Below, piece after piece: positions 1 through 64,000 of a stretch of 64,000 nucleotides of DNA. This stretch comes from Rebecca billardiae RCC1528 (taxonomy: Eukaryota; Protista; Haptophyta). The stretch covers positions 1,736,001-1,800,000 of the forward strand of contig OZ251222.1 of assembly GCA_965240325.2 (NCBI GenBank), in the 5' to 3' direction. The stretch's first letter is position 1. Each line of letters opens with the position of its first letter. A model generated the notes under the pieces. The model did no database searches. It saw nothing but the letters and a program-made list of their open reading frames with translations, and was not told the DNA's origin. The position numbers and the translations under genes are program-made.

Positions 1-178
1 AGTAAACTTGTGAGTGACTCGAGTCTCGACTGGACACTGGTTGAGGTTCGCGGACTCGTTCGGGCGGACGAGGTTGCCGCCACACGGGATTACAGACGGG
101 CGGGCGGAGCCTCAAGGCGATGTGCGCGCTGGTCAGTGCTGACGGACAGGAGATTTGAGTGATTGCAAGGCCGGGCTT

Positions 179-793
179 TCAGAGTTCCCTGCCTCCCATC
201 GAGCGCAGGTTGCCATCTGCAAGCGACACGACGATTGCCCACACTGACCAGCCGCCATTGAACGGCGGCCGCATCTCGCGCCGCAGCTGGAAGAGGAAGC
301 GCCGCGTATCGCACGCGTCTAGGTCGCCACGGGGCGATACCACTGCCACCTGCGAGGCGTACTTTGAGCCATCACCCACGGCGCTCAGCGGCTCGAGCGT
401 CCAACCTTCGTTGTCGATGAGCCGGCCAATGTCCGACTTGCGCACTCGCGCACGGTACTTTTCAAAGTTGCCGTGCCCGTTGACGGGCGCGCCGCGGTAG
501 AGGTCATGCGTCCAGTCCCAGAAGCAGCGCACGCCCGAGTCCGTCTCGGGAAAGTTGTTGAGCTTCAGCGCGCGCAGCACGTTCTCCACGACCTCGTCGA
601 CGGGCACACCCGGGTGCACGCTGCGGACAACGCCCCACTGGTCCACCTCGGCACTCATGCGCACGAGCCCGGCGTGGACGCGCCGGCACTGGTTTGGGTG
701 AGACTGCCGAGCGCCAACCCCCGATCGTGGAAGGGCTTGGCGCGCGCTCACGCCGAGCGCGGAGACGAGGAACACGCATGCCGCTGCCGCCAT
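179..793 (-). CDS. Hypothetical protein with signal/plastid-type leader (DUF4864-like algal domain)
   Basis: 204-aa ORF with hydrophobic N-terminus (MAAAACVFLVSALG) and a globular region VVENVLRALKLNNFPETDSGVRCFWDW...RRFLFQLRRE..GGWSV resembling algal plastid hypotheticals. Confidence 0.6.
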   Translation of the reverse strand: MAAAACVFLVSALGVSARQALPRSGVGARQSHPNQCRRVHAGLVRMSAEVDQWGVVRSVHPGVPVDEVVENVLRALKLNNFPETDSGVRCFWDWTHDLYRGAPVNGHGNFEKYRARVRKSDIGRLIDNEGWTLEPLSAVGDGSKYASQVAVVSPRGDLDACDTRRFLFQLRREMRPPFNGGWSVWAIVVSLADGNLRSMGGREL

Positions 794-1309
794 CGCAGTG
801 ACAGCGCTGATCGCCCCGCGACCGGCCCGGGCGGCGTCTGTCCGAGACCGATGCTACAAACCGTACAACTACAAACGGCCCTTCGGGCAATCGGGCTACA
901 AGTACAGTATTCAAGCAGTACAAACCACTACTGTATGGGGGTACAGTACTTACTGCTGTTAACAAGAGTATCAAGCTCCGCTAGTATCAGACACCAGTGA
1001 CTCCGCCCGCCTCCAGGACTCTGGACTGCGCGGCCGGTGCGGGTGCCAGCTGCAGGGCTGATAATGAGGAGTGCGGACTGATGAGTAGCCTGACTGAGCG
1101 GACAAGCCTCGGTCCAGCGTCAGCGGTCAGGCGCACGTCGCCACGTGCGGCGGACTGACGGCACTGACGCGGCATCCATTATCCAAACAAAGCCCTGCAC
1201 GTCCACTTTGCAGGCGCGCTGATGCCTGATGCCGATGTCCGTGCCGCGTGCGGTGATGCTGCGCATTCGTGATGAGTGTTGTGCCTCGGGCGCAACGCAC
1301 CACCGCGAC

Positions 1310-4300
1310 TCACGCCGTCGCCACCGCGGCCGCGGCTGCACTGCTCACATCACCGTCTGCCTCGGCATGCACGGCGGCCACGCCCACGCTGCCGTCGGTG
1401 CCCGCGCGCCGCTCGCACTTGTCAGCTGCCGCGCCGGCGACGGCAGCGACTGCTGTCGACTCGTTGACGCGGATGGGCAGCGGAGCGAGTGCCTTTGACG
1501 CGGGAACGGCGCCCTCCACCGACGGGGCCGCCTCGCACACGTCCGCCTGCATCGGCTTCGGCTCATCCGCGCCCTGCGCCTCGGTGCCGTCGGCCGCGGC
1601 CTCGATCGCCTTGGCGGCCGCGTTTGCGAGCTCGAGCGACGCCGCAAAGCCGTTGGCGAACGGCGAGGCCGCCGGGTTGAACCGGACGGAGAAGCGGCCC
1701 GAGCCGCCCGAGCCGCCCGCGGTGCGCGCGACGGGCGTGAGCAGCGAGTCCAGGTTGAGGAAGCCGAGCATCTCGTCCTGGCTCAGCTTGCCCGACGCTG
1801 GCGTCGACGGCGTCGCCGCGCCGAGCAGAGGCGTCCGCCCCGTCGCTCCCACGCGCGCGCCCGACGCCAGCGGCGGCTGCAGCTGCTTCGACGGCCGCGG
1901 CGTCATGCCGGCGGCGTCGCGAGGCGGCGGCGGCATCAGTGCCGCGCGCGCCGCGCCGGGCGTCACCTGCGCGAACGCCGAGCCGCGAGCCTGCGGCGCC
2001 GCCCCCGCCGGCGCCGCGCCCGAGCCAGACGACGCCCCGGGCACCGCGAGCAGCTCGCCGGCGGTGCGGGGCGAGAGGCAGAGGGTGCGGCCGCGCGCGC
2101 CGGCCGAGACCCCCGGCGGCGCCGGGCGTGGCGGGCGCTCGTTTGCCCTGCTGCCGACCTCGCGCGCGGGCGGGCACGCCTCCGCCTCCGCAGCCGCCGC
2201 CGCCGCCACCGCCGCGCCCTTGGGCGAGACGGTGATGAGCGGGCGCGTCGAGGGCGAGAGCAGCACCGTGTGCCCTTGCTTGGTGAGGTTGCGCAGCAGC
2301 TCGTCGACGTCAAACTGCATCAGGTCGTTGAGCTTCTTGCCCGAGCCGAGGATGTTGGACGCGGCGCCGGGCGTGCACGCCACGGGCGCGCGCGCGAGCG
2401 AGAGCGGGGTCGTCGCGGCGTAGCCCGCTGGCCGCTTGGCCGGCGTCGGCTGCCCGAAGAGGCCAGCTGATGAGTCCATGAGAGCGCGCAGCTCGAGCGA
2501 TGCCTCGTCTGCGCCGCTCGCGCCAGGCGGCGAGAGCGCGTGCTCTCGACTGAGCGCGGCGACGAGCGCGCTCGGCAGCTGCCCGCCCTCGCTCTTGCGC
2601 TTTTTGGTCACGAGCTCGATCGAGTTCTGCATCGAGCTCTCCACCAGCGAGTCGCAGAACTCCTGCAGCGAGAACACCTGCGCGCGCCGCGCGAAGCGAC
2701 GCAAGAGGCCGAGGCGCGCGCGCGTGCGTTAGGAGATGGAGCGAGTCTGCCGCTGCGCGCACGCTCGGCTGCGGCGCGGCGATTGCGGGCGCACACCTTG
2801 TCCTGCAGCTTCTTCTTGTCCTCGGCGGAGGCAAGGTGCGCGGTCGATGCCCACAGCTGCGCACGCGCATCGCGGGCAGGTGGCGGCGCGCGCGGTGCGG
2901 CAAGGTCAGCGCGGCCGCGCGCGAGCACACAATGTCGCGGCGCGCAGATTGGGCGCCGCCTGCACGGTGGCCGGCGCGCACCTGGTTGAGCTGGTTGATG
3001 TTCTGCAGGAGGGCCTGGCGCGTGCCCTTGACAATGTCCCTCTCGGCCGTGTTCGTCGACGGCGGTGCCGACGTGCGCCGCGTCTTGCTGCCCTTCGGCC
3101 GCCCGCGCTTCTTGGGCGGGGGCTTGACATCCTCGTCAGCCGCGGCCGGCGCGGCCTCCGCCGCGCCCGCGGCCGCGGCGCCCGCGACCGCCGAGGACAG
3201 CCGGTTGAAGTTGCCGATCGGGTCATCCGGGTCGTACGGCACGGGCGCAATGAGCTGCTGCGTCTGCGCCGTGGGTGCCACGCCCGAAGCGGCCTCGCCC
3301 GTCGCGGCCGTGTAGCACACCGCGGCGGGGAAGTGGAAGACAGTCGGCGCAACGGCCTCTGGCTTGGGCTCGGCCTCGGGCGCGCTCGGCGGCGCGAGCT
3401 CCGGCGCGCCGGTGGGTGGCGCGGGCGCATCGAGCGCCGCCGCCGGCATGGCGGGCGCCGCGCCGATCGGTTCGGTGCCCTGCGCCGCGGGCGGCGCCGC
3501 GAGCTCCGCGGGCGTCGCCGGCCGCTGCGGCATGGACGCTGCTGGCAGCTGCGCCGCGCCGATCGCCTCTGGTGCCGCTGGCGCAATCGTCGTCGGCATC
3601 AGCGCGGGGACGGGCTGCTCCGGCAGAGGGGGCACGGCCTCGGCGGAGGGGTCCGCACGCGCGAGCTGGCTGCCCTCTGCGCTCTCCACCGGCGCGGCCC
3701 GCTGCTCGGTCGGCGCAGCGCTCTCTGCCAGCGCGGCCGGCGGCGGCGCGAGCACGGGGCCATCCGCCCCGGCCGCCGCGCCCGCGTCCTGCGCCTCGCT
3801 CGACGGCTTGTTGCGGTTGAGCTTGCGCAGCTCGCGGCGGAGCGCCGAGTTCCAGTGGTTCTTGATGGCGTTGTCCGTGCGCCCGGGCAGCACCGACGCG
3901 ATCTTCGCCCACTTGTTCCCAAACCTGCGATGCGCCTCGACCAGCATTGCTTCCTCCTCGGGCGTCCAGTTGTGCTTCTTGATGTCGGGGTCGAGCTGAT
4001 TGTGCCACCGCTCGCGGCACTGCTTGCCCGTGCGCCCGTTCAGCTTGCTCGCGATCAGTGACCACTTCTTCGTCCCAAGCTCCCGCACGAGCTGCACGAC
4101 GAACTCGTCCTCCTGCGCGGTGCGCGCCAGACCACGGTGGTCGCGCGCGCGCGCGCGGTGTGAGGTGACTGGCGCGCGAGGGCTGCGCCGGCGGCAGCGC
4201 GCTCTGAGGCGCACCTCCTGCGTCCATGGGCGGCGCGACGCGTCCCCCTTGTCGTCGGCGCTCATCTCGGCCGACTCGGCGGCGTGCGCCGCGTCCACCA

Positions 4301-4313
4301 CGACCGGGTCCAT
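1310..4313 (-). CDS. R2R3-MYB transcription factor with AT-hook; exons 4313-4215, 4112-2982, 2856-2797, 2677-1310
   Basis: Two Myb repeats [22 protein letters not shown]...[14 protein letters not shown] and [39 protein letters not shown]; [10 protein letters not shown]-hook; three GT-AG introns restore one frame. Confidence 0.9.
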
Positions 4314-4689
4314 CCTCCCGGGGGCAGCGGCTGCTGGCCTGTTTGATTTCGAATTGGCGCCAGGGTTGACCGGACTTTTTCAAACACGTGCGTCCGGGCG
4401 CACTGAACTCAACAGTCATTCTCAATTCAGTCAACACGTCCGCCCGGCCCCTCCGCTGCTTGCTCCGGACGCGCGCGATGGTGCCCATGCACTCTTGAGC
4501 CACCGTGGTCGCCGTACGGTAACACGGCGACGGGCTCGTGTCGTGGTGGAGGCCGCGCTCGCCGACCAGAGAAGCGTGCTCCTGATCGCTACGCTCTGTG
4601 ATCGGAGAGCTAGGCGCGCCCTTGAGCTTCCCTCGGCCGTGCGCGCCTGCACGCGAGGGCTCGCGCGCGACTACAGCTCGCGAATCAGC

Positions 4690-6648
4690 ATGCCGGGCTG
4701 GTGGCCGCCCTCCACGCACCAAGGGCGGACGGCCCCGACCGCGTTGGGAGCGCTCGTCGTACTCGTCCTCACGGCTCGCGGCCACGCGGCTGCGCCGCCG
4801 CCGCAGCCCCCACAGCTGCGCGTCGCCGTGAGCGAGCTGTTCAGAGACATGTTCAGCACTCCGGACTCGTGCGAGCCCAACCGCACCGCGGCGCCTTGGC
4901 TCGGCTCGGCGGAGCTGCGGGGCACGTGGAATCGCACGCTGCTGCCGCCCGTGCGCGCTCTCAACGACACGATCCTCTCTGCGCCGTACCTCTTCCGCCC
5001 CGATCGGCGCGTGTGCGCTGGCAGCGCTGATCTCCCACCGGCCGATGCGGCGCCCGCCGGCTTCTGCGTGAACACGGCGTGGGACGGCACCCTGTTCGAC
5101 CAGTACGCGATGGAGCGGCACGTGCTCTCCCGCGTGCTGCAGCGCACCACGCTCGTCTGCGGCGGCGGCGCGCGCAGCCTGGCCGAGCTCTCGGCGCGCG
5201 CCGCAGCCGACCCGTCGTGGTGCGACGCTGACGTCGTCTACGTCCCTTCTCTGCGCTTCCACCACTTTGCGATCGGCGGCGACGGGTGGGTGGCGTGGCG
5301 GGGCTGCCTCGTGCGCTCGCTCTTCGTGCGCTACTGGGAGGCCGTCGAGATGCTGTACCACGCGCGCGCGCGCCCCGGCGGCCGCGCGCGCCTCGTCGTC
5401 GTCGTCGATCCGCACAGCTGGAACTCGCACGTGCAGCTCAAGAACCTGCGCTCGATGGGCGAGCGGACGTCTGGCTTCCTCTCGAGGCTGGTGCTCGGCG
5501 TGAGCATGAGCTCGCTCCCGACCGCCGACCGCCACTGGATCTTCGGGACCACGCGGGCCGCCGCCGACTGGCGCGACGGCGCCGAGGAGGAGCTCGCGCG
5601 GCGCGAGCGGCTGCTGGAGCACGCGCGCGGCGCGCGCAAGCAGCTGCGCAGCTTCTGCGGCGGGCCCCTCTTTGCCACGCTGCCGATGGTGGTGGGCATG
5701 GACCACGCGGCGGACTGGAGCGCGCGCAGCGGCGCGTTCGACCCCGCGGCCCGCCGGCCCATCGCGCTCCTGTACGACGCCGACTCGCGCCGCGATGGGA
5801 TGGATCGGCTCGCAGGCATGCAGCACACGCGCCCTGTCGTGCGCCGCGCGCTCGCCCGCCACGGCGCCAGCGCGTGCCGCCACCGCTCCTTTGGCACCAT
5901 GGTCATCTGCCGCGAGCGCGGCCTGCGGAACTGCAGCCAGTTCTGCTCGACCCTGTACGGCCGGCTCGCGCGGGCCGAGTTCGTGATCGAGCCGCCCGGG
6001 GACGTGCTTGGCCGCTCGCACGCGTACGCCGCAATGGCGGCCGGCGCCATCCCTGTGCTGCTGGAGGGCGGGCACGACGCATACGACTCGAGCGCGCCGA
6101 CGTGGTGGGCGTGGCGCGCGGCGCGGGCGGCGCACGCGGGCGGCGCGCGCGCTGGGCGGGGCACGCGCGCTCGACGCCGGCTGCTGGCCTCGCGCGCGCC
6201 AGTGCTGAGCGCCGCCGGCACGGTCGCGCTCGACTACTCGCGCTTTGCCGTGTTCATCAGAGCGGCCGAGATTGCACGAGACTCGCACGCGTACTGGATG
6301 CGATGGCTGCTCGAGCTGTCCAACGACAGGCGGCTGCTCGCGCGCATGCGCGCCGAGATGCAGCGCGCGATGCCCTTCTTCACCTACGCCCCGCACGACT
6401 GCCGCGGCGCCGCGGACGGGGCCGTCTGCGATGCGGTTTCCGCGTTCGACGCAGTCGTTCGGCGCGCGTGGCTCGCGAGCTCGCAGCTCATGCCGCCGCG
6501 GCTGCCATACCACTTTTGGAGGGAGCGGAGCGTGTGCACGCGGCCCTCCGCGCGCTTCGCCGCGGAGGGGCCGATGATCAATTACACGACGTTGCTCGGC
6601 ACGCCCAAACTCCAACGGCGCCATCTGCCGAAGCTGATGTTCACGTGA
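4690..6648 (+). CDS. Exostosin-like glycosyltransferase (GT47)
   Basis: N-terminal signal/anchor (ALGALVVLVLTA); GT47-like motifs ADVVYVP and RAEFVIEPPGDVLGRSHAYAAMAAGAIPVLL. Confidence 0.75.
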   Translation: MPGWWPPSTHQGRTAPTALGALVVLVLTARGHAAAPPPQPPQLRVAVSELFRDMFSTPDSCEPNRTAAPWLGSAELRGTWNRTLLPPVRALNDTILSAPYLFRPDRRVCAGSADLPPADAAPAGFCVNTAWDGTLFDQYAMERHVLSRVLQRTTLVCGGGARSLAELSARAAADPSWCDADVVYVPSLRFHHFAIGGDGWVAWRGCLVRSLFVRYWEAVEMLYHARARPGGRARLVVVVDPHSWNSHVQLKNLRSMGERTSGFLSRLVLGVSMSSLPTADRHWIFGTTRAAADWRDGAEEELARRERLLEHARGARKQLRSFCGGPLFATLPMVVGMDHAADWSARSGAFDPAARRPIALLYDADSRRDGMDRLAGMQHTRPVVRRALARHGASACRHRSFGTMVICRERGLRNCSQFCSTLYGRLARAEFVIEPPGDVLGRSHAYAAMAAGAIPVLLEGGHDAYDSSAPTWWAWRAARAAHAGGARAGRGTRARRRLLASRAPVLSAAGTVALDYSRFAVFIRAAEIARDSHAYWMRWLLELSNDRRLLARMRAEMQRAMPFFTYAPHDCRGAADGAVCDAVSAFDAVVRRAWLASSQLMPPRLPYHFWRERSVCTRPSARFAAEGPMINYTTLLGTPKLQRRHLPKLMFT

Positions 6649-7367
6649 TACACATACTGCGCGGTGCCCAGTCGGCGGCGCGGCGCGGCGCCGGCCGGCC
6701 CGCCGGACTAGTCAGCCGGACGGCCGGTACTGCGGACTGCCATTAGACCATTAGTGATTAGTTTAGACTGCGCCATTGCGCCGACGACGACTCGCTGAGG
6801 CTGCGGATACTGCTGCTGTTAGTTACGACGCTGTATAAAATTCAGCGGCGCGGCTGGCTGCGACTGCCACTCCGTGACTCCGTCAGACTCCTGAATGACC
6901 TGAATAGTGAATCCGATGGCCGACCGATGCCAGATTCCAGAACAGCCTGCTGCCTGGAAGGACAAGGAGGACTACTAATACTGTACAGTGATGCTGTTAT
7001 GTCAGCATGCTGCATCATGTCATAAGCAGACAATGCTGCACCATTGACGTAGTGACGTACGTGGCTCGCGATGAGCTCCGGCCGGTGAGACGCGAGCCGC
7101 GGCGCGCTGACGCAAGTGAGACTTGTCACTTGCGTCTTGCAAGAGTAGCAAGAGTAGCCAGCGGATGACACGGCTGGCCCTTCAGTCAGGTTCGGAGCTC
7201 GCAGAGACGACTCGGGAGGTCAAGCACGGGCCGCAGCTGCGCTCGACGAGGTGCAAAAGGAGGGCGGCGGGCGCGGCCAGCGCGCGTGTCCGGGCGGGGA
7301 GGGGCGTGTAGTACCATGCCAGCACAGGTCATGAATCGATCGGTCAGTCAGCGCGGGTCGGGGTCGG

Positions 7368-7666
7368 TCATGCGCCCGTGTTGTCGTCCAGCTCATAGTC
7401 GATGGGGATGTCGCCGAGCGCGTTCAGGCGGTCCTCCAGGTCGTCGTCCCTCGCGTGCTTGGTCGGCTCGGGCGCGTCGATCGCGGTCGTGGACGCGAAC
7501 TGCGCGGGCGCCTCGACCACCTCCGCGGCGGCCGCCGGAGATCTCGCGTGCGCGAAGCGCTGCACAGACGGGCTCGCGATCGCGTCGCGCTGGGCGCCCG
7601 CCTTGGCGACGCCGCCCTCGGCGGCCGGGGGCTCGGCGTTCCACGTGGAGCCGAAGAAGGCGGCGA

Positions 7667-7697
<31 letters not shown>

Positions 7698-9591
7698 CTC
7701 CTGCTCGCGCTGCTGCCGCTGCAGCGCCTCAAGCTGCTGCTGGGGCGACGTCTGGTCGCCGCGCGAGGCCTGGCGCGCGAGCGGCGGGTGGCCGGCCGCC
7801 GCCGCCACCTGCTGCTGCTGCAGCTGCGCATAGTGCGCCATCTGCGCCATGTGCGCGATCTGCGCGGCGAAGAGCTGCTGCTGCTGCTGCTGCTGCTGCG
7901 CGTGCTGCGCCTGCTGCTGCTGCTGCTCGCGAGCCTGCTGCTGGCCCGACGGCTGCGTGTCCTTGTTCGTGCAGCTCGGCGAGTTGGGCTGGGGAGCCGC
8001 CGAACGCTCCGTGCGCTCCGTGTCACGCCGCTGCAGCAGCGGCGTGCCGCCGAACGCGCCCGTGTTGAAGAGCGCGTTCGAGTACGGGTTGGCCATGCCG
8101 AAGGGGTTGCCCATCATCGCCGCGAACTGCGGCATCGTCGGCATCACGTTGGGCATGCCGAGCCCGGCGCCGAGGGTCGACATCGAGTGCGCGCCCTTGC
8201 GCATCTTGGCGGCGCCCTGCTGCGCCGGACGCGAGCTCGACGCCGCGCGCTGCGAGACGGCGTGCGACATGGCGGGGCGGATGCGGCTCGAGCCGGTCGG
8301 CGAGGGGGGCGAGTCGCCACCCGCCGCCATCGAGTCCACCTGGCTCGTCGTGTGCGACGCGAGCTGCCCGCCGCCCACCGAGCGCGCGCGCTTCCGCGAG
8401 CCCTCCGGCCGGCGTGGCGCGTCGGGCGCGACGCCGCCGTTCGCGGCGGCCTTGAGTGCCTGCATCTCGTGCACGAGCTGCTGGTTGCGCGTCTTGAGCG
8501 AGTCGAGCTGCGGCTCGAGCGCCTTGTTGAGCTTCTTCAGCTCGCGGTTCTCCGACGTGAGCTCCGAGTTGCGCTTCTCCAGCGCGGCCACCTTGTCGCG
8601 CAGCCGCGACGCCATCTTCCACGACGCGTCGAGGCGCTCGCGCAGCCGCTTCTCGCTGCGCGGCGCGGGCGGAGCGGCGCGCGTGGGCGGGGGCAGGAGA
8701 GGGGGATGAGCGCCGCGCGCCGAGCACGCCGTTCATCGCGCTCCTCGCGCTCGCGCGCGAAGCGTGACGCCGCCACCGGCCGACGGCCGCGCGCACGCGC
8801 GCGCCGCGCCGCGCGTGCACTCACACAAAGCTGTCTCCATTGGTGCTCTCATGCTCAATCAGCTTGTGGATGCGCAGCGAGGAGGGGTTGGCGAAGCACT
8901 TGCCGCAGCCGGGCATCTGGCACGCGAAGGCATCGGACTGCTCGTGCAGCTTGAGGTGGTACTCCAGGTGCTTTTGCACCTGCGCACCCACGTGTCGCGC
9001 GCGCGCGCGGGGCAGGGAGCATACACGCGCTCAGGACACAAGCACTCTGGCGCTCACCGGGCGCGCGCGCGCGCGGGTGTGGGGGGAGCCGCGCACCTTG
9101 AAGGCCTTGTCGCAGTCCGCGTGCGGGCAGGTGAAGGGCCGCTGGTTGGAGTGGGTCAGCAGGTGGCGCTTGAGCAGCGCGCGGTCGATGAACGCCTTGC
9201 CGCACCCCTCCTCCTCGCACTTCCATGGCTTCTCGCCGGTGTGGATCCGGTAGTGGCGCTCGAGTGCCCACTTGGAGGCGAAGGTCTTGCCGCAGCCCTC
9301 CCACGTGCACGTGCGCGAAGGATCTGGCGGGGGCGAGCCGCCCGTGCCGAGCTGCGAGTTGAACCCCAGCGCCTGCTCGACGTCGTGCGCTGGCATCGCG
9401 TGGCTGCCGACCGCGTGGCTCGGCGGCGCGCCGTGCGCAGAGCTGGCAAGATCGTCGAAGGTGCGATCGTCGTCGTCGGTGGGCACGCCGTGCATGATGG
9501 CCTGCATGATCTCGGACGAGAGCACATCCTCAGCGAGCGGCTCCATCACCGCCTGAAGCGTCGGGCTCGACGGGTGCTCGACGGCGAGCAT
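7368..9591 (-). CDS. C2H2 zinc-finger transcription factor (4 fingers) with coiled coil and polyQ; exons 9591-9097, 8979-8825, 8655-7368
   Basis: CTWEGC..HYRIH-TGEKPW-CEEEGC..HLLTH, CPHADC..HLKLH, CQMPGC..HKLIEH; GT-AG introns join three ORF fragments in frame; heptad-rich LEKRNSELTSENRELKKLN; CAG tracts. Confidence 0.88.
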
Positions 9592-10069
9592 CTTGGCGCG
9601 GCCGTGCGGTCCAGCTTTCTCGCGCAGGCAGGTGCCGCCCGCACTCCGCACTTGCGGGGATTCCCCTGCTAGAGTGAGCGCGAGCATCGGCTACTTTGAT
9701 GAACGAAACCCAAAGCGAACTCTCTCGAAACCAATGGTTAATCGGAGCGAATCTCGACCTACCCGCAATTGTTAATTACGCCGATCTGCAAATCAGACTC
9801 ATAGAGGTATTCAAGCTAAGTAGAATCCCGTTCAGACCGACCAGCCAACAGTCGTTTTCAGAGTCTTGCTGGTGCTCTGATAGTAGCAATGAGTAAGCAG
9901 CACTGTAGACACCATATTCAACAAACCACCCGAGATCCCGCCAGAATGATGCACCCCGATGGGTCGGCGGTAAAAACACGAGAGGCGATTGCACGAATAT
10001 TCATAATCCACCAATTGAATTGATGAATTCCTGACGACTCGGCGTTGGATCCATTAACCACACTACTAG

Positions 10070-11199
10070 CAAGGGCGGTAAGGGCTGTCAACTCCCAGTG
10101 GCGCCGAGTGGCGGAGGTTGGTTGCCCCTCAACTCGTGCGGCCTCGCGGCGCAGCGGCTAAGTCTCCTGGGGCGCCGCCCAGGAGGGCGCGTGGGGTGCG
10201 CACGCCGCGTGCTCCTGCGGCCGCGGCAGCGGCCGCGGACACGGCGCGCGTGGTTGGTCGCATGCTAGACAGTATGTAGTACCCTCCCACGCCGCGCGCC
10301 GTGCTCGCCGGTGCCCTCGCCGTGCCTCAGGCCAGCCGCGCACGCGCGCCGCACCAATGGCCAGCCGTGGCCACGCGCCAGCCGCCGGCGCGCGCGCGGT
10401 GCGCGGTGCGGTCGGCGCGGGTCGGGCGCGCGCCCGGGGCGAGGCTTGTGTATGTTGGGCGCGCGTCATGCCGCCTCGCGCCGCCGCGCTGGAGCCCGCA
10501 TGGGTCGGCGCGCACGCGTTCTCATGCTGTCGAGTGTGCATTGCCATGTTTGAAAATGCTCATGTTGAGACGATCATGGGAAGGCAGCGACGCGTGATAG
10601 ACAAGCGCAGACCACTGATATGAGCACGACTAGCATCATACTATGGCACGCGAGCCCCCAAGTGCTCGCGTTCCTCGCACTCAGTGCGCTCACAGCCGCT
10701 TGTCCAAGCTCATTTCTGATGGCCGAGGAATGCTCGACGAGCACCCTTCAGCAGCCGCGTGGAACGTGATCAAGCTCGTGTGCGGCGGCGCGAGGCGGCA
10801 TGACGCGCGCCCATCATACACAAGCCTCGCCCCGGGCGCGCGCCCGACCCGCGCCGACCGCACCGCGCACCGCGCGCGCGCCGGCGGCTGGCGCGTGGCC
10901 ACGGCTGGCCATTGGTGCGGCGCGCGTGCGCGGCTGGCCTGAGGCACGGCGAGGGCACCGGCGAGCACGGCGCGCGGCGTGGGAGGGTACTACATACTGT
11001 CTAGCATGCGACCAACCACGCGCGCCGTGTCCGCGGCCGCTGCCGCGGCCGCAGGAGCCCGCGGCGTGCGCACCCCACGCGCCCTCCTGGGCGGCGCCCC
11101 AGGAGACTTAGCCGCTGCGCCGCGAGGCCGCACGAGTTGAGGGGCAACCAACCTCCGCCACTCGGCGCCACTGGGAGTTGACAGCCCTTACCGCCCTTG
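10070..11199. mobile_element. Non-autonomous foldback DNA transposon with ~418-bp TIRs and 7-bp TSD (ctactag)
   Basis: 10070-10487 is the reverse complement of 10782-11199 (2 mismatches seen); termini CAAGGG...CCCTTG; ctactag at 10063-10069 and 11200-11206. Confidence 0.88.
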
Positions 11200-11656
11200 C
11201 TACTAGTAATGTTTTGACCGAGCAGGTAGTCCAGGTAAGCACGCCTGATGATGAACAAGGCCTAGGACGACCTGATTCCGTTTCCATCGTTTTAAAAAAC
11301 CCGCACGCTCATCCCGTCGGACTGTCCGTCCACGCGGAGTCGCGGACGCGGGAAGGTTGTGAGCGTGGAGTGCACACTGGTTGTCGTGCCGGCCCGCCCG
11401 TGCGGTGTAATGACTCACTACACTGCGCGATTCCCCATACTGTAACATCGCGCTGCGGCGGGGCCGCGGCCGCCGCGGGCACGGTCGCGGCTGACCGACC
11501 GCGGCCGCGACCGCGACCGCGGCAGGCCGCCGCGCGGCCCGGCGGCGTCGCGGTCGCAGAGCGGCCCGCCCTGAGCCGGCGCCAGAATCACCGATTTGTC
11601 GGGATAGTAATCCTCGCGTCGCACCGCCGACCATTGCCTGATTTCCCGAATCGGCG

Positions 11657-11720
11657 CCGGCCCCTGCGACTGCCCCTCCGCCGGCCCCTGCGACTGCCCC
11701 TCCCTGCGACTGCCCCTCCG
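11657..11720 (+). repeat. Short tandem repeat (core cctgcgactgcccctcc x3)
   Basis: Directly visible repeated units. Confidence 0.7.
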
Positions 11721-12127
11721 CGGGTCCGACAGCCCTGATCCGGGCGCTGGAGGCCGCGGCCGCGAAGGCCCAGCTAGTCTTAGGAGTCACCAGTGACTGG
11801 ACAACTCGACAGCTAGTCGGAGGCGTTGGCGGCGGAGTGGATTCGGCGGCGGCGCCCCCTGAGCGTGCGGCATAACCGGCGCGCCGGAGTTCCGAGGAGA
11901 ACTCATTCTGCCGGTCGTCGACGGTCTGAACTACCGGCGAAAGTCGGCTGAATGAAGCTTTGAAGTATTAACTGTCGCGCGGGCCTCGCGCGTCGCGCCA
12001 CTGGCTTGGCCTGCTCCCTCCGGTTGCCGCTGCCGGTCTGCCACTACTCCGGACAGCGCTCTATTCGCGCGCCGGCAACGGGCAAGGGTACATCAGCCTC
12101 CTGACGATCCGGTGGGCTCACGACGAG

Positions 12128-14179
12128 TCACGCCCCGTCGCCTGAGCCCGACGCCTCGGTCGCCGCTGCCGCGCCGCTGCCGTCCTTGGGCTTCATCGCC
12201 GGAAAGAGCAGGACCTGCTCCGGCCGCGCGCGCACGCGGGGGGGGGGGACGTGTTGGCGCGAACGCCACACACGTTACGCGCGCGTGCGCGAGCGCGCGG
12301 TGCGCGCACCTCCTTGATGTTCATGGAGTCTGTGAGCATCATGCACAGCCGGTCGATGCCCATGCCCCAGCCCGCGGTGGGCGGCAGCCCGTACTCGAGC
12401 GCCGTGACGAACTCGTCGTCCTTCGACATCGCCTCGTCGTCTAGCCCCTTCTGCGCCATCTGCTCGTCGAACCGCTCCTTCTGCACGACCGGGTCGTTGA
12501 GCTCGGTGTACGCGTTACACAGCTCCTTGGTGTTCACAAACAGCTCGAAGCGCTCGGTGAGGTTGGCGTCGTCGCGGTGGTGCTTGGCGAGCGGGCTCAT
12601 GATGACCGGGTGGTCGGTGATGAACGTCGGGTTGATGCACTCGACCTCGAGCAGCTCGCCGACCAGCTTGTCGAGCAGCTTGGCCGTCGTCGGCTGGTCC
12701 GCCTCGATGTTGAACTTCTGCTCCGCCCCGAGCGCGCGCGCGCCGCGTGCGGGCCGGGCGGACGAGGCCGCACGCGTGAGCGGGGCGCGGCGACGCGACG
12801 GGTCGCGTCGGCGCCGTCGCGGGCGCGACGGCGCGTCCCGCCGCCGCGCGCCCCGCCTGCGCGCCTACCCGCCGACCCGCCGAGGCGCGCGCACACACTC
12901 CCAACGCGCGCCCGCCACCTGACGCGCGCGCGCACACCTTGCACTGCTCCGCGAGGAACGCGTGCGCGCCCGGCTGGCCGAGGTCCGCCGGGAACTTGAC
13001 GCCCAGCTTCTCCTCGAGCGACTTGATCATGGGCAGCCGCCTGAACGGCGGGGTGAAGTCGATCTCGACGGCGCGGCCGCTCTTGTCGCCGTCGGGGTGG
13101 ATCGCGATCTTGTACGAGCCCGTCAGCTCCTTCACCATCGACGAGAGCAGCTCCTCCGTGAAGGCCATCAGGTCGTGATAGTCGGCGTACGCCCAGTAGA
13201 ACTCGCACGAGGTGAACTCCGGGTTGTGCGTCATGTCGATGCCCTCGTTGCGGAAGAGGCGGCCGATCTCGTACACGCGGTCGAGGCCACCGACCACGAG
13301 CATCTTGAGGAAGAGCTCGGGCGCTATCCGCATGTACAGCTTGCGCTGCAGCTCGTTGTGGTACGACTCAAACGGGCGCGCGGTCGCGCCGCCCGGCAGC
13401 AGGTTGAGCACGGGCGTCTCGACTTCGATGAAGTGGTGCATGTCGAGGAAGCGGCGGAGGAAGTTGATGGCGCGCGTGCGCATGAGGAAGATGTCGCGCA
13501 CGGGGCGGTTCACGATCAGGTCGAGGTAGCGCTGGCGGTACCGCACCTCCTTGTCCGTGATCTCGCGCTTGGGCAGCTGGTGCAGGCACGGCGAGAGCAT
13601 CTGCACGGTCGTCGGCAGGATCGACAGCTCGCCCTTCTTCGACTTGCCCGGCCGGCCGCGCACGCCGATGACGTCGCCGCGCTTGATGTTGAGCATGTCG
13701 GCGGTGAAGTCGGGCCCGGTGTAGATCGACGCGTCCGCGAGCACCTGCACCTTCAGCCCGTCCGCCACCAGGTCGAAGAAGACGAGCTTGGCGCCGGACT
13801 CGCGCTTGAGCATCACGCGCCCAGCGATCGCCGCCTCCGTCTCGAGCCGCTCGCCGGCGGCGAGGCCGCTGAACTCCTTGATGTACGCGGCGTGCGTGTG
13901 CGTCGTGTGGAACTTGTGCGGGTACGGCGTCAGGTCCGCCGCCTTGCGCGAGCGGATCCACGCCTCGCGCATCTCCTTGTACTTGGTCGAGTCCATCTCG
14001 TCATCGTCCGCGGCCGCGGCCTTGGGCTTGGCGGCGGGCTGCGCGGCCGCCTCGGCGGCCTTGGCCGCCGCCTTCTCCGCGGCCTTCTTCGCCTTCTCCG
14101 CCTCCTTCGCCAGCCGCTTCTGCTGCGACTTGCTCATCTGGCCCTCCGCGGGCTGATCAGCGCCATCGTCGTTCGCCAT
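12128..14179 (-). CDS. KARS: Lysyl-tRNA synthetase (class II, cytosolic type); exons 14179-12938, 12717-12310, 12214-12128
   Basis: PYPHKF, OB anticodon domain, [72 protein letters not shown] across the last intron. Confidence 0.97.
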
Positions 14180-14299
14180 TTTTCGCGCGCTCGCGGCCGC
14201 GCTCGCGCGGCCGCGTGGCACCGTGTCCGGGCGTCCCACGCCCGCCCACCGGACCGTGTGTGCAGGTGGTGACTGGTGACTGTTTCAGCACTCGCGGCG

Positions 14300-15817
14300 A
14301 TGGCGGAGCTCGAGGGCGCAGCCCACGAGCCGCCGGCGCCGCCCGCGCCAGCGCGCGCCGACGCGGGTGGGGAGCCCGCGAGGCTCGTGCCGCCCGGACG
14401 CGATGCAGACGGAGGCATGGGCACGCGCTCGACGGGCCTCGAGGGCAACAAGCCGTACTCGCAGCACTTTGACCGGCTGCGCGGGCACACGCCGCCGCCG
14501 CCGCCGCACGCAGACCCGAGCCGCACGCCCTCGCATGCCGACCCTCACCAGCCGTGCCGCACGCGCTCGGAGCTCCTGTCGATGCGCAAGCAGCTGTACA
14601 TCGACGCCAACGAGGAGCGCAAGCGCGCGCACGAGGAGGCCAACCCCGTCTGGGCGGCGACGCTCTCGGCCGAGCCCGGCCCGCCGAAGCCGACCTACAA
14701 CCGCACGCGCTCAGAGATGCGCGCCGAGCGGCGGCGGGACAAGGTCGCGACCGCGGTGCTCTCGTCCGGCGAGGGGATCCTCGACCGGGACAAGAACATC
14801 ATGCTGAACGCCGACCCGAACGCCGTCGTCACCACCATCAGCCGGCCGCAGGCCTACGGCGCGCAGCTGCCGCTCACGTACGTGCCACAGCCGGCGGTGC
14901 CGACGCGCTCCGCGCTGCTGGAGCAGCGGCGGCACGAGCTCGTGCGCGAGAACGCGCGCACGATGAAGTCGATCGGCGACGAGGGCTACCGCTCCTTCTA
15001 CCAGCGCGTCTCCGACCGCCTCGACTCGTCGCTCAAGCAGTACTACGACTCGCAGGAGACGAGCGGCGCCAAGCTCACACGCGGCCAGCTGATGGAGCAG
15101 CGCAAGGCGGACTTCATCGCGGAGAACGACGAGTTCGTCGAGCGGCACCGGCAGGGGCTCGTGCGCGAGCCGAACTACGCCGACCAGGCCGAGCCGTTCT
15201 GGACGCTCGGCCGCGAGGTGCCGCACCCCGCGATCACCTCGCAGCACGAGCTCAAGGAGAAGATTGAGTGGTACCGCAAGCCAGAGGTCTTTTTGCCCGG
15301 CCGCTCGCCGCGCGAGAAGGACCCGTTCAAGGCGGGCGAGGGGACGAGGCTGTCGGACAAGCTGAGCGCCGGGCCGAAGAAGCACCAGCGCGGCTACCCG
15401 CACGACAGCCGCCAGCTCACCGGCGAGATCCCGTGGCTGCCCGCGCCCGAGCCGAGCGCGCTCGTGACCGAGCACAAGGCGTCCGTCAAGGAGACGCTCC
15501 GCTTCCTCGACTTCAAGCTCAAGTCGGAGAAGGAGCCGGTGGCGGGCGTGGACATGGCGATGGAGCTGCCCATGTACTCGTCCTTCACGCGCGACGGCGT
15601 CTTCCGCGAGCCGCCGCGCGCGCCGCGGCACATCCCTGTGCAGCAATCCTCGCAGCCCAACACGCCCGCCTCGCGCAGCTTCAACTCGGGCGGCTCCCAG
15701 GGCGGCGGTCCGCCGCGCTCGCCGATGCTCATGACCACGCTCACGCCGGCGAAGCCAGGGACATCGGCGTCCGTGCGCAGTGGCGGGTTCCAGGTGATCG
15801 ACACGCTGCGGGGATGA
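14300..15817 (+). CDS. Hypothetical protein with four TRSELL-like repeats
   Basis: Long ORF with GC3-biased codons; head-to-head with LysRS (~120 bp between ATGs). Confidence 0.75.
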   Translation: MAELEGAAHEPPAPPAPARADAGGEPARLVPPGRDADGGMGTRSTGLEGNKPYSQHFDRLRGHTPPPPPHADPSRTPSHADPHQPCRTRSELLSMRKQLYIDANEERKRAHEEANPVWAATLSAEPGPPKPTYNRTRSEMRAERRRDKVATAVLSSGEGILDRDKNIMLNADPNAVVTTISRPQAYGAQLPLTYVPQPAVPTRSALLEQRRHELVRENARTMKSIGDEGYRSFYQRVSDRLDSSLKQYYDSQETSGAKLTRGQLMEQRKADFIAENDEFVERHRQGLVREPNYADQAEPFWTLGREVPHPAITSQHELKEKIEWYRKPEVFLPGRSPREKDPFKAGEGTRLSDKLSAGPKKHQRGYPHDSRQLTGEIPWLPAPEPSALVTEHKASVKETLRFLDFKLKSEKEPVAGVDMAMELPMYSSFTRDGVFREPPRAPRHIPVQQSSQPNTPASRSFNSGGSQGGGPPRSPMLMTTLTPAKPGTSASVRSGGFQVIDTLRG

Positions 15818-16463
15818 GGGCAGTGGCGCGTCACCAAGGGCCGATTCGGAATCGGATCATCAGCGATCGGATCTGACAGCGTAATTCGATGCAGCCGATG
15901 CGGTCGCAGCGGACCACATGGATGGCAGCCGTGCGCTGTCCCCGAGCTGCCAGAGTCTGCCAGCGAGCGCGGTCTGTCAGACTGACTGCGACTGACTCAC
16001 TGCTGAGTTCAATAAGGCTATATGCCTATGGACTAGTTATACTGAGTTCCGGCGGCAACTACTCGGTCGCGCAGCCCGCTCACGGCTAGTAAGTCCCGGA
16101 TCCGGTCGGACGATAAACTGAATCGGGCCACCGCGGATCACCGATCAGAAGACTGAGACTGCTGCTAATCAGAATAACTACTACGCGGTATGCCGAATCG
16201 TCCGATCGATCTGACGATATATCACGAAGCCTCGTCGATCCGCGCACCGAGTGCCGACGGGCGATCAATCTTATTATAATGATTCTTAGAAGCGCTGCCA
16301 GGCTCATCTAAATCAGACAGATCCGAGTCAGTGCCGCATCACGGGCAGCAACGGGGCGTCAGGGCCCAGCTTATTTACGACACTGTGACTCATCGAATTC
16401 AGCAGACGCGGACGCGGGCATCGACACGGGTCGATCGACGATCACCCACGACTCAAGAGGCTA

Positions 16464-17429
16464 CTACCAGCCGTTGTATGGGCCTGGCGGCTCCACCGGG
16501 ATCGGGATGGGCACCGGCACTGGGCGCGTTGCCGGGGCGAATGCCCCATTGCGGCAGCACACCTTCGCGAAGAGCAGGTCGCAGCAGAAGAGCGGGTAGT
16601 CGCAGTCGTAGCTCGTCTCGCAGAACTCAATGTTGCTGCCGACGCCCTTGGATGCGGGCGGGGGCGCGCGCTTGCCGTCTGCGGGCTGCTTGGTCGCCTC
16701 CGCCTCGCTCGCCTCCAGCACGTGCGGCACGGGCATGACGAGCGCCTGGCCGAGGGGGCCGCCGATCATGCCCTGCACGGGTCGGCCGATCCCCACCGGG
16801 CTGATCAGCTGCAGGTACGGCTGGCGCACCTCGCGGCCGTTCACAATCACGTTCTTGAGCGCGTGCCGTCGCACGAGCCCCTTGTCCGAAAGCGTGTACT
16901 CCGAGATGCCGTCGATGAAGTAGGTGCGGCTGGGGTTGACGAAGGTGGAGAACGCAACGTTCCAGCGCGTGCGCACGAGCCGCGGGTCCCAGCCCGAGTA
17001 GCACACCTTGCACTTCACCTCGACGGACGCCATCGTGTGGCGCATCCAGCGCAGCAGGCTGAAACATTTGCTGTAGATGGACAGGCCGCGCAGCGACAGG
17101 CCGGACGGGTCCGTGAGCTCGATGTTGGGCTCGTAGATGCTCAGATCGGGCGCTTGTTCGAAGAACAAAGGGTAATCGGCCTGCAGCGTGTCGATCACCT
17201 TGCCGACGTTCAGCCTGAACTCCTGCTGCCGCTTGCGCTCCTCGTCGTCGCCGCCCGGACCAGGCAGCGCGCCGCCGGGGTATGGGCCGCTCGATGCCGA
17301 CGCCGTCGGCACGGCTGACGAAGGTACTGGTGTGGCGCGCAGCACGTACGGCGTGGCCGGCCGCGTCGGCACCAGCCGGTCCACCACGCCGACCGACGCC
17401 AGCACAACGCAAAGGCCTGCGCGGAGCAT
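16464..17429 (-). CDS. DUF2358 (SnoaL/NTF2-like) protein with targeting leader and Cys-rich tail
   Basis: NVGKVIDTLQADYPLFFEQAPDLSIYEPNIELTDP...TRW...DGISEY..GLVRRH; leader MLRAGLCVVLA. Confidence 0.8.
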   Translation of the reverse strand: MLRAGLCVVLASVGVVDRLVPTRPATPYVLRATPVPSSAVPTASASSGPYPGGALPGPGGDDEERKRQQEFRLNVGKVIDTLQADYPLFFEQAPDLSIYEPNIELTDPSGLSLRGLSIYSKCFSLLRWMRHTMASVEVKCKVCYSGWDPRLVRTRWNVAFSTFVNPSRTYFIDGISEYTLSDKGLVRRHALKNVIVNGREVRQPYLQLISPVGIGRPVQGMIGGPLGQALVMPVPHVLEASEAEATKQPADGKRAPPPASKGVGSNIEFCETSYDCDYPLFCCDLLFAKVCCRNGAFAPATRPVPVPIPIPVEPPGPYNGW

Positions 17430-17670
17430 CCTGACTGCGTGCAAGGCAAGGCGGCAGCTGCCACACCCGGCAAGAATAATGTTGCGAAGATGCTCGAGAG
17501 ACTTCGTCGCGAACTGCTGACCAGAACGAGAATCCGCGGGAAATCTTGCTGCTTGTTTCGTCAAGACAAAAAGAAGCTCGATGGCGCGGCGGAGGCGGCC
17601 GTGATCGGCATCCGCCCGTTTGTCTTTTTTCCAGTCGCGAGGTCGCGCATCTTCTGGACTGCGATTGGCG

Positions 17671-18519
17671 ATGGCGGCCGTCGGCTGCAGTGCATTGTTC
17701 GCATGCGCATACATCCTGCACGCGGCCGCTGCCGCGGCGGTTACGAGCGCCGGCCCGGCGAAGGCTTCGCTGCTCACGCGCATCGCAGACACTAATCGAG
17801 GCCTCGCCGCCGACGAGCGCTGCCGGGTGGACGTTTCCCAGCTGATCGACGAGCTTGTGGCGGCTCGAGAGCAGAGCCCGCTAGATGAGCCCGGCGCCCT
17901 GTCCGGCCGCTGGCGGCTCGTCTACACGGACTCAATGGCTGCCCTCGGAGCGAACAAGCCCATATGGCGCCGCCCGTGGGGCGACGTGCACCAGTGCGTC
18001 GATTTCAGCGCCGAGCCCTTCCTGCTGCAGAACCAGGAGGGGCCACCGCTCTTCACGACCGCGACCGCGCAGCTGCGGCGAGCGTCGGCAGAGTCGGCTG
18101 AGATGGAGGCCACCTTCGTCGAGATCAAGGCCTGCGGCATCTTTGAACTCCCCATCCCCGGCGACGGCCGCTATGGCACTGTCGAGTTCGCGTACGTGGA
18201 TGACGACCTGCTCATCTCGCGCGGCAACCGCGGGCACGTGTTCGTTCTTACTCGCACCGATGCGGCTGCCAGGCTGCCCCGCATCCGTCGAGACGGCGTC
18301 GGCTACTACGCCGGGCAGCGGTACTTCCGCGGCATGTTTGAGCGAGAGCTCGTGCCCACCACAGCCGACACCCTTAGTACCAGCGAGCGCGCTTGGCAGG
18401 CGACGGAGCGCGACAACCTGACGCCGAACCTGAAGGCAGCTGCGATGGCGACACTCAGCACAGCCGTGCTCACGGCGAGCTTTCTCGGCGCGAACGGACT
18501 GCTCCCCTTCCAGTCGTGA
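17671..18519 (+). CDS. PAP/fibrillin (plastid lipid-associated) family protein
   Basis: TNRGL..V.QLIDEL, LSGRWRLVYT, YVDDDLLISRGNRGHVFVL; N-terminal signal. Confidence 0.85.
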   Translation: MAAVGCSALFACAYILHAAAAAAVTSAGPAKASLLTRIADTNRGLAADERCRVDVSQLIDELVAAREQSPLDEPGALSGRWRLVYTDSMAALGANKPIWRRPWGDVHQCVDFSAEPFLLQNQEGPPLFTTATAQLRRASAESAEMEATFVEIKACGIFELPIPGDGRYGTVEFAYVDDDLLISRGNRGHVFVLTRTDAAARLPRIRRDGVGYYAGQRYFRGMFERELVPTTADTLSTSERAWQATERDNLTPNLKAAAMATLSTAVLTASFLGANGLLPFQS

Positions 18520-18846
18520 GGAACGCCGTACCACGACTGCCACAAGCTGTTGGCGCAGATGCGTGTCGTCGTCGGCATCGGGCGCCTTCGTCATATTGCA
18601 GCATCGGTATCTTCAGTCGTTATTCATTACGACATTACGCGCGCGAACTCACTCACTCGGCGAACTGCGGCGGCGAGCAGAACTCTTTATTCTTTAAGAG
18701 ACGACAGAGTCATGCAGTCAGCAGAGTATAACGCCGACGATGACGACTGCTGACAATGACAGTAGTCAGTCAGCAAGTGTACTCAGCAGAATGGCGTGCC
18801 GTGCCAATCTGACGACAGCCCTGTATCCGACGGCCACAGATCGAGA

Positions 18847-21800
18847 TCAAAGCCGATGATGATGATGCGTCGGATCCCACTGTTGGCGAGCAGACTCCGA
18901 CGAGGATGACTGATGCGGCGATGCCGCAAAGGCGGCCATCGCCTCATCAGCCGACGGCCCACCGGCCTCGCCTGGACCGCAGCCAGCGAGCGAGGGCGCC
19001 GCGTGGCACAGCACGCTGACGTCCACGCCATGCGAGCACGCGAGGCATTCCGCGGTGAGGGCAAGGCAGCACGCGCGCTTGGCGGCGACAGCCTCGCCGC
19101 CCAGCACGGCCGTCGGCAGCGCCCCCGGGTGGTGGCTGTCAGGCTTGGGCACGGTCGGAGGCATGCCATCCGTGGCGCCGCTGTGGGCGCGCCACGGCTG
19201 GATGACCGACGCGCTCACGACCGCGGCCGCGAGCAGCACCGCCGCGACGATGAACACGCCCACGGCCGTCGACGTGCGGCACCCGAGCTGCCCGCGCGCG
19301 CCGCCGACCGGCCACGAGCGAGTACGCAGCACGCGCGTCCCGCCGAACGCGCTGCGCTGCGCCTCCTCGCTCCGCTGCGCAGCGTGCGCCGCGCGGCGCA
19401 CGCCGCCGAGGAGCTCGGTGTCGGAGGCGCACGCGTCGGCCTCGGAGACGTCGGAGAGGGTGGTCTCGTCACGCCAGGCCACGGCGCCGCGCTGCCCGAC
19501 CGCGCGCTGACCGCCGCGCCCGCCCCCGAGCGAGCGCGCGCCGCCCGCCGCCGCGCCGCTGCCGCCACTCCCGCTCCGCTGACGGCTGACGCCGGCGAGC
19601 GGGTGGCCAGCCGCGTGCTCGCCACCGACGGTCTCCCGCAGGCGCAGGATGGTGTGCTCGTACCGCTTGAGCAGCAGCGACGAGCACACCACCGAGACCG
19701 ACGACGCCGCCATCGCCAGCCCGGCGAACATCGGCGGCAGCCGTAGCATGAACGCCGGATAAAAGACGCCCGCCGCAAGCGGAATCCCAACCAGGTTGTA
19801 GCCCATGGCCCAGCCGAAGTTGAGGCGGATCCGGGCGAGCACCGCGCGCGAGAGGAGGACGGAGACGAGCACGTCGGCAAGGGAGGAGCGCACCAGCACG
19901 ATGTCCGCCGCGTCGATCGCCACCTCCGTCCCCGAGCCGATCGCGATCCCCACGTCCGCCTGCGCGAGCGCGGGGGCGTCGTTGATGCCGTCGCCGACCA
20001 TCGCGACGCGCCCGCCGTCCTCCTGGTGCGCGCGCACGGCCATCGCCTTGTGCTTGGGGAGCACCTCGGCGTGGACGAGCGCGGGGTCGATGCCGAGCTC
20101 GCGCGCCACGGCGCGCGCCGTGCGCGCGTTGTCCCCCGTGAGCATGCCCACCGTCAGCCCCGCCTCGCGCAGCGCGCGCAGCACCGCCCACGCCTCACGC
20201 TTGATCTCGTCCTGGACGGCGACGATTGCGGCCGCGGCGCCGTCGACGCAGCAGAGGACGGCGGTCTTGCCGTCGGCCTCGAGCCCGGCCATGCAGTGGT
20301 CGACGGGGGCGGAGAGCGTCACGCCGTGCTCCGCGGCCCACTCGCGGTTGCCCAGCAGCACGCGACGCCCGTCCACCGCGCACGAGACGCCGCGGCCGAC
20401 CGAGGTGGCGTAGTCAGTCGGCGGCCGCAGCGGCAGCGGCGGCGCGCCGTGCGCCGCCGCGTGCGCGCCGCCGAGCGCGACGGCGCGCCCGCTGCCGCTC
20501 TCGGCGGCGGTGCGCAGCGCGAGCGCGATCGGGTGGTCCGAGTGCAGCTCGGCCGAGCCGATCAGCGCCCACAGCGTGCGCGCGTCCAGCTCGGCGCTCG
20601 ACGTGAGCCGTAAGAAGTCGCTCACGATCGGCCGGCCGACCGTGAGAGTGCCTGTCTTATCGAACAGGACGGTGGAGACGGAGCCGCAGGCCTCGAGGGC
20701 CTCGGCGGACTTGATGAGCACGCCGACGCGCGCGCCCACGCCCGTGCCCACCATCACCGCGGTCGGCGTCGCGAGCCCCAGCGCGCACGGGCACGCGATC
20801 ACGAGGACCGCGCAGCCGAACATGAAGGCGAACACACCTTCAGACTCGCGGAGGTGTGCGTGCGCATAGTAGTGCTCCGGCAGCGCGTGCAGCCCGACGG
20901 CGCCGAACCAGGCGGCCCAGGTGAGCACGGCGAGGAGCAGGACGACGGGGACGAACACAGCCGACACCGTGTCGGCGAACGCCTGGATCGGCGGCTTCGA
21001 CAGCTGCGCCGCCGAGACGAGCTGCGCGATCTTTGCGAGCGCGGTGTCGTCGCCCACCGCCTCCACGAGCGCAAAGACGGGCGCAGCGCCCACGTTGATG
21101 GCGCCGCCGACGAGCGCGTCGCCGAGGGCGCGGTGCACCGGCGTGAACTCGCCGGTCATCATCGACTGGTCGAACAGCGAGACCCCCGCGACCACGCGCC
21201 CGTCCGCCGGCGCCGCCGCGCCGGGAAGCACCTTGACAATGTCGCCAGCCTGCAGCAGGGCGACGGCGCACGGCTGCGCGCGCCACTCGGCCGCGCGCGC
21301 GGGCTCGGCGTCGGCGTCGGCGTCGGGCGGCTCGCAGAGCAGCGCGTGCTTGGGCGCGAGCGCGACGAGCGAGCGCAGCGCGTCCGACGTCTGCCGCTTC
21401 GCCGAGCACTCGAGCATCTTGCCGAACGAGACGAACGTAATCAGCATGGCGGACGTCTCGAAGAAGTGGGAGTCGTGCTCGAGCGCTGGCTCGTGCACGC
21501 CGCCGCCGTGCGCGTGCGCCGCCTCGGCGGGGCTGGCGGCGGCGAGCGCGGCGCGGCGCATGGAGGAGAGCACCGCGAGCGCCGAGTACACGTACGCCGA
21601 CGTCGTCGAGAGCGAGACCAGCACGTCCATATTCGCCGCGCCGCGCCGCACCGCCGCGAGCGCGCCCGTGTGAAAGTGCGCGCCGAGGCAGAACTGGACC
21701 GGCGTGGTCAGCACCCAGAGGAGCGTGGCGGTGAGCGTGAGCCCGGGGGCGAGCTCCGCGTGCAGCGCGGCGTGCGCGCCCGGGAGGTACGGCAGCAGCA

Positions 21801-22706
21801 TCGAGAGCGCGAAGATCGGCGCCGAGAGCACGGCGCACAGCGCGAAGCGCCGGCGCCATGTGCGGAGCTCGGAGGACTCCCGCGCGCCGCCTTCTGAAGA
21901 GCCGGCCGCGTCGGCGCCGCCCGGCGCGATCGTCGCGGTGAGCGCCTGCTGCGCCGCCGCCGCGGCGAGCACGGAGCGCAGGCCCGTCGCCTGCTTGTCG
22001 TACGTCAGGCGGATCAGGTGCGTGCGCGCCGCGTCCGCGTCCTCGTCCGCCGCGTGCGCCGCCGGCTCGCGCGCGGCCCCGTCCGTCGCGGCCACCGTGC
22101 GCGACGCGTGCGCCGCCGGGCCGAGCAGCGACACAGGGCAGCAGCACGCGCCGCGCTCGGCGTCGTACGGCGCGTCGGCGTCGGTCGTGGCGAGCCGCGT
22201 GTGCCCCGCGCGGCGCGGCGCGCAGCTGATCGCGTCCGCGGCGCGGTCACACAGCGTCTCCGCGTCGTCGGCGCGCGCGCCGCGCGCGGATGCCGGCTCG
22301 GCGCCGACGACGCCCGGGATGCGCGCGAGCGCGGCGCACGCGGCGCCGAGCTTCACGGGCGGGGCGTCGGGCGCGGGGCGGACGGCGAGCACGACGCTTT
22401 CGTGCGAGGTGCGCACGTGCGCGCACGCGTACCCCGCGCGCTGCACCGCGCGCTCCACGTCCGCCACGCGCGCGCTCTCGGCGTGCGGCGCCCCGGCGAC
22501 GTCAGCAAACGTCACCACCGCCTGCTCAGCGAGTAGCGAGACGCGCGCGCACGCGACAAAGGGCAGGGCCTCGACCGCGCGCTCGACGGCGCCGACGCAC
22601 GCGGCGCACGTCATGCCGGTGACGCTGAAGGTGAGCGGCGCGACGCGCGCGCGCGGCGACGGCTTCGGCACCGGGCTCGGCGCGCTCGCCGCCGGCGGCG
22701 CGCACA

Positions 22707-22738
<32 letters not shown>

Positions 22739-23700
22739 TGGCTGATCGGCATCGAGGCACTGGGCGCGGCCTCGGCCGCGAGCCACGCGGTGAAGCCGAC
22801 GCCCTGCGCGGCGCGCACGAGCGCGTCGACGGGCGCGCTGCCGCGCACGATCGCGGTGCCCCCGCCCTCGAGCGAGACCGTCGCGTCCGCCACGCCCGCC
22901 ACGGCCGCCAGTGCAGACTCGACTCGGCCGGTGCAATGGCCACAGGACATTCCGTCCACGCGCAGGACGCGCGTGGCCTCGGGCGCGCCGAGCGAGGCTT
23001 GGAAGCCGGCGTGCTCGACCGCGGCGACGAGGGCCGCGGGCTCGCCGCCGAGCACCTCGGCTGAGCTCGCCTCGAGCGAGACCGTCGCGTCCGCCACGCC
23101 GTCGACCGCGCGGAGCGCCGCTTCGACGCGCCCCGTGCAGTGGCCGCAGCTCATCCCCGCCACGCGCAGCACGCGCAGCGTGCGCGAGGGCGCGGCCGCC
23201 GGCGGGAGCGCGTCGGGCGGCGGCGGGGTGTCGGGGCCGGATACGCGCACGCGCGCCTCCTTGCCCGCGCGCGCCAACGCCGCGACCAGCGCGTCCGCGT
23301 CGGCCGAGCCGGTGACCATCGCCGTGCCCGCTTCGAGCGACACTCGCACGGCGTCCACGCCCGCGACGCCGCGCAGCGCCTCGTCCACGCCGGCCGAGCA
23401 GTGCGAGCACGTCATGCCGTGCACATCGAGCACAACGCAGCGCGGGGGCGGGCCGCCGGCGCCGGCCGGACCCTCGCTCGAAGGCGGCGCGCCCGCCCCG
23501 AGCTCGGACGCCGCCTTGCCAGCGCTCGCGACCGCCTCGATCAGCGCGCGCACCGCGGCGGTGCCGCCCACGGTGGCCGTGCCGGCGTCGAGGGAGACTG
23601 TCGCTTCTGACACACCCTCGACCGCGCGCAGCGCGTCCTCCACCGCCGCCGTGCAGTGGCTGCACGACATGCCGTCGACGCGGAGGACGACGACGGGCAT
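18847..23700 (-). CDS. Copper-transporting P1B-1 ATPase (CopA/ATP7/HMA5-like) with five HMA domains and a C-terminal extension
   Basis: GMSCSHC, GMTCSHC, GMSCGHC x2, GMTCAAC; TGE; CPCALGLATP; DKTGT; HP; TGDN; GDGINDAPAL; YN and MAASS Cu(I) ligands; single 1617-aa ORF. Confidence 0.95.
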
Positions 23701-23801
23701 GGTGGCTGCCCACTTGCTGGCCGGCGCGCGCCACTTCCTATTTACCGCCGCCCGAGGAAAAGACCGCGCGTCGGGGCTTTTGTGCGCCTTGGCGCCGCTC
23801 G

Positions 23802-23814
23802 CTCTGATTGGCTG
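23802..23814 (-). promoter_or_regulatory. Putative CCAAT box upstream of the Cu-ATPase
   Basis: ctgattggctg (cagccaatcag on minus strand) about 100 bp upstream of the ATG. Confidence 0.3.
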
Positions 23815-23851
23815 CTCAAAGTCGCCACGGCCGTACGCCCGTGGCAGTTTT

Positions 23852-24154
23852 TAAATTCCCCTTTATAACGGGCTCCGGTTTTTTTTATAAATTCCCCTTT
23901 ATAACGGGCTCCGGGTGATCAGACTGGCGGCCGAAGCCTCCAGCCCTACCCTGGCCAGCCCCCAACCAACCACCACCCTCACCCAACCTCAAACCACTGA
24001 CCGAGACACCTAGCGTGCCTTGACACCACTCCACTGCGGACAGCCCGCCTCCAGAGGGGGCCCATTGCCAGCAGCATACAAGCCCAACACCGTGGGGTGG
24101 TCCCAGGTACAAGCAGTGCACTGCCTGATCAGGCTGGCGGCCGAAGCCTCCAGC
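23852..24154 (+). repeat. AT-rich segment with two pairs of direct repeats
   Basis: taaattcccctttataacgggctccgg at ~23852 and ~23888; tgatcag(a/g)ctggcggccgaagcctccagc at ~23916 and ~24126. Confidence 0.75.
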
Positions 24155-24466
24155 AGTGCCACATGCAAAAGCTGATACCGTGCGGTTGCGGGTAAACCCA
24201 TGGACAGTAGTTGTTTCATAAATATTTTGCGAAAACCGTTTCATGAGCATCCACTCGTTCGCTCGGGAGCCGAGTGCTCAAGTTCCAAATGAACAGGACG
24301 GGCGGTCCCCGCTCGCAAGCAAGGTCGCCGGCGACAGGGATCGCAAAAGGGGTGGGTTGCCCTGCCTGCCAGTGGCCGTGGACGCCTCCGCGCTCGCGCC
24401 AGCGGCCCATCGCTGCTCGGGGCACACCGACGGGCGCGAAGCTCCCGCAGCCCCGCTTCGGCACAG

Positions 24467-26296
24467 ATGGTTCGGCCCATACGCGTGCTGTGCTTCACGT
24501 GGAACGTGGGCAACGCCGCGCCGCGCGAGGAAGAGCTTCCGCTCTGGCTGCCGGCGGGCGGCTCTGGCCTCGACATCGTCGCGATCGGCACGCAGGAGAA
24601 CGCGGGTTGGGACGGGCAAGATACCGGAGGGGACGGGAATGCGCTGCCCCCCCTCGAGCGCGCCGACTCGCGCGACTCGGTGGAGAGCGAGCACGCGGAG
24701 GTGCTGCGGCGAGCGAGCCTCGGCCACGTCCACACGCGCGGCATTGATCTCAAGGGCCTCGAGCGCATGGAGCAGAAGAAGCTGGGGAGCCGGCGGATGT
24801 CGGACTCGTCGGTGAGCGCATGGGACAGCATGATCCTCCGCCGCCTCGGCACGGCGTGGGTCTCGATCAAGAGCGCGGAGATGATGGGAATGAAGCTGAG
24901 CGTCTTTGTGCGCAAGGCCGCCGTCGAGCCCTCGATCGGCCACGTGATGGCGGCGCGCTCGGCGACGGGCGCCGCGGGCGGCCAGCTGGGGAACAAGGGC
25001 GGGCTGGCGATCTCGCTGTCGTACGGCCGCACCACGATGTGCTTCGTCTCCGCCCACCTCGCCGCGCACATGAACAAGCTCCTCGACCGCAACGACGACT
25101 TTTGGGAAGTCCTGCGCGAGACGCGCGACAAGATCGGCCCGGCGGAGCGCGCCGACCTCGCGCACTCGTTCGACCACGTCTTCTGGATGGGCGACCTGAA
25201 CTACCGCATCGACCTGGGGCGGAACACGCTGAAGGGGAAGAAGGACACCTCCACCGACGCCGCGGCCATCACCCAGCTCATCAACGCGAAGGAGTGGGAC
25301 ACGCTGATCAGCGCTGACCAGCTGCGGCTCTGCCAGGAGGAGGGGACGGCGTTCGTCGGCTTCGAGGAGGGCCCGGTCCACTTCGCGCCCACGTTCAAGG
25401 TGAAGCGGCAGGCAGGCCTGGCGTACCAGGAGAAGCGCGTGCCGTCGTACTGCGACCGGATCCTCTGGAAGTCGATGCCGCCGCTCGCGCGCCACGTGCA
25501 GCTCAAGGAGCTCAAGAGCGTGCCAGCCGTGAGCACGTCCGACCACAAGCCGGTCCTGGCGTCGTTCGCGGTCGAGCCGACGCCGATCATCCCGATCGCG
25601 CCCAAGTCGAGCCGGAGCCAGTACCCGCTGATACGGCTCTCGGGCGTGGACGTGCGGCTGCGCGGCGGCGCCATCGACTTCATGTCCTCGGCGTGCGACC
25701 CCTACGCCGTCTTCTACACCAACCCGCACGGCCTGCTCGGCGAGGAGACGCCGATGACGGCGGTCGTGCTGGGGCACAAGGACAAGGACGTGGAGGGCGA
25801 GGCGGCGCCGCCGCAGGCCGCCGACCGCTCGCCGAGGCCGAGCGCGCGCACGATGCACATGCAGCGGACGGTCTCGACGATGCGCTTCCAGGCGCCCGGC
25901 GAGCTCTTCCTCTACAAGTTTTGGTGGACCGACCGGCAGCTGCCGCTGCTCCGCCCGCGCGTGCAGAGCGCCGAGGAGCTGCAGGGCGTGACGCTGGTCG
26001 TCGCGATGTTCGACCACGACATCCTCACCGCCGACGACTCGCTCGGCACGGTGCTCATCCCGCTCAAGCGCCCCGTCGACGCGATCGGCACGCCGGACAA
26101 CTACTCGTTCGAGGTGGACACGCCCATCTCGTGGGAGCGCGGCGTGGGCAGCTTCAGATGCACGGTGACCGTCAGCTCGGGCGACGCGCTCAAGGACGCG
26201 CTGCAGCGCGCGCAGAGCGAGCGAGCGGGCACGCAGGCGAAGGTCTGGCGCGGCAAGCGCGGCTCCAAATGCGGCGGCCTATGCAGCGTGCAATGA
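24467..26296 (+). CDS. Inositol polyphosphate 5-phosphatase with C-terminal C2-like domain
   Basis: TWNVGN, IGTQE, GNKGG, FVSAHLAAH, FWMGDLNYRI, PTFK, PSYCDRILW, SDHKPV; later MFDHDILTADDSLG (C2); ends in CSVQ (possible CaaX). Confidence 0.93.
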   Translation: MVRPIRVLCFTWNVGNAAPREEELPLWLPAGGSGLDIVAIGTQENAGWDGQDTGGDGNALPPLERADSRDSVESEHAEVLRRASLGHVHTRGIDLKGLERMEQKKLGSRRMSDSSVSAWDSMILRRLGTAWVSIKSAEMMGMKLSVFVRKAAVEPSIGHVMAARSATGAAGGQLGNKGGLAISLSYGRTTMCFVSAHLAAHMNKLLDRNDDFWEVLRETRDKIGPAERADLAHSFDHVFWMGDLNYRIDLGRNTLKGKKDTSTDAAAITQLINAKEWDTLISADQLRLCQEEGTAFVGFEEGPVHFAPTFKVKRQAGLAYQEKRVPSYCDRILWKSMPPLARHVQLKELKSVPAVSTSDHKPVLASFAVEPTPIIPIAPKSSRSQYPLIRLSGVDVRLRGGAIDFMSSACDPYAVFYTNPHGLLGEETPMTAVVLGHKDKDVEGEAAPPQAADRSPRPSARTMHMQRTVSTMRFQAPGELFLYKFWWTDRQLPLLRPRVQSAEELQGVTLVVAMFDHDILTADDSLGTVLIPLKRPVDAIGTPDNYSFEVDTPISWERGVGSFRCTVTVSSGDALKDALQRAQSERAGTQAKVWRGKRGSKCGGLCSVQ

Positions 26297-26833
26297 TGCC
26301 GCCGCCCGCAGCGGACGCCCTCGGCGCGTCCAAGGCCGGCACGTGGCACGGCCGCGGCCGCGGCCTGGCCTGCACCTGGCGCCGTCGGCGTCGGCGCCTC
26401 CTCGCCGACTGCCCGGGCCGCGAGCAGGCGCGCGGCCGCTCGCGGTGGCGCCCTGCCCTATCCAGGCAGGCAAACCGCCGAACTACACCCACTACGGCCA
26501 TGTGGCATGTACACCACGCGGGCGGAAGTGGTGCTGCCGTCTGACACCAGCTCACGCGTACCGTTCGCGGCTTCGACGAGTTCGACGGCGGACCGTGTCG
26601 CCGTGTCGCCTGTCGGGCGCGTCACACTCAGTCACAGCGGGCAGCGGCACACCCACTACGACGCGAGTACGTAGGACTTCGGCTTCGCTGAAATATTGGA
26701 CATTGAGTGAGACAGAGAGTCAGAACTCACAGAAGTCTCATCAGAACACTCCTCGCCGTCCACCGTACCGCCCCGAAATCCGGGCCATCCAGATTTCAGC
26801 GGGTCCGGACGTGGCATCGCTTGTTCCTCAAGG

Positions 26834-27391
26834 ATGCCCGCCATCAGCCTGGTCGCGTGGTCGCTTGCTGCCGCGTGCGCGGCTCACGCCCCGACTGCAT
26901 GGAGGCACATGCCGACGGTGTCAGTGAGACGTGCATGCATCCGTCTCGAGCAACCTCCAGACTCTGTAGACGTTTCCGACCTCGGGCTGATGATGGAAGA
27001 CCTGGAGCAGTCCCTGGAATCGACTGCCGACATCGTTGCGATCGGCCTCGAGAGCACATCTGGGGTGCCGGGTCGCATGGACGAGGGCATCTCATGGCGA
27101 GAGGGGCAGAAGTGGATCGAGGCTTCCTTGACCATTCCAGGCCTCCGAGGGCAGCCAAGTGCCGCCCTCCAGCTGGAGCTCACTGAAACCACCGCGACAG
27201 TCACCTGCTTCGGCCAGGCGATTTGGTCGTGCGTGCTCAAGGGCCTCGTCCTACCAGATACTGCCCAGGTGACTGTGACGGAGAGCGGCATGCAACCAAG
27301 CATCAACGTACGCGTCGCCAAGGCTGATGCGCTCGCAGATCGGTGGAGCGGTTTTGTGGACTCGATTGGTGTTGACAGCCTCCTTCAGTAA
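26834..27391 (+). CDS. CS (p23/NudC-like) domain protein, probably plastid-targeted
   Basis: Signal-like N-terminus; ISWREGQKWIEASLTIP...LQLELTET...LKGLVLPD...RVAK..RW matches CS-domain pattern. Confidence 0.7.
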   Translation: MPAISLVAWSLAAACAAHAPTAWRHMPTVSVRRACIRLEQPPDSVDVSDLGLMMEDLEQSLESTADIVAIGLESTSGVPGRMDEGISWREGQKWIEASLTIPGLRGQPSAALQLELTETTATVTCFGQAIWSCVLKGLVLPDTAQVTVTESGMQPSINVRVAKADALADRWSGFVDSIGVDSLLQ

Positions 27392-27546
27392 TTGTAAGCT
27401 AGCCTCCTGGCGCCCTCCTGGCTCCTGTACCGTACGTGAGCGGAATCTTCTTCGGAATGATAATAATTTGGTGTCAGAGCCGGCACCGGCGCAGCGCGGC
27501 TTTGCGCTTACAGTTACTGCGGTAGCAGGCCGCAGTGAGAGTATAC

Positions 27547-27591
27547 TATATATATATGTGTGTATAGAGAGTGTGTGTGTGAGAGAGAGAG
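27547..27591. repeat. Compound microsatellite (TA)n/(GT)n/(GA)n
   Basis: Directly visible. Confidence 0.85.
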
Positions 27592-28337
27592 TCACTAGTA
27601 GTACTGCGAAGCCTAAAAATAAAATACTATACGACTAGCTACTGTCAATCTCGCCTGCCTGAGCTGTGTGCGTCTCTTATTCTTAGTACTAACTGTACTG
27701 GGGCCCTCGTCATTCGGTGATCCGCTCAGACAGCAGGGCCGTGGCCGCAGCAGTGAGTGCAGTGCCGCAGCTTGTCACTACTGGATGCTCTCCGAGCTAG
27801 CAGCGTGCCATTAATACTAATAGACTGAATCTGTCACCGTGTTACCAACAGCCGTGTCAGCCGTGTGCGTCGTCAGCATGCTGTTCCGTACCTGCGCCGG
27901 GCGCACGCCAGCGCGCACGCACGGCGCAGCGCACCCAAGCCCGGCCTTCCGCCAAGGTAGGCCTGTGCCACGATTCGACGCGCCTAGGGTGCGCGGCTCT
28001 CTCGCGCGATGCCGCCCTCGTTCCTTGTTGGAAGGGCGGGCGCGATCACTCCGTGCGCCGCTCACGCTGCTCGCGCCGCTCACGGCCGCTCGGCGCCCTG
28101 GTTCCGGCGGCAGGTGCGTGCGCACCCGCCCGACAAGCCGCCCGGTGAGCGCCTGGCGCCGCGCGCGCCGCCAGCACCATGGCCCTGCCGCTGGAGCTGG
28201 GCGCACCCGGTGGTGTCTTCTGAGGATTTATTCCGGCCGCCCGCCATCGTGAGGTGGGAAGCCACATATCTGGCTGGGCAGGCTGGCCGGCCACCTGGGA
28301 AGCTACCTGCAACCCGGCCCGGGCGGCGGGGCGACCA

Positions 28338-29297
28338 ATGGTCAAGCCAGAGTGTGAGTCGCTCGCGCGGCGGCTGGCGAGCGCGCGACAGCCCGGCGGC
28401 TACGCGTTGGCACCGTACCCGCTTGGGCTCGTGGCGATGGACGAGCATGAGCCGTGGGCGTCGGCCAATATGCGCGAAGTGCTGCTGCTCGTCATCATGT
28501 TTGTGGGCGCTCGGCTGCTCCTGCGCGGCATAGCACCCACGGCCGGCCGCGCGATCGGGCGCACGCTGCATGGACGCGCGTGGGCCGGAGCCCGGACGGT
28601 GGACTGGCGACGCTTTGCGGATGAGGCGTATTACACCGTCGTGCACGCGCTGCTCGTCCTGTACGCGCTCTGCTCGGATGTGGGCCCGGAGGTGCTCGTG
28701 ACGATGCGCGGCAGCTCAGTGTGGCTCGCGTGCGAGCAGCCTGCCATGAGCGAGGCGCTTCGGCGCTACATGCTGCTGCAGGCCGCGTTCAACATCGAGT
28801 CGCTGCTTGTCCTCGCGTACGGCGTCGCCGTGCCACGGGGAAGCGCGCCCGACCGCGCGATGATCATGCACCACGGCTCGACCATCGTGCTCATCGTCGC
28901 CTCGTGGCGGCTGCACTTCGTGCGCGTGGGCGCGGCCATTTCGCTGCTGCACGACGTGACCGACCTGCCGATCGATGGGATCCGGCTCTCGCAGGCGCTG
29001 GGCGCGAGTCTCATGCTCTACGCCTCGGCCGCCTCCGCGCTCCTCCTGTGGGCCGTCGGCCGGCTGGTGCTGTTCCCCATCTGCTTGATGTTACCCTGCC
29101 TGTTTAGCAGCCGGCACTTCCTCCAGCTCGTCACGCGCCGTTCGGGCGTCGCGGTGTGCGGCCTGATTCACGTGCTGTTCGGCGTGCCGCTGATCCTGCT
29201 GTATGTGCTGCACATATACTGGTACCGCATGCTGGTGCGCAAGGTGCTGCGCCATGCGGGCCGCCACGCGACTGCCCACAAAGCTCATCAGGGTTGA
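28338..29297 (+). CDS. TLC-domain LAG1-like ceramide synthase (start may be 28437)
   Basis: Lag1p motif DRAMIMHHGSTIVLIVASWRLHFVRVGAAISLLHDVTD; W..GRL..FP; LYVLHIYWYRML; multiple TM helices. Confidence 0.88.
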   Translation: MVKPECESLARRLASARQPGGYALAPYPLGLVAMDEHEPWASANMREVLLLVIMFVGARLLLRGIAPTAGRAIGRTLHGRAWAGARTVDWRRFADEAYYTVVHALLVLYALCSDVGPEVLVTMRGSSVWLACEQPAMSEALRRYMLLQAAFNIESLLVLAYGVAVPRGSAPDRAMIMHHGSTIVLIVASWRLHFVRVGAAISLLHDVTDLPIDGIRLSQALGASLMLYASAASALLLWAVGRLVLFPICLMLPCLFSSRHFLQLVTRRSGVAVCGLIHVLFGVPLILLYVLHIYWYRMLVRKVLRHAGRHATAHKAHQG

Positions 29298-29502
29298 TCA
29301 TGCTCAGACGACTACTCATCCGGGTTGTCGTGCATGTCCTGCATGCCTGACTCGGACCTAACGTATCGATCTCGTCGTCACTAGCGCGTCGTAGATCATC
29401 ACTATCTGAGTACTGCGTGTTACAGCCGCGAACGGCTATTAGTATTACTATTTAATTGCCAGCGCGCAAATATACTATATACGATAAAAAGCATGGCGGC
29501 GA

Positions 29503-30600
29503 ATGCCAGCGGCGGGCCGAACATCCATCGCATCCTCGGCCTGCATCGCAGGCTTTCTGTGCCTTGCGGGGGGGATTCTCGGCGTGGTCTTCTCGCCGCT
29601 CGTGCGAGGAGCCCAGCGCGTCGAGCTCGTCTTCGGGCTGGCCGATAGCACTGGCGGCACGCGCGGTGTCGACCACCCAGCGCTGGCTCCGACGCGCAGG
29701 TTGTGCACGCGCGCATGGGACACATGCAGCGTCGTGTCCACGTCTGGCGTGCTGCTGCTCGCGCACGCGGGCGAGCTGATCGACTCGGCCGACGCTGTGG
29801 TACGGCTGGGGATCGGTCCCACGCGCGAGTACGAGCAGCACGTGGGCACACGCACTGATGTTCGCTACCTTGCAAACACGTTTGCGCGCACCAACCGATC
29901 GATCTCGCGCGAGATGGTGCACGCCGTTCTCGGCTCAGAGCCCGGCGCGACGATCCTGTGGCACACCAACGACGGTCGGTACTGCACCGCCACGATGCGC
30001 GCGCTGCACAAGTGCCATCCGCGCACGGCCATCTGCCCCGTCAGGATGGCGGTGCGGGACCGCGCGCGCTCGTGCCTGCCGGACGCCACCAACCCAAGCT
30101 CGGGCTTCATCGCGCTGTACGCGCTCCTGTCCACGGGTATGTGCCGGCGCGCGCGCCTCTTCGGGTTCACCGACCCCCCTGACATCGAGGGCGTGCGGTA
30201 CCACTACTTCCGCTCGGGCCGGGGCGAGGTGGACGGCTTGCTACGCGAGCGCTACGCTCTGCTGCGCAGGCAGCGAGCAGCCGGCGCGCGCGCGCACGCG
30301 ATCACGGCCGAGCACCGATGGCTGCACAGCGTTGGCACGGCTGTCGCGGATGGCACTATGGTCGCGCCCGGAGGCCAGCGCGCTGGGCCGAGCCGCCGCG
30401 CGCTCGGGATTGGCGCGGATCTCGCGCGCACGCCGCCAGCGCCTGCGGCGCCCAGCTACATCGAGGTGACCGCAGAGGCCATGCGTGCGCGCTGCCGCGA
30501 CTGGCGCGGCGCGGAGGTGGCACGCAAGCTTCTCAAGTACGGCAACGCGAGCGTACCCCTCGACGGCTCGGCATGCGAGCGCGCGTACCCCGAGTGCTGA
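29503..30600 (+). CDS. GT29 sialyltransferase-like type II membrane protein
   Basis: N-terminal TM; sialylmotif L CSVVSTSGVL...GELIDSADAVVRLGIGPTREYEQHVGTRT; S PSSGFIALYALLSTGMCRRARLFGF; III YHYF; VS HAITAE. Confidence 0.87.
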   Translation: MPAAGRTSIASSACIAGFLCLAGGILGVVFSPLVRGAQRVELVFGLADSTGGTRGVDHPALAPTRRLCTRAWDTCSVVSTSGVLLLAHAGELIDSADAVVRLGIGPTREYEQHVGTRTDVRYLANTFARTNRSISREMVHAVLGSEPGATILWHTNDGRYCTATMRALHKCHPRTAICPVRMAVRDRARSCLPDATNPSSGFIALYALLSTGMCRRARLFGFTDPPDIEGVRYHYFRSGRGEVDGLLRERYALLRRQRAAGARAHAITAEHRWLHSVGTAVADGTMVAPGGQRAGPSRRALGIGADLARTPPAPAAPSYIEVTAEAMRARCRDWRGAEVARKLLKYGNASVPLDGSACERAYPEC

Positions 30601-30879
30601 GAGCATCGAGACCGAGCAGTCGGCCGTGGTCAAGGCCGTCTGCTCCACCCGAAGCTGTCGTCCCCATTCAGTAGCTGAGCCCGACATTCAGCTACTGATC
30701 GATGCTGAGTTCGTCCCAGAAAATTCGAGGCATTTTCCCGGCCCGTCTCCGGGCGCGCGGCGCAACGGACGCGTCCAGGGCCGGTCCTTGATTCCTTGGT
30801 CTGGCACCGGGCGCAGCGACAAGGCCGCACTCGGGACCCCAACCTCCACCGTCCACACGCGCCTCGTCTTCTCGCCGTC

Positions 30880-32382
30880 ATGCAGACGTCGTCGTGCCCT
30901 TTCACGTCAGAGGTGGTGACGAAGGCCTTCGACCCGTCGACGGCCGCGTACATCGAGGTGAGCTCGGACTCGAAGCTCTACGGCCTCGCCGTCCCGTACA
31001 TCGCACAGCACGCTGCCGACTCTGCGCCGCACTCGCGCCGAGTGGACGTCGTGGGCGGAGGGTGCCACTCGTCTGACGAGGACTCGGACAGCGACGAGGA
31101 GACTTCGCTCGCGTCGGATATGACGGTGGCCAAGACATGCGCGCGCCCCACCGCGCTCACCATCGGCCTTGGCCTCTTCCGCTTCTCCTTCGGCGGCGAG
31201 TCGGGTCTGCACGCGCTGCACGAGACGGTCGGCGAGCCGACGGCCAACGGCTGCGGCTCGGTCGACCTGTACACGCGGCTGGTCCTCTTCGCGCCCAAGA
31301 GTGCCGGCGGGCTCGAGCTGCTGCAGACGTTCTGCGACAAGCTCATCGCCGACTCCGAGCGCACGCGCTCGGGCACATTTGCTATCTTCCGATGGCAGAC
31401 TCGGCACCAGTACTGGCGGAGGCAGGTGCGCGCAAGCGCCCGGCCGATCGAGTCCGTCGTGCTCCCCGAGGTGACGAAGAGCAAGCTTGTCCACGATCTG
31501 GACAACTTCCTTTCGCCCAAGACCGCCAAGTGGTACCGCAAGCACGGCGTGCCGTACCGCCGCTCGTACCTCTTCCACGGCGTGCCGGGCGCGGGCAAGA
31601 CGTCTCTGCTTCAGGCGATCGCGGGGAAGTACGAGAGGAACCTCTGCTACGCGAGCCCGGCGCACCCCGACGTGACGGACGACGCGCTGAAGACGGCCGT
31701 GCAGAGCACGCCCTCGCAGTCGCTCCTCGTGCTCGAGGACATCGACGCGCTCTTCACCAAGGGGCGCACGGCCAAGGACGGAAAGTCGCCGCTCACCTTC
31801 TCCGGCCTGCTCAACGCGCTCGACGGCGTCGGCGCCGCGAACGGCCAGCTGATCGTGCTCACGACCAACTTCCGCAACCAGCTGGACGACGCGCTGATCC
31901 GCCCGGGCCGTGTGGACATGCACATCGAGTTCGGCTACGCCACCGCCGAGCAGATGGCGATGCTCTTCGGCCAATTCTATCCGCACGCGGCCACGACCGA
32001 CGCCCAGGCGTTTGCCGAGCGCACCACCGCCGCGCTCGCCGGTCGCGACGTCGCCATGTGCGCGCTGCAGCACTTCTTCATCATGTCGCGCACGCGCTCG
32101 CCCACCGAGGCCATCGAGAGCGTGCACGAGATCGTCGAGGAGCTCCAGACCAAGCAGTCGGATGGCGCCGCCGAGGCCGCGCCTGCGGCTGAGGACGACG
32201 ACGCCAAGACCGGCAAGACGGCCAAGGCGAAGAAGGCTGCGAAGAGCAAGTCGAGCAAGGCGGCTGCGCGCGCTCCGCCACCGGTGCACGTGCACGTGCA
32301 CCTCCCGGGGGCTGCCAGCGCCGCGGATGGCGATGCCGACGACGGTGCGGATGGTTCGGCCAACGAGTCTGAGAGCGAGTGA
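30880..32382 (+). CDS. BCS1-like AAA ATPase
   Basis: RPIESVVL, GVPYRRSYLFHGVPGAGKTS (Walker A), LVLEDIDA (Walker B), LTFSGLLNALDG, LTTN, LDDALIRPGRVD. Confidence 0.92.
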   Translation: MQTSSCPFTSEVVTKAFDPSTAAYIEVSSDSKLYGLAVPYIAQHAADSAPHSRRVDVVGGGCHSSDEDSDSDEETSLASDMTVAKTCARPTALTIGLGLFRFSFGGESGLHALHETVGEPTANGCGSVDLYTRLVLFAPKSAGGLELLQTFCDKLIADSERTRSGTFAIFRWQTRHQYWRRQVRASARPIESVVLPEVTKSKLVHDLDNFLSPKTAKWYRKHGVPYRRSYLFHGVPGAGKTSLLQAIAGKYERNLCYASPAHPDVTDDALKTAVQSTPSQSLLVLEDIDALFTKGRTAKDGKSPLTFSGLLNALDGVGAANGQLIVLTTNFRNQLDDALIRPGRVDMHIEFGYATAEQMAMLFGQFYPHAATTDAQAFAERTTAALAGRDVAMCALQHFFIMSRTRSPTEAIESVHEIVEELQTKQSDGAAEAAPAAEDDDAKTGKTAKAKKAAKSKSSKAAARAPPPVHVHVHLPGAASAADGDADDGADGSANESESE

Positions 32383-33036
32383 GCGCTACTCGCCGACGGT
32401 CAAGTGGCTGGGCAGGCGCGGCACACCTGTGATGATGATTGATGTGTCCAGAATATGCTTGATCGATGACGGCTGTATCTCAGCCGCGTTGCGTGCTCCT
32501 CATGCGTCGCGGCGGTGAGCATATCACGCAGCATGCGTGACATGTCGTGGCATTAATTGATCTGACTTCTCTGAGTCTGGCGCAGTGATAACAACGTAAT
32601 TAATAGATATAGATTGCCACTGGACTCGCGATGCGGCTGCTTTGTGATCAGTGATGATGATGAACTAACATCATGCGCATGATTGATGTAGCGCTGCTAG
32701 TAGCAGTCGTAGTAGCAGTCATCGTGATGATGCTGATGATCAGCAATGCGCTGCTGCTGATTTCGCCTGCGCGCGTTTGACGACTGCTTAAGACGCATCG
32801 TCATATTATCATCATAGAGTAGCAGTCGATCATCGTCGATATATATTATATCTGACCGCAGACGCGGATACAGTATGACGTATGTCATACATCAATGTGG
32901 ACCGAACGATGACGGCTACAGTACGGCGGCATAGGCCCTGACATCTGGGGGTGTGCCGGATATATGCAGATGAAGTGTGATCGACGACCACTGCTAGCTA
33001 CCGCGACGATCCCAGAAGCAGGAGGCTCAGGCCAGT

Positions 33037-34470
33037 TCATAGCTCGGCCCCCTCGTCAAGCTGTACCTGCAGCTGCAGCAGCGCCGCCAGCCTCGTCGCC
33101 GACTCACGCGTGTCGGCGTGGGCGGAGCCCAGCTGCTGCTCGCGCCCCTCGAGCGCCTGCCTATACAGTGCCTCCGCATCTGCCCACCTGCCCTGCACCT
33201 GGCGCAGCTCAGCCAAGCGGTGCACGGTGGTGAGCGTGCGGGCATGCTCGGCACCGAGCCGCTCTGCCTGCCCGTCTCGAGCGCGCAGGAGCAAGGCCTC
33301 CGCCTCCTCGAGCTTGCCCCGCTGCCTGAGCAACAGCGCGCCCAGGGCACTCGAGGAGGCGAGTGTGCTCGGGTTCGCCGCGCCGAGCAGTTGCTCCTTG
33401 CCCTCAAGCGCTCGCCTGAGCAGCGGCTCCGCCTGGTCGAGCTTGCCCCGGCTCAGCAGAAGCATGCCCAACTCGCCCATTGATTGGAGCGTCGTCTCGT
33501 CCGAAGCGCCCGGCTGCCCCTCGTCTGCCGCCACAGCACGCCTGAGCAGCGGCTCCGCATCATCCAGCCTGCCCTGGGCGTGCAGCAGGCCGCCGAGGCT
33601 GCTCGCGGAGGCGAGCGTGTCGTGGTGCGTGGCACCCAGCTGTTCCTCGCGCGCCTCGAGCACGCGCCTGAGCAGCGGCTCCGCCTCATCCAGCCTGCTC
33701 TGCTCGGTGAGCAACGTGGCAAGGTTGCTGATCGCAACCAGAGTGTCGACGTGCTTGGCGCCCATCTCCGTCTCGAGCAGCTCGAGCGCGCGCCTGAGCC
33801 GCCCCTCCTCCTCGTGCAGCGGCGGCCCGTCGCTCGCCGAGAGCTGCACCACCTCATGCAGCTCGTTGCCCACCTGCTTGCCCGCTAGGCGCAGATCGTT
33901 CAGTAGCTCTCCGAGCTTGCGTTGCGAAAAGGCTGGTAGCTCCCCGGCGCGCAGCACGACGCCAAGAACTTCGGGCGCAAGCAGCAGCTGCTTCATGAGG
34001 GCGTGGTGCTCCCAGTTGTAATAAATCGGGGCGGCGTGCACGCCAGACGCGATCGCCGCGTTGGCGATCGCGACCGCGTCGGGCGCATGGCCGTACGCGT
34101 CGCGCCCTGCGGCGCCGCGAGTCTCGACAACATACACGATCGCTGGGCCCAGCCGCGTGGGCTGTGGCGCGAGGCACTTGTCCGCAGGCGCGTCTGTCGG
34201 GTAGAGCGTGCCCACTAGCGCGCTCGGGATGGCGACGTCCGGGATGATGTCCGTGCGCGAGGCCATAGCGGGTGTGACGATCGAGAGCGATGGCTGCGGT
34301 AGTCGGCCGTGACCCACCGGCACCTGCCCGTGCGGGTGCGGCAGGTGCACATCGTTGGCACTTTCTTCGCACGCGGCACGCAGCACCTGCGGACCATGAA
34401 ACGACCGCGTGTTCATGAGCTGAGCCACCAACGAAACAACCGCGCGGTTGAAGACAGTCAGTGTCAGCAT
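33037..34470 (-). CDS. Cj0069-like N-terminal domain fused to kinesin-light-chain-type TPR repeats (start uncertain)
   Basis: VVETRGAAGRDAYGHAPDAVAIANA...YY...VVLRAG resembles the Cj0069 family N-terminus; about five 42-aa repeats GRLDEAEPLLRRALE..EQ.LGA.H.DTL. Confidence 0.75.
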   Translation of the reverse strand: MLTLTVFNRAVVSLVAQLMNTRSFHGPQVLRAACEESANDVHLPHPHGQVPVGHGRLPQPSLSIVTPAMASRTDIIPDVAIPSALVGTLYPTDAPADKCLAPQPTRLGPAIVYVVETRGAAGRDAYGHAPDAVAIANAAIASGVHAAPIYYNWEHHALMKQLLLAPEVLGVVLRAGELPAFSQRKLGELLNDLRLAGKQVGNELHEVVQLSASDGPPLHEEEGRLRRALELLETEMGAKHVDTLVAISNLATLLTEQSRLDEAEPLLRRVLEAREEQLGATHHDTLASASSLGGLLHAQGRLDDAEPLLRRAVAADEGQPGASDETTLQSMGELGMLLLSRGKLDQAEPLLRRALEGKEQLLGAANPSTLASSSALGALLLRQRGKLEEAEALLLRARDGQAERLGAEHARTLTTVHRLAELRQVQGRWADAEALYRQALEGREQQLGSAHADTRESATRLAALLQLQVQLDEGAEL

Positions 34471-34654
34471 TGAACGACGTCGACAGGCAGTAGGATGGAC
34501 AGAATAGAATGTACACAAAGCGACCACAGTCGCGATAGGAAGGCAATGCCGCCGTCGTCTCGGAAGTCGGAGCAGTGCAAAGTCGCGCTGCCACGGTAGC
34601 GCTGCCACTGCGGTCCGAAGCAGCCCGCTTGCGCCTCGCAGGCGTCGTGGCAGC

Positions 34655-35422
34655 TCAGATTGTCGGACGCACGGCCGCTGCCTGCAAAGCCGCTTTCGCC
34701 TCGAGCTCCTTCGCGAGCGGCTCGAGCGCCTCGTGCGCGAACATGAGGCGCTCGCGCGTGTCCGTCGACACCAACAGCGCTTTACACATCATGAACGGCA
34801 CGCCCGCCACGCTCAGCGCGGCGAAGCTGAGCAGCTCGGCGTTGTTGGGCCGCTGCATGCGCGGGCCGAGCTCGAGCAACCGCCCGTGCGAGAGCGGCAC
34901 GGGCTCGCCGGCGGCGTCCGCCAGGCGGTGCTGGAGCTCGGCGACGCGCAAGGATAGTTGGAGCACGTCCTTGCGCAGGCGCCCAGAGCCCGGCTGGGGC
35001 CACAGGCGCCATGGATCGCGGTACGGTCGGATGCGCATGACTTTGTGCGGAGCGCTCTGGACAGTCTCCAACGGCACAAAGCGCAGCCCAAAGTCGGCGG
35101 TGACCAGCCTGCCGCCGGTGCCGTCGGAGCACGGTTCGTGCGAGGATATCCGCGCGAGCAGCCCAACGGGCAGCGCGGAGCCGAACGGATCGGTGGTCAG
35201 CTGGCCGAATCTTCCTTTCCGCTCGAGGATGGCTGCGACAAAGGCATCGGCGGTCGCGCCGAACTTGTAGTTAAAGCGGCCGCACGGGAGGTGGCAGAGC
35301 CCGGTGGTGGTGAATGGCTCCTCGAAGACGATGAGTTGCCTCGTCCCAACGCGGCCGAGCTGCCTCTGCCCGAGCAGGCCGAGGACAGACAACGACAGCG
35401 TGTATAACAGCGCAGTAGCCAT
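34655..35422 (-). CDS. LON peptidase N-terminal (substrate-binding)-like domain protein with signal/plastid leader
   Basis: Hydrophobic leader MATALLYTLSLSVLG; FGQL...PVGLLARI...G.RF...PYRD; ELLSFAAL...ALLVSTDTRERL. Confidence 0.6.
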   Translation of the reverse strand: MATALLYTLSLSVLGLLGQRQLGRVGTRQLIVFEEPFTTTGLCHLPCGRFNYKFGATADAFVAAILERKGRFGQLTTDPFGSALPVGLLARISSHEPCSDGTGGRLVTADFGLRFVPLETVQSAPHKVMRIRPYRDPWRLWPQPGSGRLRKDVLQLSLRVAELQHRLADAAGEPVPLSHGRLLELGPRMQRPNNAELLSFAALSVAGVPFMMCKALLVSTDTRERLMFAHEALEPLAKELEAKAALQAAAVRPTI

Positions 35423-35548
35423 TCGCCTCCGGGTGAGACCGCGACGACGCGGCGGCGGTGACGACAACAAACGCCACTTCGCGCGGCCGGCCAACCCGGG
35501 TGGCGAGCGCCGCTACTACGCGTCGGCTTCTCCAATTCGCCTCGGGGT

Positions 35549-37189
35549 CGCGGCGCCACAACGCGTGGTGGCGCGCGTGCGTCCCGGAGCGCGATCTAGA
35601 CTACGCGCGCGCGCTCACGTGCCCTCGGGGGTACAGAGGGCCTGCAACCGCCCCCGCGTAGTGCGGCATGCCGCCTGCACCGCGTTCGCGTCCAGTCGTC
35701 GCCGAGCACCCAGATCCATCGGTGCACGCAAGCGTGGCCGGCCTGAGGGCCGGTCGGCGAAGCCGCTGAGCGCGGATCTGATGCATGCCATTCTATGCAT
35801 GCATGTGTACAGCACAGCGCCCACCGCGCTGACCACGACCGTCGTCATGACGTTCAGCGCGGGCATCACGCACTGCTGCTGCCGGCCGTGATGGGCGCGC
35901 GGCAAGCAGTGATGGCAAGCTGCCCCACCGCCCAGCAGCCGAGCTGGGGGGCTTGGCAGCCGCAGTACGCGTAGCTGGGTCCTGCAGCTGGGCGGCGGGG
36001 CAGTTACGAGTACTGCTGGGCGCTCGGAGTACATCAGCGCCACAGCGTTGCGGGCCGGCGGCGCGGCCGACGGCCGGCGGCGCGGCCGACGGCCGGCCGG
36101 CAGACGGCAGCCGGCCAGTGGCAGTAGCCGGACAGGCGGAGCGATTCGAGCTGTGTTCTGAGGTGGGCAGGCTCCGCACTGATGACAGTGTAATCGGTGT
36201 TCAGGATATCCGTCAGTGTCGTCGTGCCGCCAATACGCTCTGCCTTTCGGGCGACGGCGAGTACCAGATGACAGAGCGCCAGGTGGATCAGCGTGCCACC
36301 CTTCAGAAGTCCCGCCACCTGCTGTGTCGTCTCCTGAGCATGGTGAGTGCGACCGCGGTGGCGAAGATCTCCTCGCGCGCAGCTCGGGTACACGCGGAAC
36401 AGCGTGATGAACTCGCGGCTTATGGTTGCGCGGCGGTTCACCGCAGCGGCGTGACCCGCGCGGCGGCCGCAGGCACATTGCACAAGCACATGCCACATCA
36501 TCTTCAATGTCTGCTACTACGACTAAAGCGTATCACATATATGTCATCTGCTGTCATCAGTGCGGAGCCTGCCCACCTCAGAACACAGCTCGAATCGCTC
36601 CGCCTGTCCGGCTACTGCCACTGGCCGGCTGCCGTCTGCCGGCCGGCCGTCGGCCGCGCCGCCGGCCGTCGGCTGCGCCGCCGTCCGCAACGCTGTGGCG
36701 CTGATGTACTCCGAGCGCCCAGCAGTACTCGTAACTGCCCCGCCGCCCAGCTGCAGGACCCAGCTACGCGTACTGCGGCTGCCAAGCCCCCCAGCTCGGC
36801 TGCTGGGCGGTGGGGCAGCTTGCCATCACTGCTTGCCGCGCGCCCATCACGGCCGGCAGCAGCAGTGCGTGATGCCCGCGCTGAACGTCATGACGACGGT
36901 CGTGGTCAGCGCGGTGGGCGCTGTGCTGTACACATGCATGCATAGAATGGCATGCATCAGATCCGCGCTCAGCGGCTTCGCCGACCGGCCCTCAGGCCGG
37001 CCACGCTTGCGTGCACCGATGGATCTGGGTGCTCGGCGACGACTGGACGCGAACGCGGTGCAGGCGGCATGCCGCACTACGCGGGGGCGGTTGCAGGCCC
37101 TCTGTACCCCCGAGGGCACGTGAGCGCGCGCGCGTAGTCTAGATCGCGCTCCGGGACGCACGCGCGCCACCACGCGTTGTGGCGCCGCG
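35549..37189. mobile_element. Foldback element with ~640-bp inverted repeats and ~360-bp spacer
   Basis: 35549-36188 is the near-perfect reverse complement of 36551-37189; no transposase; TSD ambiguous. Confidence 0.82.
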
Positions 37190-37337
37190 CGCCGACCTCC
37201 CGAGTCGGCCCGAGCTCGGCCGCGCGCCGTCGCGGGCGCAGGCCGGATTTTTTTTAAGTCAAGTCCAAGTCCGGCTCCTGGGACCTGGCTCCCCGTCCCC
37301 ACGGCCGCGCCCAGGGCGTGTGTGTCACTTCCTTGCG

Positions 37338-40300
37338 ATGGCGAGCGAGATGAACGCGCCGCGGACGGTGATCGCCGTGATGCGCTTCGACGACCGGAAC
37401 AGGTACGGCCAGAACGGCATCCCCGCAACGGTGCTCTTCTCCGGCGGCCGCAAGATCGTCGTGCGCATGAAGGACGGCACGATCGAGAAGGCGGGAAAGC
37501 GCAACCGGTTTGCAAAGGTCGAGCTGGCGGACGAGAGCGCGCCCGAGGCGCGGATGATCGAGCTGCTCGGGCTCGTGGGCGAGTACGCGTCGGAGCTGGA
37601 GGCGTACCAGCTCCACTTCGGCATCAAGCCGTGCCGCTACCCGCCCCCCCCGGACTGGCAGCTCCTGCCCGCCGACGCAGCGGCCGCAGAGCGTGTCGAT
37701 CGCACCGACCTCGACGTCTTCTCCGTCGACAACGCGAGCACGCGCGACATCGACGACGCGCTCTCGTTCGAGTTCGACGGCGGCGTGCCCTCCGCCGGTG
37801 GCGCCCCCGCGTCCGCCGGCTGCACTATCGGCATCCACGTCTCCGACGTCGCCTCGCGCGTGCCGTGCGCGTCTCCGCTGTACGCGTGGGCGTTTGCGCG
37901 CGCCAGCTCGGCCTACCACCACGGCATCGGCGGCGAGCACGGCGCGGGCTCGGTGCCGATGCTCCCGCCGCAGCTGGCGCACGACGAGCTCTCGCTCAAC
38001 CAGGGCGTCCGTCGCAACGCGCTCTCCCTCTTCCTCCGCGTCGAGCGCGGCGCGGTCGTGAGCCGCGCGCATGCGCGCACGACGATCGTGAATCGGAACG
38101 CGACCACCTACTCGGCGTTCGAGGCGGACGAGACGGCGGCGGCGGCGGCGGCGCGCGCGGTGCTCCGCGCGCTGTCGGGCGCGCACGAGGCCGACGAGCT
38201 CATCGCGTGGGCCATGATCGAGTACAACAGCTACTTTGGCGGCCTGCTCGCGTCGGCCGCGGAGACGGCCGCCGCGGCCGCCGCGGCCGGCGTCGCCGTC
38301 GACTCTGCGGTCGGGCTGCTGCGCGCGCAGCCCGTGGCGGGCGTGCGCGCGGAGTACGTGCTCGCGGCCGAGGGCAGCGCGGCGGCGTCCGCCGTGCACG
38401 CCTCGCTCGGCCTCGTCAACTACGCGCACTGCTCCTCGCCCATCCGCCGGTACTCGGACCTGCACAATCAGCACGCGCTTCATCGCTCGCTGCTCGGCGC
38501 GCCGCCCGGCTGCGCTGTCGTGGACGCGCGCACGCTCGGCGCGTTCAACGCGCGCGCGTCGCAGGTGGCGCACTACCACGCAATGACGAGCGCGATGGAG
38601 CTCGCCTACCGCTGCCGCGAGGCGCCGATGCTCTTCCGCGGCGTCGTCGAGGCCGACGAGGACGGCACGTGCCTGCGCGTGAACACGGACTATGGCCGTG
38701 TGCGGGTGCCGCTTCGGGACACGTACTTCGCCGAGCCGCTCGCGCAGCTGTTCGCGCGGATGGGCGGCGAGGCCGGCGCGCGCGGGCAGCACGCCGAGAT
38801 CGAGGTCGAGCTGTGCGGCCTGCTCAAGTCCGGCCGCACGCAGCTGCGCCTGCGCGTGCCCTCCGTCAGCGCCGCCGCGATTGCGCCTGGCGCGCGGCTC
38901 GGCGGCCGCGCCGATGACGCCGACGACGCCGACGACGCGGAGGGCGAGGGCGGCGCGGATCCGGGCGCGTCGGGGCTCGAGTCGCTGTGCGCGACGCTCG
39001 CGGACATGGGCGTCTCCGAGCGCGCGCTCACCGCGCTGCGCAGCCCGGACCTCGGCGGCCTCGCCCGCGTGCGCGGCCTGTCGCCGACCGACCTGATCGA
39101 CGCTTGCGGGTGTGAGCTCGATGAGGCGAGGCTGATCGCCGACGTGTGCGCGTCGGTGGCGGCGGCGGGCGGCGGCGAGGGCGGAGCCGGCGGCGGCGGC
39201 GAGCCCCCCCCGCCGCCCCCGCCGCCGCCGCCGGACGCCGACGCGGGGGCCCAGTCCGGGCCGCCCGGCGAGTCCGGGGAGTCCGGGGAGTCCGGGGAGT
39301 CCGGGGACCACGACGAGCTGCAGGAGTTGTACCTGAGTGGCCTCGGCGTGAGCCGGCAGACGATCGACAGGCTGGCCGAGTACGGGATCGGCTCGGAGGC
39401 GCTGCGGCTGCTCTCGGCGGCGGACATCGAGGACCTCACGGGCTGCTCGCTCGAGGAGGCGCGCGCCATCTCCACCGGCACGCGCGTCGGCGCGCCCGAG
39501 CCGGCGCGCGCGGCCGCGGCCGCGGCCGCGCTGCTCGCGCAGCCCGCACCGCCGCCCGGCCTGCCGCCGCCTCCTGGGCTGGCGGCGGCGGCGCCGCCCG
39601 GGCTCGCGCCGCACGCGCGGCCGCCGGCCGGCGGCGCCGCGCCGCCGGACTCTCCCCTCCTCGAGTCCGACGTCAACGCCGTCCTCGGCTACCCGATCGA
39701 CGACTTCCAGCGTCGCTCGCTCGCGGTGATAGTCGACCCGGGGCGTGACTTGCTTGCGATGGCGCCGACCGGCTCGGGCAAGACGGCGGTGGCGCTGATG
39801 GCGATCCTGCAGGCGTTCCGCCGGGGGAAGCGCGCGGTGTACACCTCGCCGATCAAGGCGCTCTCCAACCAGAAGTACTCCGAGTTCAAGTCGTGGTTCG
39901 CGCGCCGCGGCCTCGACGCGGGCGTCACGCTGCTCACAGGCGACATCAAGATCCGAGCGCCGCCCGGCACCGCGCGCGAGCTGATCATCTGCACGTCGGA
40001 GATCCTGCGCAACAAGCTCGTGCGCGCGGCGGGGCAGGACAACGCGGCGGCGCCGGCGCCGCTGCCGCCCGCGCTCGCCGGCGCCGCGCCCGCCCCCGCC
40101 GCCGACCTCGACCTCGACGATCTCGGCGTGGTGATCTCGGATGAGATTCATTATATTAACGACGTCGAGCGGGGCTCGGTCTGGGAGGAGACTTTGATGC
40201 ACCTGCCCGAGCCGGTGCAGATGGTGGCGCTCTCGGCGACGCTGCGCGAGCCCGAGCGGTTCCTCGGGTGGATCTCCCGCGCGCGCCGCCGGCCGGGCGA

Positions 40301-40611
40301 GCTCGTCCGGCGCACCGACCGACACGTGCCCCTTCATGTTGGCGGTCTCGAGCGCAAGGGCAGCCGCTTCGTCGAGTATTTCGGCACGCACGGAGAGCGG
40401 CGCGGAACGTTCGAGAGAGCAAAGTTCGAAGCGCTGTACGCGCCGCTGCTCGACTCGGCGGCGCCGGGGCAGGTGGAGAGCGCGGCGGCGGCGGCGGCGG
40501 CGGCGCACCGGCACGGCCGCGACCGCGAGAAGGAGGCGCAGCGCGCGGCGTTTGCGGGCGGCGGCGGCGGCGGCGGCGGGCGCGGCGGGCGCGGCGGCGG
40601 GCGCGGCGGGC

Positions 40612-40657
<46 letters not shown>

Positions 40658-42963
40658 AGGCGGCGGCGGAGGCGGTGGGCGTGGCGGGCGCGGCGGCGCG
40701 CGCAGCTCGGGCCCGCCCGCGATCAGCTACACGGGCGAGTGCCACAAGCTTTCTCGCGCGCTGCTGCAGTCGTCCAAGCTCCCGGCGATCGTTTTTTGCA
40801 TGTCGCGCAAGCGGTGCGTCGAAGGAGCGCACGCGGTCGCGCAGCTCAACCTGCTGACGGGGCAGCGCGTCGCGGCGGACGGCTCGGGCGACGTGGAGGG
40901 CAAGCCGCCCGAGGAGGCGGAGGAGCTCGCCCGCTGGGAGCGCGCGCGCGAGAAGAAGCGCGCCGCCGCGCGCGCGAACGAGCGAGCGCGCGCCGCGATG
41001 CACCGAGCGCACCTGCAGCGCTATATGCCCGAGCTGGGCGAGCTCGAAGCCTACTCGGACATCATGGGCTTGCTGGCGCGCGGCGTGGCGTACCACCACG
41101 GAGGTGGGCGCGCGCGGGGGAGGGCGCGCGCGGGAGGGCCCGCCGACGCGCGCGCAGCGGCGCGCGTGCATCCGCTCGCCGCCCGCCGCCCACGCCGCGC
41201 ACGCCCTCTCCCTCTCCTCAACTGCGCGCGCGCCCAACCCCCCCCCCCGGCCCCCTGTGTATGCCCTCGCTCCGCCGCCCCCGCCACCCGCCGCCTCGGC
41301 AGGCATGCTGCCCATCCTGCGCGAGTTCGTCGAGCTGTGCTTCCAGCAGAAGCTCGTCAAGCTCGTCTTCGCCACCGAGACGCTCGCAGTCGGCGTGAAC
41401 ATGCCCGCGCGCACTGTCGTCTTCTCCCAGCTGGACAAGCCGAACGACGGCACGCTGCCCGGGCACCGCCCGCTCCGGCCGGACGAGTTCTGGCAGATGG
41501 CGGGGCGCGCGGGGCGGCGCGGCATGGACGAGCTCGGCTACGTGGTCTACGCGCCGACGCTCTCGGTGGCCGGCCTGCGCAACATGAGCTCGGCGAACGA
41601 GGTGGGCGAGATGCTGACCGGACAGATGCCCGCCGCCACCTCGCAGCTCGTCGTCGACCGGCCGTTCGTGCTGCGCCACCTCGCGCGCGGGTACGGCGTG
41701 GACGTGCTCTCCCGCACACTCCTCGCCGACCAGCTCACGCGCCAGACGGCCGCGCTCGAGCGCGAGCTGCACGCGGCGGCGGGCGGCTCGGAGGGCGGCG
41801 CGGAGGCGGTGATGGCCGCGGCGCACGAGCTCGCCTCGCTCGAGAAGAAGCTCAACGGCGAGGCGGAGAGCGCGCCCGGCATCAGGCTCAGCCTGAGCAA
41901 GCAGGCGCGGCGCGACGCCGAGGCGCGCGCCGCGCAGCTCCGCGACACGTACGGCGCGGAGCGGCTCGACACCCTCGCCAAGACGGCGGCGCGCTCGGCG
42001 CACCTCGCCGACTCCATCGAGACCAACCGGACTCTGCTCTCGGGGCAATGGCACCAGGCTGTGGAGTGGCTCAGCGAGTATGGCTTCCTGGAGCCGCCCG
42101 CCGCCGCCGCCGGCGGCGCGGAGGGCGGCGGCGCGGGCGCGGTGCCGCGGCTCAGCGCGCGCGGCCGCTCATGCGCCGCGTTCGCGGACGGTCAGCCGCT
42201 CATCATCGGCACGATCATCGCGGACGGTGCGCGGCGAGACCCGCGCGCGCGCATGCGGCGCCCTCGCGCGGCGTCGCTCGCCGCTGCGAGCGCGCGCGCT
42301 GCGCTGCCCACGCCCGCCTCACGCCCCCTCCCGAACGGTCACCGCGCGCGCGCATCCGCCCCACCCGGCGCGCCGCTCCCGCCGCCTGCCCGCCACAGGC
42401 TGGCTGCGCGAGCTGAGCCTGCCCGAGGTCTGCGCGTGGCTTTGCCTTTTCCTCGGGGACATGCGCAAGCTCGACATCTCGGGCTCGGACCTGCAGCCGC
42501 CGAAGCTGTCGGCCGCGCTCGAGGCGGCGTTCCACGAGACGTACAACCTCGCCGCCATCCTCGAGGTGCGTTCGCGCGCCGCGCGCACGCCGCCGGGCGC
42601 GCGGGCGGCGCGGCTCGGGAGTGGGCGCGTGCGCGCCGCGCCGCGTTGCGAGCCGAGCGGCGCGCTGTGGCGCGACCGGCGCGCGGCGTGCAGGTCGAGC
42701 TCGACCACAACCTGTCGCTCATCATGCTCGACTGGTGCACGCACAAGGACATCAAGCGCGTCGCGTACTGGGTGGACGCCCACCTGCTCGGCTCGTTCGT
42801 GAAGGCGGTGATGCGCGTCGTGTCGTACGTCGACGTCGTGCGCGAGGTGCTGCTCGGCCTCGGCGAGTACGAGACGTACAACAGGCTGGACAACCACATG
42901 GACACGCTGCTCGGCGGCCTCGTCACGAATGAGAGCCTGTACCTCCGCCTCTCCGATGTATGA
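37338..42963 (+). CDS. RNase II/R (RNB) domain - SAM/HhH-like repeats - Ski2-like DExH helicase fusion; exons 37338-41103, 41303-42226, 42399-42565, 42694-42963
   Basis: RNB: [46 protein letters not shown]. Ski2: [78 protein letters not shown]. Confidence 0.92.
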
Positions 42964-43885
42964 ATCATCGGAACTCTCATCATCGGGTCCTTCATCAGTA
43001 GCGGGAGTTCAGAATTACCGCTGTGAGCCTGAGTCCGTGTCCGAGTGCGGAGTGTCACTCGGCACTCCGGTGAGTGGTCGTGTGTGACTGTGAGAGTGTG
43101 ACTCGGCTTAGAATGACTCCTCCAATGACACTCAGTCACTACATACGTCCGTACTCGTAGCTACGACGGCTTAGCTCGGCAATACGGCTTGAGTAAAAAA
43201 AGTTCTGATGGAGTTAACGGACTAATAATGAGTAATGTCGTCGGACTATGTGAACTACTAGTCTTTTAAAAATGATTATTCTACTATACTATGATTTAAG
43301 TATGTACATAGTGATCGTCGCCGATGCTGATCACACGGAGGCAGTAGGTGCCCAGGGATGCCGCTGAAGCCTATTTGCAGTCGTCGCCGGCCTTGGTCAT
43401 CATGTAGTAATCGGCACGCCGTCGACCGACAGGGTCCGACTCGCCTCCGAGTAGTCCGACTGGCCGTGTCAGTCGCCAGTCGGGTTGAATGGCACCGTGG
43501 TGCAGATAGTGGATGGGGTCGCCCCGGCCGGAGTGCGCGGCCTTGGTCTTGCCGAGGTGCGGAAGTAGTCGCCCTTGCCGTTGAGGAAGTCGTCGCCCTG
43601 AGGAAGTCGTCTGAGATCATCACGGTTTTATTCCCGCATGTCCTCTGCAGCCGGACGGGTCTCGCGTCCGGACTCCTTCCGCAGTCGATTTCTAGTTCGG
43701 CAGCGATGGCGGTCGTCAACTCGCGGTCGACGGGCTGTCCGCACATCCAAGAGTAGGCGAGTTGATCGTGGCCAGCCGAGTCCGGTGGCGGGGCCGCTGG
43801 GCGTGGCCTCCTCTACCTTCTTGATCGCAGTCCGCGTGTCTTGGGCGGCCAAGCTCGCGCCCGGCCGAACCCGGAGCCGGCGACC

Positions 43886-45673
43886 ATGGATGACGAGGCG
43901 GAGCGTGTGGCGTGCGCATGCTGCGACTTCCTCGCACGCTACGGCGGGATCGGCGAGTTCTTACCGAACGACTTCTTCACGACGGAGCACTGGCAGACGC
44001 GCCTCAGCGCATCCGCGCGAGCCTCGCTGCTCGCCACGCCGCTCGACGAGCTCGTCGCGCGCGTGGTCGCGCCCGAGGGCGCGAGCGCGGGCGCGCCGGC
44101 CGCGGCTGGCCACGACGAGCGCTCCCACGCTGGCCCCCACAGCGAGGTGCTGGACGACCCCTTCGAGATGATCCGGGCCAGCCATCGCTGTCGGCTGCGC
44201 CCGTCACTCGCGCTCTCCGTCGAGGAGTGGCGCTCGCAGCGCGGCCTCGCGCCCGCGCCCGAGCGCGCCGAGCGCGCCGCCGAGCAGCACGAGCGCCACC
44301 TCTCCCTGCTGAGCGCGAAGAAAGCGCACGAGGTGCGTCGGCTCGCGTGCCTCGTCGACGCGCTGGCCGAGCTCGCTCCGCGCGGCGGGAGGGAGGGCGT
44401 GCACGTCGTCGACGTCGGCGCGGGCAAGGGCTACCTCGGCAGCTACCTCTCGCTCGCAGCAGGCATGCGCGTGACCTCGGTCGACGGCCGCGACGCAAAC
44501 GTGTGCGGCGCGGCGCGTCGGCACGCGCTCGTCGCGCGCGCGCTCGGCCGCGCGCCGCAGCACGGCGGCGCGCGGCACGACGTGCGCCTCGCGTGGCTCG
44601 ACCGCTCCTCGGCCGAGCTCGCCGCTGGGCGGGGCACTGCGCGCGAGGGCGACGGCGACACGACCGAAGCAGCCCCCGCGCGCGCCGCTGCGGACCGCCG
44701 CCGGGCCGCGGCAGCGCCGGCGGAGGCGCCGGCGGCCGCAGAGACGGGTGCGATCATTCTCACCGGCCTGCATGCGTGCGGGGACCTAACCCCGACCCTG
44801 CTGCACTCGTTCGTGTGCAGCCCGCGCGCACACGCGCTCGCGGTGGTTGGCTGCTGCCTGCAGCTCATGGGTGAGACGGGCGGCTTTCCCCTCTCGGCAC
44901 ACGTCGCCGATTACTTGCGGTCGCGCGGGCTGACCGGCCCGCGCCTGCTCAGCCGGCGGCTCCGCCTGCTCGCCGCCAAGGCGCCGGCGCGCGAGGCGGG
45001 CCGCGGGGGTGCGCCCGTGGCGGGGGCACACGCGGCTGGCCAGGCGAGCGGCCGGGGTGGCGCGCGCGCGCGCACCGGCCCGGCGATCGATCACGACGGC
45101 ACCCCCGCAGCCGCCGCCGCCGCCGCGGCCGCCCCCGCTGCCGACGGCGGCAGGGCTGCGCTGTCGGGCGACGAGCGCGCGCTGTGGCGGCCATTGCTCT
45201 CGCTGGTCCTCTGGGAGCGGTTCGGCGTGCGCGAGGCGGCGGAAGAGGACGGCGTCGCGGCTGGGCGCGCGGACGCGGACGCGCACGCGCAGGCCGGCGG
45301 CTCCGGCGCGCAGCAGCGGCAGGCAGCGGTGCGCGTCGGCAAGCTCGCGCGCAAGTGCGCCAGCTTCTCAGAGTTTGCGCGCCGGGCCGTCGAGAAGCTC
45401 GGCGTCGGCGACCCAGCCGCGGCGGGGACGGACGACGAGCTGAGCGCGCTCGCGGCCCTCGGCATGCAACGCGCCGCCGAGCTGCACCGCCTCGAGGCGC
45501 TGCGGCTCGCGTGCGCGCCGGTCATCGAGGCGCTCGTCGCGCTCGACCGGCTGCTCTTCTTGCGCGAGAGCGCGGGCTGCACGGGCGCGTGGCTGGTGCG
45601 TGCCTTTGACGAGGCGGTCTCTCCGCGCGCGCTCGCGCTCGTCGCCATCAGACATGTCGAGTGTCCCCCGTGA
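43886..45673 (+). CDS. METTL25-like SAM-dependent methyltransferase (Methyltransf_32)
   Basis: KKAHEV, VVDVGAGKGYL, GLHACGDLT, VGCC, EALVALDRLLFLRE, FDEAVSPR. Confidence 0.88.
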   Translation: MDDEAERVACACCDFLARYGGIGEFLPNDFFTTEHWQTRLSASARASLLATPLDELVARVVAPEGASAGAPAAAGHDERSHAGPHSEVLDDPFEMIRASHRCRLRPSLALSVEEWRSQRGLAPAPERAERAAEQHERHLSLLSAKKAHEVRRLACLVDALAELAPRGGREGVHVVDVGAGKGYLGSYLSLAAGMRVTSVDGRDANVCGAARRHALVARALGRAPQHGGARHDVRLAWLDRSSAELAAGRGTAREGDGDTTEAAPARAAADRRRAAAAPAEAPAAAETGAIILTGLHACGDLTPTLLHSFVCSPRAHALAVVGCCLQLMGETGGFPLSAHVADYLRSRGLTGPRLLSRRLRLLAAKAPAREAGRGGAPVAGAHAAGQASGRGGARARTGPAIDHDGTPAAAAAAAAAPAADGGRAALSGDERALWRPLLSLVLWERFGVREAAEEDGVAAGRADADAHAQAGGSGAQQRQAAVRVGKLARKCASFSEFARRAVEKLGVGDPAAAGTDDELSALAALGMQRAAELHRLEALRLACAPVIEALVALDRLLFLRESAGCTGAWLVRAFDEAVSPRALALVAIRHVECPP

Positions 45674-46326
45674 GAGCGACCAAGGTGCTGCGCCACGAAG
45701 CGAGCTGATTGGCAGCCCACGGCCGCCAAGGCCGTGCACGCGGTGACTTCGGTGCACCACGACCGGCTGGTCAAGGGCGCAGACGTCGTCGTCTTGCGCC
45801 CCGGCTGCCGGAGCGGGCAGTCCGGCGTCTGACACCACGCCGGGTACCGTTTTACATACGAAAAGATGAGGGTAACTCAAGTTTCGTCCCGTTTCCGCGC
45901 GATTTCGTCATCATCCCCGATAAGAAATGACGAGAGTGTGCAAGAGGGTGAAAAATGTCTTGATTGATGACCGAAAAAAGCAGCCGTTTATTCGAATGGA
46001 AGGCATTTGCAACGCTTCATTTTGGAGCTAATTAGGGCCCTCGCTCATTGGCCCGCTTCAACAGGATCTTGACGACCTTGGCTGCCGATTTCGATGGACA
46101 GATTCCCCAGCCAGCCCCGGCCGCGCCGCCGTGCTATACGTCGTTCATTGGAACCTGCATCGAGAACAATCCGTGGCCGCTTCGCCGATAACAGAAGAGC
46201 CGCACGCCCTGGTTAATGGCGCAAATTGGGAGTCATTTGGTGGCCGAGCAAGCGCGCGAGATGCACATCTGCCACGGGAATCTGCTTGATTGGCACTTCC
46301 CCGTTCGTCTGTACAGCGCCTCCAAC

Positions 46327-48582
46327 ATGATGCACACAGGTGCGTTCACGACGGTCCAGCCTACTCTACGGCCGAAGACCTCACAGGACGCAACGAGCAA
46401 GGTGCGCCTCTCCGTTCGCGCCGCCATGCAGGCACGCAGGGCGTGGCACCGGCGCCGGGGGGGTTGGCGCCGGTGGCGGCCGCTATCGGTTCCCGTTGGA
46501 CGCGCTCGGCGCATCCTAGCCCGCGCCAGTCCGACCACCCCGGCCGCCCGCGCCGCCGCGACGCGCGCTGGGCCGCACGACCATGCCGGACACCCCTTGT
46601 GCTCACATGCGCGTGCCCTCCAACCCTCGCCTGCCCTCGCCCATGCGCTGGGCGCGCAGGCAGTATGCTCGCTTTCCCCACAGGCGCTCTCCCGTTCAAG
46701 GGGCGGCGCACACGCGAAAAATTCCTCTCCTGGCAGCTGAGTTTGCTGGAGTCGGTGTTCAAGACGGATCGATTCCCGCCTGCGGTACGCGCGCCCTCTT
46801 CGAGCGTCCGCCGTGTGTGAGCGCGTATCCGACTGCGTGGAAGGGTGTGGCCTCGCCGGCCCCAGCCCCACCCGCGGCCCCCCGCCGCCCAGCGCAGCGA
46901 CCTCCATGCCGCGCGGCTCACCGCCCGCCCGTGGGCTCGTGCGCGCCGCGCTGCATGCCTTGGCCGCGCCCGCCTCCCCTTCTGTCGCGCAGGACGTGCG
47001 CGAGCAGCTCGCCATCGAGCTGGGCATCGCCGAGCGCTGCGTGCGCGTCTGGTTCCAGAACCAGCGCCAGCGGCATCGCAAGGCATCGCAGGCCTCCGCC
47101 GACGTCGCCTCGAACGACGCGGACAAGCGTGAGGAGGAGTCGGGGAGCGGCACCGACGCGCCCGCCGCCACGGACGCTCCTGCCGACGAGGGCTCCGCCG
47201 AGCCGGGCTCGCCGTGCGCCGGGGCGCCGTCTGTCGAGGGCGAGGAGCCGAACGCAGAGCCGCAGGAGGCGGCCCCCTCCGCGTTGGAGGGGCAGCCGCT
47301 CTCGCGCGGCCCCTCGTCGCGCTCGCGCGAGGAGGTGACGCCGACGCAGTCGACGGACGTCGGCGTGCCCTCGTCGGAGCCGAGCACCGGCGCGCCCGCG
47401 TCCGCCGGCGGCTCAACGGGGCAGAAGCTCGACCCGAACGCCGTCATCGAGATGGCCAAGCGCTTCCGCCCGGCCTCGCACCACCTCAGCGGCTCGGCGC
47501 GCGGCAAGTTCGCTCTCCCAGGCGTGATGGACGCCAACTCGGTTTCGTCACTCGGCGCGATCCACGGGCTGCGCCCCGGGCTGGCGGTGCCCGCGGGCAT
47601 GGGCGGCGTGGGGATGCTGGCGGGCAACATCGGGCTGGCGATGGCCGGCCAGCCCGGCGCGTTCGGCGCGGGCACCCTCGGCGCGCTCCCGCCGGGCCAG
47701 ATGGGTGACGTGTCCGCACTGCACGGCGCAATGGCCGCTCAGCAGCTCGGCTTGCCCCCCGGCACGGTGCTCCAGGCGCCCGGCGCTGGCGCCGGGCAGG
47801 TGACGCTCCTCGGCGGGGTCCCGGGCCTGTCGGGCCTGCACCCGAGCGCGCTGCAGGCGAACATGCTCCAGTCCGCCGCCGCGCAGCCGATGCACGCGGG
47901 CGCCGCCGCTGCCGCGGGCGCGCAGCCCGCTCAGCCGCAGCAGCAGCCGCAGTACATCATGAACAACGGCGCGTGCTACCAGCTGGTCACGCCCTCGGCC
48001 GCGGCGGCGGCAGCGGCGGCCGCCGCCACGCCGAGCCTCGGTGAGCCGCAGGGCAGCCTCTCGCAGCCGGGCAGCCTCTCGCAGCATGGCAGCCTCTCGC
48101 AGCATGGCAGCCTGCAGGGCGGGCTCTCGTCACTGCCGCAGCACGGCAGCCTGCAGGGCGGGCTCTCGCAGCACGGCAGCCTGCAGGGCGGGCTCTCGTC
48201 TCTCGGCGAGCAGGCCTACAGCCCAAGCACTGGCAACATCAGGTGGCCCCAGCCTTCCTCGCAGACCGAGCTCGCCTCCTTCGCCGCTGCGGCGGAGCTC
48301 GGTGCGTCCGCAGGGCTCCAGCTGCCGTACTCGCAGGCCCGCGATCAGACCAGCGCCGTGCAGCAGTCGCAGCTCTTCGGCCTGCAGCAGCGCGGCACCG
48401 GCGCCTTTGGCAGCGGGCAGCAGCTCTCGCTTCTGCCGCAGCATCACGCGCTCATGCAGCAGGCGCAGCAGCAGCCGATGGCGCCGCACGGTCAGGGCCT
48501 GGACGCGCTCGCGCACGTGCAGCCGCACATGTTTGGCGCGCAGCTGCCCGCGTCGGCACAGCAGTTCCTGGGCGCGCAATAA
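46327..48582 (+). CDS. Homeobox transcription factor; exons (46327-46339, tentative), 46684-46784, 46993-48582
   Basis: Spliced homeodomain GRRTREKFLSWQLSLLESVFKTDRFPPA/DVREQLAIELGIAERCVRVWFQNQRQRHRK; Q/G/A-rich tail. First exon uncertain (alternative donor at 46402). Confidence 0.85.
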
Positions 48583-48779
48583 GGCGCGGAGCGTGGCCGG
48601 TGCGTGCGCTCGCGACGCGCCACGTGTGCAACCAACCCCGCGCGCCGGCGGCTGCGAGGCTCAACGCACGCGTGAGGCTGACACGACATCGCCGTCGTTG
48701 CCCTCCCCGCGCACCCTGAGCAGCCAGGGCCTCGCCGTGCACTCTCTCATCTCCCAGATCTGAAATCTCTTCCTCAGGC

Positions 48780-48814
48780 CTCTCTCTCTCTCTCTCCCTC
48801 TCCCTCTCTCTCTC
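48780..48814. repeat. (CT)n microsatellite
   Basis: Directly visible. Confidence 0.85.
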
Positions 48815-49883
48815 GCTTCACGATCACGCATACCATTACGGCAGCCAGGGCCATCGCGCATGGCGCCACTTAGACGGGATCCGGTGATGCCGCCAACACG
48901 GCCCAACAGCTCACGATCTGCCGGCGGATCGGTCGCGCTGGCGCCGCTGGGCGGTCACTCCGCTAACTCGTGACTCGAACGGGCGCACGTCGACCCGGAA
49001 TGAGTTCATCAGCAATTTAGTCAGATCATATTTTGATCGAGTGACGACGCTGTCAAAGGGTGAAGAGAGCGGGCTCCAGCCACAGTCCGAGGGACGTCCA
49101 CTGACCCTATCACTATGGGGGGGGTGCATTCAGACGAACCCCTGGGAGCCAGGGAGCGATGAGGGTACCAATCGAAAGATCTCCGGGGCGGCGGACGAAG
49201 CCGCAGGTTCAAAACCGAAGCCGCAGACGATTTCGTATGTTTCCTTGTCCTTGAACGCGTCGTCACAGTCGAACACGGAGGACTCCATCGTGCTGAACTT
49301 GTTTTTGGGCTCCCGGACCGGTCTCTCGCACGATGGAGCGCCGCCGAGCGGGCGAGGAGACGAGACGTCTTGGAGGCCTTGATCCGGGCGCATCCGCTGG
49401 TTGGCCGCGGCACCCTGTCGCGCTCGCGCCCCGGGTGCACCTTCGTGCACTGAGAGTCACCGATGGGCGAGAAGCTGCTCGTCGACTCGAGCAAGCTGCG
49501 CGCTTTCCGCGTCGAGCTGCTCGCGCCGGCGGCCACACCTCGCGGCGGTGCGGGCGTGCGCATGAGCTTGTCGGCTTCTAGCTGCTCGCGCCCCGGGCCG
49601 CGCCGTCAGCTCGTGGTGCCACGGGTATGCGCACGAGCTCGTGCTTGGCTGCAGCTCCTCAGAGGACTGCCACAGCTGGCTGGCTCAGAGCTTGTTCGCG
49701 AGTGCTAAGGTGCGGCGTGCCTCGCTGATGCGCATACAATACTCTAAGAGTACCCGATCAGACCGTGAAACGTGTGTACATCACGTCGGGGAGCCAACTT
49801 CACGTGTCACTGGTCCTTGCACTCGACTGTCCGTCACCCACGGCCACGAGCGAATGTGGAAAGACGCGAACCCGCAAAGGATA

Positions 49884-50558
49884 CAGGTGGGTGAGGGCAG
49901 AATGAGACAAAATCCCGGATCGTGTTTTGCTCTCCACCACGATGGCGCTCACGCCCTTCGCGCACGTCGTCGTGGAGGGCATCAGACGAAGAGTTCAAGC
50001 TGCGAGTCTCGTGGGCTAACTCCATGCCGTTGAGGAGCACGAGCACCATCAAGTTTGTCTCACTTTGGGGGGGTGAGGGCACTTTGAGACAAACCGCGTG
50101 CGCACGCCCGACGAGCTCACCAACTGGGGAGAGCAAGCTTCCCATGGGCTCTTGACGCGTGTCTGACGTCCCTACTACCTCCCATGGCATGGCCAGCCGT
50201 CAGGTTGGCGTCCCCTTGCAGTAGTAGGCTACCTTGCTCACGTCACTGAAGGGCACCGTGCATCGCTGTTCGCGGCCGTCTCACAGTGGCGGGGCACGTT
50301 CGGCGGCTACGTTTGGTGCGTGCAGGCCAGGCATGGGCAGCGGAGCGGCCTGCAAACGAGCGGAGGTGCCAGGCATGCACCTTGGGCACACATGTAACGC
50401 GTCTCGACAGACTTGCGTCCACCTCACCGGGCGCTGTAGCGCGTGCGAGGCGGGCGCCATCCACCACGCCCAGTGGGCGCCACTGGACCGCCGTCCGCCA
50501 CTGGGCCGCCACCTTTGTCTCAAAGTGCCCTCTGTCTCATTCTGCCCTCATCGACCTG
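49884..50558. mobile_element. Tc1/mariner (pogo-like) MITE, 675 bp, TA TSD
   Basis: TA|CAGGTGGGTGAGGGCAGAATGAGACA ... TGTCTCATTCTGCCCTCATCGACCTG|TA; internal subterminal copies GAGGGCACTTTGAGACAAA at ~50075 (+) and ~50515 (-). Confidence 0.88.
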
Positions 50559-50561
50559 TAC

Positions 50562-52233
50562 ATTGCGACAGCACTGGCACGGCCCGCCGACCCCCCCGCC
50601 CGCCAGGGCACAGTTTTTTGTAAGCCCCTTGATCCGACCTTTGAATCATCATCTCACATCTCTTGCTGTTACCGCGGACGTAGCTGGGGGAGTCGATGAC
50701 TGACAGATTGATGCACGAAAAACCGTTGGCCCTCATTGGGATCTGACTAAATGGCGGGCCGTAGGTCCGCCCCTTGTAGTGCCCGGGAAAAAGATAAGAA
50801 AAAGAAAAGGAAAAAAGAAAATCGCCTCGCAAAGAAAAGAAAATCGCCTCGCTCACTGCCGGGTCGCTTCGCTCACTACCGGGCGCCCTCGCAGCTCCCA
50901 CTGGGGACGCTCGGCCGAAAACCATGTGGCGCCTGGCGCGGAGCGCGTGGGCCGCGCGCGCCGAATCCAACGCCGGCGCGGACATCGCGCGGGGATTCCC
51001 GAACGGTGTTTTCGCCCGATTCGCGATTGCTGCCCTCGTCGTCTCGCGTGCAGGTCGAACGGGCGCTAAATCGACGCGTTTGGAGCGGTACGCTCGGCGC
51101 GTCGACACGATCGTGCGACCTGGGGCGATCCTCGCCCGACGTGCACGTCGAACGCTCGCACCGGCCGTAGCATCAAGCGCTGCGCACGATGGCCGCCTCG
51201 CTCGATTCACCGTCGCGCGTCGGGCTCGGTGCGGAACGGCCCTCATCACGAGGCGTCTCGCGGGCGGGAAGCGCCATCGCACGCGACGCAAGATTTGGCG
51301 CGGCCTTCTGAACACCATAACCGGAATCCACACACCGGACTGTCGCGTGCCCCGGCCCTTGGCAAGGTCGGGCGCATGCAAATCCGTTTGCTACGATCGG
51401 TGGTGTTCCTCGCGAGCTCGCGGGCAAAGATCGCTCGGCGCTCGAGGGCCCACGTCCGGCCTGCATGGCGCCGACGGTGACCAATGCGACGGAGGGGCAG
51501 CGCAAAGCGGCGTACGACGCGCACCGCACGCACCTCCCGGGTTTGCAGCCGTGGAAGGAACCGCGTCTTGGCGAGTCGGCGGCCCTCGTCGCACAGCGCT
51601 ATGACCGATCCCAGAGGCGCATCCGCGACGAGCTGAAACGCCGAGCGTGCAACATTGTCGCCCCATCCTCCACCATGTCACGAGCGCTGCGGGACGAGGC
51701 CGACGTCGTGAAGCCAGTGGCACATGCGCTGCGCTTCCTGTGCCTGCTCGAGCAGCGCGTGCCCACCCTCGATCGCGAGTGGCACACGCTCTCGCACTGC
51801 GCGCGCGCGCACCGCACTTCCAGACGACCTAAACAAATGAAACATGACATCACACTCCGCCACCACTGTTTAGCTCCGAGGACATTGAACCGTCACCGTC
51901 AGGCGTCACAAGCAAGCCGCCGTCGCACGCCAATCAGTTGGCAGTGCGTGCGCGCAGTCGACGGCTCGGCACCCGGGACTTGACGAGTAGCGCCGAGTGG
52001 GTGCACGAATAAATAACACGCGCAATCACACTGTCGGTGAGATCACCAGAGTCATCTGTCGCGTTATTATTCGTCAGTGAGTCAGGTAGCTCACCATCAT
52101 CTGTGTGTCGCATTGTTATTCGTCATCCTGCCCGTCAAACCGCTAAATAAAAGGCGCGAACCCGCTGGGGAAATATTGCGACAGCACTGGCACGGCCCGC
52201 CGACCCCCCCGCCCGCCAGGGCAGAGTTTTGTA
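50562..52233 (+). repeat. Pair of direct repeats (~60 bp; 50562-50622 and 52175-52233)
   Basis: attgcgacagcactggcacggcccgccgacccccccgcccgccagggca identical in both copies. Confidence 0.85.
51465..51983 (+). pseudogene. Possible degenerate transposase (hAT-like) fragment
   Basis: DVVKPVAHALRFLCLLEQRVPTL loosely resembles the hAT L.P...A...L.....PTL segment; lies in a repeat-rich, gene-free region. Confidence 0.25.
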
Positions 52234-52672
52234 TTCCTCGGGATACCTATTGGAAGGCCATCAACTTTGTAAGAATCACCGGACTTCGCGTGTCCTACCG
52301 GAAAACTCGCTCCGCTCGCATGCTTGTTCTTACAGAACAACCAATGCAAGCGGGGCTCGCGATTATATAAGTCGTCAAGTTGAGTAAAGTAGCTACATGG
52401 GGGATCACGGCGACGAACTACTTGTTGACGAACTTTGTGATTCGAGTACCGCGCGGCGCGCAAGAGCAAGGCCGCCGCTGCGGTCGTCGTATTATTAAAT
52501 AAAGGGACTGGATATAGCACCGGCGCGACCGGCGGCAAAACGAGACGAGCTGGAGAGCTCGAGCCTCGAGGGGCCAGGCTTGGTCGCCGCGTAAAAAGTC
52601 GCCTTTGCGCTCGCGAGCGCCAGGCCCATCGCCGTGCACAGCAGTATCGTTCCTGACCGCCGAGCCTCCAGG

Positions 52673-55346
52673 ATGCTCGCGCACTGCCTGGCCGCGGCCG
52701 CGCTCGCCGCGCTCGCGCTGGCGCCCCTTGCAGAGGCCACCGAGACCAAGACCACTGCCGCCGACCACGGGTGCGCGCCCCGCTTCGCGCGCGCGCCGTC
52801 CGGCCCGCGGCTCCGTTGACCCACTTGACCGACGCTGCTCCCCATTGCGCCGCGCGGTCGCGCCGCAGCGAGCGCCGCCAGCTGGGTACGTACTACGGCA
52901 CGGCCGGGTCGGACGTTCTGGATGGAGGCAGCGCGTACGGCGGCACCCCCGGCGTTCCCGGCATGGGAGTCGCCAACTACCTGCTCGGCGGCGACGGCGA
53001 CGACACGATCACTGGCGGCGATGCGGGCTACGGCTACAACAACGGCTACGGCGGCGACGCGTACAACTACGCCGGCGGTGGTGGTGGGGACGACGTCCTG
53101 ACCGGTGGCAAGGCCGGCGATGGCACCGGCTACGGCGGCGGCACCGGTGGCTTCAACTCCGCCTACGCGGACGGCGGCGATGTGTACAACGTCCTCATCG
53201 GCGGCCCGGGCGCCGACTCTGCTGTCGGCGGCGGCGGCGGCACGGGGGCCGGCACTTGGACGTACGGGGGCGGCGCCGACAACGTGATCTACTCCGGCGG
53301 TGGTGACGACACCGTGGTTGGAGGCGGGGGCGGCGACGCGCTCGGGTACGCCTCGACCGGCGGCAACAGCAGGAACACCATTAACGGCGGGGCCGGCGCG
53401 GACTCGCTGACGGGCGGCTCCGCGGGCGTTGCCGCTCAGAAGTACACGAACGCCGGCTGGGTCTATAACACCATCTTCGGCGACACCGACGACACGCTGA
53501 TCGCCGGTGGCAACGGTGGCAACGCCTATAACTACGCAAACGCGTACGGCGGGCGGGTTTACAACTTCCTCTACGGTGACAACAAGAAGAACACGCTCAC
53601 CGGAGGGGACGGTGGCGATGCCTACGCCACCGGCGATGCTGGCAGTGCGATCAACTTCTTCATTGCTGGAGGCGGTGTCGACCACATTCACGGCGGTGAT
53701 GCGGGCGAGTCCAAGTCGGAGGGCTCGCTTGGTGCCGGCACGTGGGGCGGTGGCGCAAACAACAAGGTCCACGCTGGCGATGGCGACGACCACATCCACG
53801 GAGGCAGCGGCGGTGACGCGGTGCTGGACTACACGGGCGGTGCCTATGCCGTCAACTGTGCGCGCCCCCGCTCGCCGCCGCCGCCGCGCGCACCGCGCAC
53901 TGCGCTCACAGCCGCCCGCCACGCCCGTGCGACGCGCTGTTCTTGCCCATCGGGGCGGCGCGTGCGCTGCAGACGTGCTCGCCGGCTCGGGCGACGACAC
54001 TTTCCATGGCGGCGACCGTGGTGAGCTCCACAGCAGCGTTGCCGGCGCTGTCGGTCAGGTCTTCAACGATGCCAACGGTGCGTCAAGGCCCTGCCCAGCA
54101 CTCTCCGCGCACGAGCGTGCGGCGCGCACGGGCGCCTGTGGCCACTGCGGCAGGCAGCTCGGCACCCGCGCTCACTCGCTGCGTCGCCGCGCGGGGCGTG
54201 CGCCCCCATCGGGTGCTGTTTCGTGTGACCCCGTCGCCCACCACACGCCGCGTCGCCAGGCGAGCGCGGCGACGACAAGCTGTACGGCGGCGACGGTGGC
54301 GAAATCAGCACCAGCGGGCTCGTGTACACGCTGTACAACTACCTGGACGGCGGGCAGGGCAAGGACAAGCTGGTCGGTGGCGACGGCAGCGACGTGACCG
54401 GCGAGGACGTCACCATTGGCGGTTTTGTCTACAACAAGCTCACAGGCGGAAAGAACCAGGACGAGCTGCAGGGAGGCGACTCCGGCGACGGCTCTGCGTC
54501 AGGCGCCGTCGGTGGCGTGGCATTCAACACACTCGAGGGCGGGAACGCCGCGGACACTCTCGTCGGTGGCGACGCGGGCGACGGCACGCGCGGCGGCACG
54601 GGCGGCGCCGCCTACAATTTCCTGTACGGCGGTGGCGGCCACGACGTGATCCACGGCGGAGACGACGGTGAGGGCCAGGGTGACTACGCTGGCACAGTCT
54701 ACAACAAAGTCAAGGGTACGCGCCCACCAGCACCACTGGCCGCTCGCCCGGCACGCGCAGGGGGGGGGGGGGGGCGGCCACACCCATCCCAGGGTCGCAC
54801 GCGGCGCGCCCAGACGCGTACAGCCGCATGCGTGTGTGCGTGCTCACGCCTGCGTCGCGCGCGCCCGCGCACCCGCGCGCCAGGTGGTGCGGGCGACGAC
54901 GTCATCCATGGCGGCGACGGCTATGACTACATTGACGGTGTGCGCGGACGCATGCGTGCACCTGCGCGCGCGGCCCGACGTTGCTGCTTCCGAGGGCATC
55001 CGAATACGCCTGCGCTCATCTGCCCCCCCCCCTGCGCGCGCAACCCGCGCCGCGCATGGCACTCGCAGGCGGCGCGGGCGCCGATGTGATCTACGCGAAG
55101 GATGGCAAGCGTGACGTGATCTACTTCGACTCGCACGACACGGTGCACCACGACGAGGGCATCGACGAGCTCATCCAGACCGACCTTAAGTGCCCGGTGG
55201 GCTGCGTGCCTGAGCACGAGATGACCGGCCGTCGCTCGTTGCTCTTCGGCAACTTCAAGCCCGTGCCCCTGCCGGACCCGTTCACGCCTGATGAGGTTCC
55301 GCCGCCCGAAGTTTCTGCGTGCCCGGCCGGCTGTGTCGCCAAGTAG
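52673..55346 (+). CDS. Secreted RTX-like (hemolysin-type Ca-binding) glycine-rich repeat protein; exons 52673-52770, 52869-53857, 53973-54077, 54260-54715, 54884-54937, 55069-55346
   Basis: Signal peptide MLAHCLAAAALAALALAPLAEA; ~17 or more GGxGxDx(L/I)xGG units; five GT-AG introns restore one frame; Cys-containing C-terminus. Confidence 0.87.
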
Positions 55347-55932
55347 TAAGTGCTGTACGTCACCCAGGGTGGTGGGGGCAGCTACTGCTGCACAGTTGCT
55401 GTGGTGGGTCATCTGGCGCGGAGCGCACAAGGCGTCCCGGCTTCTCACTGGCGCAGCCCGGCGGCACGGCCCTTTGGTTCCGCGAATCGCTGCCTAACAA
55501 CTCACTCTACTGCCCGGGGCCGAGCCCGAACCGATCGTCATCATCAAGCAAGGCAGCGGGGGCTGGCGCCGGAGGCAGCGAGCAGCTGACCTTTGTCGGA
55601 CCCGGAGCCCGTCACCCGAGCCACAGAGGACCACGTTTATGGCGCGCGTCGACGCCAGACGGTGCGTTGGGCTTTAACAGCTCGGCGATGGCGGGGGCGA
55701 CTGCGAGGAGCGCTGATCCTGGTGTTTGTCCAGGCTGCTGACCGATCTGCTACAGCTTACTAGTTACGCTGATGACTCTGACGCCTGCCCGAACGTTCAC
55801 TGTTGCAGTGCCACGACTACGTTAAATATATATATACTACTAGATCGATCATATCGCGATGACGATCGATCGATACTTAATATCTTGTGTCAGTGCTGCA
55901 CTCATCAGGCGGATTAGCAGCATGACGAACTA

Positions 55933-55935
<3 letters not shown>

Positions 55936-55966
<31 letters not shown>
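55936..55966. repeat. (GA)n microsatellite
   Basis: Directly visible. Confidence 0.9.
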
Positions 55967-55968
<2 letters not shown>

Positions 55969-56076
55969 CAGTAGCTAAGCTAGATCTCCGCCACGCGCGG
56001 CCCGCGCCTCCTGATCTGACAGATTTCCTCAGACCTTCATATTCATCTAAGTAATGCGGCTGCGTCAGCGTCGGCG

Positions 56077-56632
56077 TCACAGCTTCACGAGCCCGCCGTA
56101 GAAGTCCGAGGCCTGGCCGCCTGGCGGGACACCGCCAGCCGAAGAGCCGACGGGGAAGCTGCTCGCCTGCGTATTGAACGCTTGCATCACAGCCTGTTGC
56201 TTGCGCTCCGCCTCGCCAGGCGGCCGCAGAGGCTCGGGCATCGGGAGCGTCGGTGGTCCAGAGGGCTGTGGGGGCGGGGGCGCACTGGCCGCGGGCGGTG
56301 GCTGCGACACCGCCGGCGGCCAGGGCTGCTGGGTGGGCTGCTGCCACTGCGGCTGTGCGGGCCATTGCGCCTGCTGCTGCGTCTGCTGCGGCGGCGGCCA
56401 TGGCTGCTGTGCGCGCTGCTGCTGCTGGGGCTGCCAATTCGCAGCGTTTGGCGGCGCGCCCAGCGGCTGCTGCCGCTGCTGCTGCCATTGCGGCTGCCCG
56501 GCGGGTGTCGGTGCAGCAGCGCCTGGGTACTGCTGAGAGTAATGCGCCTGCCCGGCGGCGTATGCCTGCGGGTGCTGTGCGTGCGGCTGCTGCCACTGCG
56601 GCCGCGCCACGTGCTGCTGCGGGGCATACGCG

Positions 56633-56684
<52 letters not shown>

Positions 56685-57414
56685 CCGGCTGCATGAGAGC
56701 GTAGTGCGTGGGCGGGGGCCCCGGCGGCGGGCCGCCAATCACGGGCGGTGGCGGGGCGGGATGAGAGGGTGGCGGGGGCGGGGGCGCAGCGGATGGAGGC
56801 GGCGGGCCCGATGGCGCGAGCGAAGCGCTGAGCAGGTCGAGCGCGGCCCCCTGGGCACTCGATGCCCCCGGCTGCGGCGGTGGTGGCGCCGGGTCGGTGA
56901 GCCCTCCGAGCAGGTCCGGTTCCGGCGGGTTCGAGCGAGACTTGGCCGCCTCGAGCGCGCGACGCTGCTCTTCCAGTCGTCTATTATGGTCCCTCACGCG
57001 CTGCTGCTCGCGGCGCTGCTGCTCGCTGCCCGGCTGGACGGCAGGTGGACTCTGTGCCGTGCCTGCGCTGCCTGGCGACGGCTCGCCCGCAGAGTTGCCC
57101 ATGGAGTCGACGAAGACGGGCGCCACGTTCCGCCCAAGCGCAGATGGCAGCGGGAGGGACGACCGCTTGATCTCGATCGTGCATGTCGGGCCCGAGTTGC
57201 TGATCACCTCCTTCACGGCCATGACAGACGCCACCTTGCGCACATCAAACCCATTCACAGCGATCACCTCATCCCCTGGCTCCAATAGGTTGCGTGCGTC
57301 GTCCACGTCCAGCGCGACGATCTTCTCGATCGCGGGACGGCCGTCACGATTCGGGCGCACGTATATGCCGAACTTGCCGTTCGCATCGCGCTTGAGGACG
57401 GCCTTGACCAGCAT
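56077..57414 (-). CDS. PDZ-domain protein with Pro/Gln-rich tail
   Basis: LKRDANGKFGIYV...LEPGDEVIAVNG...VKEVISNSGPTCTIEIKR; polyQ and polyP. Confidence 0.85.
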
Positions 57415-57593
57415 GGGTCCCGTGCGCGAGGAGGCGCCGAGATGCACCAGAGACCGCTACGCGCGCGCTCGCCGCTGCCCAGCCTAAGCGGAAGGGTGTC
57501 CGGTTGGCCAAGCATCGCAAGGACGCCCGTCCGGATCACTGATCCGGACAGGCTAAGAAGCGGGCGGCGCGGCCCGCGGAAAAATCAACAGCC

Positions 57594-58915
57594 ATGGCGT
57601 CCTCTTGGGTCCGAGGCGACACCACCCTCGAGGGAGCCATGTCACGCGTGATGGGGGGCACGCGAGTGAACGGCGGCGGTGGCGGTAGCCCGTCCAACGA
57701 GCACGATCCACTCGTAACAGGCGACACCCAGCACCTGGAGGATCTCGAGGGTGGACCGGGCTCAGGGTCGCCGCTCGGCATCGACATGCAGACCGGCGCA
57801 GCCCCGGCGCTGGACAATCGCGAGACGAACTCGAGTCTCGCCTCGTTCACCAGATGGATGGAGCAGAACGTGCCCTTCCTCGTGCTGCTGGCCTTCGTCT
57901 TCATCTACGAGCACTGGAGAGGTAAATCCGCCGCCGCGACCAGAAGGCGTCCCCATCGTTTTTTCCGCCGCTGCGTCGCCAACCCAGCCGTGCGCCCACC
58001 CGCACGCTCACGACCGCAGGGATTCTGGCCTTCGCCTGGCTCACGTCTGGGCTCCACTTCGCCAACACGCACATGCGCGAGCAAGTCGGCCTGAAGGAGA
58101 AGCGGCAAACGGGCGTGCTCGCGGGCGTGGCAGCCGGACTGCTCGCCGCGTCCGCGGGCACGATGCTGGTGTTCAGCTCGGAGCAGCTCTGGCTGCACCT
58201 CGTCCTGCTCGTGCCCTCGCCCGAGCAGGGCGCGGCAAAGGACCTGCTCGGCATGCTGTGGCGGATCGTGATGGCCGACCTGGTCGTGCGATACCTCTCG
58301 ATGGCGTGCAAGGTGCTCGGCACGCTGTGCATCTGCTCGTGCTCGCACCGACGACCGCGCAGGTGTTACCAGCTGACAGAGATGCTGGTGAGCCTCTACC
58401 GCACGGTGCTGCCGATCCCGCACTGGTATCGCTGGCTCCTGGGCAAGGGGCCCTCCTCGTTCGTCGCGTCGCTCGCGACCGGGCTGTACCTCACCTTCAA
58501 GCTCGCCGCCGCCGTCGACCAGCTGCGCAGCGTCTCGGGCATGTTTGTGGCCGTGGTCACGCGGCAGGCGGTATGCGCGCGCCACGCGGCGCGCAGCTCA
58601 CCGCGGAGCGCGCCCGCGGCCATCGCCTGACAGAGTCCGCTGCACCTGCCCCTCGCGCCGCGGACGCGCGCGCAGTTGTACGGGAGGTATGCGACGGAGG
58701 ACGAGGTGCGCGCCTCTGGCGACGACTCGTGCTCTATCTGCCACGACGACGTGAGCAACCCCGTCGTCCTTGGGTGCAAGCACATCTTCTGCGAGGACTG
58801 CGTCTGCGAGTGGCTGGAAAGAGAGCGCACGTGTCCGCTCTGCCGTGCACCCGTGAGCACCGGGCCCCGCTACCAGAGCGACGGGACGACGCCACTCATG
58901 TGCCAGGTATTCTGA
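57594..58915 (+). CDS. RING finger and transmembrane domain protein (RNFT1/2-like E3 ligase); exons 57594-57921, 58020-58570, 58676-58915
   Basis: Multiple TM helices; YRTVLPIPHWYRWL; C3HC4 RING CSICHDD..PVVLGCKHIFCEDCVCEWLERERTCPLCR; DG.T tail. Confidence 0.9.
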
Positions 58916-59212
58916 ACGATGGGCGCTGGTGTGTCGCAGCGTTGTGCCTGGCCCCGTGGCCGTGGGTGGCCTCTGCCGTCTGCGGCGGCAGCCTCCATGC
59001 TGACTGCTCCTGGCCGGACAGTGCGCCACTGTTATTCAAGAGTGACGAAGCTATAAGACCGTTTAGGCCGTTATTGCTGACAGCGGCGGATGTAGTTCGC
59101 GGCACGACGTTGTCCCGATGAGTCCGTCCGTTGCACCAGAAGACAAGAAGTCCGCTGCATGCCTACGCCGTGTAATAAGTACTGATGAGTAGTGAGTACT
59201 GCCACGGAGTAG

Positions 59213-59498
59213 TAATGGCCCGCGGTGCAGGGCGGAGCGCGCAGCGTGGAGCCCGCACCAGCGGGCCCGAACCACGTTTCAAAAAGATCTTTGATCAAGA
59301 AAAAAGGGACGGGGGGCGGCGGAAAAAAAGGGACGGGGGGCGATTTTTAGGGCTGGCGGAGACCGAGTTTCGAGTTTTTGAGATCGCATTGAGAGGTCTA
59401 TCAGGCCAAAAAAAACCGCGCCCAGCTGATTCCCTTAAGTAAAGTGAGATCTGGACGTCAGCTGGACGTGACATTAGTGTAACGGTTCGTTACGAGCG
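59213..59498 (+). repeat. Direct repeat copy A (probable transposon end)
   Basis: Near-identical to 62895-63155; copy A has an extra aaaaaagggacggggggcg unit. Confidence 0.88.
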
Positions 59499-59815
59499 AA
59501 TCGTACTCGTCTTCCCGGATCGCGTGACGTCCGGACTGGGCCACATCCGGATCGTCGGAGGTGACATGCCCCGGCACGATGGGCGATGGCGGATATGCGG
59601 GACGGCGGCCTGCACGTGCCTCCGGACCCGCCTCCCGCTTGCTGCTCACGCAGTCAGCTGCGACCGTGGCGCATGATCGCAGAAGCAGTGCCGGCAGTAC
59701 GGCCTGCATCAGCTAGTGCCGCGCCGTCGTGGCGCGCGCGGTACGGTTGCGCGTTTGCAGCGCTCGCCGCTCGGCGTAACGGCACGCGCGTGCGGCTCAG
59801 GTGTGTCAAATGCGG

Positions 59816-62178
59816 GGCTTCATCCGGTTGCCACATTAAGCCTTGACCACCTGCCACATTAAGGGCTTCATCCGGTTGCCACATTAAGCCTTGACCACCT
59901 GCCACATTAAGGGCCCCGCGACCGGCTGCCACATTAAGGCGACCGGCTGCCACATTAAGGATCCGCGCCAACGCGCGCACGGCCACCGACACGCCACGCG
60001 CGGAGCGATGCGCCGATGGTCTTCGGCTCGGTCGCAAACGTCCTGAACCACGCTGGCCTGTTCAGTCGCCCTTTGCTCGACGCAGTCGTGCACTGGCCGG
60101 TGGAGGCAGTGGCGCCGGGCGTCGGGAAGCACTTCGAGTTCCTCGGTGAGGCTGGCGAGCCCGCGCCCGACAAGAAGTAGCGCGGCGGCGCGTGCGCGCC
60201 GTGCTCGCGGTGACGTACGTGCTGCTCGCGAAGGGAAAGCAGTTCAAGCAGGGACACCTCGAGCACTCGGCAGATTATCTCGCCTTGCTCGCCGCTGACG
60301 GCCAGCGTGCGAAGCGCGCTGCTGGCATACACGGCGTTGAGCAGGTCACCGTGCGAGAGTGCTCCGTCAGACCCGTGGCCAAGGCCCTTGTCGATCAGCT
60401 GCGCTGAAGGGCGCGCGCAAGAGTGCGTGATGGAGGTCAGTTCCAGGCAGGCTCCATGTTGGCTGCAGCGCTGCGTCTGCGCAGCATGCCCCCGCACGCG
60501 CGTCTGCTCGCGCACGGCTGCGCTGAGCTGCAAGTTGCGCTCGAGCTCAGCCTTGAGCGCGCTCAGCGTGCCCTTCAGCAGCTCGAGCGGTTCCTCCTTG
60601 CGCCACGCGTCCGCGTGGCGCCGCGAGTAGTTGCTTGTTCAGCGGCTGCACCTGCACCGCCGCGCGCTCGACGCTCGCCTCGACCACCTCCGCGCGCACG
60701 CGCTCGCCGACGCGCTCCAGGGACTGCTGCGTAAGCTCGTGCGCACAGTGGAGCGCCGGAGCGACACCTCCGCGCCATCCACCGCGCTTATCGCCTGGCT
60801 GGGCGCTATGGAGAGCTACACGCGCGCCGGGGGCGCGAGCCCGACGACGCACTCGCAGTTCACCTCGCTGTACGACGAACGCCACCTCGAGCGCACGAGC
60901 GCATGCGTCTGCAGCGGGAGCACTGACGGCCGCTCCGGTGGGCTCGCCGCCGACTTCCCCAGTAGTAACCAGCATATCAAAGTCGTCTTCGGTAGCGCGC
61001 GAGGCTCGCTACAATACGGTGATGCTACACCACATGGTTTGCGTCACACGCAGCACCACATGGGTGGCCGGCAGCGGCGTACCATCGGCTGAGCTGTTCC
61101 TGAGTCACTGTTCCTCTGCAGAGACGTGCGCGCGTCGACGAGCACTTGCGCGCTCTGCGGCCTTCGGCACCTTGACACCTTGACATCATTGCGCGTGCGC
61201 ATGACAGGCGCGGATGGTTGCGCACTTGCGTGTCCGTCGGCGGCGCGCACGATCCGCGAGCACCGTCCGCCGGGGCCTTGCCATTGTCGACCTTGGACGG
61301 CACACGACGCACCGCGGCGCGCTCGCGGCCTTCGGTCGGGTAGCCCTCGCTGGACATGTGCTGGCCTCTGTTGCTCCGCTGCTCATCGGACCGGGTGCCA
61401 ATCAGTGGCCCACAATTGACGACCCGTGCGCCTGCCCCGCATGCTCGCACACGGGATGACGCAGCCTGGAGCCACCCCGGTCGAGATTTCGGGATGTCAA
61501 AGCAGTGGCCGAGCATGCGCTCAAGCGCTCTCATCCTCATGGAGCGTGACCTCTACCGTTCTACCGTCTGAGCGTCTGCCGTCACAGGAGTCGGACAAGT
61601 CCCCAAAGCTGGGTGCAACCAGTCCCTCGGGAGTAGCCGCCAGGCCTCCCGCCACCACCGCAGCCGCGCCGCCCAGGGTTGTGAGTCCTGGGATTACCCG
61701 GGGTGGTCAGGCTGGCGCGCACGCTCGCGGAACCTTGGAACCCGCGCTCCCGCGCTGCGTCGCGTGTCACCCCTCGATCGCCGCCCCACCGCCACCTCTT
61801 CCCTCCCATCACCACCTCTTCCTCGACATCCTCGGCCTTCGCCGCAGCACCGACGCCCCCGCGCGCGGCCGCTGTGGCAGCGTGCGATCAGCGTGCGCTG
61901 CGCCGCCGCGCCGCCGCGCCGCCCAGAGTTGTGCAGCGCGGCCTGTGAGTCCTGCGAGCTGCCCTGTGTGGTCAGGCTGGTACGCACGCTCGCTAACGCT
62001 TCGAACACGCGTTTTCCTCCACGCACGGCGGCCGTCGCCGCAGCACGAGAGCCCCGCGCGCGGGCAGCGCGCCTTAATGTGGTGGCGGGATCCTTAATGT
62101 GGCAGTGGTCAACCGGCTGCCACATTAAGGCTTAATGTGGTGGCGGGATTCGGCTTAATGTGGTAACCGGCTGAAGTC
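59816..62178. mobile_element. Non-autonomous DNA transposon with 9-bp TSD (Mutator/Merlin-like) and CCACATTAAG subterminal arrays
   Basis: TSD caaatgcgg at 59807-59815 and 62179-62187; ~25-bp imperfect TIR ggcttcatccggttgccacattaag / gacttcagccggttaccacattaag; six motif copies at left, four inverted plus one forward at right. Confidence 0.87.
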
Positions 62179-62473
62179 CAAATGCGGTCTCGTCGGCGCG
62201 CTTTCGCCTGCCACCTCGTGCACCCGTGCCGCCAGTTTCATCGTCTTCATGAGGACTGCTGCTGCTGTCGCCATCCGCTCTCCATCACCCCGAGTCGCCG
62301 GTCGCGCGGCGCGCGCGGTAGGCACTAGGCAGGGCGTGCGGTCACTCACCCGTGCAACGGGTCAAGTGGCCAGAGTACGTCTGGTCGTTGGCTGGCACGG
62401 GCCGCAGCGCTAAAGCACCCTGCTGTCACACCCGACTCCTTCAGTACTCCGAGCTCCGCGGCACGACTCACTC

Positions 62474-62619
62474 GGCACGATCGCGGACGGGTCGGATCCG
62501 AGCTGATCAGCCAGAGTTGGACACAGTTTGGCAGCTACTAGTAGTAATTCCGATGCCGATGGCACGATCGCGGACGGGTCGGATCCGAGCTGATCAGCCA
62601 GTTGGACATTTGGCAGCTA
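62474..62619 (+). repeat. Tandem duplication (~60 bp x2)
   Basis: ggcacgatcgcggacgggtcggatccgagctgatcagcca...gttggaca...tttggcagcta at 62474 and 62561. Confidence 0.85.
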
Positions 62620-62894
62620 GTTGTCAGACGGACGTCCGATTTGACGACCGGTGCCGGGTGCGGTCTCAGGTCCGCTGCTGTGATTGTGTGAAGTGTGAAT
62701 GAGTCTCGCGGTCGCGCAGGCAGGGCGACGGTCGGACTAATATAGCTTCAGTCATCTCAGAACCGACTTCAACTGGCGAACTGCCACTACGGCGGAGAGC
62801 CGCGATTGCACGGCCACCGCGGGCCCCCAACTGCGTTGATTCTATGCAGAAAAGGACCGCGGAACGCGGTCATATATGATTAATGACGTATAGT

Positions 62895-63155
62895 TAATGG
62901 CCCGCGGTGCAGGCGGAGCGCGCAGCGTGGAGCCCGCACCAGCGGGCCCGAACCACGTTTCAAAAAGATCTTTGATCAAGAAAAAAGGGACGGGGGGCGA
63001 TTTTTAGGGCTGGCGGAGACCGAGTTTCGAGTTTTTGAGATCGCATAGAGAGGTCTATTAGGCCGAAAATAACCGCGCCCAGCTGATTCCCATAAGTAAA
63101 GTGCGATCTGGACGTCAGCTGGACGTGACATTAACGTAACGGTTCGTTACGAGCG
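62895..63155 (+). repeat. Direct repeat copy B (probable transposon end)
   Basis: Near-identical to 59213-59498. Confidence 0.88.
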
Positions 63156-63602
63156 CGAGTTTAAGTATGAGAACCGCCAACCGATAAAAACGGCAAGGCA
63201 AGGGATAGGCTTCGCGAAGGCAGAGGAGCCGCGAACATCTCAATATTATCTCGGTACGAGCGATCTTTCCGTCTCGGCGGGTCGAATAATAATTGGCGGG
63301 AAGGCCATATTCAATAGCAGTGCTCCGTTAAGGAGGAATCGAGCCGCGGGTCGTAAGTACGTCATTATTGAGTGATTGAATCGCATCTCATCAATGCTAT
63401 CATACTGTAGTATGATCATGAGCCGCTAGAAGATAGAAATACCGCGCTTCAGGTAGTACCTGCTCATTCAGATTCGCGTGCGCGCAAACTACGCGCATCA
63501 ATATGATACGTTTTACTACCGGCGGCCCTCGTGGGGGCGCCTCGTCACGAGGCGGCAGCGCACGCTGCGCAGCGAGGCGGGGAGACGCGAGCAAAGTGGG
63601 CT

Positions 63603-64000
63603 ATGGCAAGCAGCACATCGACAGGCGACGCCGACCAGGACTTCGTTCTCCGCGTATTGAACGCGCTGCTCGACTCGGGGACAGTGACGAGGGTGGGCAA
63701 ACACACGCTGCAGAGCACCGCTGCCGCCATCTCCGTCGCCAGGCACAAGCAGACCATCACCGGAGCCGCGAGCGAGTACCGCGTGTCGATTCATGCGATC
63801 AAGACGCTCCTCGGCCAGGTTCGCAACGTGCTGGAGGCGGAGGGCGCACTCGGCAGCGGCGGCGCGGCGCGGTTGATCACCGACTTCACCACGCGCCCCG
63901 CAGGCCAGGCCCCTCCCTCCTCCTCACCCGGCCCAACAGCTGGCAGCCGCTTCACGGCACTCGCCGCGCTCGACGGGGAAATGCCCGCTGCAGAGCAAGC
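63603..64000 (+). CDS. 5' part of an ORF with an HTH-psq-like motif, possibly transposon-encoded (runs off the window)
   Basis: Open from ATG 63603 to the window end: MASSTSTGDADQDFVLRVLNALL...AAAISVARHKQTITGAASEYRVSIHAIKTLL. Confidence 0.45.
   Translation, partial: MASSTSTGDADQDFVLRVLNALLDSGTVTRVGKHTLQSTAAAISVARHKQTITGAASEYRVSIHAIKTLLGQVRNVLEAEGALGSGGAARLITDFTTRPAGQAPPSSSPGPTAGSRFTALAALDGEMPAAEQ

Follow-up and report, generated by a model that had tools for sequence, protein, structure and literature searches.

The question raised by this locus, in a 64,000-nucleotide window of the Rebecca billardiae RCC1528 contig OZ251222.1, is what a single protein carrying both an RNB exoribonuclease and a Ski2/Mtr4-type helicase would do, and where such a protein came from. 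That the two enzymes share one chain is an observation: the protein runs from an OB-RNB-S1-like nuclease half through a 245-aa linker into a Ski2/Mtr4-type DExH helicase that ends in DSHCT (Table 1), and Pfam recognizes both RNB (E 3e-31 to 2.8e-30) and DEAD (E 1.5e-25) in the single exon 1 ORF, so that the fusion is independent of splice prediction, as a first-pass annotation of this DNA had held. We consider it probable that the protein is a virus-captured, domesticated, single-chain form of a giant-virus helicase and exoribonuclease RNA-decay module, one that is probably ATP-driven, exosome-independent and 3'-5' directed. The carriers of this module are best explained as Nucleocytoviricota related to mimiviruses, in which an RNB gene lies downstream of a Ski2-like helicase gene; the window protein would be the fused, host-resident form.

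Table 1. Features of the fused gene (positions within the window)
Feature	Position	Strand	Detail
Fused gene	37338-42963	+	four exons, 1708 aa
Start codon ATG	37338-37340	+	
Exon 1	37338..41103	+	aa 1-1255: nuclease half, linker, RecA1, first part of RecA2
N-terminal OB (cold-shock-like) barrel	37338..37574	+	P0032 AlphaFold model residues 1-56, mapped by alignment
RNB catalytic domain	37710..38612	+	Pfam RNB
Four-aspartate motif	37728-37757	+	aa 131-140
SSPIRRY	38433-38453	+	aa 366-372
S1-like beta-barrel 3' of RNB	38628..38858	+	P0032 model strands 351-408, mapped by alignment
Linker	38859..39650	+	low-complexity except two (HhH)2-like domains
(HhH)2-like domains	38982-39149 and 39321-39485	+	roughly 55 aa each
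RecA1	39651..40391	+	Pfam DEAD
Motif I, PTGSGKT	39765-39785	+	
Motif II, DEIHY	40140-40154	+	
Motif III, SATL	40233-40244	+	
Gly/Arg-rich (RGG-like) insertion, RecA1-RecA2	40557..40697	+	read from translation
RecA2	40740..41625	+	split by intron 1
Intron 1	41104..41302	+	GT-AG, 199 nt; third-position GC frame shifts here
Exon 2	41303..42226	+	rest of RecA2 (motifs V, VI), winged helix, helical stalk, ratchet start
Motif VI	41494-41523	+	exon 2, 3' of intron 1
Winged helix and four-helix stalk	41626..42078	+	P0032 model helices 915-1016
Helical ratchet/DSHCT	42088..42945	+	Pfam DSHCT in homologues; interrupted by introns 2 and 3
Intron 2	42227..42398	+	GT-AG, 172 nt
Exon 3	42399..42565	+	tblastn match in frame 2; third-position GC signal in same frame
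Intron 3	42566..42693	+	GT-AG, 128 nt
Exon 4	42694..42963	+	end of DSHCT-type ratchet domain and stop codon

The gene model draws on homology and codon periodicity. The tblastn match with P0001 and P0004 spans exon 1; exon 2 holds Pfam Helicase_C and is 63% identical to P0001, and exon 4 is 72% identical to the P0001 C-terminus, where full-length homologues carry Pfam DSHCT (both by tblastn). Exon 1 closes with VAYHHGG, and the codon joined across intron 1 yields AYHHGGMLP, the homologues having AYHHSGMLP; the intron 2 junction peptide was likewise compared with its P0001 counterpart VIADRWLDQLAPGEICAWLC. The coding frame moves exactly at each predicted intron, and every one of the 102 columns that are invariant in an alignment of 24 family members is retained in the spliced protein. 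Ski2 motifs I-IV were located in the exon 1 translation and motifs V-VI beyond a GT-AG intron, both as proposed at first pass, which identified intron 1 correctly and overlooked the two later GT-AG introns.

Both catalytic centres look intact: their residues are invariant across 19-24 family members, one aspartate nearly so, and the four catalytic aspartates and SPIRRY reported earlier are present. At about 1e-14, the RNB half shows similarity to DIS3L, Rrp44, DIS3L2 and RNase R. A stand-alone viral RNB protein bears Pfam OB_Dis3 at the position of the N-terminal OB barrel, and a Pfam search of the S1-like barrel gave no match. The nuclease half is predicted to be an RNase II/R-type hydrolytic 3'-5' exoribonuclease, RNA being the substrate that RNB enzymes hydrolyse. 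For the other half, assignment to the Ski2 kind, already made at first pass, is supported by sequence and fold comparison: a PDB sequence search returned Ski2 at 1e-63, Mtr4 at 1e-55 and Hel308 at 1e-31, and a fold search returned Mtr4 at 1e-38. A compact fused homologue was modelled by AlphaFold with pLDDT 85.9 and pTM 0.76, its disordered tether measuring just 17 residues.

Two further elements mark the window lineage, in which two (HhH)2 domains would have been gained in the linker and an RGG-like loop in the helicase. The (HhH)2-like repeat, missed at first pass, occurs twice here and is present too in P0001, P0011, P0076, P0010 and P0016; the domains are limited to one algal subgroup. AlphaFold renders the repeat as five helices (pLDDT 87), whose closest folds are the RadA/Rad51 N-terminal domain and the (HhH)2 of UvrC and XPF, at a TM of about 0.7 with E only 0.2-2. 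DNA is the usual ligand of (HhH)2 domains. A (GCG)n array at 40482-40698 lies over the RGG-like insertion, and stretches rich in G/K/R stand at the equivalent place in pelagophyte homologues. The linker domains, as putative nucleic-acid binders, and the RGG-like loop probably help to grip substrates or to localise the protein.

The architecture proved not to be a one-off, the family being present in pelagophytes, a pavlovophyte-like group and giant viruses. Fused homologues occur in the pelagophytes Aureococcus and Chrysophaeum and in one pelagophyte MMETSP transcript, and the named cellular holders of the fused form are these pelagophytes and the pavlovophyte-like window, with no others; a single marker gene is the basis for likening the window to a Pavlovales haptophyte. 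Fused ORFs also lie on the giant-virus MAG contigs L001 and L003-L008, while most giant-virus contigs encode the two halves as separate genes. An RNB gene was found within 8 kb at 37 of 74 helicase-only loci, invariably downstream (37/37) and abutting or overlapping the helicase at 13 of the 37; in at least 14 viral loci that have the helicase alone and full flanks, no RNB gene lay within 9 kb. Split-gene loci further encode an NCLDV major capsid protein, RNA polymerase Rpb1, PCNA, ribonucleotide reductase, an A22-type resolvase and a DUF5767-family protein. Stand-alone RNB genes are known from CroV, PgV, OLPV, CeV, BsV and klosneuviruses, where they are annotated as exoribonucleases only; named viral RNB proteins appear among the fold matches, and in the RNB tree the stand-alone RNB genes of viral contigs branch as sister groups to the window nuclease half. 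Database entries for the family bear generic names such as 'RNA helicase' or 'hypothetical protein'. The helicase-RNB gene pair, sometimes fused, is widespread in giant viruses, and in the literature searched we found no description of the constant Ski2-like helicase neighbour of the viral RNB genes or of the RNB-Ski2 fusion, in keeping with the first-pass annotation, which knew of no characterised fusion of this kind.

The likely viral origin had escaped the first-pass annotation, which had proposed separate phylogenies of the two halves. These trees, sampled leaving out cellular Ski2, Mtr4 and Dis3 as outgroups and, for RNB, rooted on bacterial RNase R, are congruent: the fused proteins form one clade within which the algal proteins are nested, and the split pair is its outgroup in both. 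An AU test rejected (p = 0.0004) the topology in which the non-algal fused proteins are constrained to a single clade, the group having been chosen post hoc from an already seen tree. The most likely donor of the algal gene is a giant virus in which the two halves were already fused, and the gene has most likely been domesticated since, with spliceosomal introns, host-like GC and ordinary cellular genes on its flanks. There is a precedent in the NCLDV exoribonuclease gene that moved into Selaginella (PMC4083422). Outside the gene, the window shares no similarity with the viral neighbours except one generic match, at 31.5-32.0 kb, inside a BCS1-like AAA ATPase ORF.

Reverse transfer, in which the fusion was born in an alga and acquired by giant viruses more than once, seems unlikely, albeit with real points in its favour. 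Host-gene capture is frequent in giant viruses, and the closest non-algal sequences are of uncertain origin, in that P0024, P0029, P0034 and P0048 were called viral solely from their dense, intron-free contigs; contig L083 is 60% GC. A careful mixture-model tree with more algal members did not resolve the base of the group, where the pavlovophyte-type and pelagophyte groups, P0024 and P0029/P0034 meet; one or two acquisitions may accordingly have taken place, and either direction of transfer is compatible with this tree. Arguing against an algal birth are the widespread and syntenic occurrence of the split pair in viruses together with its outgroup position, the several deep viral-contig lineages within the fused clade and the narrow set of cellular holders.

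For this putatively virus-derived module, the sequence and analogy with known machines suggest a likely exosome-independent, ATP-driven, 3'-5' unwind-and-degrade enzyme. The helicase would load on a 3' single-stranded tail, and its ATP-driven 3'-5' translocation would melt structure or strip proteins; the freed 3' end would then enter the RNB channel straight from the helicase exit and be degraded processively to mononucleotides. The exosome barrel would be dispensable, the logic being that of Ski2-exosome-Rrp44 or Suv3-Dss1. The interpretation offered at first pass is partly supported: the fusion, the intact look of both catalytic centres and the Ski2/Mtr4 kind of helicase hold up, while the exosome-independent unwind-and-degrade mechanism and the surveillance role are inferred. 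The cellular role may be either general RNA turnover or antiviral or transposon-RNA surveillance.

Several known systems bring the same activities together in other ways. mtEXO pairs the helicase Suv3 with the RNB exoribonuclease Dss1 in a minimal machine that dispenses with an exosome barrel, the RNB channel being fed by the helicase (PMC9181182), but it is mitochondrial, comprises two polypeptides with a Suv3-family helicase, and its Dss1 differs in N-terminal build from the window nuclease half. HELZ2, an interferon-induced metazoan protein, is a natural single chain of active RNB exoribonuclease and helicase domains (PMC10516660), yet its helicases are UPF1-like SF1 enzymes, as the first-pass annotation had noted, and its lineage is unrelated, whereas the window helicase is SF2 and Ski2-like. 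Two reports describe RNase R and the RNase R-RhpA and PNPase-RhlB degradosomes as combining 3'-5' exonuclease with unwinding to degrade structured RNA (PMC5714204, PMC8136821); RNase R, however, unwinds without the helicase domain that the window protein carries, the degradosome partners are DEAD-box rather than processive Ski2-like helicases, and NCBIfam RNase R scores for the window family fall far below the cut-off.

Another close comparison is with Ski2-Ski3-Ski8 or Mtr4 acting with the exosome and Rrp44/Dis3 (or DIS3L), which unite the same families, a DSHCT Ski2-like DExH helicase and RNB, share the 3'-5' polarity and presumably have the helicase pass the 3' end on to the nuclease in the same way. 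There the proteins are separate and bridged by a nine-subunit barrel, whereas here they are covalently joined. Given that the helicase half most resembles these exosome helicases, it might feed the host exosome as a cofactor, with the attached RNB auxiliary or regulatory. We regard this as rather improbable: Rrp44 is tethered through PIN and CR3, and the RNB half lacks this part, no PIN domain having been found in a Pfam search of the window protein and its homologues, as the first-pass annotation had noted. In the P0032 model a helical stalk takes the position of the Mtr4/Ski2 arch with no strands and no KOW barrel, and the Ski3/Ski8-binding N-terminal region is likewise absent. The strict conservation of the RNB catalytic residues and the recurrent viral linkage and conserved pairing of the two genes also argue for a self-sufficient pair.

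Action on nucleic-acid hybrids or DNA-linked RNA (for instance R-loops, or conflicts in replication or transcription inside virus factories) rather than general RNA decay is distinctly improbable. It would accommodate the weaker Hel308 and Pol-theta DNA helicase matches in fold and profile searches, the likeness of the linker domains to DNA-binding (HhH)2 and the replication genes among the viral neighbours. Nevertheless, Ski2/Mtr4 matches are far stronger than Hel308, NCBIfam Hel308 scores are all far below cut-offs, the DSHCT ratchet is a typical RNA-helicase domain, the (HhH)2 domains are confined to one algal subgroup, and RNA hydrolysis is the established RNB activity.

An organellar degradosome fused in algae, analogous to mtEXO or to a plastid RNase R/ISE2 pair, is very unlikely. 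Such a machine too would combine RNB with a DExH helicase, a weak Pfam DEXQc_Suv3 match was obtained (29.2 bits; cut-off 27 bits), and an N-terminal extension of roughly 200 aa is present in homologue P0006. The window protein, on the other hand, begins within about 10 residues of the common start of the family, viral members included, a span too short to accommodate a signal or transit peptide, in agreement with the earlier finding of no obvious targeting peptide; coding periodicity is absent upstream of the ATG and sets in there. Suv3 is far outscored by the DEAD and Ski2/Mtr4 matches, and the relatives are viral, not bacterial, with NCBIfam scores below cut-offs. Because a targeting extension is absent, the probable site of action of the decay module is the cytoplasm or nucleus.

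As for the integrity of the fusion, exon 1 is stop-free to its end and contains the nuclease-helicase junction, but a stop-free ORF alone is weak evidence because GC content is 76% in the gene region and a 1423-aa ORF lies on the antisense strand too. Third-position GC, by contrast, stays at 0.92-0.98, unbroken and in one frame, over the stretch from 37338 to about 41100, which takes in the linker. The related contigs L087 and L088 each have one uninterrupted ORF matching aa 157-1707, and the junction falls within one ORF or exon in these independent relatives, in L089 and in the complete MMETSP transcript P0008. An artefact, whether adjacent RNB and helicase genes seemingly joined across a GC-rich, stop-poor spacer or an assembly chimera, is thus extremely unlikely despite the genuinely split genes of most viral relatives, given the frame kept through the linker, the two folded, conserved domains within it and the same fused ORF in Chrysophaeum and many viral contigs as well. 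In one Aureococcus annotation the orthologue is divided between an RNB protein (KAK7241046.1) and a helicase fragment (KAK7241045.1), but another keeps the fused ORF (1386 aa).

The reading frame that opens with the ATG at position 37338 of the forward strand runs without a stop to beyond 41103, and homology-guided splicing extends it through four exons to a 5127-nt coding sequence for a protein of 1708 aa. Each of the three introns has GT-AG borders, and the residues at the spliced junctions agree with those of homologues; the first-pass annotation had proposed one GT-AG intron, which is indeed present after exon 1, and had missed the two later ones. Because the window is GC-rich throughout (60-77%), a long open frame is weak evidence of coding, and even the antisense strand holds a 1423-aa ORF; codon-position composition was therefore checked. 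Third-position GC lies at 0.92-0.98 in the exon-1 frame in every 150-nt window from 37338 to ~41100, the linker region at 38.9-39.7 kb included, lacks a periodic signal ahead of the ATG and switches at every intron to the frame expected from the splice model. Pfam searches returned RNB (E 2.8e-30) and DEAD (E 1.5e-25) on exon 1, and Helicase_C on exon 2. The nuclease-helicase junction is confirmed independently by relatives: loci L087 and L088 (73% GC, from two assemblies) carry a single uninterrupted ORF matching residues 157-1707 of the window protein, and in locus L089 (67% GC, adjoining a dynamin gene) the RNB-linker-helicase junction falls within one exon, an intron lying elsewhere. Thus, the gene encodes one polypeptide, and the RNB-helicase fusion within one exon, as originally proposed, is borne out by the single ORF, the continuous third-position GC, the Pfam matches and the relatives. 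The antisense ORF, which starts with an ATG and spans 37254-41525 of the reverse strand, is most likely a compositional artefact, given its 76% GC and a sense-strand third-position GC above 0.9.

Features of the fused gene, its neighbours in the window, and the parts of the predicted structure of P0032, a compact fused relative (gene positions in nucleotides of the window, P0032 positions in residues)
Feature	Position	Strand	Basis or remark
Exon 1	37338-41103	+	homology-guided splicing with homologues P0001, P0004
Exon 2	41303-42226	+	homology-guided splicing with P0001, P0004
Exon 3	42399-42565	+	homology-guided splicing with P0001, P0004
Exon 4	42694-42963	+	homology-guided splicing with P0001, P0004
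Lysyl-tRNA synthetase	12515-14239	-	best named matches Diacronema lutheri, Pavlovales sp. CCMP2436, 73-74% identity
Copper P-type ATPase, five HMA domains	18847-23700	-	neighbour
Exo_endo_phos2 phosphatase (inositol-phosphatase-like)	24467-26296	+	neighbour
BCS1-like AAA ATPase	30796-32382	+	neighbour
TPR protein	33037-34608	-	neighbour
Methyltransf_32 protein	43841-45673	+	neighbour
P0032 OB barrel	1-56		predicted structure
P0032 RNB	93-345		predicted structure
P0032 second small barrel	351-408		predicted structure
P0032 tether, 17 residues, disordered	after second barrel		predicted structure
P0032 helicase: RecA1, RecA2, winged helix, four-helix stalk, helical ratchet domain	stalk 915-1016		predicted structure

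The nuclease half scores 106-109 bits against PF00773 (RNB; cut-off 29.3 bits) and holds the four catalytic aspartates (DxxxxxDxDD) at residues 131-140 and the SSPIRRY arginine motif at residues 366-372, the RNB motif residues being invariant across the family or, for one aspartate, nearly so. Domain score and motifs place this half in the RNase II/RNB exoribonuclease family; processive 3'-5' hydrolysis would be its predicted activity. This half is divergent, with DIS3L1, Rrp44, DIS3L2 and RNase R all matching at ~1e-14. Putative OB-type flanks appear as beta-barrels before and after RNB in the P0032 model, where the half starts with a short OB barrel, and OB_Dis3 is matched in the viral RNB protein of the split form; Pfam matched neither CSD nor S1 in the window protein. 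In Rrp44/Dis3 an N-terminal PIN domain and a CR3 motif tether the enzyme to the exosome core, whereas a PIN domain was not matched in the RNB half of this gene. The first-pass annotation had likewise noted the lack of a PIN domain, for which Pfam gave no match even at E up to 1, and every motif that it quoted is present in the translated gene.

The helicase half contains SF2 motifs I-VI, including DExH; a PDB sequence search returned Ski2 (1e-63), Mtr4 (1e-55) and Hel308 (1e-31), and Foldseek returned Mtr4, FRH and Ski2 at 1e-38 to 1e-30 (Mtr4 1e-38). Full-length homologues carry PF08148 (DSHCT) at the C-terminus, as does the viral helicase of the split form, and window exon 4 shares 72% identity with the DSHCT part of P0001; the short window exon pieces, searched alone, gave no Pfam match to DSHCT. 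Mtr4 and Ski2 carry an arch insertion with a KOW/beta-barrel, whereas P0032 is predicted to have a helical stalk only, the KOW/beta-barrel arch domain being absent from a model that places four long helices and no strands at residues 915-1016; the helicase half is also smaller, measuring ~750 aa in viral members where Mtr4 and Ski2 reach ~1000 aa or more. The mitochondrial Suv3-Dss1 pair (mtEXO) uses a Suv3-family helicase and organellar targeting, whereas this gene scores 29.2 bits for DEXQc_Suv3 against 90 bits for DEAD, with Ski2/Mtr4 the best matches, and its protein has no N-terminal extension. Compared with viral members the protein has no such added stretch, which speaks against organellar targeting, and the same comparison with family members upholds the earlier remark that no obvious targeting peptide is present. 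In HELZ2, UPF1-like SF1 helicase domains flank the RNB domain, whereas the helicase here is an SF2 DExH enzyme C-terminal to RNB. A prokaryotic origin was rejected, as all NCBIfam matches (Hel308, RNase R) fall far below their cut-offs. Between RecA1 and RecA2 lies a Gly/Arg-rich (RGG-like) loop (nt 40557-40697), encoded by a (GCG)n array of ~72 copies at 40482-40698; pelagophyte homologues have G/K/R-rich stretches at this position and viral members a short loop only.

We predicted the structure of P0032 (1185 aa) from a 24-sequence alignment and mapped its layout onto the window protein to obtain part coordinates. The predicted fused model is confident as a whole (pLDDT 85.9, pTM 0.76). The window protein keeps every one of the 102 columns that are invariant in the family alignment, among them three of the four catalytic aspartates (the remaining one, like the others present in the window, is nearly invariant across the family), the SP-RR residues, GSGKT, DE-H, SAT and [10 protein letters not shown]; judged by sequence, conservation extends to both catalytic centres. 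Within the 245-aa linker a ~55-aa domain occurs twice (nt 38982-39149 and 39321-39485), and homologues P0001, P0011, P0076, P0010 and P0016 have it too. AlphaFold predicts five helices (pLDDT 87), and the best Foldseek folds are the (HhH)2 domains of RadA/Rad51, UvrC and XPF (TM ~0.7, rmsd 1.5-2 Å, weak E of 0.2-2); this putative fold is assigned only from the repeat alignment and AlphaFold with these weak E-values, and a Pfam search of the linker found nothing.

Exon 1, used as query in a word-indexed search, matched 17 proteins at E 1e-99 or better, nearly all with an RNB and a helicase domain; named fused relatives include Chrysophaeum taylorii CTAYLR_001776 (1410 aa), an Aureococcus protein and a complete MMETSP transcript (1434 aa). 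An exhaustive HMMER search, run over 1.84 billion representatives, brought in further fused proteins, a second tier of 1170-1333 aa at 33-45% identity, with the same Pfam architecture as the first. The Aureococcus anophagefferens gene is one 1386-aa protein (KAH8097958.1) in one assembly and an 'RNB domain-containing protein' (KAK7241046.1) plus an 'RNA helicase' (KAK7241045.1) in another (P0428/P0429 versus P0430), and in a third model, JL722_387 (1184 aa), part of the helicase is left out. The idea of two Aureococcus paralogues was rejected on the tree, in which P0012 and the P0002/P0430 cluster are one gene with differing gene models. P0015 (911 aa), close to the RNB half, has a Pfam MMR_HSR1 (GTPase) domain in place of the helicase and is either another fusion or a gene-model artefact. 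Residues 1-206 of P0006, a pelagophyte-group homologue, form an N-terminal extension of ~200 aa ahead of the common start, which may serve for targeting or may stem from a wrongly called start.

Relatives are also abundant on viral DNA. The first-pass annotation had suggested an architecture search for RNB plus helicase that would take in giant viruses; an IMG/VR scan found fused ORFs on giant-virus MAG contigs L003-L008, and at least 583 stretches encoding helicase relatives. P0033, from the second tier of fused homologues, sits on a dense, intron-free 24-kb contig. HMMs of each half, run against all six-frame ORFs of 82 loci, separated 8 fused from 74 helicase-only loci, and half of the latter (37/74) have a stand-alone RNB ORF of 440-620 aa within 8 kb. 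The RNB gene is downstream of the helicase in all 37 pairs and abuts or overlaps it in 13, of which 11 are tail-to-tail and two (L028, L029) head-to-tail with a 4-nt overlap. In these two loci (L028 6056-9785, L029 9938-13667) the same-strand order is helicase then RNB, the reverse of the fused protein. Families common to 10-16 loci include the NCLDV major capsid protein, Rpb1, PCNA, ribonucleotide reductase, dUTPase, an A22-type resolvase and DUF5767, and the loci of the split and fused genes are truly viral; over a large radiation of viruses, the helicase and RNB genes occur either linked or fused. Fused locus L004 also encodes a four-domain MutS (14995-17691) and an RPE65-type carotenoid oxygenase (1420-2646). 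Structure searches against viral models matched the separate proteins in cultured or described viruses: RNB proteins of CroV, Bodo saltans virus, CeV, Homavirus, Harvfovirus and Yasminevirus, and helicases of a Megaviridae environmental sample and CeV. In CeV-01B (Chrysochromulina ericina virus; BFVD A0A0N9R1K5) a 'DEAD-like RNA helicase' of 1234 aa aligns across the whole fused model (1355 columns, E 9e-40, rmsd 34) and may be a fused homologue in a cultured haptophyte-infecting virus; a separate RNase II protein of 559 aa is likewise present in CeV.

Helicase-coupled 3'-5' RNA decay is usually studied in big assemblies (the Ski complex with exosome and Rrp44, TRAMP/NEXT with the exosome, Suv3-Dss1), and the giant-virus exoribonuclease is known at annotation level. 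The nearest systems to the fused protein are Ski2/Mtr4 with the exosome and Rrp44, mtEXO, HELZ2 (RNB with SF1 helicases) and RNase R. By analogy with Ski2/Mtr4-exosome and Suv3-Dss1 (PMC5818665, PMC9181182), the helicase would bind a 3' tail, move 3'-5' with ATP and unwind structure, and the 3' end would be handed straight into the RNB channel for processive hydrolysis with no exosome barrel. Viruses might use such a module to remove host transcripts, early viral transcripts or the double-stranded RNA that convergent transcription yields. Among open-access papers and preprints we found no description of the Ski2-like helicase partner, of the conserved viral pairing or of the fused protein, and the HELZ2 paper makes no mention of an RNB-Ski2-type fusion. 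To that extent the original statement that no characterised RNB-Ski2 fusion is known holds; it needs amending in that a fused family exists in pelagophytes and on giant-virus contigs. The helicase-plus-RNB principle is known, and the covalent Ski2-like-RNB form and the giant-virus/alga link are new. A natural single chain of ~1200 aa uniting both enzyme families would be a minimal system for 3'-end hand-over to a nuclease, and the passage from split to fused genes makes a textbook Rosetta-stone case for cooperation between the two viral proteins. Giant viruses would also gain an RNA-turnover module not remarked on before, with possible roles in host shut-off, temporal switching of transcript classes and the clearing of double-stranded RNA.

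Separate phylogenies of the two halves, which had also been proposed at the outset, were built from family members only, apart from the bacterial RNase R on which the RNB tree was rooted. These gave congruent sub-clades and a fused clade that holds the algal proteins. Sub-clades of split pairs are identical in both half-trees, and the two genes were therefore inherited together. In RNB, helicase and concatenated trees the fused proteins fall into a single clade to which the split viral pairs do not belong, and the window halves group with viral genes inside that clade. The algal sequences are nested within this clade, adjoining P0024 and P0029/P0034, homologues on dense, intron-free contigs (L085 33% GC, L083 60%, L086 56%) whose viral origin we infer from gene density only. 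L083 (NCBI GCA_046766315.1, contig JBJNWD010013175.1), 9.4 kb at 60% GC with dense unannotated ORFs, bears the fused P0029, which is among the nearest homologues to the algal clade, and may represent either a virus of high GC or an endogenous copy. Forcing all non-algal fused proteins together, a group named after seeing a tree, cost 50 log-likelihood units (AU p = 0.0004). A mixture-model tree with more algal members grouped the window with L089 (97/93) and the pelagophytes as one clade (100/100); P0001, the other protein in this tree with an (HhH)2-like linker, is the nearest row to window and L089 and forms no resolved clade with them. Because the base of the algal groups, among (HhH)2-linker sequences, the pelagophyte clade, P0024 and P0029/P0034, lacks resolution, this tree does not separate one capture from two. 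Virus-to-alga transfer is the more parsimonious direction, though not a proven one. Transfer of a giant-virus exoribonuclease gene to Selaginella has been reported (PMC4083422). Our most far-reaching reading is a tentative one, to which we give slightly less than even weight: mimivirus-like viruses may carry their own exosome-independent 3'-5' degradosome, fused in one viral lineage, captured once or twice by marine algae (pelagophytes and pavlovophyte haptophytes) and kept as an active cellular enzyme, possibly against viral or other aberrant RNA. The gene would be a further clear example of the domestication of a virus-type gene, here in two algal groups of ecological importance.

The named homologues in Aureococcus and Chrysophaeum had at first suggested a pelagophyte as the host, a view that was dropped in favour of a probable Pavlovales haptophyte, judged from one gene, the lysyl-tRNA synthetase of the window. 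An Rfam search of the window found nothing, and ORFs of the viral loci compared with the window outside the gene gave no match except a generic one, at 31.5-32.0 kb in the BCS1-like AAA ATPase ORF. The possibility that the gene lies in a giant endogenous viral element (GEVE) island was rejected on its cellular neighbours, its three introns and its host-like GC. The neighbours of the fused gene are ordinary cellular genes, and we conclude that it is a resident, intron-bearing host gene and not part of an endogenous virus island.
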